Below are positions 1-64,000 of a stretch of 64,000 bases of DNA, in pieces. The translations under genes were made by a program, and so were the position numbers. Source of the DNA: an uncultured Alphaproteobacteria bacterium (GTDB lineage: Bacteria; Pseudomonadota; Alphaproteobacteria; HIMB59; GCA-002718135); NCBI GenBank assembly GCA_902597795.1, contig CACJZA010000005.1:12082-76081 (forward strand), written 5' to 3'. Below the pieces are notes generated by a model. It ran no database searches, was not told the DNA's origin, and worked only from the letters and a program-made list of their open reading frames with translations. Within the stretch, counting starts at the first letter, position 1. Every line of letters starts with the position of its first letter.

Positions 1-183
1 AAAATTGATTTTGAAGTACTAAACAATGATGAACGCTCATCTAGCGTAACAGCAGACAATGTTGAATTTAGAGATATTAGTAAAGTGAATATTGTTTCTT
101 CAGATGAAAATAAATGCACTGTATTATTCGATAGTAAGCACTCTATTGAAGATAAAATTTTGAATGAGCAATTTAATTATTAA
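1..183 (+). CDS. nadK: NAD kinase, C-terminal fragment (gene starts before the window)
   Basis: Frame 1 is open from base 1 to TAA at 181-183 and reads ...SVTADNVEFRDISKVNI...VLFDSKHSIEDKILNEQFNY. This matches the alphaproteobacterial NAD kinase C-terminus (AD..E.R...LFD.GHSLEERIL.EQF). Not in the ORF track. Confidence 0.7.
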   Translation, partial: KIDFEVLNNDERSSSVTADNVEFRDISKVNIVSSDENKCTVLFDSKHSIEDKILNEQFNY

Positions 184-185
184 AA

Positions 186-560
186 TCAAATTTTTTTAAA
201 AATACAAATCTTGTTACCATCTAAATCCCTTAAATATGCATAATAATCTTTACCATGTCTGGGGCCAGGCATTCCTTCATCTTTTGCTCCAAGACTAATT
301 CCAATTTTATAAAATTCATTAACAGTTTTTTTAGAATTAGCTTTAAAAGTAATCATTGTACCATTTCCTATGGTTGCTTTTTTTTTGTTATGAGGTCTAA
401 TCAAGTATAATTCTATTTTTTTAGGTGTTTCTTTTTTAGCATAACCAAAATAACGATGATGAGATAATACTTTTTTAATTTTTAGAGGTTTTAAAATTTT
501 ACTATAAAATGCAGATGATTTTTTTAAATTATTTGTTCCAATAGTAATAAAAGCAAACAT
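186..560 (-). CDS. VOC/glyoxalase family protein
   Basis: 124 aa with ITIGTNNL..S.AFY, GNGTMITF, GAKDEG.PG.R and YYAYLRDLDGNKI motifs typical of VOC family proteins. Confidence 0.85.
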   Translation of the reverse strand: MFAFITIGTNNLKKSSAFYSKILKPLKIKKVLSHHRYFGYAKKETPKKIELYLIRPHNKKKATIGNGTMITFKANSKKTVNEFYKIGISLGAKDEGMPGPRHGKDYYAYLRDLDGNKICIFKKI

Positions 561-571
561 AATTTAATAAT

Positions 572-656
572 TGGTAGCCTCGGCCGGACTTGAACCGGCA
601 CTCCCAAAAGGGCAAGGATTTTAAGTCCTTTGTGTCTACCATTCCACCACGAGGCC
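572..656 (-). tRNA. tRNA-Leu(UAA)
   Basis: Reverse complement GGCCTCGTGGTGGAATGGTAGACACAAAGGACTTAAAATCCTTGCCCTTTTGGGAGTGCCGGTTCAAGTCCGGCCGAGGCTACCA: acceptor stem GGCCTCG/CGAGGCT, anticodon arm AAGGA-CTTAAAA-TCCTT, long variable arm, GTTCAA T-loop and encoded CCA. Confidence 0.97.
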
Positions 657-672
657 TATTTCTGGATTAATA

Positions 673-1419
673 TCAAACTATAGAACTTTTTCCACCATTT
701 AATTCAATCATCTTAGTTATATCATCAACTATTGGTTGAATAGATGTCATCTCCCATGATGAAACAACTATGTTAACACCGCCTGTTTTAGCTGCAAGAT
801 TAAAATAGGGGTAACTTCCGATTGAAGCATTTGTATAATTGTTTTGAATATTTTTTAAATTTTTTGCAATTTTACTTTCGTATAAGTTAGTATTAATTGT
901 TGTAACAAGTTTTGGCTTACCTTTTTTAATTTTTTTCATTAATTCCTCGAACATAACTTGCATTATTTCTGGCACACCAGGTAAAACATAAATATTTTTT
1001 ACAATAAATCCTGGTGCAGCGGTCATTGGATTTAAAATTAGCTCTGAACCAAATGGCATTTTGGCCATTCTTTGCCTGCTTTCATTAAATTCACCTTTTG
1101 GATAATAATTTTCAAGAATCTCAAAAGCCATTTTATTTGTTTCATATTGTAAATTAAAGGCTTCAGATATACTTTCTGAAGTTATATCATCATGAGTTGG
1201 CCCAATTCCTCCAGTAGTAAAAACATAAGAATATTTTGAGCTATATTTAAGAACGTTTTCTATTATTATTTTTTTATCATCCTGGATAACAATGACTTCT
1301 TCTAACTTAATACCAGCTTCTAATAATTTTTTTGCAATATAATTTGAGTTGGTATCTTGGGTCCTACCAGAAAGTATTTCATCACCAATAACGATAACTC
1401 CTGCAGTAAAAGAACTCAT
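673..1419 (-). CDS. cinA: CinA-like molybdopterin-binding / competence-damage inducible protein
   Basis: IGDEILSGRTQDTN, TTGGIGPTHDDIT and LPGVP motifs. No PncC domain. Confidence 0.85.
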   Translation of the reverse strand: MSSFTAGVIVIGDEILSGRTQDTNSNYIAKKLLEAGIKLEEVIVIQDDKKIIIENVLKYSSKYSYVFTTGGIGPTHDDITSESISEAFNLQYETNKMAFEILENYYPKGEFNESRQRMAKMPFGSELILNPMTAAPGFIVKNIYVLPGVPEIMQVMFEELMKKIKKGKPKLVTTINTNLYESKIAKNLKNIQNNYTNASIGSYPYFNLAAKTGGVNIVVSSWEMTSIQPIVDDITKMIELNGGKSSIV

Positions 1420-1476
1420 ATGATTAATTGATATTTTCTATATATTATTTATTAATCGTAAGTAATTATTTTTTAA

Positions 1477-2271
1477 ATGAGAAACAACAATATCCCAATA
1501 CATACGAAAAAAGATTTTGAAGGCATGAGGGAAGCTGGCTCTTTAGCAGCTGATGTTTTAGATTCTTTAAATGAAAAGATTGTTCCAGGAATAAGTACTC
1601 AAGAAATAAATGACATATGTCATAATCAAATTATTCAAAACAAAGCAATACCGGCACCTTTAAATTATAAAGGTTTTCCAAAATCAGTTTGTACATCTGT
1701 TAATCATGTTGTATGTCATGGAATTCCTTCTGAAAGAAAAATTCTATCTGATGGAGATATAGTAAATGTAGATGTAACAGTTATTCTAAATGGTTGGCAT
1801 GGTGATAGTTCAAGAATGTTTGTTGCAGGCAAGACAAATAAAAAAAATTATGAATTTTTGAAAATAACTTATGAATCTTTATTAATTGGTATTAGTGAAG
1901 CTAAACCTGGTAAGCATATTGGTGATATAGGAAATAAAATCCAGAAACTTGCAGAAGGAAAAGGTTATTCTGTAGTAAGAGATTTTTGTGGTCATGGAAT
2001 TGGTAAAGAATTTCATACTCCACCTAGTGTTTTACACTTTGGAGAACCAGGTGAAGGGCCAATGTTAGAACCTGGAATGTTTTTAACAATTGAACCAATG
2101 ATTAATTTAGGTGGATGGCAAACAAAAATACTAAATGATGGATGGACAGCTGTAACAAAAGATAAATCTTTATCTGCTCAATTCGAGCATACAATTGGAA
2201 TAACAGATGAAGGAAATGAAATATTTACATTATCTAAAAATAATACAGCTTTTCCAATAAAGGATGTATAA
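1477..2271 (+). CDS. map: Type I methionine aminopeptidase
   Basis: SVNHVVCHGIP, DVTVI..GWHGDSSR, GHGIG..FH, TIEPMIN and SAQFEHT motifs. Confidence 0.97.
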   Translation: MRNNNIPIHTKKDFEGMREAGSLAADVLDSLNEKIVPGISTQEINDICHNQIIQNKAIPAPLNYKGFPKSVCTSVNHVVCHGIPSERKILSDGDIVNVDVTVILNGWHGDSSRMFVAGKTNKKNYEFLKITYESLLIGISEAKPGKHIGDIGNKIQKLAEGKGYSVVRDFCGHGIGKEFHTPPSVLHFGEPGEGPMLEPGMFLTIEPMINLGGWQTKILNDGWTAVTKDKSLSAQFEHTIGITDEGNEIFTLSKNNTAFPIKDV

Positions 2272-2280
2272 GTAGAAAAA

Positions 2281-3573
2281 ATGATACCTAGATATAATAG
2301 ACCTAAAATTGAAAAGATTTGGTCATTAGAAAATAAATTTACAATTTGGACAGAGATTGAGTGTTTGATTGCAGAAAAACAAGCAATGCTAGGCGTTATT
2401 CCAAAAAAAGCAGCAAAAGAAATAAGAAATAAAGCAAAATTTAATATTAAAGAAATAGAAAAAATTGAAAAAGAAACAAAACATGATGTTGTTGCTTATA
2501 TTAACAATGTAAGCAAATATATTGGCGACTCATCAAAATATTTTCATTTTGGTGTAACATCAAGTGATATTATTGATACTTCATTTTCTGTACAACTTAA
2601 GCAAACCTCTGAAATAATAAGAAAAAGCTTAGTAGAATGTATTAAAAGTTTAAAAATCAAATCTAAAAAATATAAAGACACATTAATGATTGGAAGAAGT
2701 CATGGTATACATGCTGAACCTATTACTTTTGGATTAAAATTATCTTCCTTTTATTTTGAGTTTAAAAGAAATTTAGAAAGACTTGATCAGGCGATCAACG
2801 AAATATCTGTTTGTGCTATTTCTGGACCTGTTGGAACATTTAATTCTATAGACCCACGAGTTCAAGATTATGTAGCAAAAAAACTTAAACTAAATTCTGA
2901 AGATGTATCAACTCAAGTAATTCCAAGAGATAGGCATGCGTATTTTTTCTCAGTACTAGGAATTTTAGCATCTTCTATTGAGAGGTTTGCAGTGGAAATT
3001 CGAAATTTACAAAAAACAGAGGTATTAGAAGTTGAAGAAAGTTTTTCTTCTAAGCAAAAGGGTTCTTCTGCTATGCCTCACAAACGTAACCCAGTATTAA
3101 GTGAGAACTTAACAGGTATCGCACGTTATATTAGAAGTGGTGTAATACCTTCACTAGAAAATGTTGTACTTTGGCACGAGAGAGATATTAGTCATTCTAG
3201 TGTTGAAAGAATTACGACACCAGATATTACAATTGCAACTGATTTTGCACTGAGTCGTTTAAATGGCATTATAAAGAATTTAAAAGTCTATCCAAAAAAT
3301 ATGTTAAAAAATTTGAATATGCTTGGAGGTTTACATAGAACTCACAATATTATGTTAAAACTAATTGAAAAAGGATTGAAAAGACAACAAGCCTATAAAA
3401 TTGTTCAAGAAAGTGCCATGGAAACATGGAATAATAATAAGAATTTTTCTCAAGTTTTACAAAAAAATAAAGAATTAAACAAAAAATTAAATTCAAAAGA
3501 AATCGAAAAAATCATTAAAGATGATAACGATCTAAAGAAAATAGATTGGATTTTTAAAAATAAAATTAAATAG
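2281..3573 (+). CDS. purB: Adenylosuccinate lyase
   Basis: MIPRY start, ETKHDVVA, GRSHGIHAEP, GSSAMPHKRNP and LWHERDISHSSVER. Confidence 0.97.
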   Translation: MIPRYNRPKIEKIWSLENKFTIWTEIECLIAEKQAMLGVIPKKAAKEIRNKAKFNIKEIEKIEKETKHDVVAYINNVSKYIGDSSKYFHFGVTSSDIIDTSFSVQLKQTSEIIRKSLVECIKSLKIKSKKYKDTLMIGRSHGIHAEPITFGLKLSSFYFEFKRNLERLDQAINEISVCAISGPVGTFNSIDPRVQDYVAKKLKLNSEDVSTQVIPRDRHAYFFSVLGILASSIERFAVEIRNLQKTEVLEVEESFSSKQKGSSAMPHKRNPVLSENLTGIARYIRSGVIPSLENVVLWHERDISHSSVERITTPDITIATDFALSRLNGIIKNLKVYPKNMLKNLNMLGGLHRTHNIMLKLIEKGLKRQQAYKIVQESAMETWNNNKNFSQVLQKNKELNKKLNSKEIEKIIKDDNDLKKIDWIFKNKIK

Positions 3574-3610
3574 TCTTTATTTTTTTTAATATCTGAACTA
3601 TTTTATAGGT

Positions 3611-3841
3611 ATGCCAATGACTGTTGAACAAATTGAACAATTTATTAAAGAAGCTATACCAGATGCAACTGTTGAAATTGAAGATCTTAAAGGAGACGGC
3701 GATCATTACAGTGCTACAGTGACGTCAAAATCCTTTTCTGGAAAAACAAGAGTAGAACAACATAAGATGGTTTATGATGCTTTTAATGGTAAAATGGGTA
3801 GTGATTTGCACGCACTTAAGCTAAAAACTGTATCGGAGTAA
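3611..3841 (+). CDS. bolA: BolA family protein
   Basis: DLKGDGDHY, F.GK.RV.QH.MVY and LHAL.L.T motifs. Adjacent to a monothiol glutaredoxin. Confidence 0.92.
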   Translation: MPMTVEQIEQFIKEAIPDATVEIEDLKGDGDHYSATVTSKSFSGKTRVEQHKMVYDAFNGKMGSDLHALKLKTVSE

Positions 3842-3843
3842 TA

Positions 3844-4185
3844 ATGAATAATAACGACCATGTATCTCAAAATATAGAAAATGAAATTAACTCAAATGAT
3901 GTAATGCTTTTCATGAAGGGCACCCCTGTATTTCCAATGTGTGGATTTTCTGCAAGAGTAGTTGAAATATTAAATAAAGTAGGTGTTAAATTTGGAAGTG
4001 TGAATGTGTTAGAGAGTGACGAAATGAGAGAAGGTATTAAAACATATTCTAATTGGCCAACCATACCACAACTTTATGTTAAGAAAGAATTTATAGGTGG
4101 GTGTGATATCATAACTGAAATGTTTGAAAGTGGTGAATTACTAGAATTATTCAATACAAATGGAATAGACGTAAACCCGTCCTAG
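3844..4185 (+). CDS. grxD: Monothiol glutaredoxin (Grx4)
   Basis: LFMKGTP.FP.CGFS, WPTIPQLYV and GGCDI. Confidence 0.96.
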   Translation: MNNNDHVSQNIENEINSNDVMLFMKGTPVFPMCGFSARVVEILNKVGVKFGSVNVLESDEMREGIKTYSNWPTIPQLYVKKEFIGGCDIITEMFESGELLELFNTNGIDVNPS

Positions 4186-4186
4186 A

Positions 4187-5086
4187 TTGTTAAATAATAA
4201 ATTTTCTAAAGGTGTAATATTTTCCTGTATTGCAGCAATTTTTTGGGGGCTTCCACAACCCCTTTTTTTTAATGAATTAAATCACGTTGAGACTATTGAG
4301 GTTGTAGCTCACAGAGGTTTCTGGTCATTTATTTTTTTATTTTTATTATTAATTTTGATTTCAAACATAAGTGATTTTATTGAAATATTTAAATCTAGAA
4401 AAAGAATTTTTATTTTAACAATTACAGCTTTTCTTATTTCAGGTAACTGGGCAGGTTTTATTTATTCTGTAGGACAAGAAAGAGTTCAGGATGCATCAAT
4501 GGGTTACTTTATTACTCCAATGATAAGTATTGTTCTTGGTTATTTTTTTTTAAATGAGAAAATAACTAAGCCTAAATTTGCATCTGTATGTTTTATGTTA
4601 TCAGGTATATTATTCTTATTTATTAATTTAAAACAATTTCCATTCCTAATAATTTGGATTGGAACTTCATGGGCAATATATGGATTATTAAGAAAACAAG
4701 TTAATGTTAATCCCCCAATTGGCTTACTATATGAGACTTTCATAATATCTTTAATATCTACCCCCTACTTAGTTTATTTATTTTGGCAAAATGAAAATAG
4801 TATCTTTAGTATTGATTTGAAGACATCATTATTTTTAATTCTAACAGGAGCTGTAACGATTTTTCCATTATTATTTTTTAATTTGGGCTTAAAATTTATT
4901 CAATTAGGTCTAGCTGGAGTTTTATTTTACTTAGCACCAACATTTCATTTTATAACTTCAGTATTTATTCTTAATGAAGAAATTTTACAAATTAAGTTAA
5001 TATCATTTATAATTATTTGGATAGGAATAATAATTTATATTTATGATAGTTATAAAAAAGAAATTATCTTGAATAATACTCAATAA
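4187..5086 (+). CDS. rarD: RarD / EamA (DMT) family transporter
   Basis: Hydrophobic protein with [24 protein letters not shown](T)..I and G.L.YLAPT motifs. TTG start. Confidence 0.88.
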
Positions 5087-5684
5087 CTAAATTAGGTTCC
5101 ATAGTTACAGGATAAGGAACATCATGAATTAGAGGCGCTCTTAAAAAACGACCCTTAAACTCTTTTACATCAACTTCTAAGTATTCTGGAATTTCTCTTT
5201 CTTGAGAACTAACTGATTCTACAATTAAGTTAATTTCTTTACTTTTATCTCTTATTGAGATTTCATCTCCGTCGCTAACACTATAAGATGGAATGTTCAC
5301 TCTATTTCCATTGACCTTTACATGACCATGATTAACTAGCTGTCTTGCAGAAAAAATTGTAGGTACAAATTTCATTCTATAAACTGTAGCATCTAATCTT
5401 CTTTCTAAAAGTTCAATTAAAATCTGACTTGTATCACCTTTAATATTAGAAGCTTTTTTGAAAATATTCCTAAATTGTCTTTCAGTTAAATCACCGTAAT
5501 AAAATTTAAGTTTTTGCTTAGCAAATAACTGATTTCCATAATCTGATAGTTTCTTTCTTTGTCCCTGTACACCATGCTGACCAGGCTTTGAGTTTCTTCT
5601 ATTAAAAGGGCTCTTAGGTCTCCCCCATAAGTTAACACCTAACCTTCTATCAATTTTGTATTTAGCGTTATGTCTTTTTGTCAT
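5064..5684 (-). CDS. rpsD: 30S ribosomal protein S4
   Basis: [34 protein letters not shown] and VIEYYSR; alphaproteobacterial-type S4. Confidence 0.99.
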
Positions 5685-5696
5685 TATTATGAGGGG

Positions 5697-5724
5697 TATA
5701 TAGTGATTTAAAGTACTATGTCAA
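5697..5724 (-). promoter_or_regulatory. Probable sigma70 promoter of rpsD
   Basis: The minus strand reads TTGACA (5724-5719), a 16-nt spacer, then TATATA (5702-5697) in the context CTATATAC, 12 nt upstream of the ATG. Confidence 0.5.
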
Positions 5725-5747
5725 ATTTAATATACTCAATTTTTGGC

Positions 5748-6458
5748 TTATTTATTAAGTTTTTTAGTAATTCCCCATAATGTCTGCAATTCTTTCTTTG
5801 TGAGAGGGATTTTTGTGAAAATACTATAAATATTATTTTTCATACTTTCTTTTTTTTCACTTGGAGTAAAAAATTTTTTATTTTCAAGTTTCTCAATCAC
5901 ATAATTTAAGAATTTAGATAATTGATATTTACTAATATTATCTTTTTCAATTGAAATAGAATTGGTAATTTTTAAATTATTCAATTCAAATAATTTATGA
6001 CTTAAAACAGTAACTGCATGAGAAAGATTTAATGAATTACTTTTACTACTTGTTTCAATAGTAAAAATAATATCAGATAATCTCAAATCCTCATTTGAAA
6101 GTCCTGAATTTTCAGGACCAAAAAGTATTGCTGTTTTTTTATTAACAATAATTTTTCTTTTAATGAATTTAAAATCATTAGTAGAATTTTTTTCCAAATA
6201 TCTTCTTCTATTCGTTGTGGCCACAACATAAGAAAAATTAGAAAGTGCAATTTCTAAATCATCATAAACTTTAATATTCTTAATAATTTTCGTTGCTTTT
6301 TTTGCTGCATTTATTGATTTATTGTTTAACCATTTATCTCTTGGCGAAACAATAATTAGATCTTTTAAACCAAAGTTGTGCATAACACGAGCAACCATTC
6401 CAATGTTTTCAGGAAGTTGGGGTCTAACTAAAATTATGCTTGGATTTTTTGGAGTCAA
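5748..6458 (-). CDS. trmJ: TrmJ/LasT family tRNA 2'-O-methyltransferase (SPOUT)
   Basis: ILVRPQLPENIGMVAR, FGPENSGLSNE and SLNLSHAV. Confidence 0.88.
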   Translation of the reverse strand: MTPKNPSIILVRPQLPENIGMVARVMHNFGLKDLIIVSPRDKWLNNKSINAAKKATKIIKNIKVYDDLEIALSNFSYVVATTNRRRYLEKNSTNDFKFIKRKIIVNKKTAILFGPENSGLSNEDLRLSDIIFTIETSSKSNSLNLSHAVTVLSHKLFELNNLKITNSISIEKDNISKYQLSKFLNYVIEKLENKKFFTPSEKKESMKNNIYSIFTKIPLTKKELQTLWGITKKLNK

Positions 6459-8041
6459 TTTTTATTCTTTAAATCATTTAATAGCTTAAAAGTAATGCTA
6501 TCAAAAATAGCGCTATAAGATGCATCAATAATATTTGGAGATACGCCAATAGTTGTCCAATGTGTATTAGTGGAATCAGATGATTCAATTAAAACTCTTG
6601 TGATAGCGCCAGTACCTTTTTCTGATGAAAGAATCATAACTTTGTAATCAGTTAACTTTAAATCTTTAAGATCAGGATAATAATCAATTAGGGCTTTTCT
6701 TAATGCACTATCAATAGCATTTACTGGACCATTTCCAGTACCCACTGTCATCATATTTGAATCTTTAACTTTTAAAAATACCGTAGCCTCTGCTTCAGTA
6801 ACAATTTCACCTTTAGCATTCCATCTTCTTTCATCTGTGACTCTAAATTTTTCTAAATTATAAAAATCCTCAAAATGACCAAGATGACGTCTTACTAATA
6901 GTTCAAAACTAGCTAAAGCAGTATCAAATGAATATCCTTCTGATTCTTTTTCCTTAATTATCTCTAAGATATTGTTGATTTCATTTTTAGGTAGATCAAT
7001 ATTAATCTTATTTAATTGATTTAATATATTAGATCTTCCTGCCTGATTTGAAATTACTACGTTTCTAGAATTACCAACAATTTCTGGTTTAATATGTTCA
7101 TAAGTTGAAGAATTTTTTTCTATGGCAGATGCATGTAATCCACCTTTATGAGAGAAAGCATGATCTCCAACATATGGAGCATTTTTTCTTGAAGGCATGT
7201 TTAGAATATCGTTTAATGTTCTAGAAATATGAATTAAATTTTTTAACTTATCTTTTGAAATATTTGTTTTATATTTTGTTTTTAAAACCAAAGATGGAAT
7301 TAAAGAAATTAAATTAGTATTTCCACATCTTTCTCCTAAACCATTAATTGTTCCCTGTATCTGTCTTGCTCCAGCATTAATAGCTGCTAATGCATTTGCA
7401 ACTGCATTGTCAGTATCATTGTGAGCATGTATACCAACATTTTGACCTGGTATAACTTTTACTACTTCTGAAACAATATTGTAAATTTCATCTGGAAGAG
7501 TTCCCCCATTTGTATCACAAAGCACAACCCATCTTGCACCAGCGTCATACGCTACTTTAATACAATTCAATGCAAACTCTTTATTTTCTTTAAAGCCATC
7601 AAAAAAATGTTCTGCATCAAAAATTGGCACTTTGTTTTTATTTTTTATTGATTGAATACTATCACTGATCATTTTTAAATTTTCATCTTCAGATATTTCT
7701 AAAGCGTTTTTTACGTGAAATGATGATGATTTACCTACAATACAAACACAACTTGCGCTTGAATTAATAAGTGCATTTAATCCTGGATCGTTATCTGCAC
7801 TTCTACCTGGTCTTCTTGTCATACCAAAGGCAGTCAATTTACTTTTTGAAAATTTTGTATTTCTAGAAAAAAAATCATTATCGGTAGGATTTGCTCCAGG
7901 CCATCCACCTTCAATGTAATCTATTCCTAAATCATCAAGATGTTGGGATATATTCATTTTATCACTAACAGAAAAATTAACTCCTGTTGTTTGCTGACCA
8001 TCTCTAAGTGTGGTATCGAATAAATATACTTTATCTTCCAT
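6455..8041 (-). CDS. cimA: Citramalate synthase
   Basis: DTTLRDG, YIEGGWPGANP, DAEHFFDG, LCDTNGG, HAHND, QGTINGLGERCGN, HKGGLH and a C-terminal regulatory domain with GNGPVNA. Confidence 0.93.
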   Translation of the reverse strand: MEDKVYLFDTTLRDGQQTTGVNFSVSDKMNISQHLDDLGIDYIEGGWPGANPTDNDFFSRNTKFSKSKLTAFGMTRRPGRSADNDPGLNALINSSASCVCIVGKSSSFHVKNALEISEDENLKMISDSIQSIKNKNKVPIFDAEHFFDGFKENKEFALNCIKVAYDAGARWVVLCDTNGGTLPDEIYNIVSEVVKVIPGQNVGIHAHNDTDNAVANALAAINAGARQIQGTINGLGERCGNTNLISLIPSLVLKTKYKTNISKDKLKNLIHISRTLNDILNMPSRKNAPYVGDHAFSHKGGLHASAIEKNSSTYEHIKPEIVGNSRNVVISNQAGRSNILNQLNKINIDLPKNEINNILEIIKEKESEGYSFDTALASFELLVRRHLGHFEDFYNLEKFRVTDERRWNAKGEIVTEAEATVFLKVKDSNMMTVGTGNGPVNAIDSALRKALIDYYPDLKDLKLTDYKVMILSSEKGTGAITRVLIESSDSTNTHWTTIGVSPNIIDASYSAIFDSITFKLLNDLKNKN

Positions 8042-8079
8042 AATTACTAGATCGCTAATAGAGTATAAATTAAAATTTA

Positions 8080-9414
8080 CTAGATTTTTCCAAGTTTTTG
8101 CAAGATTTCGTCTCTATCAAATAATGGTAGTAGATATTTTAATTCGGGTCCATGAGATTTTCCTGTTAAAATTAACCTCAAAGGCATAAATAAATCTTTT
8201 CCTTTAAGCCCAGTTTTTTTGTTAATTTTTGATGTCCAATGATCCCATGTTGTTTCATCAAAAGGACCCTCGGGTAATTCATCAACTGCCGTATTAATAA
8301 AACTATCATCAATATTTAAATCTTTAGCATTATTTATTTTTGTAATTACTTCTTCCCATTCTTTAGCTTGATTAACAAATGAAATATTATTTTTAATAAA
8401 ACGCCAAAAACTCTCTTTTTGAAAATTAGATTTTATGTTTTTTAACTTATGACTAATCTCATTATAACTAAATAATTTAATAGTATTTTCATTAAGATTT
8501 CTTAAAGATTCAATTGAAAATTTAGCAGAAGATCTAGATAAGCTTTGAATATCAAATTTTTTTACTATTTCATTTAAATCTTTAATTGGATCAATATTAC
8601 TGCTCGAACCAATAAAAAGAAAATAATTAAGTAAAGATATATTTTCGTATCCTTCGTCTCTAAAATTTTCAATTGAAAAACTGCCAAGTCTTTTGCTAAA
8701 ACCCTTACCAGTTTCATCAACTAAGAATGGATGATGAGCAAATGATGGAATAGAGGATTCAAGAGACTTAAAAATTTGAATATGATAAGCAGTATTAGCA
8801 ATGTGATCTTCACCTCTAATAATATGCGTAATTTTTTCTTCAATATCATCAATGACTGAAGGTAAATGGTATAACAATGTTCCATCAGCTCTAATTAAAA
8901 CAGGATCACTCAAATTTTTTGCATCAAATGAAACATCTCCTTTAATGATATCTTTCCAGCCAATATTTTCATGATCTAATTTGAATCTCCAATGGGGTTG
9001 GATTCCAGATTCTATTTTTTTTTCTACTTCTTCATCACTTAGATTTAATGATGATCTATCATAAATAGGTGGTTTCCCAGATGATAACAAAGATTTTTTC
9101 TTTAAAGCTAATTCCTCTTCTGTTTCAAAACATGGATAAAGTCTTTTCTTTTGTTTTAGAATTTGGATTTTCTCATTGTAAATATGCTGTCTAGAGGACT
9201 GATTAAAAGTGTAACTCCAATTTAATCCAAGCCATTTAAGATCATCTTTAATACTTGTCTCAAATTCTTTAGAACTCCTATTGGCATCAGTATCATCAAT
9301 TCTTAATACAAACTCACCTTGATTTTTTTGACAAAAAATCCAATTCAAAATTGCTGATCTAGCATTACCGATATGTATTTTTCCTGTAGGGCTAGGAGCG
9401 AACCTACACTTCAT
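8080..9414 (-). CDS. gltX: Glutamate--tRNA ligase (about 445-aa alphaproteobacterial paralog type)
   Basis: RFAPSPTG..HIGN, LRIDDTD, IRGEDH, the KMSKS-equivalent GFSKR and LFMPLR..LTG..HGPEL. Confidence 0.95.
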   Translation of the reverse strand: MKCRFAPSPTGKIHIGNARSAILNWIFCQKNQGEFVLRIDDTDANRSSKEFETSIKDDLKWLGLNWSYTFNQSSRQHIYNEKIQILKQKKRLYPCFETEEELALKKKSLLSSGKPPIYDRSSLNLSDEEVEKKIESGIQPHWRFKLDHENIGWKDIIKGDVSFDAKNLSDPVLIRADGTLLYHLPSVIDDIEEKITHIIRGEDHIANTAYHIQIFKSLESSIPSFAHHPFLVDETGKGFSKRLGSFSIENFRDEGYENISLLNYFLFIGSSSNIDPIKDLNEIVKKFDIQSLSRSSAKFSIESLRNLNENTIKLFSYNEISHKLKNIKSNFQKESFWRFIKNNISFVNQAKEWEEVITKINNAKDLNIDDSFINTAVDELPEGPFDETTWDHWTSKINKKTGLKGKDLFMPLRLILTGKSHGPELKYLLPLFDRDEILQKLGKI

Positions 9415-9415
9415 A

Positions 9416-10156
9416 TTATTCTTTAGGAATTTCGCAAACGGGAATAGGCTTCATCTTATGAAGATTTGGCTTTCTAATTTTTTCGTATCTACTGTAGTAT
9501 TCACTAGACTTATTTTCCATTGCTTCTTCTAATTGCTTATATGAAAGACCAAGCTGGCTTTCATCATTTCTACTATCATCCCATAAACCATCTGTCGGTG
9601 CTGCGCTAATAATATCTTTTATAACCCCAATTTCTTCGGCTAATTCCCACACCTCAGTTTTAGTACAATCTGCTATTGGCGATATATCTACGCCTCCATC
9701 ACCATATTTTGTATAAAATCCAACACCAAAATCTTCAACTTTATTTCCAGTACCAACAACTATACCATTATTACTTTGAGCGATTTGGTATAGAGTTACC
9801 ATTCTTAGTCTAGATCTTGAATTTGCAAAAGCTAACTCACTATCAAAATTTTGCATCGTATTTTGAAATGTTTTAAAAACATTATCTAGCTCGATTATTT
9901 TTGTTTCTACATTTGGGTAATTTTGCTCTAAATATTCTAAATGTCTTAAACTTAAATCATGTTGTGATGAATTTTGCTTAATAGGCATTGAAACAGCTAT
10001 AGTTTTTAAACCAGTTTGAGCGCATAAGGTGCTAGTAAGAGCTGAATCAACTCCTCCTGACACTCCTATCACTAGTGTAGTTGGGTTATTATTTATAGAT
10101 TTAGCGTAATCTTTAATCCAATTAGAAATGTATGCGATTTTATCTTTTGAATTCAT
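9416..10156 (-). CDS. nadE: NH3-dependent NAD+ synthetase (single domain)
   Basis: SGGVDS P-loop, N.RSRLRM, GTGNKVE, GFYTKYGDG and APTDGLW. No glutaminase domain. Confidence 0.93.
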   Translation of the reverse strand: MNSKDKIAYISNWIKDYAKSINNNPTTLVIGVSGGVDSALTSTLCAQTGLKTIAVSMPIKQNSSQHDLSLRHLEYLEQNYPNVETKIIELDNVFKTFQNTMQNFDSELAFANSRSRLRMVTLYQIAQSNNGIVVGTGNKVEDFGVGFYTKYGDGGVDISPIADCTKTEVWELAEEIGVIKDIISAAPTDGLWDDSRNDESQLGLSYKQLEEAMENKSSEYYSRYEKIRKPNLHKMKPIPVCEIPKE

Positions 10157-10177
10157 AAGTAATATATAAATATAAAT

Positions 10178-11551
10178 TTATAAATTTGAAGATTGCTTTG
10201 AGAGCAATTTTTCTTCTTTTAAAAAATCTGATAATAAAAAAGCCAATTCTAGAGACTGCGAGGCATTTAGTCTCGGATCACAATATGTATGATATCTATT
10301 TTTTAGATCTTCATCTGTTATTTCTTGAAGACCTCCCATACATTCTGTAACATCTTGACCAGTCATTTCTAAATGGACGCCGCCTGGATATGTTCCTTCG
10401 CTTCTGTGAATTTGAAAAAATTGCTGAATTTCAGAAATTATATCTTTTAATGGCCTAGTTTTAAAACCAGTGTTAGATTTGATAGTATTTCCATGCATGG
10501 GGTCACAAGTCCAAACAACATTTTTACCAGCTGAATTAACTGATCTAATTATTTTTGGAAGTATTCCACTAACTTTTTCATGACCCATTCTACATATCAG
10601 CGTTATTTTTCCAGCTTCATTATTTGGATTCAACACATCTAATATCTTTAATAGTTCTTCTGTCTTTGTGCTTGGACCAACTTTAATACCTATAGGGTTC
10701 TCAATACCTCTTAAAAATTCAATATGTGCTCCATCAAGTTGTCGTGTTCTGTCACCTACCCATAACATGTGAGCTGAAACATCGTACCACTTACCTGAAG
10801 TACTATCTATTCTTGTTAATGCTTCCTCATATTGAAGAAGTAAAGCTTCATGACTTGTAAAGAAGTCTGTTTCATTTAATTGTCTTACACTGTTTCCATT
10901 TATTCCACATGCCTCCATAAAAGATAAGCATTCGTCAATTCTAGAAGATATCTCTCTAAATTTAGCAGCATTCTCACCTTTAACAAAATTTAGGTTCCAT
11001 TGATGTATTTTATTTAAATTGGCAAAACCGCCCTGAGAAAAAGCTCTTAAAAGATTAAGTGTAGATGCAGACTGATTGTAGGCTTGAATTAATCTATCTG
11101 GATTAGGATCTCTGTCTTTTTGATTGAAGTCTATCCCATTAATTATATCGCCTTTATAAGACTCAAGTGTTAAATCATTAATAACTTCTGTGGCAGATGA
11201 TCTTGGCTTTGCAAACTGTCCAGCAATTCTTCCTACTTTAACAATTGGACAAGAAGCGCCAAACGTTAATACAACAGCCATTTGTAAAATAACTTTAAAT
11301 GTATCTCTAATATTATCTGGATGAAAATCTGCAAAACTTTCTGCACAATCTCCACCTTGTAATAAAAAAGCATTTCCGTTTGAAACTTCTCCAAGTTTCT
11401 TTTTTAATAGTCTCGCTTCTCCAGCAAAAACTAAAGGTGGATATTTGGAAATTTCATTTAGAGTTTTATTTAGATGATCTTCATTCTGATAGTTAGGCAT
11501 ATGAAGAGCATTTTTATTTCTCCAACTATTTGGTGACCATTTATCGCTCAT
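10178..11551 (-). CDS. Class II DAHP synthase
   Basis: LLQGGDCAESF, GRIAGQFAKPRS, WVGDRTRQLDGAH, CDPMHGNT, HLEMTG and CDPRLN. Confidence 0.95.
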   Translation of the reverse strand: MSDKWSPNSWRNKNALHMPNYQNEDHLNKTLNEISKYPPLVFAGEARLLKKKLGEVSNGNAFLLQGGDCAESFADFHPDNIRDTFKVILQMAVVLTFGASCPIVKVGRIAGQFAKPRSSATEVINDLTLESYKGDIINGIDFNQKDRDPNPDRLIQAYNQSASTLNLLRAFSQGGFANLNKIHQWNLNFVKGENAAKFREISSRIDECLSFMEACGINGNSVRQLNETDFFTSHEALLLQYEEALTRIDSTSGKWYDVSAHMLWVGDRTRQLDGAHIEFLRGIENPIGIKVGPSTKTEELLKILDVLNPNNEAGKITLICRMGHEKVSGILPKIIRSVNSAGKNVVWTCDPMHGNTIKSNTGFKTRPLKDIISEIQQFFQIHRSEGTYPGGVHLEMTGQDVTECMGGLQEITDEDLKNRYHTYCDPRLNASQSLELAFLLSDFLKEEKLLSKQSSNL

Positions 11552-11598
11552 AATTTGAAAGGGCTCATAAACCCTAATATATCTTGAAACAAGGGTTA

Positions 11599-12897
11599 TT
11601 ATTTAGATCTTTTATTTCTTAGAATTTTTAAGGCTGATCTTTCAATAGCAAGTGAATTTTTGGGAATATTTTTAGTGATAACACTACCTGCGCCAATTCT
11701 AGATTTAGACTCAATTACAACTGGAGCAATGAGTGATGTGTTTGAACCTATAAATACATTATCTTTTATTATCGTTTTGTGTTTTTTCTTTCCATCATAG
11801 TTACAAGTTATTGTGCCGGCACCTATATTCACATTATTTCCTATTTCTGAATCTCCAACATATGAAAGATGAGCAATAGAAACATTATTTCCAATTTTAG
11901 AATTTTTTATTTCAACAAAGTTACCAATCCTTGATTTTTTTCCGATTTTTGTTTTTGGTCTTAATCTAGCACTTGGACCAATATGTGAATTTTCATCTAT
12001 TGTAACCTCTTCTAAGTATGAATTACTTTTAACTATTGAACCTTTTTTTATAATTGTTTTTTCCTTTATTGTAACATTGCTTTCAATTGTAACAGTAGGT
12101 TCAATTTTGGTGTCATAGCTTAAATAACAAGTATTAGGTTTTAAAAAATTGACTCCATTTTTTATAAAATTTTTTACGTATTTTTTTTGCAAGATATTTT
12201 GTACAACATTAAAATCATCAAATGTATTTATGCCCAACATTGTTTCTTTGTTGCACTCAATATAATTGATAGGAATATTTTTTTTTGAAAAAATTTTGCA
12301 TATATCAGGAAGATATCTTTCTTTTTTAATTTTATTTTCTTTAATATTTTTTAAATTATCAAATAATAATTTAGTATTTGCTATCAAAATACCAGAATTA
12401 CATAAATTAATTTTTTTTTGTTCAGGTTTTAAATTGATTTGCTCAATTATTTCTTCAACGTAGTTGTTATTCAATAATAACCTACCATAACCATGTGGCT
12501 CTGAAGTATTAAATGCAATTAATGAAGCTTTCGCTTTACTTTTTTTAAATTTACTAACTAGTTTTCTTATATCTTTAACTTCAACTAAAGGTGTATCACC
12601 AAATAAAATTAAAATATTTTTTGATTTAACAAATTTTTTAACTTGCTCAATTGCATCAGCGGTTCCTTTTTGTTTTTTTTGAACAACTAACTTTGAGGTA
12701 TTTAATATTAACTTTAATTCTTCTTTATTTTTTTCATTAGATACAACTAATATATTTTTACCAGATATTTTTTTTGCAATATTAAAAATATGTGAAACAA
12801 TTGGTAACCCGCATAATGGATAAACAAGCTTTGATTTACTTGCTTTAAATCTCGTACTATTGCCTGCAGCAAGTATAACAGTTGTAATATCAGACAT
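11599..12897 (-). CDS. glmU: Bifunctional UDP-GlcNAc pyrophosphorylase / glucosamine-1-P acetyltransferase
   Basis: LAAG..TR, Q.GTADA, GD.PL, GYGR, GNFVEIK, HLSYVGD and NIGAGTITCNYDG, with a hexapeptide-repeat domain. Confidence 0.95.
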   Translation of the reverse strand: MSDITTVILAAGNSTRFKASKSKLVYPLCGLPIVSHIFNIAKKISGKNILVVSNEKNKEELKLILNTSKLVVQKKQKGTADAIEQVKKFVKSKNILILFGDTPLVEVKDIRKLVSKFKKSKAKASLIAFNTSEPHGYGRLLLNNNYVEEIIEQINLKPEQKKINLCNSGILIANTKLLFDNLKNIKENKIKKERYLPDICKIFSKKNIPINYIECNKETMLGINTFDDFNVVQNILQKKYVKNFIKNGVNFLKPNTCYLSYDTKIEPTVTIESNVTIKEKTIIKKGSIVKSNSYLEEVTIDENSHIGPSARLRPKTKIGKKSRIGNFVEIKNSKIGNNVSIAHLSYVGDSEIGNNVNIGAGTITCNYDGKKKHKTIIKDNVFIGSNTSLIAPVVIESKSRIGAGSVITKNIPKNSLAIERSALKILRNKRSK

Positions 12898-12901
12898 TAA
12901 G

Positions 12902-13534
12902 TTAGAAATTTCTTAAAATTTCGTTTCCAACATTAATTATTTCTTTTGAAGCATCTGATGTAACACTTATATCTACTACACCCCTTCCAACTGAGAATGT
13001 TTCTGCAAATAATACTTTGCTAGACAATCGGGAGCGAGCAATTTTAGCACCAGCGTATCTTAAACGCAAAATCATTGCGTCAGTTAATTTTGCTCTCGGC
13101 ATCACTCTATTAAGAATAATTATTGGATTTTTTCTTTCTTGTTTTGCAATTTTTAAAAAAGGAAGTGTAGCCATTAAGTCTACTGGACTTGGCTGTACTG
13201 GAACAAATACTCTATCAGAAGCTTTTACAACCTGCATTGTTTCAAAAGTTATAGATGGAGGGCTATCAATTATTATAAAGTCGTACTTTCTTTTTATGGC
13301 TTTAATTTCATCTATTAAATTCCTTATATCAAAATTTAATTGAGTTATTCCAATATCATCTTCACCATAATAAGATTTTCTTGCTTCAAGCCAATATGAT
13401 AGACTTTTTTGTGCATCAGCATCTATAACAGCTACTTTGTAACCACTATTGCTCCACAAAACTGATAAATTTGCTGAAAGAGTCGATTTACCTGAACCAC
13501 CTTTTTGATTCGAAAATGCTATAACTTTTCCCAT
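12902..13534 (-). CDS. ParA family ATPase (orphan, about 210 aa)
   Basis: Deviant Walker A QKGGSGKST, DAD.Q.S, IIDSPP and VPVQPSPVD. Start placed at the ATG at 13534. Confidence 0.88.
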   Translation of the reverse strand: MGKVIAFSNQKGGSGKSTLSANLSVLWSNSGYKVAVIDADAQKSLSYWLEARKSYYGEDDIGITQLNFDIRNLIDEIKAIKRKYDFIIIDSPPSITFETMQVVKASDRVFVPVQPSPVDLMATLPFLKIAKQERKNPIIILNRVMPRAKLTDAMILRLRYAGAKIARSRLSSKVLFAETFSVGRGVVDISVTSDASKEIINVGNEILRNF

Positions 13535-13591
13535 ATACAAGTATTGATAATAACTATTTTAAAGATAGATGGAAACATTTTATAAAAAAAT

Positions 13592-14509
13592 ATGAAAAAA
13601 AATAAGTTAGATATTGCAAAAAATTTATTAAGCAGTGGAGAACTTGTAATATTTCCCACAGAAACAGTATTTGGTCTTGGAGCAGATGCAACAAATGATG
13701 AGGCTGTAAAATCTATTTTTAAAGTAAAAAAAAGACCAAGAAGTAATCCAATTATCTGTCACTTTAAAAGTATTAAACAAATAGAAAAATATTTTATTTT
13801 AAATAAATTTGAAAAAAAATTAGGTTCAAAATTCTGGCCTGGTCCTTTGACAATAATATTAAAAAAAAAGAAAAATTCTAAAATATCAAAATTAGTCTCT
13901 AATAACTCAACTTTAGTTGGCTGCAGAATTCCTGGTAATAAATTGGCTAAAAAATTAATTACTTTATTTGACCTACCTATTGCAGCCCCTAGTGCTAATC
14001 TGTCAGAAAGAACTTCCGTAACCAATATTATGGATATCGATCCTATTCTAGTAAAAAAAATATTTGTTTTAAAAGATAAACAGTCTTCTCATGGACTAGA
14101 GTCCACAGTTGTTAGAATTGATAACAATAATGAAATTGAAGTATTAAGATATGGCAGCATAACTGTTGAAGAGCTAAATAAATATGCAAAAGTAAAAATT
14201 AAAAAGAAATCATCTATTTCTCCTGGTAATTTAAAAAAACATTATTCAACTTTAAAGCCAATAAGAATGAATGCTAAGAGAATACTAAAAAATGAAGGTT
14301 TATTAAATTTTGGCAATAATAAATTAAAGTCTAAAATAATTAATTTTAATTTGAGTAATAAAAAAAATTTAAATGAAGCAGCAAAAAATTTTTATCATTA
14401 TCTTCATAAATTAGATCAAAGTAGATGCAAAAAAATTGCTGTAGTAGAAATACCTGATAAAGGGCTTGGCAAAACTATAAATGACAGATTAAGAAGAGCA
14501 ATTAAGTAA
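13592..14509 (+). CDS. tsaC: Threonylcarbamoyl-AMP synthase, Sua5 type (YrdC + SUA5 domain)
   Basis: FPTETVFGLGA, K.RP..NP.I.H, WPGPLT, AAPSAN, GLESTVV, SPG....HY and INDRLRRA. Confidence 0.93.
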   Translation: MKKNKLDIAKNLLSSGELVIFPTETVFGLGADATNDEAVKSIFKVKKRPRSNPIICHFKSIKQIEKYFILNKFEKKLGSKFWPGPLTIILKKKKNSKISKLVSNNSTLVGCRIPGNKLAKKLITLFDLPIAAPSANLSERTSVTNIMDIDPILVKKIFVLKDKQSSHGLESTVVRIDNNNEIEVLRYGSITVEELNKYAKVKIKKKSSISPGNLKKHYSTLKPIRMNAKRILKNEGLLNFGNNKLKSKIINFNLSNKKNLNEAAKNFYHYLHKLDQSRCKKIAVVEIPDKGLGKTINDRLRRAIK

Positions 14510-15832
14510 TTACAATCTATTTAAATAATCCATTAACCTATAATAAATAATGGCTGAAGAATACAATGGTCTTCTAAACATGTTGCCACCTGGAATTTTA
14601 AAATGATTAATTTGCTCAAACATATCAAAATTATTTGATTTATTTAAAATTTTTTCTGCTACCATTTTTCCTCCCATAATACTCATAGCTAAACCATGCC
14701 CAGAGTAAGCATGAGCATAATATAACTTTTGATTCATTATAGTTCCAAAAATAGGCAATCTATTAATCGATATTGCCAAGGTACCTCCCCAAGAAAATTC
14801 AATTTTAAATTTTTTTAATTCAGGAAAAACTTTATACATTCGTTTAGAAACAAAACTCTTTGCATCTTTTACAAAATGAGATGTAATTGTTTCAGGTCCT
14901 CCAAAAAGAAGTCTGTAGTCTTCTGAAAATCTATAATAATCAATCATAAATCTAGAATCTATTACGCCACAATTTCTTTTGATTAATTTAGTTGCCAGAT
15001 CTTTTCCGAGAGGTTCAGTTGCAATAATATAATTGTTTATAGGCATAAAATAATTTCTTTTTGATCCTAAAAGATTATCAAGATAACCATTACAACCAAT
15101 AATTACTTTCTTCGCTTTAATAATATTTTTTCCAGAATGAATTATAACTTCTTTTTGATTATCAATAATTTTATCAGCTGGAGAATTTTCATATATATTT
15201 ATACCATTTGCTAAACACTGTTCTGCTAAGCCATATGTCAGTTTTAATGGGTTCAAATGATAAGAATCCTTTAAAAGCATCCCAGAAAAATATCTGTCAC
15301 TATTAACTTCATCTCTTATTGAATTGTGATCAAAGTATTCATAGTTATTATAATTATAATTCTTCTGCATATGCTCAATTTCATCTTCAAAATATTTATA
15401 ATCTTTTTTTGTGTTGCCAACATGAAGAACACCTTGTCTAAGAGCACAATCAATTTTGTATTTTTCAATTAAATTAACTACATTTGAAACAGCATCTAAT
15501 CCAACTTTCCAAAAAAATTTTGCTTTTTCAATACCAAATTTTTTTTCTAGGTAGAATTGATCCTTTCTCATACCAATTCCTAGTTGACCACCATTCCTAC
15601 CAGAGGCACCAGATCCAACTTTGTTTGCTTCCAAAATAGTTATTGATAAACCTTGATTAGATAAATTTAATGCAGAAGAAATACCTGTTAAACCACCTCC
15701 AATAATACATACATCAGTTGAAATATTCTCATTTAATTTAATTTGATTAGGAAAATTAGGTGCCGAAAATTTATAAAAACTCTCTTTTTCATTATCATGT
15801 TGATTAAAGGTCCTTTTTTTTGTAGTAAACAT
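14510..15832 (-). CDS. puuB: FAD-dependent oxidoreductase, gamma-glutamylputrescine oxidase-like
   Basis: DVCIIGGGLTG, GASGRNGGQ, DYYR...D.RLLFGG, WGG and YSGHG. Divergent from puuA. Confidence 0.8.
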   Translation of the reverse strand: MFTTKKRTFNQHDNEKESFYKFSAPNFPNQIKLNENISTDVCIIGGGLTGISSALNLSNQGLSITILEANKVGSGASGRNGGQLGIGMRKDQFYLEKKFGIEKAKFFWKVGLDAVSNVVNLIEKYKIDCALRQGVLHVGNTKKDYKYFEDEIEHMQKNYNYNNYEYFDHNSIRDEVNSDRYFSGMLLKDSYHLNPLKLTYGLAEQCLANGINIYENSPADKIIDNQKEVIIHSGKNIIKAKKVIIGCNGYLDNLLGSKRNYFMPINNYIIATEPLGKDLATKLIKRNCGVIDSRFMIDYYRFSEDYRLLFGGPETITSHFVKDAKSFVSKRMYKVFPELKKFKIEFSWGGTLAISINRLPIFGTIMNQKLYYAHAYSGHGLAMSIMGGKMVAEKILNKSNNFDMFEQINHFKIPGGNMFRRPLYSSAIIYYRLMDYLNRL

Positions 15833-15882
15833 TAACTTATCTTTAATGGTTTAATAATAATTAGTAAACAAACAGTCTCAAT

Positions 15883-17250
15883 ATGATTGAAAAATTTCAA
15901 AATTGGTTTCATGAAAACTCTATTACAGAAGTTGAATGTTTAGTTCCAGATCTTGGAGGTATAGCAAGGGGAAAAATTTTACCAACTAATAAATTTTTAA
16001 AAGGACTGGAAGATGAAAGTCACAGATTACCACAGTCAACTTTTATTCAAACAATATCAGGAGATTATGCAACTGAGGACTCTGCCGGTGCTTTACCAAG
16101 AAGTGTTTATAATCCAACTGACATTGATGTAATTTTAAAACCAGATTTTAATACAATGAGAGTAGTGCCATGGTACGACGACCCTACTGCACAAATTATC
16201 TGCGATGCAATAAATCTTAACGGAGATGATGTTATAAATTCTAGTAGGAATGCTCTAAAAAATATTCTTAAACTTTATAAAAAAGATAAATTAACTCCAA
16301 TTGTTTCACCAGAGTTAGAATTTTATTTAGTGAAACCTAATGCTGACTCAGATTATCCTCTTGAAGTGCCAGTGGGTCAATCAGGTAGACAAGAAACAGG
16401 TAAGCAAGCCTTGGGCATAGATGCTGTTAACGAATTTGACCATCTTTTTGAAGATGTATATAATTATTGTGAAGCACAAAATATTGAAATTGATACTATT
16501 AACCATGAATCTGGTTCAGCTCAGATGGAAATTAATTTTCAGCATGGTGATCCTTTAGATCTAGCAGATCAGGTATTTTTATTTAAACGAACTCTAAGAC
16601 AGTCGGCTTTGAAACATAAACTTCATGCAACATTTATGGCAAAACCTATGGAGAACCAACCAGGTAGTGCAATGCACATACATCAATCGATATATAATGA
16701 AAAAAATAAAAATATTTTTTTTAATCAATCATCTAAAATTTCAAAAAAAATGAAAAATTATTTAGGTGGGTTGGAAAAATATACTCCATTATTAATGCCT
16801 ATATACGCTCCAAATATAAATTCATTTAGAAGATTGTTTGCAACTTGGGGTGCTCCTAAAAATGTTAAATGGGGAATAGGTAATAGAAGTTGTGGTTTTA
16901 GAATTCCATCAATTGAGGAAAGAAATATACGTATTGAAAATAGAATTCCTGGATCTGATACAAATCCATATCTTGTTTTTGCAGCTAATTTAGCTTCAGG
17001 ATATTTAGGAATGAAAAACAATTTAAAACCAAATCCAGAAACTAAAGATAGTGCATTTAAAGATAAAAATTCTAATTTACCTAAAAATATGGATGAATCG
17101 TTAACTCTCTTTGAAAATGATGAAGATATAAAATCTATATTTAACGAAAAATTTGTAAGGTCAATTGCTGCGATAAGAAGAGTTGAGTATCAAGCTTATT
17201 TATCAGTAATAAGTTCTTGGGAGCGAGAATATTTATTACTTAATGTTTAA
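15883..17250 (+). CDS. puuA: Glutamine synthetase-like gamma-glutamylpolyamine ligase
   Basis: EVECLVPDLGGIARGKILP, PELEFYL, HESG.AQMEINF.HG, ATFMAKP...QPGSAMHIHQS and the C-terminal ISSWEREYLLLNV characteristic of SpuB/PauA-type ligases. Confidence 0.85.
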   Translation: MIEKFQNWFHENSITEVECLVPDLGGIARGKILPTNKFLKGLEDESHRLPQSTFIQTISGDYATEDSAGALPRSVYNPTDIDVILKPDFNTMRVVPWYDDPTAQIICDAINLNGDDVINSSRNALKNILKLYKKDKLTPIVSPELEFYLVKPNADSDYPLEVPVGQSGRQETGKQALGIDAVNEFDHLFEDVYNYCEAQNIEIDTINHESGSAQMEINFQHGDPLDLADQVFLFKRTLRQSALKHKLHATFMAKPMENQPGSAMHIHQSIYNEKNKNIFFNQSSKISKKMKNYLGGLEKYTPLLMPIYAPNINSFRRLFATWGAPKNVKWGIGNRSCGFRIPSIEERNIRIENRIPGSDTNPYLVFAANLASGYLGMKNNLKPNPETKDSAFKDKNSNLPKNMDESLTLFENDEDIKSIFNEKFVRSIAAIRRVEYQAYLSVISSWEREYLLLNV

Positions 17251-18034
17251 ATTTTTTATTAAAATAAAAATAAAATAAACCAATTATTATTAAAGCAAAC
17301 ATTAAAATTGCTGATAATGCGTTTACTTCAGGACTCAATCCTAATCTAACTTTAGAAAAAACTACAATTGGCAATGTGTTAGCTCCAGGCCCAGTAGTAA
17401 AACTCGCAACAACTAGATCATCTAAAGAAATTGTAAAAGCTAATAACCAACCAGCAATAATAGAAGGCAAAATTATTGGTAAAGTTATCTTATAGAGTAC
17501 CTTTGTATAATTATAGCCTAGATCCATCGCAGCTTCCTCAATATTTTTGTTAAAGTCAGTTAATCTTGCTTGAATAATAATTGCGACAAATGCAATACAA
17601 AAAGTAACGTGCGATATAAAAATAGTTAATTGTCCTCTAGATGATGGAAATCCAATTACATTATTTAAGCTTATAAAAAAAAGTAACATTGAAAGACCTA
17701 AAATTAATTCTGGTAAAACCAAAGGTGTTGAAGAAAGAAAAATATAGAATGATTTAAAAGGAATTTTTCTTATTCTTACAAGTGAATATCCAATCATAAC
17801 TCCTAAAATTGTAGCAAAAGTTGCAGACAAAGCTGCAATTTTAATACTAATAATAAATGACTCAATTATTTGTTCATTATTAAACAATTCATTGTACCAT
17901 CTTAAAGAAAATCCTTTCCAAACCATTACTCTCTTATTTTCATTAAATGAGTAAAAAATTAAAACTAAAATTGGGAAATATAAAAAAAATAAACCTAAAA
18001 AAATAACTGTACTTTTGATTAAACTAGATTTCAT
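17240..18034 (-). CDS. potI: Putrescine ABC transporter permease
   Basis: FLYFPI..L..YSFN, GFSLRWY, EEAAMDLG and LAFTISLDDLV. Start moved to the ATG at 18034. Confidence 0.88.
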   Translation of the reverse strand: MKSSLIKSTVIFLGLFFLYFPILVLIFYSFNENKRVMVWKGFSLRWYNELFNNEQIIESFIISIKIAALSATFATILGVMIGYSLVRIRKIPFKSFYIFLSSTPLVLPELILGLSMLLFFISLNNVIGFPSSRGQLTIFISHVTFCIAFVAIIIQARLTDFNKNIEEAAMDLGYNYTKVLYKITLPIILPSIIAGWLLAFTISLDDLVVASFTTGPGANTLPIVVFSKVRLGLSPEVNALSAILMFALIIIGLFYFYFNKKFKH

Positions 18035-18911
18035 TTTTTTGACTCCAACGAGAGTAAAGTATTTGAAAAATAACAATTGGCAAAACCAAAATAATAATTC
18101 CACTAAAAGCTAAAGCACTAGCACCGGGCCAATTTCTATTAACAAAGAATTCCTCCCATAATATTTTTCCATAATACAATCTATCACTACCACCTAACAT
18201 TTCAGGTATAATAAATTCTCCAACAACAGGTATAAAAACTAATAATGATCCAGCAACAATTCCTGGAACAGACAAAGGAAGAATAACTTTAAAAAAGGTT
18301 TTAATACGATTTAATCCTAAATCTTTTGATGCTTCAATTAAATTTAAGTCAAATTTATTTAAGTATCCATAGAGTGGTAAAATCATCAAAGGTAAATAAG
18401 TGTATACAATTCCCATGATGACAGCATATTGATTGTATAATAATTGAAGTGGTTCTGATATTATGCCTAGGTTTAGAAGTATTACATTTAAAATTCCATT
18501 ATTCTGTAAAATTATTTTCCATGCATATACTCTTAATAAAAATGATGACCAAAATGGAATAACTACTAAAACTAATAGGATATTTCTTAATCTGATATTT
18601 GATGTCGCAATATAAAAAGCTAATGGGAACCCAATAAGTAAACAAAAAAAAGTAGATATTAGAGCTAGTATCAAAGAGTTTACAAAAGATCCAATGTAGT
18701 AATAATCACTAAATATATAAACATAGTTTTCAAATGTAGTATTGATCTTAAATCCATTATCAAAAAGAAAAATATCTTGATAAGGAGGCATCCCCCATTC
18801 TGATACCGAAATTGATATTTTAAAAATTATAGCTAATGGTATAAAAAAAAATAGAACAAGCCAAAAATAAGGGCTAAAAACAAAATATTTTTCAAATAAT
18901 TTATTTTTCAA
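18024..18911 (-). CDS. potH: Putrescine ABC transporter permease
   Basis: PFWSSFLLRVYAW, YLPLMILPLY, EAS.DLG, GEFIIPEMLGG and EFF.NRNWP. Confidence 0.88.
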   Translation of the reverse strand: MKNKLFEKYFVFSPYFWLVLFFFIPLAIIFKISISVSEWGMPPYQDIFLFDNGFKINTTFENYVYIFSDYYYIGSFVNSLILALISTFFCLLIGFPLAFYIATSNIRLRNILLVLVVIPFWSSFLLRVYAWKIILQNNGILNVILLNLGIISEPLQLLYNQYAVIMGIVYTYLPLMILPLYGYLNKFDLNLIEASKDLGLNRIKTFFKVILPLSVPGIVAGSLLVFIPVVGEFIIPEMLGGSDRLYYGKILWEEFFVNRNWPGASALAFSGIIILVLPIVIFQILYSRWSQKNEI

Positions 18912-19979
18912 TTAATCCTCTAAAACCTTAATTGATTCACTTTCCCAACTACAAATGACTTTCTCCCCTTTTGGGAAATTATAATTTGAGTTGGAGTAAA
19001 AATTCTGATCTAAAACTGAAATTATCATATTTTTAATTTTAATTTCATAACGTGTAAAGCTTCCCAAATACGATTTTTCTAAAATTTCTCCACTAAAGGA
19101 ATTAAATGAACTTGTTTTCAAATTATTTATTGATTGTATTTTTATTTTCTCTGGTCTTAGTAAAATATTAGTTTTTATATTTTTTAATTCTTTGTTTAAT
19201 TTAAAATTTATACCTAAATCATCAGAATAAAAATTTTCACCTTTCTTATAAATCTCAATTATATTTGCAATTCCTATAAAATTGGCAGTATAAAAACTTT
19301 TAGGATTTTCATAAATCTCTTCAGGGCTAGAACATTCCAAAATAAGACCATTCTTCATTATTGCCATTCTATCAGACAAGGACATTGCTTCTTCCTGATC
19401 ATGAGTGACGAAAACAAATGTAATTTTCAGTTTCTTTTGGAGTGTTGTTAACTCTAATTGTGTTTTTGATCTTAGTTTTTTATCAAGTGCTGCAAGAGGT
19501 TCATCTAATAATAATAACTTTGGTTTTTTTATTAAGCACCTTCCAAGAGCAACTCGTTGCTGCTCTCCACCTGATAGTTGCTTAATCCTTCTTTTTAATA
19601 AATGTTCAATAGATAAAAGTTCAGCAATATCTCTTACATTTATTTCGATTTCTTTTTGGGTAAAATTTTCTTTTATTCCAAAAGCTAAATTATTAAATAC
19701 GTTTAAGTGAGGAAATAGAGCATACGATTGAAACATATAGTTTAATGGCCTATCAAAAGGTTCAAGGTTTGTTATATCCGTTCCATCGAGGATTACGCGT
19801 CCTGTATCTGGCTTCTCAAATCCGCCTAGTATTCTTAGTAAGGTAGTTTTGCCTGACCCCGAAGATCCTAAGAGACCAAAAAATTCAGATTTTGAAATAT
19901 TTAAATTAATATTTTCTAAAACTTTGTTATTTCCAAAGGATTTAGAAATATTTTCAACTACAAGAAAATTATTATCCAT
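18912..19979 (-). CDS. potG: Putrescine ABC transporter ATP-binding subunit
   Basis: GSSGSGKT, FQSYALFPH, LSGGEQQRVAL, LLLLDEP, VTHDQEEA and a TOBE tail. Confidence 0.88.
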   Translation of the reverse strand: MDNNFLVVENISKSFGNNKVLENINLNISKSEFFGLLGSSGSGKTTLLRILGGFEKPDTGRVILDGTDITNLEPFDRPLNYMFQSYALFPHLNVFNNLAFGIKENFTQKEIEINVRDIAELLSIEHLLKRRIKQLSGGEQQRVALGRCLIKKPKLLLLDEPLAALDKKLRSKTQLELTTLQKKLKITFVFVTHDQEEAMSLSDRMAIMKNGLILECSSPEEIYENPKSFYTANFIGIANIIEIYKKGENFYSDDLGINFKLNKELKNIKTNILLRPEKIKIQSINNLKTSSFNSFSGEILEKSYLGSFTRYEIKIKNMIISVLDQNFYSNSNYNFPKGEKVICSWESESIKVLED

Positions 19980-19985
19980 CTTAAA

Positions 19986-20015
19986 TCAGCACTAATATTA
20001 ATATATTAGTGCTGA
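19986..20015. terminator. 13-bp stem-loop between potF and potG (attenuator or mRNA-stabilising hairpin)
   Basis: Perfect inverted repeat TCAGCACTAATAT-TAAT-ATATTAGTGCTGA. Confidence 0.7.
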
Positions 20016-20030
20016 AATGAAGTATATTTT

Positions 20031-21083
20031 TTAATTTGATTTAAATTTATTAAAATATTTAGTTGATAATTTTGATTTTTTTGGAGAGTCAGCTGTATCA
20101 GCAAAAAGCATACTTAAAGTTGCTTCATCTGGATAAATAGCAGGATCTTCAAAAATTTCAGGATCAACTAACTCATTAGCTGCTTTATTTGGGTTTGAAT
20201 ACCAAACATAGTTAGTAATATCAGCAGCAACTTGAGGTCTTAAAATATAATTTATGAATTTGTGAGCATTCTCAACATTTTTTGCATCAGCTGGAATAGC
20301 CATCATATCAAACCAAATTACGGTCCCTTCGGATGGAATTGAGTACCAAGCTTCTACTCCATCTGCAGCTTCATCTGCAGCTAGAAAAACGTCACCTGAC
20401 CAACCCATAGTTAAACAGATCTCTCCATTTGCTAAATCATCGATATATTGAGAAGAATCAAAATATCTTATGTAAGGTCTTATTTCCTGTAACATTTCAA
20501 GAGCGATCTCATAATCTTTCTCATCCTCAGTATAAGGATCTTTTCCAACGTATTTTAAAGCGATTTCCATAACCTCTGTAGGAGCATCCAACATTGCGAT
20601 TCCACAGTCTGCATATTTTGATGCAATAGCTGGATCAAACAAAATGCTCCAACTTGTAATATCATTTTCATCAACTTTATCAGTATTGTAACCAATGCCA
20701 GTGGTACCATACATATAGTTTACTGAATACTGACCGCCTGGATCATGTGCATCAATTTTTGCTAGTACATCAGGATCTAAATTACCAATGTTTGAAAGTT
20801 GAGCCTTATCAAGTTTTTGAAATACTCCAGCCTTGATTTGGTTTTCTAAAAAAGAACCTGAAGGTACGACAATATCATAGCCAGACCCACCAGCTAAAAG
20901 TTTAGCTTCAAGAACCTCATTTGAATCAAAAACATCATAAGTTACATCAATGTCAAATTCATTTTCAAAATTTTCAATTGTATCTTCGGCAATATAGTCA
21001 GACCAATTGTAAATAAATAGTTCTTCTTTAGCCTGAGCTGAAAAAGAAATTAAAACTAATAGAGATATAAAATACTTAAGCAT
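20031..21083 (-). CDS. potF: Putrescine/polyamine ABC substrate-binding protein
   Basis: Signal peptide (SFSAQA), IYNWSDYIA, YDVFDSNEVLEAKLLAGGSGYDIVVPS, GWSGDV and IP.EG...WFD. AGGAGG SD upstream. Confidence 0.92.
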   Translation of the reverse strand: MLKYFISLLVLISFSAQAKEELFIYNWSDYIAEDTIENFENEFDIDVTYDVFDSNEVLEAKLLAGGSGYDIVVPSGSFLENQIKAGVFQKLDKAQLSNIGNLDPDVLAKIDAHDPGGQYSVNYMYGTTGIGYNTDKVDENDITSWSILFDPAIASKYADCGIAMLDAPTEVMEIALKYVGKDPYTEDEKDYEIALEMLQEIRPYIRYFDSSQYIDDLANGEICLTMGWSGDVFLAADEAADGVEAWYSIPSEGTVIWFDMMAIPADAKNVENAHKFINYILRPQVAADITNYVWYSNPNKAANELVDPEIFEDPAIYPDEATLSMLFADTADSPKKSKLSTKYFNKFKSN

Positions 21084-21123
21084 TATTCCCCTCCTAAATA
21101 AAAATTACATTAAATAAAATAAA

Positions 21124-21981
21124 TTAAAAATCGAGAATTTTTTTATATAGATCTGGCCTTCTGTCTCTAAAGTTACCCCATAATTTTCTATATTCTCTTG
21201 AAATTAACAAATCTAAAGTCGCAGTTATTATTCCCTCATCCTTATCATTCATACGATTTATTATATTTCCAAGATGATCTAGTATAAAAGAATTACCATA
21301 AAAATTTAATTCAATATCAGCTTCGACCTCCTTCCCTATTCTATTCGAGGTTATTATAGGTATTTGATTTGCAGCAGCATGTCCTACCATTGTATTAATC
21401 CAATGATCCTTTGAATTTAATTCAGGCATGTGCGGCTCAGAGCCAATTGCTGATGGATATAAAATTAAATCTGCACCTTTCAACGTTAGTATTCTTGCAC
21501 ATTCAGGAAACCACTGATCCCAACAAATTGCACAGCCAACTTTTGCCAGAGGGGTGTCAAAAACCATAAAACCTGTGTTGCCTTTTTCAAAATAATACTT
21601 CTCATTATATCCAGGCCCTTCAGGGATGTGGGATTTATTATAGACTTCACTTATTTTACCTAATGAATCAATCATAACTAAAGAGTTAAAAAACTTATTT
21701 TCTTTTTTTTGAAAAAAACTAATTGGTAATGAAATCTTTTTATCTTTACAAATATTAGATAATTTTTCGAACATTGGGTGGGAAGGAAAATCAATTGCAA
21801 GATCAAAAAATTTATCATTTTTTGTTGAACAAAAATAATAATCTTGAAATAATTCTTGCAGAAGTAAAAAATCAACATTTTCTTTTGAAGCTTTTTCAAC
21901 TAAACTAATTGCTTTATTTAAATTAGCGTCAAAGTTTCCTTTAAGAGCCTTAAATTGTGATGTTGCTACTTTTACCTTCAT
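21124..21981 (-). CDS. aguB: N-carbamoylputrescine amidase (nitrilase fold)
   Basis: Glu-Lys-Cys triad motifs LLQELF, Y.KSHIP.GPGY.EKYYF and ICWDQWFPE.AR, plus AIGSEP and FRDRRPDLY. ATGA overlap with aguA. Confidence 0.9.
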   Translation of the reverse strand: MKVKVATSQFKALKGNFDANLNKAISLVEKASKENVDFLLLQELFQDYYFCSTKNDKFFDLAIDFPSHPMFEKLSNICKDKKISLPISFFQKKENKFFNSLVMIDSLGKISEVYNKSHIPEGPGYNEKYYFEKGNTGFMVFDTPLAKVGCAICWDQWFPECARILTLKGADLILYPSAIGSEPHMPELNSKDHWINTMVGHAAANQIPIITSNRIGKEVEADIELNFYGNSFILDHLGNIINRMNDKDEGIITATLDLLISREYRKLWGNFRDRRPDLYKKILDF

Positions 21982-22961
21982 ATTTTTGGTACATTCATTG
22001 TTATACAATGAATATTTCCTCCACCATAATTTATATTTTCTGTTTCCAACATTATAATCTCTCGATTTGGGAATAACTTTTCAAAAGTTAATTTTACCTC
22101 ATTGTCTTCCTTAACATTGAATTTAGGTAAGATAATTTTATTTTTACTGAAATAGAAATTTATATATGAGCTAATAATATTCTTATTATTAATCTTTTTT
22201 CTTGTAGGTAAAGGAACTTCAATTAAATCAAATGTCTGATTAGTATCTTTAAAAAATTTAATAAGATCAGATTTGTTTTTTTCTAATATTTCAAAATTAG
22301 GATCTAATTTATGAGTTGTAGCAATTAAATATTTATTTTTTCCTATTGGGCATAATAAATTATCTACATGACCATCTGTATCATCCTCCATTAGTCCATT
22401 TTCAAAGAAAAAAATATAATTTAAGTCAAACAATAGCTTTAATTTTTCAATTATATATTCACTATTATGTTTTTGTTTTCTATTTTTATTAAATATTACA
22501 TTTTTAGTGCTAAATAAATTTTTTTTATCATCATAAGTTATTGCTCCTCCTTCAATAACTAAGTCAGAAATTTTTGTTGGGATATTTAAATAGTTTGAAA
22601 TAAATTTTGATATTTTATTATCATTTAAATAATCTGGATACTTTCCATAACCATTAAATTCAAAGCTAATTGATTTTAATTTTTCATCTTCTTTATAAAA
22701 AATTGGTGCAATATCTCGCATCCAAGAATCATCTAATTTACATTCTATAATATCTATATTTTTATGATCAATTTTATTTTGAATTTCATTTATGTCTTCT
22801 TTATTTGACAAAACAATAACATGCTCAGTTTTTGCAATTTCATTAATTACATTTGCAACTTCATCTCTAGCCTTATTAATAATTTTACCATAAAGATCTT
22901 TATTACACGGCCAAGCAATCAAACAATATTGGTGCTCATACCATTCAGGAATTAGTTTCAT
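21978..22961 (-). CDS. aguA: Agmatine deiminase
   Basis: PEW..H, DDSWMRD, EGG, DTDGHVDN, SYINFY and GGGNIHCIT (catalytic Cys). Confidence 0.88.
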   Translation of the reverse strand: MKLIPEWYEHQYCLIAWPCNKDLYGKIINKARDEVANVINEIAKTEHVIVLSNKEDINEIQNKIDHKNIDIIECKLDDSWMRDIAPIFYKEDEKLKSISFEFNGYGKYPDYLNDNKISKFISNYLNIPTKISDLVIEGGAITYDDKKNLFSTKNVIFNKNRKQKHNSEYIIEKLKLLFDLNYIFFFENGLMEDDTDGHVDNLLCPIGKNKYLIATTHKLDPNFEILEKNKSDLIKFFKDTNQTFDLIEVPLPTRKKINNKNIISSYINFYFSKNKIILPKFNVKEDNEVKLTFEKLFPNREIIMLETENINYGGGNIHCITMNVPKI

Positions 22962-22989
22962 AAAATTTAAAAATATGTATAATTATTTC

Positions 22990-23553
22990 ATGTCTAAAGA
23001 TGAAGTAAAATTCACTGAAATGAAACATGGTGATAAAGAGGATTATGAACTTCTTGCTAATTTTGAAGATAAATTTATTGAAGGTACAGCTGATAGAATA
23101 GTAAGAGTGCTAGAAAGTTTAGACAATTCTTTAGGTGGCTATAAGGTATCTAGATTAGAACACTCTCTTCAAACTGCATCAAGAGCGTTACGTGAACAAG
23201 CTTCTGAAGAAATGGTGGTGGCTTCATTGTTGCATGATATAGGTGATGAAATTGCACCTCTTAATCATTCTGAACTTGCCGCTGCAGTATTAAAACCTTT
23301 TGTTTCTGAAAAAACAAGATGGATTGTAGAACAACACGGTTTGTTTCAAGCCTACTACTATAATCATTATTATGGAAAAGATAGAAATCTAAGAAATAAA
23401 TTCAAAGGTCATGAATTCTTTAAAGATACTATAGATTTTTGTGAAAGATGGGATCAAGCATCATTTGATCCAAATTATGATACAATTCCTTTAAAAGAAT
23501 TTGTTCCAATGGTTCAAAGAATATTTAATAGAACACCTTATAGAAATTTATAA
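22990..23553 (+). CDS. HD-domain protein, PhnZ/TmpB-like putative diiron oxygenase
   Basis: LEHSLQTA, LLHDIGD, NHSE, QHGLFQ and WDQ give the H-HD-H-H-D pattern. Start placed at the second Met (22990). Confidence 0.75.
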   Translation: MSKDEVKFTEMKHGDKEDYELLANFEDKFIEGTADRIVRVLESLDNSLGGYKVSRLEHSLQTASRALREQASEEMVVASLLHDIGDEIAPLNHSELAAAVLKPFVSEKTRWIVEQHGLFQAYYYNHYYGKDRNLRNKFKGHEFFKDTIDFCERWDQASFDPNYDTIPLKEFVPMVQRIFNRTPYRNL

Positions 23554-24021
23554 CTGTTTTTTTAACTTATTGATTAGCGTAAGGTTACCTGGATCAAAGT
23601 TATTTTTATTTTCTTGAATAAATTTATCTATATCTTTTTGCTTTTCTAATTCTAATTCAGAAACTTTTCTAATATTTAAATCAACATACAAAGAACAAAC
23701 CTCTGTTGTTGCTGCTCTGTAACCTTCAAGCTTATGTGTCATTTCTAATTTATAAATTAATCTTTTTTTATCCCTATCAAGAAATAACAAATTAATATCT
23801 ACTTCATCACCCTCTTTCACTTCTTTGTCATAAGTTGTGTGTGATTCAACGGCAAAAGTAGTTTTCTTCTCTGTTTTTGCAGAAGTTTCACCCATATTAA
23901 ATTTTTGTAAAAGAACTTCCCATCCAGCATCAAAAAGATGAATATAAAATGCCAAATTCATATGACCATTGTAATCGGTCCATTCCTTTTTAACTCTTCC
24001 TGAATTTAAATATATCTTCAT
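23548..24021 (-). CDS. Hotdog-fold thioesterase, betainyl-CoA thioesterase (CdhB)-like
   Basis: V..EWTDYNGHMN.A.Y, TFAVESH..Y..EV and D.KRL motifs. Adjacent to carnitine genes. Confidence 0.75.
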   Translation of the reverse strand: MKIYLNSGRVKKEWTDYNGHMNLAFYIHLFDAGWEVLLQKFNMGETSAKTEKKTTFAVESHTTYDKEVKEGDEVDINLLFLDRDKKRLIYKLEMTHKLEGYRAATTEVCSLYVDLNIRKVSELELEKQKDIDKFIQENKNNFDPGNLTLINKLKKQL

Positions 24022-24063
24022 TGTTTTTCTTTATTAATTCAAAAAATATAGTAGTTTAAAATA

Positions 24064-24954
24064 ATGAATAATGAAGTAATAATTTCATGTGCCGTAACTG
24101 GATCAGGAGATACAGCAGGTAAACATCCTGAATTACCTATAACGCCAAAACAAATTGCTGATGCTTCAATTGAAGCCGCTAAAGCAGGTGCTGCAATAGC
24201 TCATGTACATGTAAGGGAACCTGATGGCAAACCTTCAAGAAATTTAAATTATTATAAAGAAGTAGCAGATAGAATTCGCTCCTCTGAAACTGATGTAGTT
24301 TTAAATTTTACAACAGGTATGGGGGGTGATTTTGAAGTTGGGACTGGGAAAGATCCTTTAAATCCGGTGGGAGCAAATACAGATATGATCGATGCATTAA
24401 GCAGATTAGAACATGTTGAAGAGTTATTACCTGAAATTTGTACTTTAGATTGCGGATCACTTAATTTTGGTGACTCAAACATGACATTTATTCATACACC
24501 GATACAACTAAGAACTGCAGCAAAAAAAATGCAGGAGCTTGGAGTGAAACCGGAAATGGAAGCTTTTGAAATGGGTCATTTATGGTTTGCTAACCAACTT
24601 TATAAAGAAGGTTTAATTGATGGTCCTCCTTTTTATCAAATATGCCTTGGTATACCTTGGGGGTCACCAGCAACAACGAGCGCAATGAAAGCAATGGCTG
24701 AAATGGTGCCTACTGAAGGTATTTGGTCTGGATTTGGAATAGGAAGATCTCAAATGCCTATGGCTGCACAAGCAGTTATTTTAGGAGGAAATGTTCGTGT
24801 AGGACTGGAAGACAATCTTTATTTAAAGAAAGGGGTTTTTGCATCAAATGCACAGTTAGTTGAAAAGGCAAGGTGCATTGTAGAAGATATGGGAGCTTCT
24901 ATTTTATCACCACAACAAACAAGAGAAAAATTAAAACTAAAAAAACATTTTTAA
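24064..24954 (+). CDS. Beta-keto acid cleavage enzyme (BKACE/DUF849), 3-dehydrocarnitine cleavage enzyme (CdhC)-like
   Basis: [49 protein letters not shown] and [12 protein letters not shown]. Confidence 0.88.
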
Positions 24955-24955
24955 T

Positions 24956-25876
24956 TTGAAAAATATTGCTGTCATTGGAACTGGTGTAATTGGTACCGGC
25001 TGGATACTTAGATTTCTTGCTAACGGTATAAAAGTCAAAGCATTTGATAAAAATTCTCAGCAATTAAATTTTCTAAAAGATGAAATAACAAGAACAAACT
25101 TAATTATTAAAAAATTATATAATACAAAAATCAATTTAAAAAATTTGGAAATCGTAGAAGATATTGAGGAAACAGTGAAAAATGCAGATTTAATTCAAGA
25201 AAACGTACCTGAACGACTATCTTTAAAAAAAGATGTTATAAAAAATATAAGTAAATATTCACCATCAAATTCAATAATTGCTTCAAGTTCATCTGGCTTA
25301 CTTCCATCAGATTTACAATCAAAATGTATTAATCCAAAAAGATTAATCATAGCACATCCCTTTAACCCTGTATATATTCTCCCATTGGTTGAAATTGTAA
25401 AAGGAAAAAAAACTACAAATTTATATCTTAATAAAGCAAAAAAATTTTATCAAAAAATGAAAATGCAAACATTATTGGTAGAAAAAGAATTGCCAGGCTT
25501 TTTATCTGATAGATTACAAGAAGCTTTATGGAGAGAGGGATTACATATTGTAAATGATGGATTTGCTTCAACAAAAGATTTAGATGAAGCGATTACCTAT
25601 GGTCCTGGTATGAGGTGGGCTCTAATGGGAACTTTTTTGACATTTCATCTAGCAGGAGGAGAAATGGGTATGAAACACATGTTAGATCAATTTGGACCAG
25701 CATTGAAGCTTCCATGGACTAAACTCAAATCTCCAAAACTAACAAAAAAACTTAAAGAAAAAATCATTAAAGGCACAAAAAAACAGTCAAAGAATCATTC
25801 TATAAAAGATTTAAGTAACATAAGAGATAATTTCTTAATAGATTTGCTAGAATTAAAGAAAAAATATAAATTATAA
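24956..25876 (+). CDS. lcdH: L-carnitine 3-dehydrogenase (3-hydroxyacyl-CoA dehydrogenase family)
   Basis: GTGVIG.GW..RFL, IQENVPERL..K, SSSSGLLPS, HPFNPVY.LPLVE, DRLQEALWRE, GGE.GM.H...QFGPALKLPWTKL. TTG start 1 nt after the BKACE stop. Confidence 0.88.
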   Translation: MKNIAVIGTGVIGTGWILRFLANGIKVKAFDKNSQQLNFLKDEITRTNLIIKKLYNTKINLKNLEIVEDIEETVKNADLIQENVPERLSLKKDVIKNISKYSPSNSIIASSSSGLLPSDLQSKCINPKRLIIAHPFNPVYILPLVEIVKGKKTTNLYLNKAKKFYQKMKMQTLLVEKELPGFLSDRLQEALWREGLHIVNDGFASTKDLDEAITYGPGMRWALMGTFLTFHLAGGEMGMKHMLDQFGPALKLPWTKLKSPKLTKKLKEKIIKGTKKQSKNHSIKDLSNIRDNFLIDLLELKKKYKL

Positions 25877-25878
25877 TT

Positions 25879-26886
25879 ATGACAATAATCTCAAAATATG
25901 TAGCTTTAAAAAATTATATACCCACTGGGTTACCAAAAGAAGAAGATTTTGAAATTAAATCTAAAACTTTAGAATTAGATGAAACAAATAATATTCATGT
26001 TCTTAATTCATGGATATCTGTTGATCCGTATATGAGAGCAAGGATGACAGAACGTAAAAATTATAAACCACCCTTTTTACTAGGCGAGGAAATGGAAGGT
26101 TATGCAATTGGGTCAGTCCAAAAATCAAAAGATTCACAATTTAAAGAAGGAGATGTTGTTTTCAGTAATTTTGGAATGAGAGATAACTTCGTTTGCAAAG
26201 GCGGTGATTTAAAAAAAATAAAAAATTCCAATCTTCCATTGCAAACATATCTTGGGCCTTTAGGAATGACAGGGCAAACTGCATATATTGGTCTTTTTAA
26301 TCATGGGAATATACAAAAAGGACAAAGTATTCTTGTATCTTCAGCAGGTGGAAGTGTTGGTTCAACAGTTTGTCAAATTGCAAAAAATTTAGGATGCAAA
26401 GTATATGCTAGTACTGGATCAGATGAAAAAGTTGATTGGTTAAAAAATGAAATAAATGTCGATGTAGCATTTAATTATAAAAAAATTAATAACCTTGTTG
26501 TTCACCTAAAAGAAATTTGTCCTGAAGGATTTGACTTATACTTTGATAATGTGGGAGGTGATTTTTTAGAGTCTGCAATTTTTCGAATGAAAAATTTTGG
26601 AAGAATTATTATTTGTGGAAGAATATCTCAAATGAATTCAACTTCTGCACCTGCTGGATTAAAAAATATGGCTCACGTATTAGTAAAAAGATTAACTATA
26701 AAAGGTTTTTTAATTTTTGATCATGAAAATGATAACGAGCCTTTTGAAACTGATATGCGAAATTGGCTTTCAGAAGGGAAAATAAAATTTAAAGAAACAA
26801 TTTATGAAAATATAGAAAATGCTCCTAAAGCATTTATAGATCTACTTAATGGTAAAAATTTAGGTAAAATGTTAGTCAAAATTTAA
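25879..26886 (+). CDS. NADP-dependent oxidoreductase (MDR, CurA/PTGR1-like alkenal/one reductase)
   Basis: SVDPYMR.RM, LG.LGMTG.TAY.GL, VS.A.G.VGS...QIAK, D.YFDNVGG, CG.ISQ and G.N.GK..V. Confidence 0.88.
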   Translation: MTIISKYVALKNYIPTGLPKEEDFEIKSKTLELDETNNIHVLNSWISVDPYMRARMTERKNYKPPFLLGEEMEGYAIGSVQKSKDSQFKEGDVVFSNFGMRDNFVCKGGDLKKIKNSNLPLQTYLGPLGMTGQTAYIGLFNHGNIQKGQSILVSSAGGSVGSTVCQIAKNLGCKVYASTGSDEKVDWLKNEINVDVAFNYKKINNLVVHLKEICPEGFDLYFDNVGGDFLESAIFRMKNFGRIIICGRISQMNSTSAPAGLKNMAHVLVKRLTIKGFLIFDHENDNEPFETDMRNWLSEGKIKFKETIYENIENAPKAFIDLLNGKNLGKMLVKI

Positions 26887-28326
26887 CTAAATTGTAACGT
26901 AGGGTGACGTCCCCCTATATTTTATATCTAATTTAAGTTCTTTATCAATTGGAGGAAAAGCTCTTTGCTGACATTCCACTCTAGGGCAAATCCTGCAAGA
27001 AACTCCAATTGGCATTTGTAATTTTTTATTATTTAGATCAATTCCTTCAGAATAAATTAGATCTTTAGCGTATTTCATATCACAACCTAGACCAATCGAA
27101 ACAAAACTTTTAGGCATTCCATGTTTTTCAATTCCTTTCTCAAAAGCTCTTGCGATACAAAAATATACTCGCCCATCAGGCATCTTAGATATTTGAGGAT
27201 GAATTTTTCCAGGATTTAAAAATGCAGTATACACATTCCATCTAGGACAAGAACCTCCATGTCTAGGTATATGAATACCAGATAAAGAAAATCGCTTTGA
27301 TACATTTCCAGCAATATCTGTTTTTAAAAAATGAAATGGCACTCCTTCGTTTCCAGGTCTTTGAAGATTTGTTAATCTATGTGTAACTTGTTCAAAACTA
27401 CAAGCATAATGATGCATCAAAATTTCCACATCATATTTATGTAATTTAGCACTCTTTAAAAAATCGTTATAAGGCATCATAAAAGCAGCAGCGTAGTAAT
27501 TTAATAAAGATAGTTTAAGTAAAGGTTCTACTTCTTCTGACTCAACATTATTATCTTTAATAACTTTATTGATAACATCATTAGCCTCTAAATAAGCAAC
27601 TTGTGATGCTAAATGAAAGTTTCTTGATGTGTAAGTTAACATTTCAGAAAGATAAAAAATCTTTGAATTTTCATCAAATCTTTTTACTATTTTTTCATCT
27701 TCGTTTATGGTTACGATTTTAACTTCAATTCCATGTTTTTCTTTGAGATAAAGTGATAATTTAGACCCAGAACCAATGTTAGGTCCAGTTTCAAGACCTA
27801 TTTCTTTTCTTAGATTTTCAGAACTTACTTCTAAATCATGAAAGTAATTTTTATTTTCTTGAAGAATATCTGAAACAATTTCAACAGGTAGTCTTGTTGG
27901 TTTTTCTATTTGATTTGCATTGACATCCATCGTTTCAAGTCGATTTTGCATATCTTCTTTAAAGCTTTTATAAGAATCATTTATTGTCAGTAATGCTTTA
28001 GCTATGTTAGGATTTGAACCAATAAAGTCACTTGTGTCGTGATTGGTTATCTTTAAATCATCAAAAATTTCATTGCTTAAAACATCCATAACGTCTGAAA
28101 GAAGTCGTTTGCTAGATTCTGTTGAGAAGTCTTTAATTGATAAATCTAATTTATCAGCTGCTTTAATTAGTAAGGAAAGCGGTATTTTTCTTTTTCCACT
28201 TTCAATTAAATTTAAATAACTAGGAGATATTCCAATAGTTTTTGATAATTCAGCTTGTGAAAAACCTTTGCGTATCCTTTGTTTTTTTAACCTTGGACCA
28301 AAATTTATGTCAGATTCAATATTCAT
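26887..28326 (-). CDS. XRE-family short-chain fatty acyl-CoA regulator (ScfR/RamB/PccR family)
   Basis: N-terminal HTH (GISPSYLNLIESGKR), NYYAAAFMMPY, SFEQVTHRLT.LQRPG, D.AGNVSKRFS, GGSCP.WN and the C-terminal PIG.SCRICPR..C.QRAFPP Fe-S motif. Confidence 0.92.
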   Translation of the reverse strand: MNIESDINFGPRLKKQRIRKGFSQAELSKTIGISPSYLNLIESGKRKIPLSLLIKAADKLDLSIKDFSTESSKRLLSDVMDVLSNEIFDDLKITNHDTSDFIGSNPNIAKALLTINDSYKSFKEDMQNRLETMDVNANQIEKPTRLPVEIVSDILQENKNYFHDLEVSSENLRKEIGLETGPNIGSGSKLSLYLKEKHGIEVKIVTINEDEKIVKRFDENSKIFYLSEMLTYTSRNFHLASQVAYLEANDVINKVIKDNNVESEEVEPLLKLSLLNYYAAAFMMPYNDFLKSAKLHKYDVEILMHHYACSFEQVTHRLTNLQRPGNEGVPFHFLKTDIAGNVSKRFSLSGIHIPRHGGSCPRWNVYTAFLNPGKIHPQISKMPDGRVYFCIARAFEKGIEKHGMPKSFVSIGLGCDMKYAKDLIYSEGIDLNNKKLQMPIGVSCRICPRVECQQRAFPPIDKELKLDIKYRGTSPYVTI

Positions 28327-28434
28327 TTACAAAATTTACAAAAATAAAAAATTTAAAGTAATTTTCTTTACATTAAAAATAAGAAAAACTCTAGTTTTTT
28401 TTTACAATATTATGTATTTGTAAAATCTGTAAAT
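28326..28434. promoter_or_regulatory. Putative ScfR/RamB operator array in a divergent promoter
   Basis: TTTACA at 28326, 28335, 28367 and 28401, and TGTAAA at 28419 and 28428. Resembles the TTTGCAAA-type sites of RamB/PccR. Confidence 0.65.
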
Positions 28435-28614
28435 ATGAATAGTAAATTAACAGAAAACATTAATAACCAAAAAGAAAGCCTAGAACAGAGTTCTATTGAG
28501 AAGAAGGTTCTTGAAGGATCTATAGACTCAAATTATGACATTAATCTTGCTGATGGTATCGAAGCATACTACAGCGAAAGATATGGTTGGACTCTTAGAA
28601 GAAAAACTATCTAA
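28435..28614 (+). CDS. Small hypothetical protein, 59 aa (not in the ORF track)
   Basis: ATG at 28435 to TAA at 28614: MNSKLTENINNQKESLEQSSIEKKVLEGSIDSNYDINLADGIEAYYSERYGWTLRRKTI. Fills the gap between the regulator promoter and the betA stop, and has protein-like composition. Confidence 0.75.
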   Translation: MNSKLTENINNQKESLEQSSIEKKVLEGSIDSNYDINLADGIEAYYSERYGWTLRRKTI

Positions 28615-28634
28615 TTATATTAGATTTTAATTCT

Positions 28635-30236
28635 CTAACTAACGGTACTTTTTATTTGGTCGTAAGCTTTTTCAGCAATCATAATAGTCGTTGCATTTAA
28701 ATTAGCACTAACAATATCTGGCATTACAGAAGCATCAATAACTCTTAAATTTTGAATTCCATGAACCCTTAAGTTTTGGTCTACAACTGAAGTTTTGTCC
28801 TCACCCATTTTATTTGTGCATGACGGATGATATGCAGATTCAGATGTATTTTTAATAACTTCATCTAATTCGTTTTGATTAGATACATTCTTCCCAGGCC
28901 TAATTTCAGTGCCAACATATTCTTTTAGTGCTTTTTGAGATAATATTTTTTTAGCAATTCCCACACCTTCTCTCATTTGTTTTAAATCGTCTTCATGCTT
29001 AAGATAATTAAATTGTATTTTAGGATCTTCTTTATAGTTATTTGTTTTAATTTTAACAAACCCCCTACTTTTTGGTCTATTTGGACAAACATGAAATTGA
29101 AAAGCTTCAAAATTAGGATTTTCTAAACCATGATTAATAACTAAGTATGGAAAAAAATGAAATTGTAAGTTTGGATGATTATATGATTTGTCAGATTTAA
29201 CAAACCCTCCTAACTCTAAGTGTGAGTTTGCTAACCTACCTTTTTTAAACAAAAACCATTTTGATCCCTCAATTGCTTGATAGAGAAAATTTGTTGCTAA
29301 AGAATGCAATGTTTCATTTTTTTTTGATTTATATTGAATATACATCTCTAAATGATCTTGTAAATTTTCTCCCACCCCAACTAAATTATTAATTACCTCT
29401 ATTCCCAAGCTTTTAAGATGTTTTTCATTACCTATTCCGGATAATTGAAGAATTTTGGGAGAATTAATTGAACCTGCACAAAGTATAACTTCTTTATTGG
29501 CTAAATAATTATTGGTTATATTTTTTTTAATCGTTTCAACACCAATTGCAGTTTTATTTTTAAAAAGAATTTTTTTAACATCAATATTATTTATTATTCT
29601 TAGATTTTTTCTATTTTGGATTGGCTCTAAATATGCTTTAGCAACACTTTGTCTGACACCGTTGTTTATTGTTACATCAAAAGTTCCAAAACCTTCATTA
29701 TCAATATTATTAGAGTCATTAAATATTTTATATCCAGCTTCTTGTGCAGCTTCTAAAACTTTTTTAAATAAAGGATATTTTTTATCTATGTTTGATTTAT
29801 TTACTTTTAATGGTCCCTCTTTACCTCTTTCATTACTATTATGAGACCAAGTTTCTAATTTTTTAAAAAAAGGTACAACTTTTTCATATGACCAATCAGT
29901 TAAACCACTTGAAGACCATCTATCAAAATCTTCTTTATGACCTCTAGCAAAAACCATGCCGTTATGTGAAGAACATCCTCCAATCATTTTACCTCTTGGA
30001 CAATATAAAGATCTATTATTTAAAAATGGCTCAGGCTCAGTATAATATTTCCAATTATACTTTGGGTCATGCATTGCATATAGAAGTGCACTTGGCATAT
30101 CAACCTTCCATGTTTTACTGGATGGGCCAGCTTCTAATAAAATTACAGAATTTTTTGATTGTGAAGACAATCTGTTAGCTAAAACACAACCTGCTGACCC
30201 TGCTCCCACAATGATGTAGTCAGCGTTGTTATCCAC
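28635..30236 (-). CDS. betA: Choline dehydrogenase (GMC oxidoreductase)
   Basis: DYIIVGAGSAGCVLANRLS, MP.AL.Y.M, EPEP.LNNR...CPRGK.IGG.SS.NGM, GENLQDHLE.Y.QY, QFHF.P, SAYHPSCT and NLNA.TIMIAEKA. GTG start. Confidence 0.8.
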   Translation of the reverse strand: MDNNADYIIVGAGSAGCVLANRLSSQSKNSVILLEAGPSSKTWKVDMPSALLYAMHDPKYNWKYYTEPEPFLNNRSLYCPRGKMIGGCSSHNGMVFARGHKEDFDRWSSSGLTDWSYEKVVPFFKKLETWSHNSNERGKEGPLKVNKSNIDKKYPLFKKVLEAAQEAGYKIFNDSNNIDNEGFGTFDVTINNGVRQSVAKAYLEPIQNRKNLRIINNIDVKKILFKNKTAIGVETIKKNITNNYLANKEVILCAGSINSPKILQLSGIGNEKHLKSLGIEVINNLVGVGENLQDHLEMYIQYKSKKNETLHSLATNFLYQAIEGSKWFLFKKGRLANSHLELGGFVKSDKSYNHPNLQFHFFPYLVINHGLENPNFEAFQFHVCPNRPKSRGFVKIKTNNYKEDPKIQFNYLKHEDDLKQMREGVGIAKKILSQKALKEYVGTEIRPGKNVSNQNELDEVIKNTSESAYHPSCTNKMGEDKTSVVDQNLRVHGIQNLRVIDASVMPDIVSANLNATTIMIAEKAYDQIKSTVS

Positions 30237-31018
30237 TAATTCATTCTTTCAGTATTTCCATCAACAGTCATGATTTGACCAGATATATTTTCTGATGCAT
30301 CACTTAATAAAAATAAAGCCATTGATGCAATATCTTCTTTTTCTACAAATGTTTTTAATGAAACCATTGACTCTAATTCTTTTCTTACTTTATTGCTTGT
30401 TGATTTAATTAATTTAGCTTTTGCATTTATTACTTTGTCCATCCTATCACCATTCACTGAACCTGGACAAATTGCATTTACTCGTATTTTAAATTTTCCT
30501 AATTCAACAGCTAATGTTTTAGTTAATCCAATTATTGCCCATTTACTAGATGTGTAAGGAGATCTTTGAGCATAACCAAACAAACCAGCAGTTGAAGATA
30601 AATTGATAATTGATGCTTTTTTAGATTTTTTTAAGAATGGTATAGCAAATTTGGTAAAGTAAAAATGTGAACTAAGATTTGTTTTGATTGTTTGATCCCA
30701 TTCATCAATTGAAATATTCTGAAGATACTTTGTAGGCCCTGCAATACCAATATTATTTATTAATCCATCTATTTTTTTTAACTTATTTAGTGAAGTAAAA
30801 TATTCTTTTATATCTTTTGGATTTGTACAGTCTAAGTGTTGAGCAAATATTTTATTATGATATTTTTTATTTGAATTTATTTTATCAATTTTTGATTTAT
30901 TTAAATCAGATAAATGTACCTTACCACCTGAATTAATTATCTTATTTGCTATAGCAAAACCTAAACCATCCGCACCAGCAGATATAACATAATTTTTTTT
31001 ACTCAGATTGATTTTCAT
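30236..31018 (-). CDS. Short-chain dehydrogenase/reductase
   Basis: SAGADGLG glycine motif, NNIGIAGPT, NLSS and the catalytic YxxxK (PYTSSKW), plus VNAICPG. Confidence 0.9.
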   Translation of the reverse strand: MKINLSKKNYVISAGADGLGFAIANKIINSGGKVHLSDLNKSKIDKINSNKKYHNKIFAQHLDCTNPKDIKEYFTSLNKLKKIDGLINNIGIAGPTKYLQNISIDEWDQTIKTNLSSHFYFTKFAIPFLKKSKKASIINLSSTAGLFGYAQRSPYTSSKWAIIGLTKTLAVELGKFKIRVNAICPGSVNGDRMDKVINAKAKLIKSTSNKVRKELESMVSLKTFVEKEDIASMALFLLSDASENISGQIMTVDGNTERMN

Positions 31019-31285
31019 TTATTGAATATTATCTATCTCTTTTTTAGAAATATATCCAATAGTTTTACCTTTATTGTCAGTAACTACTATTGTTAAATTA
31101 TCTTGGAGAATTTTATTTTTAAAATTTTTTAGTTTTACATTTTGATTTACTTTGTAAATAGAACCTAATGTTAAATTATCTTTATTAAAATTGTTCTCAA
31201 TTATCATTATATTTTTTGCTTCTAGATTATCTATTCTATTTTCTTTGCTAGAAAAAAAATTAAGTAAAAATTTAAATATATTCAT
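31019..31285 (-). CDS. Small protein with a CBS-like domain
   Basis: 88 aa. AKNIM...V.....L......IVVTDNKGKTIGYISKKEI resembles a CBS motif. Abuts the SDR gene with a 0-nt gap. Confidence 0.5.
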   Translation of the reverse strand: MNIFKFLLNFFSSKENRIDNLEAKNIMIIENNFNKDNLTLGSIYKVNQNVKLKNFKNKILQDNLTIVVTDNKGKTIGYISKKEIDNIQ

Positions 31286-31304
31286 TATTTAAAATATAGA
31301 TTTA

Positions 31305-32918
31305 CTAGGAAGATCTTTTGTTCAGAAGATTGGTTAACCAATCAGGATCCATTTCTGGAACTGAAGACAATAAAAGTTCTGTATAATCAGGATATGGTGG
31401 GTTCAAAATTTTACTTTTCAAACCCTGTTCCACTACCTCACCTTGATACATAACAACTATTTCATCTGAGATTGCTTTAACCGTTGCTATATCATGGGTT
31501 ATAAAAATATAAGTAACACCAAGCTCTTTTTGTAATTTTTGGAGTAATTTTAATATTCCTTCTTGAACAATTTGATCTAGTGCTGATGTTACTTCATCAC
31601 AAATAATTAAATCTGGATTAGCCGCTAAAGCTCTTGCAATGCATATTCTCTGTTTTTGACCTCCAGATAATTCAGATGGTAATCTATCTAAAAAAGTTTC
31701 ATCTAGCTCAATCATTTTTAATAATTCAATAACTTTTGCTTCTCTTTCTTTACCTTTTATACCTTGATAAAATTCTATTGGCCTTCCTATTATTTCATCA
31801 ACAGTTTGACGCGGGTTCATTGCGGTGTCAGGCATTTGGAAAATAATTTGAATTTTTCTTAATTCTTCTTTTGATCTTTGTTCAAGTTTTTGAGATAATT
31901 TTTTTCCATCAAATATTATTTCACCTTTTGTTTGTGGAAGTAACCCTGTAATTACTCTTGCTGTAGTAGATTTTCCAGAACCACTCTCTCCAACTATAGC
32001 GACTGTTTTACCCTTTGGAATATCAATAGAAACATTATGTAGAACCTTTGATGATCCATATGCCGCATCAATATTTTTTATTGATAGAATATAATCTTGA
32101 TTTGTTTCTTCTGGTTTTATTAACGATCTTACCGACCAAAGAGATTTAGTATATTCTTCTTTTGGGTTAGATAGCATATCTCTTGTTTCAGCTTCTTCAA
32201 CTTCTTCACCGTATCGTAGAACCTTAATTCTATCGGCCATTTGAGCAACTACTGCTAAATCATGGGTAATATAAATTGCTGCTGTATTAAATTTATCTAC
32301 TATAGATCTCATAGCAGATAATACTTCTACTTGAGTAGTTACATCTAAGGCAGTTGTTGGTTCGTCAAAAATAATTAGTTCAGGTCTTGGTGACATAGCC
32401 ATTGCAGTCATTATTCTTTGCAGTTGACCACCTGATACTTGGTGTGGGTATCTATCTCCTATATTTTCCGCATCTGGAAGTTGTAGTGATTCATAAAGTT
32501 TAATAGCATCTTTTTTTAATACATCCGTGGGATTTATCTTTAATCTATTAGCAGCACTTATTGTTTGGTCCATTAATCTATGAGCAGGATTAAAAGATGC
32601 TGCTGCTGATTGAGCAACATAAGAAATTTTAGTCCCCCAAATTTTTCTCTTTTCAAATTCTGTTAGTTTTGCGAGATCTATTCCATTGAAATTAATTTCT
32701 CCCTTTATAATCTTACAACCTGGTTGAGTATAGCCCATTGCAGCTTTACCCATGGTCGATTTTCCAGCACCACTCTCTCCTATTAATCCTAGTATCTCGC
32801 CTCTGTATAAAGTCAAATCTACACCTTTTAAAATTTTATGCCATCTCTCATCTGAAAATCCATCAATGTGAATGTTTTTCATCTCGAGTAGAAGTTCTTT
32901 TGATTTATTTGACGTCAT
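31305..32918 (-). CDS. Dpp/Opp-type ABC transporter, fused double ATPase (DppD/F)
   Basis: Two ABC cassettes: GESGAGKS...YPHQVSGGQLQR...DEPTTALD and GESGSGKST...LSGGQKQR...CDEVTSALD. Confidence 0.93.
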   Translation of the reverse strand: MTSNKSKELLLEMKNIHIDGFSDERWHKILKGVDLTLYRGEILGLIGESGAGKSTMGKAAMGYTQPGCKIIKGEINFNGIDLAKLTEFEKRKIWGTKISYVAQSAAASFNPAHRLMDQTISAANRLKINPTDVLKKDAIKLYESLQLPDAENIGDRYPHQVSGGQLQRIMTAMAMSPRPELIIFDEPTTALDVTTQVEVLSAMRSIVDKFNTAAIYITHDLAVVAQMADRIKVLRYGEEVEEAETRDMLSNPKEEYTKSLWSVRSLIKPEETNQDYILSIKNIDAAYGSSKVLHNVSIDIPKGKTVAIVGESGSGKSTTARVITGLLPQTKGEIIFDGKKLSQKLEQRSKEELRKIQIIFQMPDTAMNPRQTVDEIIGRPIEFYQGIKGKEREAKVIELLKMIELDETFLDRLPSELSGGQKQRICIARALAANPDLIICDEVTSALDQIVQEGILKLLQKLQKELGVTYIFITHDIATVKAISDEIVVMYQGEVVEQGLKSKILNPPYPDYTELLLSSVPEMDPDWLTNLLNKRSS

Positions 32919-33825
32919 CTTTTAATCCGCTAGTAATGTAAAGATACCAATCAACAACAAAATTAATTGATACACAAAGTAAAGCAATGGCAGCAGCTGG
33001 AATTAATGGTGTTAAGCCTGCTGTTATATCATATTGAGCATATTGGATAAGTATTGCATTTTCCCTTACCATTGATGCCCAATCTGCTGAAGGGGGTTGA
33101 ATGCCAATTCCTAAAAAACTTAAACTAGATATTGTAAAAATTATAAATATGAACCTTAAACCAAACTCAATAATCAAAGGTGAAGCTATATTAGGAAGTA
33201 TTTCTTTGAAAATAATGTATGATAAATTTTCACCTCTTAACCTCGCTACTTCTACATATTCTAGAACAACTTGACCAACAGCAACTGATCTTGATATTCT
33301 AAAAAATCTAGTTGACTCCAAAATTCCTAAAATGACAATTAAATTAAAATTAGTAGGTCCAAAAACCGATAAAAGTATAAAAGTAAAAATCATTACAGGT
33401 ATAGCCATCAGAGTATCGACTATTCTACTTAATAATTGATCCAAATACTTTCTATCTAGAGCAGCTATAATTCCCAATACCGTTCCAATTCCTAAAGCAA
33501 TAAATGCAGCTAACAAACAAATACCAATTGTATTTCTTGCAGCATAAATAATTCGTGAAAATATATCCCTTCCAATTTGGTCGGTGCCAAATATATGTCC
33601 ATCACCCCAAGGTGCATAAGCAACAGGAAATATTTCTGCTTCTCCATGTGGAGCAATTAAAGGAGCAAATATTGCAGCAAAAAAATATATAAACAATACA
33701 ACCATACCAAACCAGGCTGAGATTGGAGCTTTTGATAAGGCAATTTTTAATCTTTCTAATCTAGTTCTTCTTTTAATTAAATTTGCAACTTCACTTTTTG
33801 CAGAATATGATAAATTTTCGTTCAT
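32905..33825 (-). CDS. Dpp/Opp-type ABC permease (DppC-like)
   Basis: FGTDQIGRDIFSRII, EYVEVARLRGE and LSFLGIGIQPP.ADW..MV. Confidence 0.92.
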   Translation of the reverse strand: MNENLSYSAKSEVANLIKRRTRLERLKIALSKAPISAWFGMVVLFIYFFAAIFAPLIAPHGEAEIFPVAYAPWGDGHIFGTDQIGRDIFSRIIYAARNTIGICLLAAFIALGIGTVLGIIAALDRKYLDQLLSRIVDTLMAIPVMIFTFILLSVFGPTNFNLIVILGILESTRFFRISRSVAVGQVVLEYVEVARLRGENLSYIIFKEILPNIASPLIIEFGLRFIFIIFTISSLSFLGIGIQPPSADWASMVRENAILIQYAQYDITAGLTPLIPAAAIALLCVSINFVVDWYLYITSGLKDDVK

Positions 33826-34820
33826 TTTGGATATAATAATCTTGGGTTAGAAATAATTCCGATCAAGTCAGCAATTAAATTTAATATTACATATGTTGAT
33901 GCAAAAATTAATGCGCAAGCTTGTACAACAGGTAAATCTCGATTATAGACTGATCCGACCATCAACCTACCAATACCTTGATAGTTAAAAACATATTCAA
34001 CAACAACTGAGCCAATCAACATATAAGCTAAGTTTATTGCGATTACTTGAGAAATAGGTGCCCAAGCATTTGGAAGTGCGTGTTTAACAATTACCTCGTA
34101 TCTAGAAGCTCCCGATAATTTTGCCATTTCAATATATTCACTAGATAAGATATTTATTATCGCTGACCTTGTCATTCTCATCATGTGACCCATGGTAATT
34201 AATGTCAAAGTAAAAACTGGAAGTGCAGTCCTGTAAAATCTTTCAGCCAAAGTTGTATCCTCATCTACAGTAGAAATTGTTGGAAACATTGGAAATAGAG
34301 TTGCTAGTAAAAGAATAAAAATATAGGCTGTAAAAAATTCTGGTGAAGATACGGTTACTAAGCTAACTCCAGTTGCTGACCTATCATAATAAGAGTTTCT
34401 GTATAATGCTGCTGAGATACCTAAGATTAAAGATAGAGGAATAGCCAACATGGCGGCAACCCCTGTTAAAAATAATGTATTCTTTAACCTGGGGACAATT
34501 AAACCAACAACTTCTCTAGACCTATCACCTTGATCCCCTTGAACTTTAGATCTTCCAGAGAAAGAACTACCAAAATCACCTTGAAAAACATTTCCTAACC
34601 AATCAAAATATCTTGTTACTGGAGGTTTATCTAAACCCAATTCTGCTCTTAGAGCTTTTACTGCAGATTTAGTTGCACTTTGTCCTAATATTTCAGTAGC
34701 AAAGTCTCCCGGTAAAAAAGAGAATGTACTAAATATGATCACAGAAAATGCAAAAACTGTAACTAGACCAAGACTAAGCCTTAACAAAATTGTTCTAAAT
34801 ATTGGATGAATTCTACTAAT
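33822..34820 (-). CDS. Dpp/Opp-type ABC permease (DppB-like); start probably ATT at 34820 rather than TTG at 34787
   Basis: LPGD.A..ILGQ, LGLDKP...RY..WL, YIEMA.L.G, HALPNA, VVE.VFNY.GIG and RDLPVVQ. AAGGAGG SD at 34832-34826 lies 5 nt before an in-frame ATT. Confidence 0.9.
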   Translation of the reverse strand: MSRIHPIFRTILLRLSLGLVTVFAFSVIIFSTFSFLPGDFATEILGQSATKSAVKALRAELGLDKPPVTRYFDWLGNVFQGDFGSSFSGRSKVQGDQGDRSREVVGLIVPRLKNTLFLTGVAAMLAIPLSLILGISAALYRNSYYDRSATGVSLVTVSSPEFFTAYIFILLLATLFPMFPTISTVDEDTTLAERFYRTALPVFTLTLITMGHMMRMTRSAIINILSSEYIEMAKLSGASRYEVIVKHALPNAWAPISQVIAINLAYMLIGSVVVEYVFNYQGIGRLMVGSVYNRDLPVVQACALIFASTYVILNLIADLIGIISNPRLLYPK

Positions 34821-35021
34821 ATTACCCTCCTTAAAGATACAATTTTAATTCTTAAAGTTTTGTCTAAATTAGGTCAACATGTAAGCTAAAATTAATAATT
34901 TATACGTTGAATTTAAACGTTATATATGTTTTTATATATTAACTTAAGTTTGTTTTTTGTTAAATTTCTAGAAATTATGAACAAAAATCTTAGGTTTTTG
35001 TTCAATTATAAGGGAGGACAA

Positions 35022-36650
35022 ATGAAAAATAAGAAAATAGACAAATACATTGAAGAACAGTCTTCAAAGCTAACAAAAGGGCTTATTGATAGAAGACAGT
35101 TCATGATGTCTGTCCTTGCTACTGGGGTCACGCTACCAATTGCATTATCATTAGCAGATAAAGCAGTTGCAGCTACACCAAAAAAAGGTGGACATTTAAG
35201 ATGGGGTAATAGTGCAGCAGATGCAACTGATACTCTTGATCCAGCAACTTATCAGAGCTCATTTATGCAAGCTACTGCTTGGTCATATCAAAACTGTCTA
35301 ACTGTTGTTGATTCAGATCACACAATTGTTGGAGAGCTTGCTGAGTCAATTGAATCAGATGATGCTCAAACTTGGGTATATAATCTTCGCAAAGGTGTTG
35401 AATTCCATAATGGTAAATCAATGACAGCAGAAGATGTTGTGCTCAACTATCAGTATCATATGAATCCAGATACTGCTTCGGCAGCAGGTGGACTGTTATC
35501 TCAAATTGAAACAGTTTCTGCTGATGGAAATGACAGAGTTATTTTTAAGCTAAAAGGTGCAAATGCCGATTGGCCTGCAATAACTACTGACTATCATATT
35601 ATGATTAAACCAACAAAAGATGGAGTTGTTGATGCTCAATCAACGATTGGAACTGGTCCATATATTATGGATGAATTCAATCCTGGTGTTGGTGCAAAAT
35701 TTGGAAAAAGAAATCCAAATTATTTCAAAGGTGATAGTGTTGCACACTTTGATTCAGTTGAAGTAATTGGTATTAATGATCCTGCTACTAGACAAGCAGC
35801 ATTATTAAACGGTGAAATTGACTGGATGAATGGTGTTGATCTTAGAACTGCTAATCTATTGACTAGAAATCCTAGTGTAGAAATTACAGCAGCTTCTGGT
35901 TACGCTCACTATACAGCTCCAATGAGATTGAATGTTCCACCGTTTGATAACTTTGATGTGCGTATGGCAATGAAGTTTGCAATCAAAAGACAGGAAATTG
36001 TTGATAAGATTATGCTTGGATATGGTACTGTTGGTAATGATCATCCGATCTCTACTGCTCACCCATACCACAATAGCGCTTTAGAGCAGAGAGAATTCGA
36101 TGCTGATAAAGCTGCTTATCACTGGAAAAAATCTGGAATAAGTGGACCAATTGAAATTAGTACTTCTGAGGTTCCTTATGCAGGATGTACAGATGCAACT
36201 AACTTGATAGCAGCATCTGCTCAAGAATGCGGTATCGATCTTCGAGTAAAAAAAGAACCTGAAGATGGTTACTGGAGTAACGTATGGAACACTAAAGGTT
36301 TCAGTATGAGTTCTTGGGGTGGAAGACCTACAGAGGATATGATGTGGTCTGCTGCATTCACTGATGATACTGAGTGGAATGAAGCTGCTTGGGGTAATCT
36401 AGTTCAAACTGATTCAACTGTTCGTTTCAATGAACTTGTTAGATCTGCTAGATCAGAACTTGATGCGGAAAAAAGAAAATCAATGTACTGGGAAGCACAA
36501 GCTCTTTGTAACTACGATGGTGGTGCAATTGTTTATGCATTTAACCAATATGTTGGTGCTGGTTCTAAAAAACTTGCTCACGGAGAAGATGTTGCTGGTA
36601 ACTGGGAAAGTGATGGTAACAAACTTTCCGAACGTTGGTGGTTTGCATAA
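35022..36650 (+). CDS. Dpp/Opp-family (cluster C) substrate-binding protein with Tat signal
   Basis: GGGAGGA SD before the ATG at 35022. Twin-arginine DRRQFM, a hydrophobic stretch and AVA^A cleavage site; TLDP, LAES, LRKGVEFHNGK, GTGPY and C-terminal ERWW. Confidence 0.92.
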   Translation: MKNKKIDKYIEEQSSKLTKGLIDRRQFMMSVLATGVTLPIALSLADKAVAATPKKGGHLRWGNSAADATDTLDPATYQSSFMQATAWSYQNCLTVVDSDHTIVGELAESIESDDAQTWVYNLRKGVEFHNGKSMTAEDVVLNYQYHMNPDTASAAGGLLSQIETVSADGNDRVIFKLKGANADWPAITTDYHIMIKPTKDGVVDAQSTIGTGPYIMDEFNPGVGAKFGKRNPNYFKGDSVAHFDSVEVIGINDPATRQAALLNGEIDWMNGVDLRTANLLTRNPSVEITAASGYAHYTAPMRLNVPPFDNFDVRMAMKFAIKRQEIVDKIMLGYGTVGNDHPISTAHPYHNSALEQREFDADKAAYHWKKSGISGPIEISTSEVPYAGCTDATNLIAASAQECGIDLRVKKEPEDGYWSNVWNTKGFSMSSWGGRPTEDMMWSAAFTDDTEWNEAAWGNLVQTDSTVRFNELVRSARSELDAEKRKSMYWEAQALCNYDGGAIVYAFNQYVGAGSKKLAHGEDVAGNWESDGNKLSERWWFA

Positions 36651-36665
36651 AATTTTAATTTTCTT

Positions 36666-36689
36666 TGTGGCGCATTTAAATGCGCCACA
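36666..36689. terminator. Perfect 24-bp palindrome/hairpin downstream of the SBP gene
   Basis: TGTGGCGCATTTAAATGCGCCACA, followed by TTATTT on the + strand. GC-rich stem in AT-rich DNA. Confidence 0.75.
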
Positions 36690-36714
36690 TTATTTCTACT
36701 AATCTTCCAAAAAA

Positions 36715-37638
36715 ATGTTTTTAAAAAATAAGAAATACCTCTTTGATGGAGGTTCCGGTCAAACTTTAATGGAAATGGGTTTAAAGACAACAGGTGATCT
36801 TTGGTCTGCAAAAGCTTTATTAAATGAAAATAATCACCCAATGGTCGTAGAAATGCATAAAAATTTTATAAATGCAGGATCAGAATTAATCGTTACTTCA
36901 AATTTTAGTGTTAGAAGAAGACTATTAAAAAAATATAATTTACTTGATAGATTTGAATTTGGAATACGATCTGCTGGAGCACTGGCATTAAAAGCAAAAA
37001 ATGAAAGTGATAAAAAAGTTATTGTTGCAGGCTCATTGCCAAATCAAGGTAATACATATTCCCCAATACATTTTGAAACTGATGAAACCATGTTTAATTA
37101 TTTTCATGAAATTGCAAAAATATTAAAAGATTACGTCGACATTTTTTACTTAGATGTTTTGTGTTCTATCAAAGAAATAAAAATTGCTTTAGAAGCTTCA
37201 AAAGAATTTAATAAACAAGTTCTTGTAGGTGTACACTTACGTTATGATGGCAAATTACCATCTGGAGAAAGTCTTGATGAACTTTTTGAAATTATTCAAA
37301 AATTTAATTGCTGTGGCATAGTATCTGCCTGCGTATCACCAGAAATCGTTAATTTGAGTATTCCTATGTTTAATAAACAAAAGCTTCCTTTTGGTTATAA
37401 AATGAATTTATTTAAAGAATTGCCTACGAGTAATAAAGAAAAATTTAATTCAGAAGGTTTTGAAGGACATTATGATTATATTGATCCCGTTGAGTTACTT
37501 GGAACTCGAAATGAAGAATTTGGAGAAGAAAAATATAAAAAGTTTGTTTTAAATTCTTTAAATGCAGGTGTTACTCTAGTTGGTGGATGCTGTGAAGTAA
37601 AGCCACGACATATTGAAGCTATTAAGAATTTATTTTAA
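36715..37638 (+). CDS. Homocysteine S-methyltransferase family protein (BHMT/MmuM-like)
   Basis: DGG.GQ.L, LWSA.AL, H..FI.AG, VAGSLP, LPSGE, Zn ligands AC.SPE and GGCCE, and P.HI. Confidence 0.85.
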   Translation: MFLKNKKYLFDGGSGQTLMEMGLKTTGDLWSAKALLNENNHPMVVEMHKNFINAGSELIVTSNFSVRRRLLKKYNLLDRFEFGIRSAGALALKAKNESDKKVIVAGSLPNQGNTYSPIHFETDETMFNYFHEIAKILKDYVDIFYLDVLCSIKEIKIALEASKEFNKQVLVGVHLRYDGKLPSGESLDELFEIIQKFNCCGIVSACVSPEIVNLSIPMFNKQKLPFGYKMNLFKELPTSNKEKFNSEGFEGHYDYIDPVELLGTRNEEFGEEKYKKFVLNSLNAGVTLVGGCCEVKPRHIEAIKNLF

Positions 37639-37679
37639 AATTTTTTTTTAATTATTTTGTGATAAGTTAAGTATTTTTT

Positions 37680-38909
37680 ATGGGAGATTTAGTTAGTAAT
37701 TACAGATTTGTTGTAAAGCCAGTTATTAAAGAAACTGGCAGATCTCTGGATTTGGCTAGACCCATGAAAATACATCCTCTTACTTATCAGGAGTTACCAC
37801 TCAACCCAGAATATACTAACTACGCTGATGGAAGATTTACACTTGAAAAATTGTCTCATGCTACAGCAGATGAAATGTATTGGAAAGCTAGACAAGAAAT
37901 AATCTTACGTCATACGGGTGAACATCCATACGAAATCTCTGGTCCGGATGCTGAAAATTTACTTCAACAAATATTTCCTAGAGATATTTCAAAAGTAAAA
38001 ATTGGAAGATGCTCCTATCAATTTGCATGCTACCATGATGGAGGAATGATTTCAGATGGATTGTTAATAAGATTAGAAAAAAATAAATTTTGGTTTGCTC
38101 AAGGTGATGGACATTTATATAGTTGGTACAAAGCTCATTCTAAAAATTTAGATGTTGAAATTAAAGATCCAAATGTTTGGGTAAGCCAAATACAAGGACC
38201 TAAATCTCTAAGACTGTTAGAAAAACTAATTGATCAACCATTAAAAAATAATTTTAATTACTTTGATTGGATTGAAACTTCAATTGCATCAGAAAAAGTA
38301 ATTATAAGTAGAACAGGGTTTACGAATGAATTAGGTTGGGAAATTTATTTAAGACCACAAAATGATTCAAAAAAAATTGGAGACTTAATATTAAGTAAAG
38401 GTGAAGAAATGGGAATGATCTTAACAGCCTCACCAGGATTTAGATGCAGAAGAATTGAGGCAGGTCTTTTGTCTGCGGGGAGAGATTTTACCAGGGATAG
38501 ATCTCCATTTGCTGTTGGATTAGGAAAATTTATAGATTTTAATAAAGGAGATTTCATTGGAAGAGAATATTTACTTAATGCCAGTAAAGATTGTTTAACT
38601 TGGGGTATGAGAGTAGAAAATAGTTTTGCTTTAGTTGATTCTGAAATTTCTATTAATAATAAAAAAGTAGGCATTGTAACTTCAAGTACATGGTCTCCAT
38701 TTCAAGTTTGTGGTGTTGCTATAGTTCATATGAACTATGTAGAATTTGGACCAGGCACAATAGTAGATGTCAGCTGTGATGATGGTAGTTTACAAAAAGG
38801 TGAAATCTGCACTTTACCAATGTATGATGAGAAAGGTGAAATACAAAGAGGTTTAAAAGAAGATATTCCATCCAGTCCAATACCTTGGAAGGGTATTTCA
38901 AAAAACTAA
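37680..38909 (+). CDS. GcvT/aminomethyltransferase family protein (atypical, DmdA-related)
   Basis: EISGPDA..LL, PRDISK...GRC.Y, QIQGP.S, SRTGFT.ELGWEIY, RRIEAGL, KGDFIGR and G.VTS..WSP. Confidence 0.85.
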   Translation: MGDLVSNYRFVVKPVIKETGRSLDLARPMKIHPLTYQELPLNPEYTNYADGRFTLEKLSHATADEMYWKARQEIILRHTGEHPYEISGPDAENLLQQIFPRDISKVKIGRCSYQFACYHDGGMISDGLLIRLEKNKFWFAQGDGHLYSWYKAHSKNLDVEIKDPNVWVSQIQGPKSLRLLEKLIDQPLKNNFNYFDWIETSIASEKVIISRTGFTNELGWEIYLRPQNDSKKIGDLILSKGEEMGMILTASPGFRCRRIEAGLLSAGRDFTRDRSPFAVGLGKFIDFNKGDFIGREYLLNASKDCLTWGMRVENSFALVDSEISINNKKVGIVTSSTWSPFQVCGVAIVHMNYVEFGPGTIVDVSCDDGSLQKGEICTLPMYDEKGEIQRGLKEDIPSSPIPWKGISKN

Positions 38910-38957
38910 TATATTTTGTAATAGAATTATAAATTATATTAGAATACAAATATTAGA

Positions 38958-40121
38958 ATGAATGATCTCATTAAACCTAGCACAAAAATTCACACAATTG
39001 ATGATGCAATAAGATTATCTAAAAAAAGATTACCAAAATTAGTCTTTGACTTTATTGATGGAGCATCAGGAGATGACAAACTTGCAGAAATTAATAGTAC
39101 AGCATTAGATCAAATTAGACTTGAGCCTAAGGTTTTTAGAAATGTTGAGAATAGAAATTTAAGTAAAAAAATATTTGATTTTCATTTTGATTATCCATTT
39201 GGATTTGCACCAATGGGAATGACAAATCTTTCATGGCCAAATGCAGATAAAATGATAGCAAAAGAAAGTGCGTATAATAATATTCCAACATGTGTTTCAA
39301 TGGCTTCTAGTACTACGCTAGAAGATATGTTTACTTTTTCAGAAGGTCATTCGTGGATGCAAATATATATTTTTCAAAGTGAAGAATTTATAATGGAATT
39401 ATTAAAAAGAGCAGAAAGTATTGGATACAAGGTTTTGATCCTCACTGTTGATGTTCCAATTCTTTCAAGAAGAGCCAGAGATGATAGAAATGGCTTTGGT
39501 TATCCATTTAAAATTGGCCCAAAACAATTTTTAGATTTTGCACTACATCCTCAATGGAGCTTAACAACTTTATTTAAAGGCGCTCCACAACCAATGAATT
39601 ATGTTACCTCTAAAAGTGGTGATCAAATTTTTAGACGAAAAGAAAGTAGAGGAGCAACTGATTGGAATACTCTAAAAAGGGTTCGAGACGCTTGGAAAGG
39701 AAAATTAATAATCAAAGGAGTAATGAATTCTGAAGATGCTTTGAAAATTAAAGAGGCTGGTGCTGATGCAATTCAAGTATCAAATCATGGTGGAAGGCAA
39801 TTAGATAGTGCTACTGCTTCTATTAATGCTTTGCCATTAATACGAAAAGCTTTGGGAGACGATTTTCCAATACTTTTTGATAGTGGCATTAGAAGTGGTA
39901 GTGATATTTTACGAGCATTAGCTCTGGGAGCTAACTTTGTTATGTTTGGCAGACCTTTAATGTATGCTATTGGAGCAGATGGTGCAAGAGGTCTTAGAAG
40001 AATCATTAATCTAATTAAAGAAGAGTTAAGTACAAATCTTGGCTTAGTGGGATTAACCGATATAAATGAAGTTGATAAAAAAATTATAGCAGAGAAATTT
40101 TTTAAGGATATAAAGTATTAA
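38958..40121 (+). CDS. FMN-dependent alpha-hydroxy-acid oxidase/dehydrogenase (LldD/glycolate oxidase family)
   Basis: RLPK.VFDFIDG, APMG, LTVDVP...RR.RD, IIKGV, VSNHGGRQLD, DSGIRSGSD and GRP. Confidence 0.92.
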   Translation: MNDLIKPSTKIHTIDDAIRLSKKRLPKLVFDFIDGASGDDKLAEINSTALDQIRLEPKVFRNVENRNLSKKIFDFHFDYPFGFAPMGMTNLSWPNADKMIAKESAYNNIPTCVSMASSTTLEDMFTFSEGHSWMQIYIFQSEEFIMELLKRAESIGYKVLILTVDVPILSRRARDDRNGFGYPFKIGPKQFLDFALHPQWSLTTLFKGAPQPMNYVTSKSGDQIFRRKESRGATDWNTLKRVRDAWKGKLIIKGVMNSEDALKIKEAGADAIQVSNHGGRQLDSATASINALPLIRKALGDDFPILFDSGIRSGSDILRALALGANFVMFGRPLMYAIGADGARGLRRIINLIKEELSTNLGLVGLTDINEVDKKIIAEKFFKDIKY

Positions 40122-40122
40122 G

Positions 40123-41865
40123 ATGGGAGATAAAAAGATTAGAGGTGGGGCATTAGTTGCAAGAGCTCTTAAAGACAAAGGTATTGATAATGTTTTTACA
40201 CTTTCTGGAGGTTTTTGTAATCCGGCACTTGAAGGATTTATGGAGTGTCAAATTAATGTAATTAATTGTCCTCATGAACAAATTGCTGGTCATTTAGCTG
40301 ATGGTCATACTAGAATATCAAGAAAACCTTCTGTTTGTATTGTTGGACCAGAAGGTTTTGCAAATGCAGTACCCTCAATGATGGAAGCTTGGGGTGAAAG
40401 ATCCCCTGTTATTTTTATAACTGGATCTAGTAGCTTAAAAAGACAAGGATCAGGCGGTTTTAAGGAAATAGATGATGTATCTATTGCTGCACCTTTAACA
40501 AAATACAGTGCCAGTATAACAGATGGCAATAGAATAAGAGAGTTCGTAGATAAAGCTTATAGAATTGCAACAAATGGCTATCCTGGTGCAGTACATTTAA
40601 GTGTACCAGTAGATATAATGTTTTCATCATTTGCAGATGATGCAGGTTTAGAAGAAAGACCTTTTACTCATCAAAAAAAACCTTTAGCAAAAGCTTGGCC
40701 TGATCCTGAGAGTTTAAATGAAATATTTGATCTGGCAATTAGTGCGCAAAAACCTGTTTTTATTGGAGGGCATGGTGTTTGGTGGTCTAGTGCAGAAAAA
40801 AAATTAGAACAAGCTGGCTTTGAATTAAACATTCCAATATTTAATATACCATACCATCAAAAGCTTTTAGGTGAAGAGGCAGATACATACATGGGTCTGG
40901 CAGATATTCATCAATACCCCCCATCAAAGATGGCTCTAAATGAATCAGATTTGGTTCTTATGATTGGTGCACGTCTTGATAATCAAATGAATTTTGGTAA
41001 TCCTCCACTTTTTCCAAAAAGCACTAAACTTATTTGTATTAATGGATCGCATGAAGAGATAGAACTAAATAGAGCTGCAGATATTAACTTACTTTGTGAT
41101 CCTGGAGTTTTTTTGGACAAACTCATAGAGTTAAAGAAAAACAGTAAATGGAAATTAAACAATCAATGGTTTGATAAGAATAAAAAAGAGAAAAAAATTT
41201 GGATTGATAAAACATTAGATGAATTAAATAAAGAAACTAAACAGACGAAAAAAAATGGTGGAAAAATTCATCCTCTTCAATTAGCTTTAGATGTTCAAGA
41301 AGTATTAAATGAAAATGATTGGTTAGTTATTGATGGTGGAAATACACATTTCTGGTCTGAGATCGCAATTAATATTGCTGGATCAAAAGGTAAAAAACTT
41401 GGAGGAATATTGCATCCGGGTACTTTCAGTATGTTAGGTGTTGGAGTTCCTTTTGCAATATCAGCGAAAAATCTTAATCCTAAATCTAATGTTGTTTTAA
41501 TAAGTGGAGATGGTGCATTTTTATCTGGTGGATTATCAATTGAAGCTGCATTTCAAGAAAAAAAACCTATTGTTGTAGTTATAGATAACAATGGAGGTCT
41601 TGACTGTATCTCTCAACAACAAGAAAGGTTATTTGAAAGTGGAAAACACTTTGCAACTGATTTTAGAGATATTCCATTTCATTCAATTTTTGAGGGTTTT
41701 GGAGGGCATGGAGAATTAGTTACTAAAAGAGAAGATTTAGCCCCCGCTTTAAAAAGAGCGTTAGATAGTGGTAAAACTTCATGTGTAAATGTTAAGGCTA
41801 AAGGCGTTATAAGTCCAATAGTTGCTGCAGTAAGTGATAAAAGAGATAAAGCATCTATAGAGTAG
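40123..41865 (+). CDS. Thiamine-diphosphate-dependent enzyme (ALS / 2-hydroxyacyl-CoA lyase-like)
   Basis: HEQ.AG..ADG (catalytic Glu), G.PGAVHLS.PVD, DGG and the GDGAF...(VV.DNN) ThDP/Mg motif. Confidence 0.88.
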   Translation: MGDKKIRGGALVARALKDKGIDNVFTLSGGFCNPALEGFMECQINVINCPHEQIAGHLADGHTRISRKPSVCIVGPEGFANAVPSMMEAWGERSPVIFITGSSSLKRQGSGGFKEIDDVSIAAPLTKYSASITDGNRIREFVDKAYRIATNGYPGAVHLSVPVDIMFSSFADDAGLEERPFTHQKKPLAKAWPDPESLNEIFDLAISAQKPVFIGGHGVWWSSAEKKLEQAGFELNIPIFNIPYHQKLLGEEADTYMGLADIHQYPPSKMALNESDLVLMIGARLDNQMNFGNPPLFPKSTKLICINGSHEEIELNRAADINLLCDPGVFLDKLIELKKNSKWKLNNQWFDKNKKEKKIWIDKTLDELNKETKQTKKNGGKIHPLQLALDVQEVLNENDWLVIDGGNTHFWSEIAINIAGSKGKKLGGILHPGTFSMLGVGVPFAISAKNLNPKSNVVLISGDGAFLSGGLSIEAAFQEKKPIVVVIDNNGGLDCISQQQERLFESGKHFATDFRDIPFHSIFEGFGGHGELVTKREDLAPALKRALDSGKTSCVNVKAKGVISPIVAAVSDKRDKASIE

Positions 41866-41868
41866 GTT

Positions 41869-42204
41869 ATGGCAATTTTTTCTACACATTTACTAAACTC
41901 AATAGATGGTACGCATGCAAGTGATGTAGAAATTGTTATTTATAAAGTAAATAATAATAACAAAGTTGTATTTTTAGAAGATAAAACAGATAGCTCTGGA
42001 AGAATGCTTAAAGAATTTGAATTAACGAAAGAAGATTGTGAAAGTGATTATGAAATGATAATTAATTCTGGTAAATATTTTAGAAATACTAGTGAAATAA
42101 TTAATTCAATAAGTGTTAAATTTAAAATGAAAGATCCTCTTAAAAAATACCACATACCTCTAATTATTTCTCCAAATGGATACTCAATATGGTGGTCAAA
42201 ATAA
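41869..42204 (+). CDS. Transthyretin-like / 5-hydroxyisourate hydrolase family protein, atypical (ends YSIWWSK)
   Basis: STH.L....G..A, TD..GR and YHIPL.ISP.GYS are present. The canonical YRGS terminus is replaced. Confidence 0.8.
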   Translation: MAIFSTHLLNSIDGTHASDVEIVIYKVNNNNKVVFLEDKTDSSGRMLKEFELTKEDCESDYEMIINSGKYFRNTSEIINSISVKFKMKDPLKKYHIPLIISPNGYSIWWSK

Positions 42205-42205
42205 A

Positions 42206-43327
42206 ATGAGTAATTCAGGATTAAACATGTCTAGACGTATTAGGAGGACTCCCTATACCGAGAAAGTAATTGAGGCTGGTGTAAGTGGTTTTACTGTAGT
42301 TAACCATATGCTTCTTCCAAAATCATATAAAGCAACAGTAGAAGAAGATTATTGGCACTTATCTAAAAATACTCAAATTTGGGATGTTTCATGTCAACGA
42401 CAGGTTCAAATAATAGGAGAAGATGCTACAGAATTAATACAACTCATGTCTCCAAGATCAATAAAAGATATGCCTATTGGTAAATGTTACTATTATCCAA
42501 TGATTGATGAAAATGCAGGGATGATAAATGATCCCGTACTTTTAAAATTAAGTGAAAATAAATATTGGCTATCAGTTGCAGACTCAGATGTTCTTCTTTG
42601 GGCAAAAGGATTGGCTGTAGGAAGAAATTTTAAAGTTGATATTATAGAGCCAGATATTTACCCCTTAGCAATTCAAGGTCCAAAATCTGAAAAATTAATG
42701 TCATCAATATTTGGAGAAAAAATTAAAAAATTAAAATTCTTTCATTTTTCTTTTTTTGAATTTGAAGGAACAAAACAGATAATTGCAAGATCAGGATATA
42801 GCAAACAAGATGGTTTTGAGATTTATCTTAAAGGTTTTAGTTTAGGAAAAAAACTTTGGGAAACTATTTGGGAAGCAGGAAAAGATTTTAATATTTCACC
42901 TGGATGTCCAAATTTAATTGATAGAATAGAAGGTGGTTTATTATCCTATGGTAATGAATTTACTTTAGAAAATAATCCAATTGAATGTGGATTTGATAAT
43001 TATTGTAACAATTTATCTCATGATTTCATTGGAAAAAATGAGCTAAAAAAAATATTAAAAAATGGAATAGAAAAAAAAATAAAAGGAATTACTTTTGATG
43101 GGTCTCCGACTCCCTCGTGTACAATACCTTTTCCTGTATATTCAAAAAATAGATTTCAAATTGGTAATATCACCTCTGGTATTTATTCACCATTTTTAAA
43201 AACGAATATTGGGCTATCAATGGTTGATAGAGACTATTGGAATGATGGGCAAGATGTTATCGTATTAACACCAGACAATATTGAGAGAAAAGGTAAAGTG
43301 TGCTCGCTACCTTTTAATTATTCTTAA
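42206..43327 (+). CDS. dmdA: DMSP demethylase DmdA or close paralog (GcvT family)
   Basis: SRRIRRTPY, V.NHMLLP, DYWHL....QIWDVSCQRQV, NDPVLLKL, WLS.ADSD.LLWAKG, ARSGYSKQ.GFEIY, PGCPNLI.RIEGGLLSYGN. Start at the ATG at 42206. Confidence 0.75.
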   Translation: MSNSGLNMSRRIRRTPYTEKVIEAGVSGFTVVNHMLLPKSYKATVEEDYWHLSKNTQIWDVSCQRQVQIIGEDATELIQLMSPRSIKDMPIGKCYYYPMIDENAGMINDPVLLKLSENKYWLSVADSDVLLWAKGLAVGRNFKVDIIEPDIYPLAIQGPKSEKLMSSIFGEKIKKLKFFHFSFFEFEGTKQIIARSGYSKQDGFEIYLKGFSLGKKLWETIWEAGKDFNISPGCPNLIDRIEGGLLSYGNEFTLENNPIECGFDNYCNNLSHDFIGKNELKKILKNGIEKKIKGITFDGSPTPSCTIPFPVYSKNRFQIGNITSGIYSPFLKTNIGLSMVDRDYWNDGQDVIVLTPDNIERKGKVCSLPFNYS

Positions 43328-43328
43328 A

Positions 43329-43775
43329 ATGAGTCATTCAATCGAATTAAAGTGGGAATTAGGAGATCAGAAACTCGAATTTGGAAAATATTTAACTGAT
43401 CACACAGTAATGCTTAACGAAAATGTATCTATTGATGCAGGATCATCTCCAGATTATGGGGGAAGCGAAAGTAATATTAATCCAGAGCAAAAACTAGCTG
43501 CAGCTGTAAGTAGTTGTTTTATGATGACGTTTTTAGCTTTAGCTGCAAAAATGAAATGGCCAGTTATTAATTACAAAGATAAAGCAATTTCGTATTTAGG
43601 AAAAAATGCAGAGGGAAGAATGTTCGTCAACAAAATAGAGTTAAATCCAGCTATAGTATTTGAAGATAATTTTAATATTTCTGATGAAGAAATGAAAAAG
43701 ATGAAAGAGAGATCACATAAGTATTGTTTTATTGCTAATTCACTATCTAAAGATGTTGAAATTCAAATTAATTAA
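43329..43775 (+). CDS. OsmC/Ohr family protein
   Basis: NPEQ.L.AA.SSC.M.TFL and H.YCFIANS, with both conserved Cys. Start at the ATG at 43329. Confidence 0.88.
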   Translation: MSHSIELKWELGDQKLEFGKYLTDHTVMLNENVSIDAGSSPDYGGSESNINPEQKLAAAVSSCFMMTFLALAAKMKWPVINYKDKAISYLGKNAEGRMFVNKIELNPAIVFEDNFNISDEEMKKMKERSHKYCFIANSLSKDVEIQIN

Positions 43776-44567
43776 ATGAATTTTAATCTAATATTATCTG
43801 AAAAAAATAATAACATTTCTAATATTATTCTTAATGATCAGAAAAACCAAAATACTTTAAGTGAAAACATGATCAATGAATTAACGTCAGCGCTAGATAT
43901 TGCTGATAAAGATAATGAAGTAAAAGTAATTATTTTATCATCAAAAGGTAATATTTTTTGTGCAGGACATAATTTAAAAGATTTAAATTCACAAAGATTG
44001 CAAAATGACAGAGGTGAAAGCTATTTTAAAAAAATATTTCAAATGTGCTCTCAACTTATGCTGAAAATTAATAAAAATAATAAACCAGTTATAGCTATGG
44101 TTGATGGTATCGCTACTGCAGCAGGCTGTCAGTTAATTTCTAGCTGTGATTTAGCTTACTCAAGTAGCAGAGCAAAATATGCAACTCCTGGTGTTAATAT
44201 TGGATTATTTTGTTCTACACCAATGGTTCCATTATCAAGAACTGTAGGTAAAAAACAAGCTATGGAAATGCTTCTCACTGGAGATCTTATAGATGCAAAT
44301 AAAGCATTAAGGATTGGTTTAATAAATGATGTCTTTGAAGAAGATAGTTTAAAAGAAAATGTATTTCAAATTGCTAAAAAAATATCATCTAAATCTTCTA
44401 ATACTATTAAAATTGGTAAAGAAGCTTTTTACAAACAAAAAGATATGAATTTAGAAGACGCATATACTTTTACTTCAAATGTAATGACGGAAAATATGTT
44501 ACATGATGATTCCAAAGAAGGTATTGAAGCTTTTTTAGAAAAAAGAGAACCAAACTGGAAAGAATAA
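43776..44567 (+). CDS. Enoyl-CoA hydratase/crotonase family protein (ECHDC3-like)
   Basis: FCAGHNLKD, V.GIATAAGCQL...CDLA, ATPGVNIGLFCSTP.V.LSR, AMEMLLTG and EGI.AFLEKR.P.W. Confidence 0.9.
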   Translation: MNFNLILSEKNNNISNIILNDQKNQNTLSENMINELTSALDIADKDNEVKVIILSSKGNIFCAGHNLKDLNSQRLQNDRGESYFKKIFQMCSQLMLKINKNNKPVIAMVDGIATAAGCQLISSCDLAYSSSRAKYATPGVNIGLFCSTPMVPLSRTVGKKQAMEMLLTGDLIDANKALRIGLINDVFEEDSLKENVFQIAKKISSKSSNTIKIGKEAFYKQKDMNLEDAYTFTSNVMTENMLHDDSKEGIEAFLEKREPNWKE

Positions 44568-44574
44568 TTACTTC

Positions 44575-46047
44575 TTAAAATGGGTCAGGTTGAGATGGAT
44601 TGGTAGCTAACCATGTAGATTTGGTCTGCATGTAACTTTGCATTCCCTCCCATCCATTTTCACGACCGTATCCTGATTGCTTGAAACCTCCAACTGGAGA
44701 TTGAGTAGAAGCATTAAAATAATTATTTATATAAACAGTTCCAGCCTCTATCTTATCTGATAAACGTATAGCTTTATTAGTATCCTTGGTCCAAATACCT
44801 GCTGCAAGTCCATAAATAGTATCGTTTGCAATTTTAATTACTTCATCTTCATTATCCCAAGATTGTATAGAGGCGACAGGTCCAAATACTTCATTTTGAG
44901 CTAAATCATCTTCATTTGGAACATTATCAAAAATAGTTGGTCCAATATAGTACCCTTCAGATTTTTGTTCTTTTCTTCCATCAATTAATAATTTTAAACC
45001 TCTATTTTCAGCCGCTTCTATCTTAGATAAAATAAAATCATATTGCTCTTTATTAGCTATAGGTCCTATTTGTGTTGCTGTATCATTTGGGTGACCAACT
45101 TTAGCTTTTTTAACAACTTCTAATAAATTTTGAGTAAATTTATCTTTTATATCTTTATGCACTAATATTCTTGATCCTGAAATACAGCTATGACCTGAAA
45201 CTGGAAAGATCCCTGAAACAACTCCATTAACTGATAAAGTTAAATCAGCATCTTTAAATATAATTTGTGGTGATTTTCCTCCTAGCTCCATAATAATAGG
45301 TTTAACATTTTTGGATGCACTTAAACTAGCTGCACTCCCCCCTTTTGTTCCACCTGTAAAACTTATCATTCTAACATCTTGGTGTTCAATAAGAGGTGCA
45401 CCAGTGGTAGGGCCAAAACCAGTAACAACATTAATTAAACCTTCTGGAAGATCAGCTTCTTCTAAAATTTTCATTAACTCTAATGTAGAGCATGACGCTC
45501 TTTCTGAAGGCTTGATTACAACTGTATTGCCTGCTGCTATTGCTGGTGCTAATTTCCAGATTAATGTTCCAATTGGTGAATTCCAAGGAAGAATAAGTGC
45601 AACAACTCCAAATGGTTCCCATTTTAAATAATTATGCATATTTGGAACCTCTGAAGGTATCAGCCTACCTTCATACTTGTCACACATACCTGCATAATAA
45701 TAAAAACTCTCAGTCTGCCAGCCAGTTAAAGAGGGAGTGATATTTTTTGGAAGTTTGCCGTTGTCTTTAGTTTCTACTTTTCCAATACGTTCTGCGTTTT
45801 TAGCAATAATATCTCCAATTCTAGTTAATGTTCTTCCTCTTTCTGCCGGATGCATTTTACCATAAGGACCATCATAATAAGCACGTTTAGCAGATGATAC
45901 TGCAAGATTAATATCTTTTTCATTACAGTCAGGGACCTTTGCCCATACTTTACCTATAGATGGATCCTCACTTTCAAAATATTTTTCAGAAGAAGGGTCA
46001 TGCCATTTATTTCCTGCATAAAATTTGTAGGTTTGAATTTCAGACAT
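44575..46047 (-). CDS. Aldehyde dehydrogenase (DhaS-like)
   Basis: PWNSP, KPSE, FTGGT, MELGGKSP, catalytic SCISGSR, EVFGPV and GGFKQSGYGRE. Confidence 0.9.
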   Translation of the reverse strand: MSEIQTYKFYAGNKWHDPSSEKYFESEDPSIGKVWAKVPDCNEKDINLAVSSAKRAYYDGPYGKMHPAERGRTLTRIGDIIAKNAERIGKVETKDNGKLPKNITPSLTGWQTESFYYYAGMCDKYEGRLIPSEVPNMHNYLKWEPFGVVALILPWNSPIGTLIWKLAPAIAAGNTVVIKPSERASCSTLELMKILEEADLPEGLINVVTGFGPTTGAPLIEHQDVRMISFTGGTKGGSAASLSASKNVKPIIMELGGKSPQIIFKDADLTLSVNGVVSGIFPVSGHSCISGSRILVHKDIKDKFTQNLLEVVKKAKVGHPNDTATQIGPIANKEQYDFILSKIEAAENRGLKLLIDGRKEQKSEGYYIGPTIFDNVPNEDDLAQNEVFGPVASIQSWDNEDEVIKIANDTIYGLAAGIWTKDTNKAIRLSDKIEAGTVYINNYFNASTQSPVGGFKQSGYGRENGWEGMQSYMQTKSTWLATNPSQPDPF

Positions 46048-46077
46048 AATTTATTTAAACTTAAATATTTTCATTGG

Positions 46078-47733
46078 TCAACTTATTTGTGATTGATTAA
46101 TTTTTAATATCATATCTGATGCTTTTTCTGCTAACATAATTACAGATGCATTTATATTTCCACTTATCATATCTGGGAAAGAAGATGCATCTACTACTCT
46201 CAGATTGTCTATTCCTCTAACTTTAAGCTGATTATCAAGTACAGCCATTTTGTTATTACTTGAACCCATTGCGCAAGTAGATGCAGGATGATGCCCTGTT
46301 TGTACATGATTTCGAACTGACTCTTTTAAATCCTGATCACTTTTTATTTTTTTTCCTGGAAGTAATTCTTCCGAAACAATTTTTGCTAAACTGGGTTTTG
46401 ACAATACTTCTCTTGTATGCTTCATCCCTTCTATCATATCTTCCATATCTGATGGATCGATGAACCAATTTGGATTTATATTAAGTTCATCATTAGGATT
46501 TGAGCTTTTAAGTTTTACACTTCCTGTGCTCTTTGGTCTTAATAAATTAATTTGAAAGTGTAATCCTGGAAAAGCTTTTTTACCTCTAGAAAAAAATAAT
46601 GAACCAAAATTTAATAAATTGTCTAAACTCATAGACCAGTTATCTTTTTCTTCTTTAAAACACATAGGTGTCATGAACACTTGTATTTCAGGCATTTCTT
46701 TTTCTCTTATTGCATGAAATAGATTTGTTGACCAAAAAGGAGCAGAAGCTAATCCTTGTTTAAATAAAATATATTTTAATCCCACAATAATAGCTCTATC
46801 GATCCTTTGATATTTAGAGAAACTTAAATTGTTGTTTTGAAAAGTCCAATTCATTGGCATAACAGGATGATCATGAAGGTTTTCACCTACTCCAGGTAAG
46901 TTAATTAATAATTCTATATTTTTTTCTTTTAAATGTTCTTCTGGACCAATTCCTGACAACATTAAACATTTGGGACTACCGAATGCTCCTAAAGATAATA
47001 TTACCTCTGATGATGCATAAACTTCACCATTTGATAAAAGTAATCCTTTAGCTTTATTTTTCTCAATTAAAATTTTTATTACAGATGTATTTTTGTAAAT
47101 TGTTAAGTTGCTAGGTTTAAATTTCAAATAAGCTTCTGCGGATGATTGTCTTTTTCCCTTCCATACTTTAACGTCATATCGGCCTACTCCATTTAGATTG
47201 CCATTGTAAAAATCATTATTAATTTCTGCCCCAGCTTCAACACATGCATCAATAAATGCTTTATCGATAGAATTATAATTACCAGCTGGTGTAAGTTTTA
47301 AAGGACCTGAATGTGAGTGATATTCATTTTTTTCTCTATGAAAAGCTGAAGCAGATCTTTTGAAATATGGTAATACATCATTATATGACCAACCCTCTAA
47401 GCCCTTTTGTCTCCACCTATTAAAATCACCTGGAGCGCCTCTCATGTAAATCATACCGTTTAAAAGAGAAGATCCTCCTAGTCCTTTACCTCTAGGGTAT
47501 AAAATTTTTCTATTATTTAAAGAAGGTTGAGGTATTGACTCTAAACCCCAATCAAATTTAGGATTTCCAAAAATATATCCGTTACCACCGGGCATTTGAG
47601 TGAATAAACTTTTTCCTGAACCACCTGCTTCTATTAATAATACCTTTATATCTTTATTTTCTGATAATCTTGAGGCTAATGTACAGCCAGCAGAACCTCC
47701 TCCAGCTATAATATAGTCAAATGTTTTTTTCAT
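46078..47733 (-). CDS. GMC family FAD oxidoreductase (choline dehydrogenase-like paralog)
   Basis: DYIIAGGGSAGC..A.RLSE, PRGKGLGGSS..NGM.YMRG, GVGENLHDHP, HHPASTC.MG and SGNINA.VIMLAEKA. Confidence 0.9.
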   Translation of the reverse strand: MKKTFDYIIAGGGSAGCTLASRLSENKDIKVLLIEAGGSGKSLFTQMPGGNGYIFGNPKFDWGLESIPQPSLNNRKILYPRGKGLGGSSLLNGMIYMRGAPGDFNRWRQKGLEGWSYNDVLPYFKRSASAFHREKNEYHSHSGPLKLTPAGNYNSIDKAFIDACVEAGAEINNDFYNGNLNGVGRYDVKVWKGKRQSSAEAYLKFKPSNLTIYKNTSVIKILIEKNKAKGLLLSNGEVYASSEVILSLGAFGSPKCLMLSGIGPEEHLKEKNIELLINLPGVGENLHDHPVMPMNWTFQNNNLSFSKYQRIDRAIIVGLKYILFKQGLASAPFWSTNLFHAIREKEMPEIQVFMTPMCFKEEKDNWSMSLDNLLNFGSLFFSRGKKAFPGLHFQINLLRPKSTGSVKLKSSNPNDELNINPNWFIDPSDMEDMIEGMKHTREVLSKPSLAKIVSEELLPGKKIKSDQDLKESVRNHVQTGHHPASTCAMGSSNNKMAVLDNQLKVRGIDNLRVVDASSFPDMISGNINASVIMLAEKASDMILKINQSQIS

Positions 47734-47793
47734 TTTTTAAAAATATAAATTATACTAATAATTAATTTATAAGTAAACTCGATTAAATTAAAT

Positions 47794-48612
47794 ATGAATA
47801 ATTACAAAGATTGGATTGGAAAGAAAATTTCAAGATGTGATATTATTACTCCTCGATTAGTTGAACATTTAAAAAAAACAATCGATCAAAACTGTTTAAG
47901 TGATCAAACTGTGCCTGAGGGAATTTTTTTATGTTTATGCCTAGATGTGGCTTCAATAAATGATCTAGATAAAGATGGAAATACAAAATTAGGAATTTTC
48001 TTACCTGAGTTACCTTATAAAATTAGAATGTGGGCTGGTGGTAAAATAAAAATATTTGATAAATTTAAAATTGGATCTGAAATTAAAAAAAATTCAACAA
48101 TTTCAAGTATTGAATTTAAAGAAGGTAGATCAGGTAATCTATGTTTTGTTAATATTAATCATGAATATTTAAATAAAAATAAATTAATAATATCAGAAGA
48201 TCAAACTGCTGTTTATAGAGAAAAAATAAATAAAAACTCCATTACTCCTAAAATAAAAGATGAATTAAAATTAATCGATAAAGTAGAAATATTTAGTTCA
48301 TCAACTTTGCTATTTAGATATTCTGCTTTAACTTTTAATGGACATAAGATTCATTATGATGATGATTATACAAAAAATTATGAGGGTCATATGGGATTAT
48401 TAGTCCATGCTCCTCTTCAAGCAACTTATCTTTTAAATCTTGCTAGAAAAAACAATATTGAGTTCAATTCTTTTGAATATAAAGCTACAGCGCCTCTTGT
48501 ATATAACAATAATTTCTTTGTAGAAATTGGTGAAAATCAAGATGATGAAATTATTGGAAGAATTCTTAATGAAAAACAAGAAATAACAATGATTGCTAAA
48601 TATAAAAAATGA
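47794..48612 (+). CDS. MaoC/hotdog acyl-CoA hydratase, itaconyl-/mesaconyl-C4-CoA hydratase-like
   Basis: W IG....D, FLP......RMWAGG, K.GRSG.L.FV...H, E.Q..VYRE, LLFRYSALTFNGHKIHYD..Y...EG..GL.VH.PLQAT.L. Confidence 0.82.
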   Translation: MNNYKDWIGKKISRCDIITPRLVEHLKKTIDQNCLSDQTVPEGIFLCLCLDVASINDLDKDGNTKLGIFLPELPYKIRMWAGGKIKIFDKFKIGSEIKKNSTISSIEFKEGRSGNLCFVNINHEYLNKNKLIISEDQTAVYREKINKNSITPKIKDELKLIDKVEIFSSSTLLFRYSALTFNGHKIHYDDDYTKNYEGHMGLLVHAPLQATYLLNLARKNNIEFNSFEYKATAPLVYNNNFFVEIGENQDDEIIGRILNEKQEITMIAKYKK

Positions 48613-49934
48613 GTTTTCATAAAAAATTTTGTAATTGGGCATCACAAAAAAAAATTAATTTCAATAAGGTAACTTATAAAAGAGCAGAAAATGCATTCAT
48701 AGATACCCTAGCTTGCATATTATCAGGTGTTAAAGAAAAACAATCAATGGTTGCCTTAAAATACTGTTTAGAAAATAATAATTCAAAAAACATTAAGATA
48801 TTTGGAGGAGAAAAAAAATTATCTATTTCTGGAGCATGTTTTTTACATGGAGTCAGATCAGCGTCTATAGACTTTGATGATTACGAATACGTTGTAGGAT
48901 CTCATCCCAGTGCGCCAATTTTTTCAGCTCTTATATCTATTGCTCAAATAAAAAACATCTCAATTGAGGAAACATATCAGGGATGGTTAGTAGGATATGA
49001 ATTAATAATAAAATTAGGACAAGCACTTAGCTATGATCATTATTATAAAGGATGGCATTCAGCAAATACAATAGGCGTTATTGGAACTGCTGCAGCAGTA
49101 TCTAAAGTGTTAAAATTAAATGCAGATCAAATGGCAAATGCAATTTCTATTGCAACAAGTTTTTCATCTGGTTTAAAACAGCAATTTGGCACAGATATAA
49201 AAGCTTTTCATGTAGGATTTGCTTCTCAAGCTGGGGTGCAGTCAGCCTTACTTGCGAAAAATGGAGGGACAGCTAATCAAGATATTTGGAATATTGAGAG
49301 AGGATTTATTGAATTGTATGGTAGTAAATTTTCTAAAAAACTAAATAATAATTTTAAAAGATCAGAGTTAGGAAATGCAATAATTAAATTTCCAAATTTC
49401 ATTAAGTTTTGGCCAGTTTGTAGTTATTCACAAAGAGTAATACAAGGAGGATTAATTTTAAATAAAAAAATTTTTATAAAAAAAAATATTAAATCTATTT
49501 CAATTGAGTTTCCAGAACCTTGGTTCAGAGTATCAAAATTTCATATACCTAAAAATTCTACTGAAGCTAGATTTTCATTAAGTTATTGTTTAGCAACTGC
49601 TCTCATTAATGGCAAATTTGATTTAAGTAGCTTAAATATTTCTAAAAATAAAAAAAGTTTAAAATTGACTAGAAAGATTAAACTAATTACTTACAAAGTG
49701 CCAAATAATTTTGAAGATTATGATCCTAAGTATCCTGATATAATTAAAGTAATAATGAATGACGGAAGTATATTGATTGAAAAAATATCACATATTAAAG
49801 GAGGGAAAAATAACCCTTTAAAAGACGAAGATATTGATAATAAATTTTTAATGTGTGGAGGTAAAAAAAATATTTTAAATAAAATAAGAAATCAAAAATA
49901 TAAGAAGAAAAATTTAAAAGAAATAATTTTTTAA
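48609..49934 (+). CDS. MmgE/PrpD family protein
   Basis: DTLAC...G, DFDD......HPS, GYE, HY.KGWH...T.G, G.K.QFGT..K.FH.G.A..AG and EARFSL.Y..A.AL. ATGA overlap with the hydratase. Confidence 0.88.
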   Translation: MSFHKKFCNWASQKKINFNKVTYKRAENAFIDTLACILSGVKEKQSMVALKYCLENNNSKNIKIFGGEKKLSISGACFLHGVRSASIDFDDYEYVVGSHPSAPIFSALISIAQIKNISIEETYQGWLVGYELIIKLGQALSYDHYYKGWHSANTIGVIGTAAAVSKVLKLNADQMANAISIATSFSSGLKQQFGTDIKAFHVGFASQAGVQSALLAKNGGTANQDIWNIERGFIELYGSKFSKKLNNNFKRSELGNAIIKFPNFIKFWPVCSYSQRVIQGGLILNKKIFIKKNIKSISIEFPEPWFRVSKFHIPKNSTEARFSLSYCLATALINGKFDLSSLNISKNKKSLKLTRKIKLITYKVPNNFEDYDPKYPDIIKVIMNDGSILIEKISHIKGGKNNPLKDEDIDNKFLMCGGKKNILNKIRNQKYKKKNLKEIIF

Positions 49935-49935
49935 T

Positions 49936-50796
49936 TTAGGTATTTTTTCTTTCTCTGTAAGCTATAAATATTCCAGTACTAATAATTATTGTTCCGCCTA
50001 AATAAATACTTAAAGTTGGAACCTCAGAATAAATTAAATATCCCATAATTCCTACAAATATAAAAGATGAGTATTCAAAGGGTGAGGTAATTGCAACATC
50101 TGCGTATTTAGCTGCTTGAGACATAAATAAATGGCCTAGTGATCCCATAACACCTAAACTCATAGCAAAAATTAATTGAATTCCATTTGGCATAATAAAA
50201 TTATCAGGGAAAAATATTATTGACGTAATTAATAATGCAAAAGAGTAATAAAAAACAATTGCAACACTAGAATCAGTACTCATTACTGATCTAGTTGATA
50301 AATAAACAGAAGCCATAAAAGCTGCAGATATTAGAGGATAGAGTGTTTCTAATTTGAACAAGTCAGTACCGGGCTTAACAATTATTAACACACCAATAAA
50401 ACCAATTAATATTGCAGTTGTTCTAAAAATTCCAATTCTCTCACCAAGTATTGGTACAGCAAGGAAAGCAGCAATAATGGGAGCAGAATGTGCAATAGCA
50501 ATATTTTCAGATAACATTAAATGATTAATTCCATAAATATAGAATACAACACAAGCAGAAGCAGAAAGAGCTCGGATAGCATGTCCAACTGGTTTTTTAG
50601 TTTTTAACTTACCAAATCCAAAATACATTGCTAAAAAAGTTGCAATGATACTTCCACTTAGTGCTCTAAAGAATATTGATTCCCATACAGGAAAATGAAA
50701 GCTTAAATATTTATACGTTATATCATTTATACTTAGACAAAACATGGACAATAACATGAAAGAAATTCCCAAGAGATTATTATTTTTCGATTTCAT
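49936..50796 (-). CDS. EamA/DMT family transporter
   Basis: About 10 TM segments, with FFR, P.LGERIG..R..A..IGF.GVLII.KPG and PFEY. Confidence 0.88.
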   Translation of the reverse strand: MKSKNNNLLGISFMLLSMFCLSINDITYKYLSFHFPVWESIFFRALSGSIIATFLAMYFGFGKLKTKKPVGHAIRALSASACVVFYIYGINHLMLSENIAIAHSAPIIAAFLAVPILGERIGIFRTTAILIGFIGVLIIVKPGTDLFKLETLYPLISAAFMASVYLSTRSVMSTDSSVAIVFYYSFALLITSIIFFPDNFIMPNGIQLIFAMSLGVMGSLGHLFMSQAAKYADVAITSPFEYSSFIFVGIMGYLIYSEVPTLSIYLGGTIIISTGIFIAYRERKNT

Positions 50797-50846
50797 TAAT
50801 TTGTTAAATATACTAAGATAATTTATTCAGATATAAATATTTCAAA

Positions 50847-51986
50847 ATGAGTAGTAAATATCATGTAAAAAAATTAGAAAAAAAGAATGACCATTTAAGT
50901 ATTTTGTGGAAAGATAATTTTGAAAGTAAATTTCATTTTATGTGGTTAAGAGATAATTGCCCAACAGCAATACATCCTACTGCAAATATGCGAATCTTTA
51001 ATATTTTAACTATTAGTAAAAATATATTTCCTACAAATTATAAAATTGAAAAAAATAAACTCAATATTGATTGGAGTGAAGGTGATCATAGTAGTAAATT
51101 CAACTTAAAATGGTTAAGAGATCATTGTTATACCGAAATACATAATCGAGAATATAAATCACCTTATGTTTTTTGGGATGGTAAATTAAAAAAAAATTTA
51201 AAGAAAATTATTGTTGATCATAATAGTGTTATAAAAAATGAAAAACATTTAAGTAAATGGTTAAATTTACTTCATACTTATGGTTTTGCATTAATCAAAA
51301 ATGCACCAACTAGCAAAAAATCAGCATTCAAAATATTAAATAGAATAAGCCATCATAGAGAAACATTTTTTGGTACACCATTTGAAGTAATTAACATTCC
51401 AAAACCAAATAACACTGCTTATACTGCAGATGCATTAAGAAATCATACCGACTTACCTTATTTTGAATATGCACCTGGTTATCAGTTTCTTCATTGTTTA
51501 GTAAATGAAGCTAATGGTGGATTATCATCTGTTGTAGATGGTTTTGCAGTTGCAAATTATTTAAAAAAAAATGTAAAAGATGTTTTTAATATTTTAACAA
51601 AAACTCACGTTAAATTCAAAGATACTGATTATACTCAAAAAGCTATCAGAATTCTTCATTCACCAATAATAACACTTACAAAAGATAATGATTTCAATGA
51701 TATTAGATTTAGTATGGCTGCAATGGGAGCAGTTGATATTGATCCAAAAAAAATGAAAAAATTTTATGATGCCTACCAATATTTTGCATCATTACTTCAA
51801 AACAAAAAATTTAAAATTGATTTTAGATTAGAGGCAGGTGATATATTTTGTTTTAACAATAGAAGAGTATTACATGGAAGGACTGAATTTGATCCAAACT
51901 CTGGAAATAGACATCTTCAAGGGTATTATATTGAAAGAGATGAAATAATAGGAAGATTAAATTATTTTAATAATATTAAAGTATAG
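50847..51986 (+). CDS. Fe(II)/2-oxoglutarate dioxygenase, gamma-butyrobetaine dioxygenase family
   Basis: N-terminal WLRDNC domain, N.AYT...L..HTDLPY (HxD), PG.QFLHC, DGFAVA, NNRRVLHGR and RHLQG.Y. Confidence 0.85.
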   Translation: MSSKYHVKKLEKKNDHLSILWKDNFESKFHFMWLRDNCPTAIHPTANMRIFNILTISKNIFPTNYKIEKNKLNIDWSEGDHSSKFNLKWLRDHCYTEIHNREYKSPYVFWDGKLKKNLKKIIVDHNSVIKNEKHLSKWLNLLHTYGFALIKNAPTSKKSAFKILNRISHHRETFFGTPFEVINIPKPNNTAYTADALRNHTDLPYFEYAPGYQFLHCLVNEANGGLSSVVDGFAVANYLKKNVKDVFNILTKTHVKFKDTDYTQKAIRILHSPIITLTKDNDFNDIRFSMAAMGAVDIDPKKMKKFYDAYQYFASLLQNKKFKIDFRLEAGDIFCFNNRRVLHGRTEFDPNSGNRHLQGYYIERDEIIGRLNYFNNIKV

Positions 51987-51987
51987 A

Positions 51988-53418
51988 TCATTCCCATCCG
52001 CAGATAGTTTTAATTTCTAAATATTCTTCTAAGCCCCAATCACCCCCCTCTCTTCCATTACCAGATTGTTTGTAACCACCAAAAGGAGTTCCGGGTTCTG
52101 CACTATTTCCATTTATATAAACACCTCCTGATCTAAATTTTCTTGCTACTCTTTTTGCTTTTTCTTTATCTAGAGTTTGAACGTAGTTTCCTAGACCATA
52201 GGATGTATCGTTAACAATTGATATAGCTTCATCTTCGTCTTCAAATGGAATTATAGATAATACTGGTCCAAAAATCTCTTCTTTTGCAATTCTCATATTA
52301 TTAGTAACATTTGTGAAAATTGTTGGCTTAACAAAATAACCCTTTTCTAGTCCAATTGGTTTTTCCGGGCCTCCAGCTACAAGTGTTGCACCCTCATTTA
52401 TACCACTATTAATTAGATCAATAATTTTATCATATTGTGTTTTAGAAATAACTGGACCGATATGATTTCCATACTTAGAAGCAATATCAACTTTGATTTT
52501 ATTTGCTTCATCAGCCGCCTCCTCTACTGCTCTTTTATAGATTGATTTTTCAACTAGCATTCTTGTTGGTGCATCACAAGATTGACCAGAATTACTCATA
52601 ATATTCCTAACACCTTCTCTTACTGCTTCTGGATGTGAATCACCAAAAATAATATTACCTCCCTTACCTCCTAATTCTAAACAAACTCTTTTAATTGTAT
52701 CTGCTGCGTTTTTAGAAATAAGTTTTCCTGCTCTTGTTGATCCAGTAAAAGATATCATATCAATATCTTTATGAGATGATAGATCCGTACCTACACCATC
52801 TCCATCACCATTTATTAAATTAAATACACCTGGAGGGAAACCTGCTTCATGAATGATTTCTGCAAAAATGATCCCTGACATAGGTGCAATTTCTGAAGGT
52901 TTTAATATCATAGTGCAACCAGTTGCTAAGGCAGGTATTACTTTTAATGTGATTTGATTGATAGGCCAATTCCAAGGTGTAATAAGACCACATACTCCAA
53001 TTGGCTCATACACAATATAATTATTAGATTTTTTACTAAATCTTTTTTCAAATTCAAAATTTTTTAATCTTAAAATGAAATCATTAATATGATCTGCTCC
53101 TGAAGAAGTTTGTGCTGATGAAGACCAATCTAATGGTGCTCCCATTTCCTCAGATATTGTTTGTGTTATTTCATCCCATCTACTTTTATAAATCTTAAGT
53201 AAATTTTCTAGTAAAATAATTTTTTCTTTTTTATCTACCTGACTCCACGTAATGAATGCCTTTTTTGCAATATTTACTGCTAGATCTACATCTTTCCTGG
53301 ATCCTAAAGAAATAATTGCATAGGGTTTTTCATTAGATGGATTTATAATATCAAAATCATTTTTTTTTAAAGGCTCAATCCAACTACCATTTATATAAAA
53401 TTTACGTTTATCAATCAT
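51988..53418 (-). CDS. Aldehyde dehydrogenase (CddD/AldA-like)
   Basis: TPWNWP.NQ, KPSE.AP, SFTGSTRAG, LELGGK, NSGQSCDAPTR, EEIFGPV and PFGGYKQSGNGRE. Confidence 0.9.
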   Translation of the reverse strand: MIDKRKFYINGSWIEPLKKNDFDIINPSNEKPYAIISLGSRKDVDLAVNIAKKAFITWSQVDKKEKIILLENLLKIYKSRWDEITQTISEEMGAPLDWSSSAQTSSGADHINDFILRLKNFEFEKRFSKKSNNYIVYEPIGVCGLITPWNWPINQITLKVIPALATGCTMILKPSEIAPMSGIIFAEIIHEAGFPPGVFNLINGDGDGVGTDLSSHKDIDMISFTGSTRAGKLISKNAADTIKRVCLELGGKGGNIIFGDSHPEAVREGVRNIMSNSGQSCDAPTRMLVEKSIYKRAVEEAADEANKIKVDIASKYGNHIGPVISKTQYDKIIDLINSGINEGATLVAGGPEKPIGLEKGYFVKPTIFTNVTNNMRIAKEEIFGPVLSIIPFEDEDEAISIVNDTSYGLGNYVQTLDKEKAKRVARKFRSGGVYINGNSAEPGTPFGGYKQSGNGREGGDWGLEEYLEIKTICGWE

Positions 53419-53497
53419 ATTAAAAAAGTAATTTTAGATAATTATTCATTTATTTTTTTTTATATTAGAATAAAAGTATATACGACATGAGGAAAAA

Positions 53498-54745
53498 TTG
53501 GCACTAGAAAATATTAAACTCGATATAGATTATGTAAGATCGCAATTTCCAGCATTTAAGGATCCTCTTTCGAAAGATTGGTCTTTTTTTGAAAATGCTG
53601 GAGGGAGTTATGTACCAAAAAATGTAATTGATAAATTAACTGAGTTCATGACTGCAACTAAAGTGCAACCATATGCCGAATATCCAATGTCCAAAATAGC
53701 TGGCGAAAATATGGATAAGGCAACAGAATTATTTACAAAAATGATAAATGCCAAAAACAATGAGATTTTAATTGGTGGATCAACTTCTATCAATTTGTAT
53801 GTTTTATCAAATGCTTTAAAAAAATTTATAAACAAGGGTGATGAAATAATAGTAACTAACCAAGATCATGAGGCAAATATAAGCCCGTGGAGAAGATTAA
53901 AAGAAAGTGGTGCAAAAATTATTGAGTGGAAATTTAATTTAGATAACCATGAACTAGAAATATCTCAACTAGAGAAATTAATTACTTCTAAGACAAAGAT
54001 ATTAGCAGTGACCCATTGCTCAAATATTGTTGGATCAATTAATAACCTTAAGGAAATATGTAAATTAGCACATAAAAAAAACATTATTGTTATTGGTGAT
54101 GGTGTCTCTTATGCCCCTCATGGATTTCCAAATGTTAAAGAGCTTGATGTAGATTTTTATACTTTTAGTTTATATAAGACTTATGGTCCACACCTTGCTT
54201 TACTTTATGGAAAAGAAGAGATTTTAAAAGATTTGCCTAATCAAAATCATGAATTTTTAAATGGCAATTATCCTTATACAATTAATCCAGGTGGTCCAAA
54301 TCATGAGGAATTAGTCTCATTAATAGGAATATATGAATATTTTGAAAACTTATACTATCATCATTATAAAAAAGATAATCTTACTATGGTCGAAAAGATA
54401 TCTAAAATAAATCAATTAATTTCAGATCATGAAGAAATGGTATCTAACCCTATTTTAGAATATATTTTTAAAAGAGAAGATTTATTTCTGATTGGAAAAA
54501 ACAAAATTAAAAATAAAAATAGAGCACCAACTATTTCATTCACTTCGAAAAAAATTTCTTCAAAAAAAATTTCAGAAATTTTAGTAAAAAATAAAATAGC
54601 AACTAGAAATGATAATTTTTATGCATGGAGATGTTTAGAAAGTCTTGGGATAGACTTGGAAGATGGCGTTGTAAGATTAAGCATGACACACTATAACTCA
54701 ATGGAAGAAACTAAAAAATTAATAAAAGTATTAGAAAAAATTTAA
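53498..54745 (+). CDS. Class V PLP-dependent enzyme, cysteine-desulfurase-like but lacking the catalytic Cys
   Basis: VRSQFPA, FENAGGS, DHEAN..PW, HCSNIVG, DGVSYAPH and FSLYKTYGPH (PLP Lys). NFYA occupies the position of the SufS RxGxHCA motif. TTG start with GAGGA SD. Confidence 0.82.
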   Translation: MALENIKLDIDYVRSQFPAFKDPLSKDWSFFENAGGSYVPKNVIDKLTEFMTATKVQPYAEYPMSKIAGENMDKATELFTKMINAKNNEILIGGSTSINLYVLSNALKKFINKGDEIIVTNQDHEANISPWRRLKESGAKIIEWKFNLDNHELEISQLEKLITSKTKILAVTHCSNIVGSINNLKEICKLAHKKNIIVIGDGVSYAPHGFPNVKELDVDFYTFSLYKTYGPHLALLYGKEEILKDLPNQNHEFLNGNYPYTINPGGPNHEELVSLIGIYEYFENLYYHHYKKDNLTMVEKISKINQLISDHEEMVSNPILEYIFKREDLFLIGKNKIKNKNRAPTISFTSKKISSKKISEILVKNKIATRNDNFYAWRCLESLGIDLEDGVVRLSMTHYNSMEETKKLIKVLEKI

Positions 54746-56232
54746 TTGGTCGGAATTTTAAATTCAGGACCTTTTGTAATACTTTTTGGCCATCTACTCG
54801 TCATAGTTTTTAAATTTGTAAAAAATCTAACACCTTCCATTCCATGCATTGAGTGATCACCATATAATGATTGTTTCCAACCTCCAAAACTATGAAATGC
54901 CATGGGTACCGGAATAGGAACATTAATTCCAACCATTCCTATTTTACAATTAGTTGTAAAATGCCTAGAAACATCTCCATCAGAAGTATAAATACTTGTA
55001 CCATTACCAAAAGCATGTTCATTAACTAATTTTAAGGCTTCTTCATAGTTTTCAACTCTTAATACACATAAAACTGGACCAAAAATTTCCTCTTTATATA
55101 TCTGCATTTCTTTTTTAACATTATCAAAAAGTGTAGGGCCTACAAAAAAACCATTCTCGTAACCTTGAATATTATAATTTCTTCCATCTAAAATTAATTT
55201 AGCTCCTTCATTTTCCCCAATAGTTATATAATTTTCTACTTTTTCTTTATGTTCTTTTGAAATTAATGGTCCTAAATTTGCTTCATTATCTGTCCAAGGG
55301 GCTACTTTTAAAGTTTGAGCCTTACTATTTATACTGTCTACAAGAGCATCACCAATATTTCCAATTGCAATAGCTACAGATACAGCCATACATCTTTCAC
55401 CAGCAGAGCCGTAAGCAGCTCCAATTATTCCATCAACTGCTTGATCTAAGTTTGCATCTGGCATAACTAATAAATGATTTTTTGCACCTCCAAGAGATTG
55501 AACACGTTTACCATAGTTAGCTGCTTCCCTGTAAATGTATTTAGCAACTGGTGTAGAACCAACGAAACTTATAGATTTAATATCTTCAGCTTCAATCAAA
55601 TTATCAACTACAGACTTATCTCCATGAATTATATTTAGTACACCATTTGGTAAGCCAGCTTCAGTAAAAAGTTCTGCTAATTTATTAGCGCAAGAAGGAT
55701 CTTTTTCTGATGGTTTTAAAATAAAACTATTTCCACAAGCGATTGATATAGGAAACATCCACATTGGAACCATTGCAGGAAAATTAAATGGAGTAATACC
55801 TGCAGTTATACCAATGGGTTGTCTTACGGACCAAGAGTCAATATTTCTTCCTACATTTTGAGAAAAATCACCCTTTAGTAAATGTGGTATTCCACAAGCA
55901 AATTCAACAACCTCTAAACCTCTTGTTACAGATCCTTTTGCGTCTTCAAAGGTTTTACCGTGTTCTCTAGAAATAATTTGTGCTAATTCTTCTAAATTTT
56001 TTTCAATTAAATTCTTGAAATTTGATAATATTCTTGATCTTCTTAATGGCGTTTCCTGACTCCAGAGATTGAATGCATTTTTTGAGCTAGTTATTAGTTT
56101 TTCAAAATCATATTTATTGGAGTTAATTACGTTACCTTGAATTTCACCAGTAGCAGGATTGGTAATAGTTAGATATTTATCAGAATTTGGCTCAACTATT
56201 TGACCATCAATATAATTATGTATTTTATACAT
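54742..56232 (-). CDS. mmsA: CoA-acylating methylmalonate/malonate-semialdehyde dehydrogenase
   Basis: RGLEVVEFACGIPHLLKG, TPFNFPAMVPMWMFP, KPSEKDP, SFVGST, GGAKNH, GSAGERCMA and VGINVPIPVPM. Confidence 0.94.
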   Translation of the reverse strand: MYKIHNYIDGQIVEPNSDKYLTITNPATGEIQGNVINSNKYDFEKLITSSKNAFNLWSQETPLRRSRILSNFKNLIEKNLEELAQIISREHGKTFEDAKGSVTRGLEVVEFACGIPHLLKGDFSQNVGRNIDSWSVRQPIGITAGITPFNFPAMVPMWMFPISIACGNSFILKPSEKDPSCANKLAELFTEAGLPNGVLNIIHGDKSVVDNLIEAEDIKSISFVGSTPVAKYIYREAANYGKRVQSLGGAKNHLLVMPDANLDQAVDGIIGAAYGSAGERCMAVSVAIAIGNIGDALVDSINSKAQTLKVAPWTDNEANLGPLISKEHKEKVENYITIGENEGAKLILDGRNYNIQGYENGFFVGPTLFDNVKKEMQIYKEEIFGPVLCVLRVENYEEALKLVNEHAFGNGTSIYTSDGDVSRHFTTNCKIGMVGINVPIPVPMAFHSFGGWKQSLYGDHSMHGMEGVRFFTNLKTMTSRWPKSITKGPEFKIPTN

Positions 56233-56333
56233 TTGTACTTTTAATAATTACAATATGATTTTAATTAATACAATCATAAATTAATTTAATTATATTCAAA
56301 GATTTTGAACAATTTATTATTATCGTAATTGTA

Positions 56334-57347
56334 TTAAATTACTTTTATATGATTTGAAATTTTAAATGTAATTATGATATAAATTATTAAAAATACTAAG
56401 AAAAAAATTAATGATGCCTCCGAACCAATAAAATAATAAATATAGAAGCCAAGTAAATTAGCAATAATAGCAACAATAGTAATCACCAAAAGTGAAATAT
56501 AATTACTAATTCCAAGACCAATTAGAAGATGATGTAGATGAGTTTTATCAGGTTTAAATGGATTTTTTAATCGTAAAATTCTTCTAATAGTTACAGATAA
56601 AAAATCAAATACAGGAATAGTAACGCACCATATTGTTAGAATAGGTGGTAAACTATTGATAGGATTTTGTGAATACAAAATCAGAAGCCACGAAACAAAA
56701 AAACCTAAAAACATACTACCAGCATCACCAAGAAATATTTTAAAGTAAGGATTTAAATTAAAAAAAACGAATAAAAAAATTATAAAACTAACTATTATGA
56801 TAAAATCATAATCAATTATCAAAGTTATAGTGTTCAAAATATAAGAAAACAGTAAAATAGATAAAATAGCTATTATTGATAAAACTGAGCACAGGCCATC
56901 TATTCCATCAATAAAATTAAATGAGTTTGTTAAACCAATAACACAAAAAACTGTAAATATAATTGACCAAATTCCTAAATTAATATCATTATACACAAAG
57001 TAACTGCCTATATTTTCAATATACAAACCCGATCCAATTATTATTAATGTACAAACTAATTGTGCAAATAATCTAAATATAACACCTAATTCAATTGAAT
57101 CATCTAACACACCAAGAAAAATTATTAATGATGATGTATATATCAAAATATTAATATAAAAACTTGTGTTATAAAAAAAACAATAAAAAAGAACATTTAA
57201 ATAAATAACAATACCGCCAATTAGTGGAATATTTCCATCATGAATTTTTCTATGATTTGGAATATCAATCAATTTAAGATTTGGAGCTATATAATTTAGA
57301 ACTAAAGTAAATAGAATGAATGTCAATATTACTGAAAAATAAATCAT
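56334..57347 (-). CDS. wecA: WecA/MraY-like undecaprenyl-phosphate GlcNAc-1-P transferase
   Basis: D.P..RK.H...IPL.GG, G..DD, NSFNFIDGIDGL, FLGDAGS and PF.PD..HLHH; very hydrophobic. Confidence 0.88.
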   Translation of the reverse strand: MIYFSVILTFILFTLVLNYIAPNLKLIDIPNHRKIHDGNIPLIGGIVIYLNVLFYCFFYNTSFYINILIYTSSLIIFLGVLDDSIELGVIFRLFAQLVCTLIIIGSGLYIENIGSYFVYNDINLGIWSIIFTVFCVIGLTNSFNFIDGIDGLCSVLSIIAILSILLFSYILNTITLIIDYDFIIIVSFIIFLFVFFNLNPYFKIFLGDAGSMFLGFFVSWLLILYSQNPINSLPPILTIWCVTIPVFDFLSVTIRRILRLKNPFKPDKTHLHHLLIGLGISNYISLLVITIVAIIANLLGFYIYYFIGSEASLIFFLVFLIIYIIITFKISNHIKVI

Positions 57348-58624
57348 TAAATTTTTAAAATATTTTTTTTATTTGGTAATATATTTTTAATATCTAAAAT
57401 TACTCCTTTTCTTTTTAAAAGTTTATTTATTTTATTATAACCCATTTTTTTAAAATGATTATGAGCTACTGACAAAATAATAAAATCATAAAAATTTTTT
57501 TTAGGTTTAATGATTATATTTTTGCTTAAATATTCAATTTTATTATTTTTATTTAAATATGGATCATATGAAAATATAAAATGATTAGTCTTATTGAGAT
57601 ATTTCACAATATCTATTGATTTCGAATTTCTGAAATCATTACAATTTTCTTTGAAAGTAAGACCCATAACAAGAATATTTATTTTCTTTCTATGAAATAT
57701 TTCTTTTATTTTAAGTAATGATTTTTTAACAATAAACTTAGAAAAATTATCATTTATTTTTCTTCCCGCAATTATAATTTGAGAATTATGACCTGCTTTT
57801 TTTGATCGATATGTAAGATAATATGGGTCAACACCTATACAATGCCCTCCTACCAATCCTGGTTTAAAATTTAAAAAATTCCATTTTGTTGATGCTGCTT
57901 TTAAAACCTCATGAGTATTAATATTTAACTTATTAAATATTTGAGTTAATTCATTCATATAAGCAATATTAATATCCCTTTGTGCGTTTTCAATAACTTT
58001 AGCAGCTTCCGCTATTTTTATACTTGGAGCAAGATATGTTCCTTTTTTTATAATTATTTTATAAAGATTATCTATAATTTTAGCTGAATAAGAATTTGAT
58101 CCGCTGGTAATCTTAATTACATTTTGTAATGTATTAATTTTATCACCAGGATTTATTCGTTCAGGAGAGTAACCACAAAAAAAATCTGAATTTAATTTTA
58201 AACTAGAGTTTTTTATTAATAAAGGTATACAATATTCCTCTGTCAATCCTGGATAAAAGGTAGATTCAAAAACAACAAAATTGTTTTTGCTTAAATATTT
58301 AGAAATTAATAAACAAGAGTTTTTGATATATTTTAAATTTGGAGTCTTATTAGCATTTATAGGAGTTGGTAAAGTTACAATATAAAAATTACAATCAATA
58401 ATATCCTTTTCATTATATGTAAACTTTAAGTATTTAGAACTTTTAATTTCATTTTTTTTGAATTCATTATTTGAGTCAATATTATTAGATAAATTTTTAA
58501 TTCTTTCAATATTGGTATCAAAAGCAAGAGTTTTAAATTTTTTACCAAAGGCTAGAGCTAAAGGAAGACCAACATAGCCGATACCTATAATACAAATATT
58601 TATTGTTTTAAAATTTAGTTTCAT
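57347..58624 (-). CDS. UDP-N-acetylhexosamine 6-dehydrogenase (WbpO/TviB-like)
   Basis: G.GYVGLPLA, ESTFYPG.TEE, YSPERINPGD, AEAAKVIEN.QRD.NIA, PGLVGGHCIGVDPYYL and GLTFKENC.D.RN. Confidence 0.9.
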   Translation of the reverse strand: MKLNFKTINICIIGIGYVGLPLALAFGKKFKTLAFDTNIERIKNLSNNIDSNNEFKKNEIKSSKYLKFTYNEKDIIDCNFYIVTLPTPINANKTPNLKYIKNSCLLISKYLSKNNFVVFESTFYPGLTEEYCIPLLIKNSSLKLNSDFFCGYSPERINPGDKINTLQNVIKITSGSNSYSAKIIDNLYKIIIKKGTYLAPSIKIAEAAKVIENAQRDINIAYMNELTQIFNKLNINTHEVLKAASTKWNFLNFKPGLVGGHCIGVDPYYLTYRSKKAGHNSQIIIAGRKINDNFSKFIVKKSLLKIKEIFHRKKINILVMGLTFKENCNDFRNSKSIDIVKYLNKTNHFIFSYDPYLNKNNKIEYLSKNIIIKPKKNFYDFIILSVAHNHFKKMGYNKINKLLKRKGVILDIKNILPNKKNILKI

Positions 58625-59489
58625 TAGATTTAAAAATAAGCAAATAGATAACTAAAATTATAAAAGATACTGGTAATGAAAGCAAAAGTCCTATTCTTAA
58701 TGTAAATTTTAATATAGCACCTCCTAGAAAAGTAAAACCTATAAATTGAAAAAAAATACCCATAAAATATTCTCCAAAACCCGGATAATTATAAAAGCCA
58801 GTTCTATCAAGCAAATAATTAGATGAAAAAATATAATATGTTTGTTCTATAGAATAATTATATCCTAATGAGTATATTGTTAAAAAAATGACTAAAAAAT
58901 CTAAAAAAAACTGCAAAGAATAATATATAATTAAAGTTTTATAAAAACTTTTACTAAAAATTAAAAATCTACTTAATTTAAAATAATAAATAAGATATGT
59001 TGAAAATTTTCTAATTATGATAAAAAAAATCAAAAGAACTATTAAATAAATTATAAAGTAATAAATATTAAATTCGAATAAAAGTATGAATGAAACTAAA
59101 ATTAAAACAAAAAAAAATAAATACAAAATAATCGTAATTGCTAATACAGATAAAAATTTATTATAGTTTAATCCCATTTTTTTTAAGATAAAGGCTTTAT
59201 ATGCTGTGCCAAAAAATGGAATTAGTAAATTGATAATTGTGCTTTTATAAAATAATTTTAAAAATTCCCTAAAGCTTATTTTTAACTCACTAACATTCTT
59301 GTATAATTTATAATTATAAATATTTTGAACAAAGAAAATAGTTGAGAAAATTATAATACAGAGTGAGAAGTAATTTAAATTTAAATTTTTTGTAGAGACT
59401 ATCAAATTGTCAAGTTGAATTCGACTAAAAAGTAAGTAAACAATTACAATATAAACAAAAAATTTCAAATATGAATAAATTCGTTTCAT
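58608..59489 (-). CDS. Membrane protein, possible lysylphosphatidylglycerol-synthase-TM / flippase-like
   Basis: Multi-pass hydrophobic ORF with N.L.P...G, PG.GE and a late Arg in the last helix. Glycan-locus context. Weak similarity only. Confidence 0.45.
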   Translation of the reverse strand: MKRIYSYLKFFVYIVIVYLLFSRIQLDNLIVSTKNLNLNYFSLCIIIFSTIFFVQNIYNYKLYKNVSELKISFREFLKLFYKSTIINLLIPFFGTAYKAFILKKMGLNYNKFLSVLAITIILYLFFFVLILVSFILLFEFNIYYFIIYLIVLLIFFIIIRKFSTYLIYYFKLSRFLIFSKSFYKTLIIYYSLQFFLDFLVIFLTIYSLGYNYSIEQTYYIFSSNYLLDRTGFYNYPGFGEYFMGIFFQFIGFTFLGGAILKFTLRIGLLLSLPVSFIILVIYLLIFKSNETKF

Positions 59490-60646
59490 AATTTTAAAAT
59501 TTCTTTAACTAAATTGTTTGATATATTTTTTCTTCTATAAATATCTATAAATGATTTGCGATCATGATAAAATTTAACAATTTTTTTTAACTTAATTAAA
59601 CCATCATCAACATCCGATGAATTAAAAATATAACAACCATTAATGTTTTTTTGACAAAAACTTTTAGAAAATCCATTTAAGCCGGCTAAAATTGGCTTAG
59701 ATGTTGCAGCATATTCAAATATCTTTGATGGTAAAACGTGTTTAGAAGATTCATGATTATTCAAATGTAAAAAAACAATATCAGTTTCCTTGTAATATTT
59801 TTTTAATAATTTTCTTTCAATTGGTTTTAAAATTTTAACGTTATGAATTTTAAATTCTACAATTTTTTTTTGTAATAATTCTTTTGAGTTTCCATCTCCA
59901 ATAATTAAATAATCATAAATATTCGTTGTTTTCTTAGCTAAATGTGGAATAATCTTTTCAAGTCCTTGACCAAATCCAATGTTTCCAACATATAAAATTT
60001 TAATTTTTTTATGTGTTTTATTTAAATTTGTGTAATCATATTTTAAAAAAAGATCATCAATACCATTTGTGTAATTTGTTAGTTTAATATTAGGATATTT
60101 AGAAATGTAGTATGAGTTAAATCCTTCTGATACTAAATTTAATTTTTCACAATTATTACATGTAAAACTCTCTATTTTGTTTAAAATATATTTTATAATA
60201 GTTAGATTATAAATACCTCCAATGAGATCCAAAGATTGAATAAAATTATCTCTAAATTCACAATAAATTTTTATATTTAATCTTTTTGCTATTAATGATC
60301 CTAGAAAACTGGTCATTAACTTTGAAGATGTAGCAAAAATTTTATCGTAATTCTTATTTTTTGTTTTATATAATACCCAAGTAAAAAAAATAAAGTAATT
60401 TAAAACTTGAACAAACTTACTATTATAATGTTTAAAAAGTTTAATTCTATTAATCTTAATATTTTTTTTCTCTATAATAATATTGTCAGATTCATAATTG
60501 TCATATCTATGAGGAAATGTTGTATAAATTTCCAAAACATCATTTTTACTCATATATTTTTTAAATTCGTTGACTAAAGATGACATTCTAAATGACCCAG
60601 CTGATAAATCTGGTGGAAAATATTGTGTGATTAATAAAATTTTCAT
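59486..60646 (-). CDS. Glycosyltransferase family 4 (WbuB/WeeG-like)
   Basis: QYFPPDLSAGSFR, NGID, YVGNIG.GQGL and VLPSKIFEYAA..KPILAG. Confidence 0.88.
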   Translation of the reverse strand: MKILLITQYFPPDLSAGSFRMSSLVNEFKKYMSKNDVLEIYTTFPHRYDNYESDNIIIEKKNIKINRIKLFKHYNSKFVQVLNYFIFFTWVLYKTKNKNYDKIFATSSKLMTSFLGSLIAKRLNIKIYCEFRDNFIQSLDLIGGIYNLTIIKYILNKIESFTCNNCEKLNLVSEGFNSYYISKYPNIKLTNYTNGIDDLFLKYDYTNLNKTHKKIKILYVGNIGFGQGLEKIIPHLAKKTTNIYDYLIIGDGNSKELLQKKIVEFKIHNVKILKPIERKLLKKYYKETDIVFLHLNNHESSKHVLPSKIFEYAATSKPILAGLNGFSKSFCQKNINGCYIFNSSDVDDGLIKLKKIVKFYHDRKSFIDIYRRKNISNNLVKEILKL

Positions 60647-62241
60647 TAAAATGACAATTCAAATATATTAGATTTTTTTTTACTATCTAAAAAGATACAA
60701 ATATTTTTATTTTTTTTTACCTTTCCAAAACTAGGATACCATTCAGATTCTTCTATGTAGAACTTATTATTAATTTTAAAATAAACTATATTATTATCAA
60801 TTATAAAACTGTTTTTTTGTATCTTAATATCTGGGTGTAGGAAAAATCTGACAATTGCTTTTTTAAAATCCCCATAAATTTCATCTTTTATCATAAAATT
60901 ATCTTCATAAATTTTAAATGTCCTTTTATGAATAAGTTTTTTAAAAAAAGATGAATATCCATTATGTGATGAGCCAAATATTACACTTTTGTTTGAATAT
61001 TTCTCGAATAAATCAAATACTTTTGCTCTTTTACCAACTCTAAATGATTTCCAGATATCGCTTGAATTTTTATCATTTATTTCAATAGTATTTTGAGCAC
61101 TAGTAGATCTTTGATAAATTCTGTCAGTGTTGTTTTCATAAGTATTAATACCAGAATTTACAAATAATCTTTTTTTTCCAAAACTTAATTCAAAGGCTAA
61201 TGAATTGGCGTGCGAATGCCCTGGCTGAAAATCTGGTTTAATATTTGATATGCTAGAAATTAATTTAAATATATTATTTGAATAAATATAAAATCCAGTA
61301 TCTTTTAATACGATAAGTTTATTTTTTTCTTCAACATATTTAGGATGATTTAAATTAGATAAAAAAGCGTTAATTCTTTTAAGTAAATTAGATATGTCTA
61401 TATTATGACTAAAATTTGAGTCATTAAAAAAAGGAATATTTTTGTCAGGATGTAAAATAGAAATCATCCATTTATTCATAACGATAATTTTTTTTATAAG
61501 TTTATTTTTTATTTTTATATTTATTTTAGAATTATCCAAATAGTAATATAGATTTAACAAATCATTTAATATTAATATGTGGTACGAAGGACTTCTTTCA
61601 AAATAACCACCATCTTTTAAAATTTGTTTTGAAAGTTCAGAATAGAAAACTTTATAGTAATAATCTCTTTCATTTAAATTAAAAATACTTTTATCAAAAT
61701 TGATAATATAAATAATACAAATTAAATTTGAAATTAAATGATTTGCATCTAGGTGATATTCAATATTTTTTTTCAAAAATTGTGATTGCATTTTAATTGA
61801 ATTTATAATTTTCTTATCTTTTAATTTGAATTTTGATATTAAATTTATCCAATTAATTAATCTTTTGGAAGTGGGATAGGGATCTAAACCTACAGATAAA
61901 TGAATGAAGTTATTGTCTATCCAATGATAAATGATTTTTTTATATTGTTCTATATTTTTTGAATTGACTTTATCTAGAAAATTAAAATAATGTAGATTAT
62001 AAAGAAAAAGTTTATTTTGATTTTTTATAGACCAAGAGAAATCACGATTAAAAATAATCTCATTATCAAAAACTTTAATTTTTATATTTGTATTTAAAGA
62101 AGTATTATAATATTTCTTAACTATAAAATATTTTTTTAATTGTATAAATGTTTTATTTAATAATCGATACTTTATAAGGAATATAATTTGTCTAATTTTT
62201 AAATTTTTTAATGTGTTAAATAATCTTAGTCTCAAATACAT
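60646..62241 (-). CDS. Heparinase II/III family protein
   Basis: L..YNLHYF.FL, PYPTS.R.INW, EYHL.ANHL, Q.L.DGG.FERSP.YH, P.FNDS, PGH.HA..L.FELS, R.T.A.NT and W..FRV..RA. Confidence 0.85.
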   Translation of the reverse strand: MYLRLRLFNTLKNLKIRQIIFLIKYRLLNKTFIQLKKYFIVKKYYNTSLNTNIKIKVFDNEIIFNRDFSWSIKNQNKLFLYNLHYFNFLDKVNSKNIEQYKKIIYHWIDNNFIHLSVGLDPYPTSKRLINWINLISKFKLKDKKIINSIKMQSQFLKKNIEYHLDANHLISNLICIIYIINFDKSIFNLNERDYYYKVFYSELSKQILKDGGYFERSPSYHILILNDLLNLYYYLDNSKINIKIKNKLIKKIIVMNKWMISILHPDKNIPFFNDSNFSHNIDISNLLKRINAFLSNLNHPKYVEEKNKLIVLKDTGFYIYSNNIFKLISSISNIKPDFQPGHSHANSLAFELSFGKKRLFVNSGINTYENNTDRIYQRSTSAQNTIEINDKNSSDIWKSFRVGKRAKVFDLFEKYSNKSVIFGSSHNGYSSFFKKLIHKRTFKIYEDNFMIKDEIYGDFKKAIVRFFLHPDIKIQKNSFIIDNNIVYFKINNKFYIEESEWYPSFGKVKKNKNICIFLDSKKKSNIFELSF

Positions 62242-63317
62242 ATCCTTTTTAAAACTTTATAAATTCTAAAAGATGAATTTCCATCCCATTTATTAGGAAT
62301 AAAACTTTTTTTCCATTTATTTTTAATTATTTTGTCTACATTTGAAGAAAGTTTTTTAAAATTATTATTAATTAAAATATTGGATCCAATGTTTATAGTT
62401 TCTGGTCTCTCAGTACTATTTCTCATTGTTATACAAGGGATTTTAAAATAAGTAGTTTCTTCAGTAATTCCTCCCGAGTCTGTAATCACACCATTTGATT
62501 TTTTTACAAGATAATTAAATTCTAAATATGACAAAGATTTGATAAAAATTATATTTTTATACTTTAATTTTAATTTTTTTATAATTTTACTAATTCTTGG
62601 ATGATAAGAAAATATTATTTTAATTTTTTTTGTAAAAGAATTCAAATTTTTCAAGATTTTTTCAAATATAATTATATTATCTACATTTGATGGTCTATGC
62701 ATTGTTACAACTAAATATTTAATATTAGATAGATTTAAATTATCAAAAAAAACTGGTTTTATTAATTTTTGCTCATTCAATTTTAAGGTATCAATCATAG
62801 TATTACCAACAAAATATATATTTTTTTTATTTTTACCTTCTGAAATTAAAATTTTTTTAGCTTCAATAGAAGTAGTAAAAAAAATGTCAGTAATTGAATC
62901 AGTAACAATTCTATTAATTTCTTCAGGCATTGATATATCATAAGATCTTAAACCAGATTCAATATGAATAACTTTAATACCAAATTTTTTTGCAACTAAT
63001 GAACAAGCAAGGGTAGAATTAACATCTCCCACAACAATAGTATAATTAGATTTATTTTTTTTTAATATTTTTTCATAATTAAGCATTATTTTTGCAGTTT
63101 GGAAACTTTGTGATCCTGACCCAGATTTTAAATTGAAATCAGGATTTCTAATATTTAGTTGTTTAAAGAAAATATCAGATAGATTGTTAGCATAATGTTG
63201 ACCTGTATGTATTAATCTTACTTTAAAAAACTTATCAGCATCAAGTAATTTTAATAAATTTACTATTTTAACAAAATTAGGTCTAGCTCCTACAATTAAA
63301 TCAATTATCATAATCAT
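62232..63317 (-). CDS. wecB: UDP-GlcNAc 2-epimerase, non-hydrolysing
   Basis: GARPNF.K, HTGQHY, VGDVNST, H.ESGLRS.D..MPEE.NR, T.HRPSNVD, TDSGG..EE, R..TERPET and WDG. The start may be 63311. Confidence 0.93.
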   Translation of the reverse strand: MIMIIDLIVGARPNFVKIVNLLKLLDADKFFKVRLIHTGQHYANNLSDIFFKQLNIRNPDFNLKSGSGSQSFQTAKIMLNYEKILKKNKSNYTIVVGDVNSTLACSLVAKKFGIKVIHIESGLRSYDISMPEEINRIVTDSITDIFFTTSIEAKKILISEGKNKKNIYFVGNTMIDTLKLNEQKLIKPVFFDNLNLSNIKYLVVTMHRPSNVDNIIIFEKILKNLNSFTKKIKIIFSYHPRISKIIKKLKLKYKNIIFIKSLSYLEFNYLVKKSNGVITDSGGITEETTYFKIPCITMRNSTERPETINIGSNILINNNFKKLSSNVDKIIKNKWKKSFIPNKWDGNSSFRIYKVLKRICI

Positions 63318-64000
63318 TTTCTAAGTTAATACAAAACTTAGATGTTTGAATGAAGTTTTCTATTTCTTTATAATCAAATAAATTATTTTCAACTGATCCA
63401 ATAAACTTTTTAGTACATTCATTGTGTCCCTTATCTTGTTTCCATAAATTTATTTTTTTGAAATTTTTAAAACCATAACCTTTTAATTTTTTAAAATTAT
63501 CTAATTCTAGAACATTATTATTGCTAAAAATTTTCAGATTTTCTTTAGGATAAATATTATTACCATTTGAGAAATAATTAATAGAAGCTATCGATTGACA
63601 TTCAAATTTAATATTCACAATTAGATTATATTTAATTGTTTTTGAATTTATAATTTCATAATCTATAATATTTGTTTTAGTTATATATTTAATTAAATCT
63701 ATAAAATGGCATAACTCTCCAATTATTCTTCCACCCGAATAATCTGTGTCTGATAACCAACTATTTTCATCTATTTTTCCTGCATTAATTGTGTATGTAA
63801 ATGATTTAGGTGTTGAATTTTCTTTTAATAATTCAATAATTTTTCTAGTAAGAATTGAGTATCTTCTATTAAAACCTACCATCAAGATTTTTTGATTTTT
63901 TTTTACAAGTTTATCTATTTCATCTAACTCATTTTGTTTAGTTGCTAGAGGTTTTTCACAGTAGACATGTTTACCATGATTTAGAGCTTGAATTACTTGA
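63301..64000 (-). CDS. Gfo/Idh/MocA oxidoreductase, probably the C-terminal part of a bi-domain oxidoreductase (5' end outside the window)
   Basis: The frame stays open to the window end: QVIQALNHGKHVYCEKPLA...MVGFNRRY...INAG.....W......GGRIIGE.CHFIDL...PKE...LDNF...QDKGH. Confidence 0.85.
   Translation of the reverse strand, partial: QVIQALNHGKHVYCEKPLATKQNELDEIDKLVKKNQKILMVGFNRRYSILTRKIIELLKENSTPKSFTYTINAGKIDENSWLSDTDYSGGRIIGELCHFIDLIKYITKTNIIDYEIINSKTIKYNLIVNIKFECQSIASINYFSNGNNIYPKENLKIFSNNNVLELDNFKKLKGYGFKNFKKINLWKQDKGHNECTKKFIGSVENNLFDYKEIENFIQTSKFCINLENDYDN

Follow-up and report, generated by a model that had tools for sequence, protein, structure and literature searches.

A four-gene cassette with a DmdA-clade methyltransferase, conserved in three proteobacterial classes and tentatively linked to a DMSP-related 2-hydroxy acid

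The window, i.e. the whole 64,000-nt stretch of contig CACJZA010000005.1 analysed here, from an uncultured alphaproteobacterium, carries a run of eight co-oriented genes between positions 36715 and 44567 (Table 1). The gaps between them, read from the junction sequences, are 41, 48, 1, 3, 1, 1 and 0 nt, assuming that the DmdA-family protein (DmdA2) starts at the ATG at 42206 and the OsmC protein at the ATG at 43329. ORFs drawn from the first start codons, at 42176 and 43281, respectively, would run into their upstream neighbours, and the alignment of DmdA2 to PDB 3tfh opens at residue 1 of the 42206 start. The ORFs, their families and the junction sequences bear out the description of eight co-oriented, closely spaced genes given in an earlier note on this DNA. 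Tight spacing alone is weak evidence here, however, because gaps of 3 nt or less also separate the genes at 19 of the window's 35 other same-strand junctions, in a count that takes the first start codon as the ORF start and is biased toward short gaps. The run is flanked by a divergent Opp/Dpp-type importer, whose solute-binding protein scored below the cut-off of every NCBIfam equivalog, and by a convergent aldehyde dehydrogenase (ALDH). The window as a whole is rich in quaternary-amine genes, including BKACE, 3-hydroxyacyl-CoA-dehydrogenase-type and gamma-butyrobetaine-hydroxylase-like genes and two GMC oxidoreductases.

Table 1. Genes of the cluster and its flanks, with window coordinates.
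Feature	Coordinates	Strand	Family evidence
ABC ATPase of the divergent Opp/Dpp-type importer	31305..32918	-	Pfam: two ABC_tran domains, oligo_HPY
Opp/Dpp-type permease, OppC-like	32905..33825	-	PF00528 + PF12911
Opp/Dpp-type permease, OppB-like	33822..34787	-	PF00528 + PF19300
Family-5 solute-binding protein of the importer	34926..36650	+	PF00496, 228.6 bits
Homocysteine S-methyltransferase family protein (HMT)	36715..37638	+	PF02574, 137 bits
GcvT-family protein (GcvT2)	37680..38909	+	PF01571
FMN-dependent L-2-hydroxy-acid dehydrogenase, core gene 1	38958..40121	+	PF01070, 396.3 bits
Orphan ThDP enzyme, OXC/HACL/benzaldehyde-lyase branch, core gene 2	40123..41865	+	three TPP domains
Transthyretin/HIUase-fold protein (TTR), remodelled C-terminus, core gene 3	41869..42204	+	PF00576
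DmdA-family methyltransferase, cassette-linked clade (DmdA2), core gene 4	42206..43327	+	NF009133, 530.6 bits
OsmC/Ohr-family protein	43329..43775	+	PF02566, 58 bits
Crotonase (ECHDC3-like enoyl-CoA hydratase)	43776..44567	+	PF00378; NF006008 369 bits (cut-off 313)
Convergent ALDH, BADH-like	44575..46047	-	PF00171; TIGR01804 457 bits (below cut-off 668.6)
GMC oxidoreductase, choline-dehydrogenase-like	46078..47733	-	NF002550 514.8 bits (below cut-off 605)

Gene order was compared across the best 80 of 567 confirmed genome_contigs loci holding an ortholog of the ThDP gene. The TTR gene lies directly 3' of the ThDP gene in all 80 loci, and a DmdA-type gene follows within 3.5 kb downstream in 67 of the 76 loci with room for it, mostly immediately after the TTR gene. 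Of 75 loci with room, 54 have the FMN dehydrogenase gene immediately before the ThDP gene, and all four genes occur together in 49 of 72. Carriers among these best 80 of 567 loci span the Alpha-, Beta- and Gammaproteobacteria, with taxa such as Hyphomicrobiales, Hoeflea, Pelagibius, Pelagibacteraceae, Puniceispirillales, Comamonadaceae, Granulosicoccaceae and Arenicellales, and include SAR11-type bacteria of the ocean as well as bacteria of lakes. Hoeflea sp. TYP-13 and Pelagibius sp. Alg239-R121 are examples of cultured carriers. It is this synteny that speaks for a functional unit, and its conserved heart consists of four genes, not eight. The eight-gene unit of the earlier note does not hold in this respect, given that matches to HMT, crotonase, OsmC and ALDH were found within 10 kb of the ThDP gene in only 6, 3, 2 and 4 of the 80 loci, respectively. 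The trio of ThDP, variant UraH and dmdA genes, whose conservation that note had proposed to examine, is strongly conserved across classes, and its genes are kept together rather than scattered in relatives. The DmdA gene is absent from 9 of the 76 loci with room, and one further locus (G179) combines the FMN dehydrogenase, ThDP and TTR genes with a TAXI-TRAP system and has no DmdA; therefore, these three genes can work without it. A literature search turned up no paper describing the cassette.

The FMN dehydrogenase matches PF01070 over its full length (profile positions 2–349 of 350) and falls below the LldD-specific cut-offs (270.6 vs. 376 and 226 vs. 550 bits). Judged by its PDB matches, including the L-lactate oxidase 7f22 (263 bits), the full-length (S)-mandelate dehydrogenase 6bfg (237) and the soluble chimera 1huv (197), it looks like a mandelate/lactate-type dehydrogenase instead of the alpha-hydroxy-acid oxidase named previously. 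The ThDP enzyme matches 51 NCBIfam models and stays under the cut-off of each of the 25 shown, among them HACL (242.7 vs. 600 bits) and OXC (208.1 vs. 557). Its best PDB matches (8vzc/8vzf, 187 bits; 7pt2, 175; benzaldehyde lyase, 163) place it nearest to oxalyl-CoA decarboxylase, 2-hydroxyacyl-CoA lyase and benzaldehyde lyase, and benzoylformate decarboxylase does not figure among the top 60 of its 66 PDB matches. The protein is unusually conserved, with a mean column identity of 79% among 29 sequences from the three proteobacterial classes, a conserved GDG...NN ThDP motif and eight invariant final residues. The idea that a hydroxy acid is oxidized to an oxo acid and handed to a ThDP enzyme has a precedent in the mandelate pathway.

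The small protein encoded next had been described as a variant UraH, and the description is apt: it scores 70.7 bits with the HIUase model TIGR02962, below the cut-off of 87.45, and ends in GYSIWWSK, where the aligned HIUase and transthyretin-like chains of the PDB have GYSTY followed by three more residues. The canonical HIUase C-terminus is YRGS, and this Tyr-Arg-Gly-Ser signature is missing from the window protein. A YS-x-WWS-type ending is present in nearly all 61 cassette TTR proteins. Among 29 sequences, H7, R45, Glu62, H95 and W108 are invariant and H16 is nearly so; H7, R45 and H95 are the HIUase active-site His/Arg/His and align with the corresponding residues of 2g2n.

DmdA2 passes the NF009133 equivalog cut-off (530.6 vs. 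410 bits, residues 12–377 of the long ORF; 530.3 bits in the whole-genome search). The genome encodes a second DmdA, which resembles the crystallized Pelagibacter enzyme and lies outside the cassette-linked clade; it scores 550.4 bits against 3tfh, compared with 405.9 for DmdA2. In a quick tree with GcvT2 as outgroup, which leaves the subclades unordered, all DmdAs linked to the cassette group together in a single clade (32 rows, SH-aLRT 96) inside a 55-row DmdA clade (99) that includes both DmdA2 and the 3tfh-like copy. Between the cassette DmdAs and 23 non-cassette DmdAs, 76 columns conserved at 90% or more are common and two are switched (V32/Y and E251/D), a pattern that fits a DmdA chemistry unchanged in DmdA2. 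No ThDP or TTR genes were found within 1.5 kb of 27 other DmdA-type loci in a class-wide sample, nor any AMP-binding or acyl-CoA dehydrogenase gene in the 31–50 kb section of the window. The earlier remark that DmdB, DmdC and DmdD are not clearly here stands: none adjoins the cluster, and the crotonase is nearest to ECHDC3.

HMT, GcvT2, OsmC, crotonase and ALDH are lineage-specific additions. HMT scores below the NCBIfam cut-offs of BHMT and MmuM, and GcvT2, with 180.6 bits for the TMAO-demethylase model (cut-off 1100) and 175.1 for DmdA (cut-off 410), is neither a DmdA nor a GcvT by curated cut-offs; its orthologs (62–65% identity) occur in Pelagibacter-type loci only. OsmC is kept within the genus. 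The best PDB chain for the crotonase is ECHDC3 (2vx2, 237 bits); chain 5xzd, which we take to be AcuH, reaches only 118 bits, and no DmdD-named chain is among its 26 PDB matches. An ALDH adjoins the cluster in this genus, and its few counterparts in the wider sample share only 33–36% identity. The GMC oxidoreductase occurs in 1 of the 80 loci, and MttB-family methyltransferases lie near the cassette in 8, Ldh_2-family genes in 8 and ketopantoate-reductase-like genes in 7. As to transport, a fused ABC ATPase homologous to that of the window's importer is found in 27 of the 80 loci, and the OppC-like permease is kept within the genus, with homologs of 27–33% identity near the cassette in other lineages. 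An Opp-type system lies near the cassette here; other hosts have TRAP, TAXI or TTT systems in its place.

The cassette probably points to a pathway, so far undescribed, that handles a compound related to DMSP. More specifically, and more tentatively, we favour the view that the eight genes are a lineage-specific assembly around a mobile four-gene cassette for a DMSP-related methyl-sulfonium 2-hydroxy acid or its thioether; at our best guess, the substrate would be a 2-hydroxy acid of the sulfonium or thioether kind, for example 4-dimethylsulfonio-2-hydroxybutyrate (DMSHB). The DMSHB or SMM substrate put forward in the earlier note is likewise a guess. We infer an order in which the neighbouring Opp-type ABC system would import the compound, the flavoenzyme would oxidize C2 to give the 2-oxo acid, the ThDP enzyme would remove C1, the TTR protein would process or shield the labile product and the DmdA-clade enzyme would transfer a methyl group from sulfur to tetrahydrofolate. 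The candidate that can be named most specifically would be the conversion of DMSHB to DMSP, followed by that of DMSP to MMPA. The part given to the TTR protein would be the weakest link of the route. The HMT and GcvT2 of this genome would collect additional methyl groups, and OsmC and crotonase would be local add-ons. The sulfonium route has in its favour a gene order kept well outside this lineage, the unusual conservation of the ThDP enzyme, the single clade of linked DmdAs with its DmdA-like conserved columns, and the DmdA2 score above the curated cut-off. The recurrence near the cassette of methyl-removing enzymes (MttB, HMT and, in Pelagibacter loci, GcvT2) and of 2-oxo/2-hydroxy acid enzymes (Ldh_2 and ketopantoate-reductase-like) also argues for it. 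Several points count against it, among them the loci that have the other three genes and no DmdA. A simple decarboxylase route needs an ALDH, and the convergent gene at 44575, to which the conversion of DMSP-aldehyde to DMSP had been tentatively assigned, is not a conserved partner (4/80 loci). By kinship, the ThDP enzyme stands closest to lyases and decarboxylases of CoA esters and to benzaldehyde lyase. The DMSHB of algae has the D configuration, whereas the substrates of the FMN flavoenzyme family are L-2-hydroxy acids. The Comamonadaceae MAGs that carry the cassette come from records naming lakes and ponds, habitats for which a high abundance of DMSP-type compounds is not known. If the proposal is true, the cassette would supply a 'DMSHB decarboxylase' activity, to which no genes have been assigned in most bacteria; according to the DsyGD study, the enzymes responsible have yet to be identified, both in DMSP producers and in organisms that make no DMSP, such as Rhizobium (PMC11306096).

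It is also conceivable, although we consider it unlikely, that the DmdA-clade enzyme acts first, on DMSHB to give MTHB or on DMSP to give MMPA, and that the flavoenzyme and the ThDP enzyme then degrade MTHB via MTOB to methional/MMPA, or that transamination turns MTOB into methionine as a sulfur supply. The greater chemical stability of MTOB relative to its sulfonium analogue speaks for this order, and so do some neighbours: an aminotransferase of class IV (branched-chain type) is encoded two genes past the cassette DmdA, behind a thiolase, in 13 of the 80 loci; in one locus (L074), the cassette is immediately preceded by genes of the IF-2B and class-II aldolase families, which we read, by family names only, as MtnA- and MtnB-like methionine-salvage genes; and another (L079) has an SBP56-family gene, presumably of the methanethiol oxidase family, 2 kb downstream. 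However, these neighbours are rare (1/80 and 1/80) or confined to one lineage, the 13 loci being all Pelagibacter-type. Methionine salvage can do without a ThDP enzyme, whereas no part of the cassette is better conserved than the ThDP-TTR pair; the ALDH is again not conserved.

Less likely still are two functions side by side, in which the FMN dehydrogenase, ThDP and TTR proteins degrade an unrelated, unmethylated 2-hydroxy acid and DmdA travels along as an ordinary DMSP demethylase. The acid could be of the ureide or glyoxylate type, because the small TTR protein has HIUase ancestry and retains the His/Arg/His residues. The loci without DmdA, the apparently unaltered DmdA2 and the nearby Ldh_2-family genes, which we take to belong to the ureidoglycolate dehydrogenase family, all agree with such a division. 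Against it, DmdA follows the TTR gene in 67 of 76 loci from three classes, and all linked DmdAs belong to one clade; therefore, the link is old and maintained. Moreover, no uricase, allantoinase or other ureide gene was present among the annotated neighbours.

We regard as improbable that a betaine-type (N-methylated) 2-hydroxy or 2-oxo acid is degraded and that such a compound has become the new substrate of the cassette DmdA clade. MttB-family methyltransferases beside the cassette in 8 of the 80 loci and the abundance of quaternary-amine genes in the window would agree with it, and the paired end tryptophans of the TTR protein could bind an onium group. Only two strongly conserved columns separate the cassette clade from other DmdAs, however, and we know of no direct methyl transfer from an ammonium group to tetrahydrofolate in the DmdA family. 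Finally, a chance packing of eight unrelated neighbours in a streamlined genome, suggested by the short gaps that are the norm in the window, is very improbable, as it fails to explain one four-gene order in three proteobacterial classes, which rules it out for the core; for HMT, OsmC and crotonase, it is possible.

The favoured reading, a route for a methyl-sulfonium 2-hydroxy acid, has partial parallels in known systems. In the mandelate pathway of Pseudomonas putida, MdlB is an FMN (S)-mandelate dehydrogenase, MdlC a ThDP benzoylformate decarboxylase and MdlD an aldehyde dehydrogenase. An FMN 2-hydroxy-acid dehydrogenase is likewise followed by a ThDP enzyme there, but that of the cassette is not MdlC-like, its ALDH is not conserved, and it has a TTR-like protein and a DmdA gene, neither of which belongs to the mandelate pathway. 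With the DMSP demethylation pathway of Ruegeria pomeroyi and 'Ca. Pelagibacter ubique' HTCC1062 (DmdA-DmdB-DmdC-DmdD/AcuH), the cassette has in common the DmdA model and the 76 conserved columns, whereas DmdA2 belongs to a clade separate from the 3tfh-like copy, no acyl-CoA ligase or acyl-CoA dehydrogenase adjoins it, and the crotonase is ECHDC3-like. The cassette TTR protein has the PF00576 fold and the N-terminal His, Gly-Arg and Tyr-His-x-Pro motifs of PucM and E. coli HiuH (2g2n, 2h0e), and differs from HIUases in its YS-x-WWS ending, the additional near-invariant His16, the invariant Glu62 and its sub-cut-off score; no purine-catabolic genes were found among the annotated cluster representatives and flanking ORFs. 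The ThDP enzyme has the same three-domain architecture as OXC, HACL and benzaldehyde lyase, but it scores far below the OXC and HACL cut-offs, and the cassette includes no conserved CoA ligase or CoA transferase. A further counterpart, in function, is the DsyD domain of DsyGD from Gynuella sunshinyii, a DMSHB decarboxylase that consists of a single ureidoglycolate-lyase-like domain (PF04115), forms part of a biosynthetic enzyme and is restricted to a few taxa; although DsyD is unrelated to any cassette protein, its reaction, DMSHB to DMSP, is the net reaction that we propose for the cassette (PMC11306096).

The eight genes that the earlier note had described as co-oriented, the last six of them tightly spaced, are borne out by the ORFs, which all lie in one strand orientation, by their protein families and by the junction sequences, which give gaps of 41, 48, 1, 3, 1, 1 and 0 nt with DmdA starting at 42206 and OsmC at 43329. 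This DmdA start is favoured because the alignment to crystallised DmdA fits it. The accompanying caution that tight spacing can also join unrelated genes was well placed, as elsewhere in the window 19 of 35 same-strand junctions measure 3 nt or less; tight spacing is thus ordinary in the window and is no evidence for shared function. The G+C content of the window is about 29%, the source genome comprises 1.19 Mb at 71% completeness, and a protein 97% identical to the window's ThDP enzyme carries the NCBI label 'Candidatus Pelagibacterales bacterium'. Rfam searches (whole window at gathering scores; 34700-39100 at E ≤1) returned one tRNA only and no riboswitch upstream of the homocysteine S-methyltransferase (HMT) gene. 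Between 36 and 44% of sampled words of the cluster were present in 14 RNA runs, and no expression claim rests on this.

Coordinates of the gene groups and single genes discussed in the text
Sequence	Positions	Feature
Window	6455-17250	Synteny kept in congener G002
Window	18024-22961	Agmatine-deiminase-family gene, carbon-nitrogen hydrolase, polyamine-type ABC transporter
Window	23548-28326	Thioesterase, beta-keto-acid cleavage enzyme (BKACE), 3-hydroxyacyl-CoA-dehydrogenase-type gene, zinc-ADH-like gene, ScfR-type regulator
Window	36715-44567	Cluster, in order: homocysteine S-methyltransferase, GcvT-family, FMN-dependent 2-hydroxy-acid dehydrogenase, three-domain ThDP enzyme, transthyretin/HIUase-fold, DmdA, OsmC-like, crotonase
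Window	50847-56232	Gamma-butyrobetaine-hydroxylase-like dioxygenase (TauD + GBBH N-domain), two aldehyde dehydrogenases, class-V aminotransferase
Window	56000-64000	Glycosyltransferases, UDP-sugar dehydrogenase, heparinase II/III-like protein, UDP-GlcNAc 2-epimerase
Window's genome (G000), contig C12 (L008 9702-10811)	23710-24798	Second dmdA, resembling the crystallised Pelagibacter enzyme
L106	8160-8867	Family-S51 peptidase
L074 (alphaproteobacterial MAG)	7001-8715	IF-2B family and class-II aldolase genes abutting the cassette
L079 (Hoeflea sp. TYP-13)	14280-15812	SBP56-family gene 2 kb downstream of the cassette

Of the 104 other genomes of the genus, 70 have the ThDP gene, as do 5 of 11 high-quality family members. 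From the permeases through to the GMC oxidoreductase, 19 same-genus regions retain one gene order wherever the contig permits, two of them being truncated by contig ends, and all 120 ThDP homologues listed for the window query were 97-100% identical, hence without diversity. Since close kin were little informative, the comparison was extended to distant genomes. Among 401 genomes sampled evenly across the class, ThDP orthologs (≥70% identity) were found only in the window's genome, G079 and G179, the other 23 matches being paralogs with at most 32% identity. G179, a genome of 4.3 Mb and 59% G+C, encodes the FMN dehydrogenase (49% identity), ThDP enzyme (69%) and transthyretin-like protein (37%) in unchanged order, with no DmdA, and this trio adjoins a TAXI-TRAP transporter and a transposase. 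With the ThDP enzyme of G179 as query, scanning a single genome for each species gave at least 601 pattern matches, of which 567 were confirmed and the best 80 analysed. In these 80 loci, the transthyretin-like gene lies directly 3' of the ThDP gene without exception (80/80), 67 of the 76 loci with room have a DmdA-type gene no more than 3.5 kb downstream, in 54 of 75 with room the FMN dehydrogenase directly precedes ThDP, and the full four-gene set is found in 49 of 72. The hosts of the best 80 include Hyphomicrobiales, Rhizobiaceae (Hoeflea), Pelagibius, Pelagibacteraceae single cells and isolates, Puniceispirillales, Paracoccaceae, Granulosicoccaceae and Arenicellales, as well as the Comamonadaceae Rhodoferax, Polaromonas, Limnohabitans and Hydrogenophaga, for which several record titles name lakes or ponds. 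A tblastn search of the plasmid collection with the same query gave no match at 1e-100.

The genes flanking this cassette were counted as matches within 10 kb of the ThDP gene among the best 80 of the 567 loci. HMT-family genes were found in six loci, ALDH in four (33-36% identity), crotonase in three, OsmC in two and the GMC oxidoreductase in one, and GcvT2 orthologs (62-65% identity) only in Pelagibacter-type loci. Other neighbours recur, among them an Opp-type ABC importer (about 25-27 loci, clusters 5-8), LysR regulators, TRAP or TctC transporters, 2-oxo-acid reductases (Ldh_2 in 8 loci, ketopantoate-reductase-like in 7) and MttB-family methyltransferases (8 loci). In Pelagibacter, the recurring genes are a thiolase, seen in 18 loci overall, and a class-IV aminotransferase, seen in 13, and dihydrodipicolinate-synthase-type (DHDPS-family) genes lie near the cassette in L061, L062, L071 and L098. 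A family-S51 peptidase (dipeptidase E / cyanophycinase family) separates the flavoenzyme gene from the Opp-type importer in 30 of the 80 loci, from SAR11, SAR116, Comamonadaceae and others; it is not found in the window, where HMT holds the corresponding place. A peptide-like conjugate is one possibility for the imported compound.

The wider surroundings in the window contain further gene groups. The 23548-28326 set looks like the carnitine-to-glycine-betaine route, the dioxygenase group at 50847-56232 may serve trimethyl-lysine or butyrobetaine, and the agmatine-deiminase group probably serves agmatine-to-putrescine use. Considering the dioxygenase group, the cassette and two GMC oxidoreductases together, the 23-56 kb stretch looks like an island for methylated osmolytes. 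Beyond it, G+C drops from about 30% to 20-22%, and the gene content looks like a variable region for cell-surface polysaccharide. In G002, a divergent member of the same genus (92% complete; housekeeping proteins 55-83% identical), window queries found no ThDP enzyme, binding protein, ortholog-grade GMC, ScfR regulator, PrpD-like gene or BKACE, and within this genus, gene content may be flexible over the entire 23-50 kb stretch. The apparent absence in G051 is unreliable because the assembly breaks there (2656-base contig), and no island boundary was resolved from the G002 and G051 comparison.

Two of the cassette proteins, the ThDP enzyme and the remodelled transthyretin-like protein, are without a characterised close relative. 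The ThDP enzyme stays under the cut-off in each of the 25 NCBIfam models listed, out of 51 matched. Among solved structures it comes closest to 2-hydroxyacyl-CoA lyase/oxalyl-CoA decarboxylase (187 bits), then to benzaldehyde lyase (163 bits); benzoylformate decarboxylase was not among its best 60 structure matches. It retains about 70-88% identity across classes, with a mean column identity of 79% and an invariant final eight residues in 29 sequences from three classes. The transthyretin-like protein, which scores under the cut-off for 5-hydroxyisourate hydrolase (HIUase), keeps the His/Arg/His of that enzyme as invariant H7, R45 and H95, and has in addition a near-invariant H16, invariant E62 and W108, and a YS-x-WWS C-terminus in place of the HIUase ending. 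Three matches to fused transthyretin-like proteins (196-2000 aa) all lie on contigs under 1.8 kb, giving no credible fusion, and the complex prediction for the two proteins (29-row alignments; score 0.00, mark 0.32) was counted neither way. The flavoenzyme matches L-lactate oxidase (263 bits), full-length (S)-mandelate dehydrogenase (237 bits) and a soluble mandelate dehydrogenase chimera (197 bits), structure-match scores that hint at a dehydrogenase of the membrane type and not at an oxidase that forms H2O2. OsmC was considered as a peroxide scavenger for an oxidase and rejected, given this resemblance and its rarity near the cassette.

The genome carries two genes over the curated DmdA cut-off, the window copy (530 bits) and a copy on another contig (531 bits), which share 46% identity (174/375 aligned positions). 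Scores against 3tfh, the DmdA structure from Pelagibacter ubique, are 550 bits for the other copy, 406 for the window copy and 400 for a Pelagibacter cassette copy. Downstream of the other copy lie two EamA transporters and a DHDPS-family gene. DmdA exceeded the cut-off in 26 genomes of the 401-genome class sample. ThDP and transthyretin-like genes lay within 1.5 kb in only one of the 29 DmdA-type loci drawn from it (L140-L168, four of which score under the cut-off), and that one is a same-genus locus. A quick IQ-TREE search was run on 63 rows: 30 of the 67 cassette-linked proteins picked for taxonomic spread, the window copy and its congener, 28 non-cassette class-sample loci, the genome's second copy and two GcvT2 proteins as outgroup. 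All 32 cassette-linked DmdAs formed one clade (SH-aLRT 96), nested in a 55-row DmdA clade (SH-aLRT 99) whose internal fork is without resolution. Among columns conserved at ≥90%, the cassette clade and 23 non-cassette DmdAs agree in residue at 76 and differ at only two (V32/Y and E251/D). The cassette DmdA very probably keeps sulfonium-to-folate methyl transfer, with DMSP or another sulfonium as substrate. According to extracts of PMC10746254, functional DmdAs can be as low as 35-40% identical to reference enzymes, and another DmdA look-alike did not complement. An extract of Sun et al. (PMC3160333) lists for HTCC1062 a second dmdA-like aminomethyltransferase, its substrate given as not known.

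The best-supported reading is that the cassette is catabolic, acting on a 2-hydroxy acid that bears a methylated onium group, or on its 2-oxo counterpart. The substrate would be taken up and oxidised by the FMN enzyme, C1 would be lost by ThDP chemistry while the small transthyretin-like protein acts on or guards the product, and a methyl group would then be handed to tetrahydrofolate. Its most concrete version is the route via 4-dimethylsulfonio-2-hydroxybutyrate (DMSHB) suggested in the earlier note. Against this route, the ALDH is not conserved, the ThDP enzyme is akin to CoA-ester lyases and not to 2-oxo-acid decarboxylases, the transthyretin-like protein has no explained part, 9 of 76 loci are without DmdA and lake hosts occur; natural DMSHB is, moreover, probably the D-enantiomer. 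The route gains interest because, according to PMC11306096, no enzyme with DMSHB decarboxylase activity has been identified in DMSP producers or in non-producers, for example Rhizobium. The same paper reports that Ruegeria pomeroyi does not convert DMSHB to DMSP.

A thioether route via the methionine hydroxy and keto analogues (MTHB/MTOB) is held as a rival. Two loci, each one of the 80, hint at methylthio chemistry: L074, with genes that we read as the MtnA- and MtnB-like genes of methionine salvage, and L079, whose SBP56-family gene presumably belongs to the methanethiol oxidase family. Also held as rivals are two independent functions lying side by side and a quaternary-ammonium substrate; chance packing is applicable to the peripheral genes only. 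Within the onium 2-hydroxy-acid reading, we regard it as possible, though doubtful, that the ThDP enzyme acts as a new two-protein catalyst with the transthyretin-fold protein as its obligate partner. Together with the flavoenzyme, this pair would produce the substrate of a dedicated DmdA clade from an algal sulfonium hydroxy acid, either DMSHB or a related compound.

The cassette was not described in the full-text literature searched on dmdA, DMSHB catabolism, SAR11_1265 and hydroxyisourate hydrolase/transthyretin-like clusters, and supplementary tables might list its genes. The question is directly testable, since some carriers are in culture (Hoeflea sp. TYP-13, Pelagibius sp. Alg239-R121 and Pelagibacter sp. 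HIMB1709). The cassette supplies candidate genes for bacterial DMSHB decarboxylation, non-producers included, an activity called unidentified in the extract of PMC11306096. If the two-protein catalyst were real, this long-sought bacterial activity would gain a gene.

In SAR11-type, SAR116 and many other bacteria, a gene of the DmdA clade is nearly always the one that closes the cassette. For the main sink of DMSP in the sea, dmdA serves as the standard marker gene. Because this clade ends an uncharacterised cassette, its true substrate may be misread, and so may the flux of sulfur and methyl groups attributed to it. Were the two-protein catalyst confirmed, a large share of the 'dmdA' counts in ocean surveys, and some of those from lakes, would report an unrecognised organosulfur pathway and not plain DMSP demethylation.
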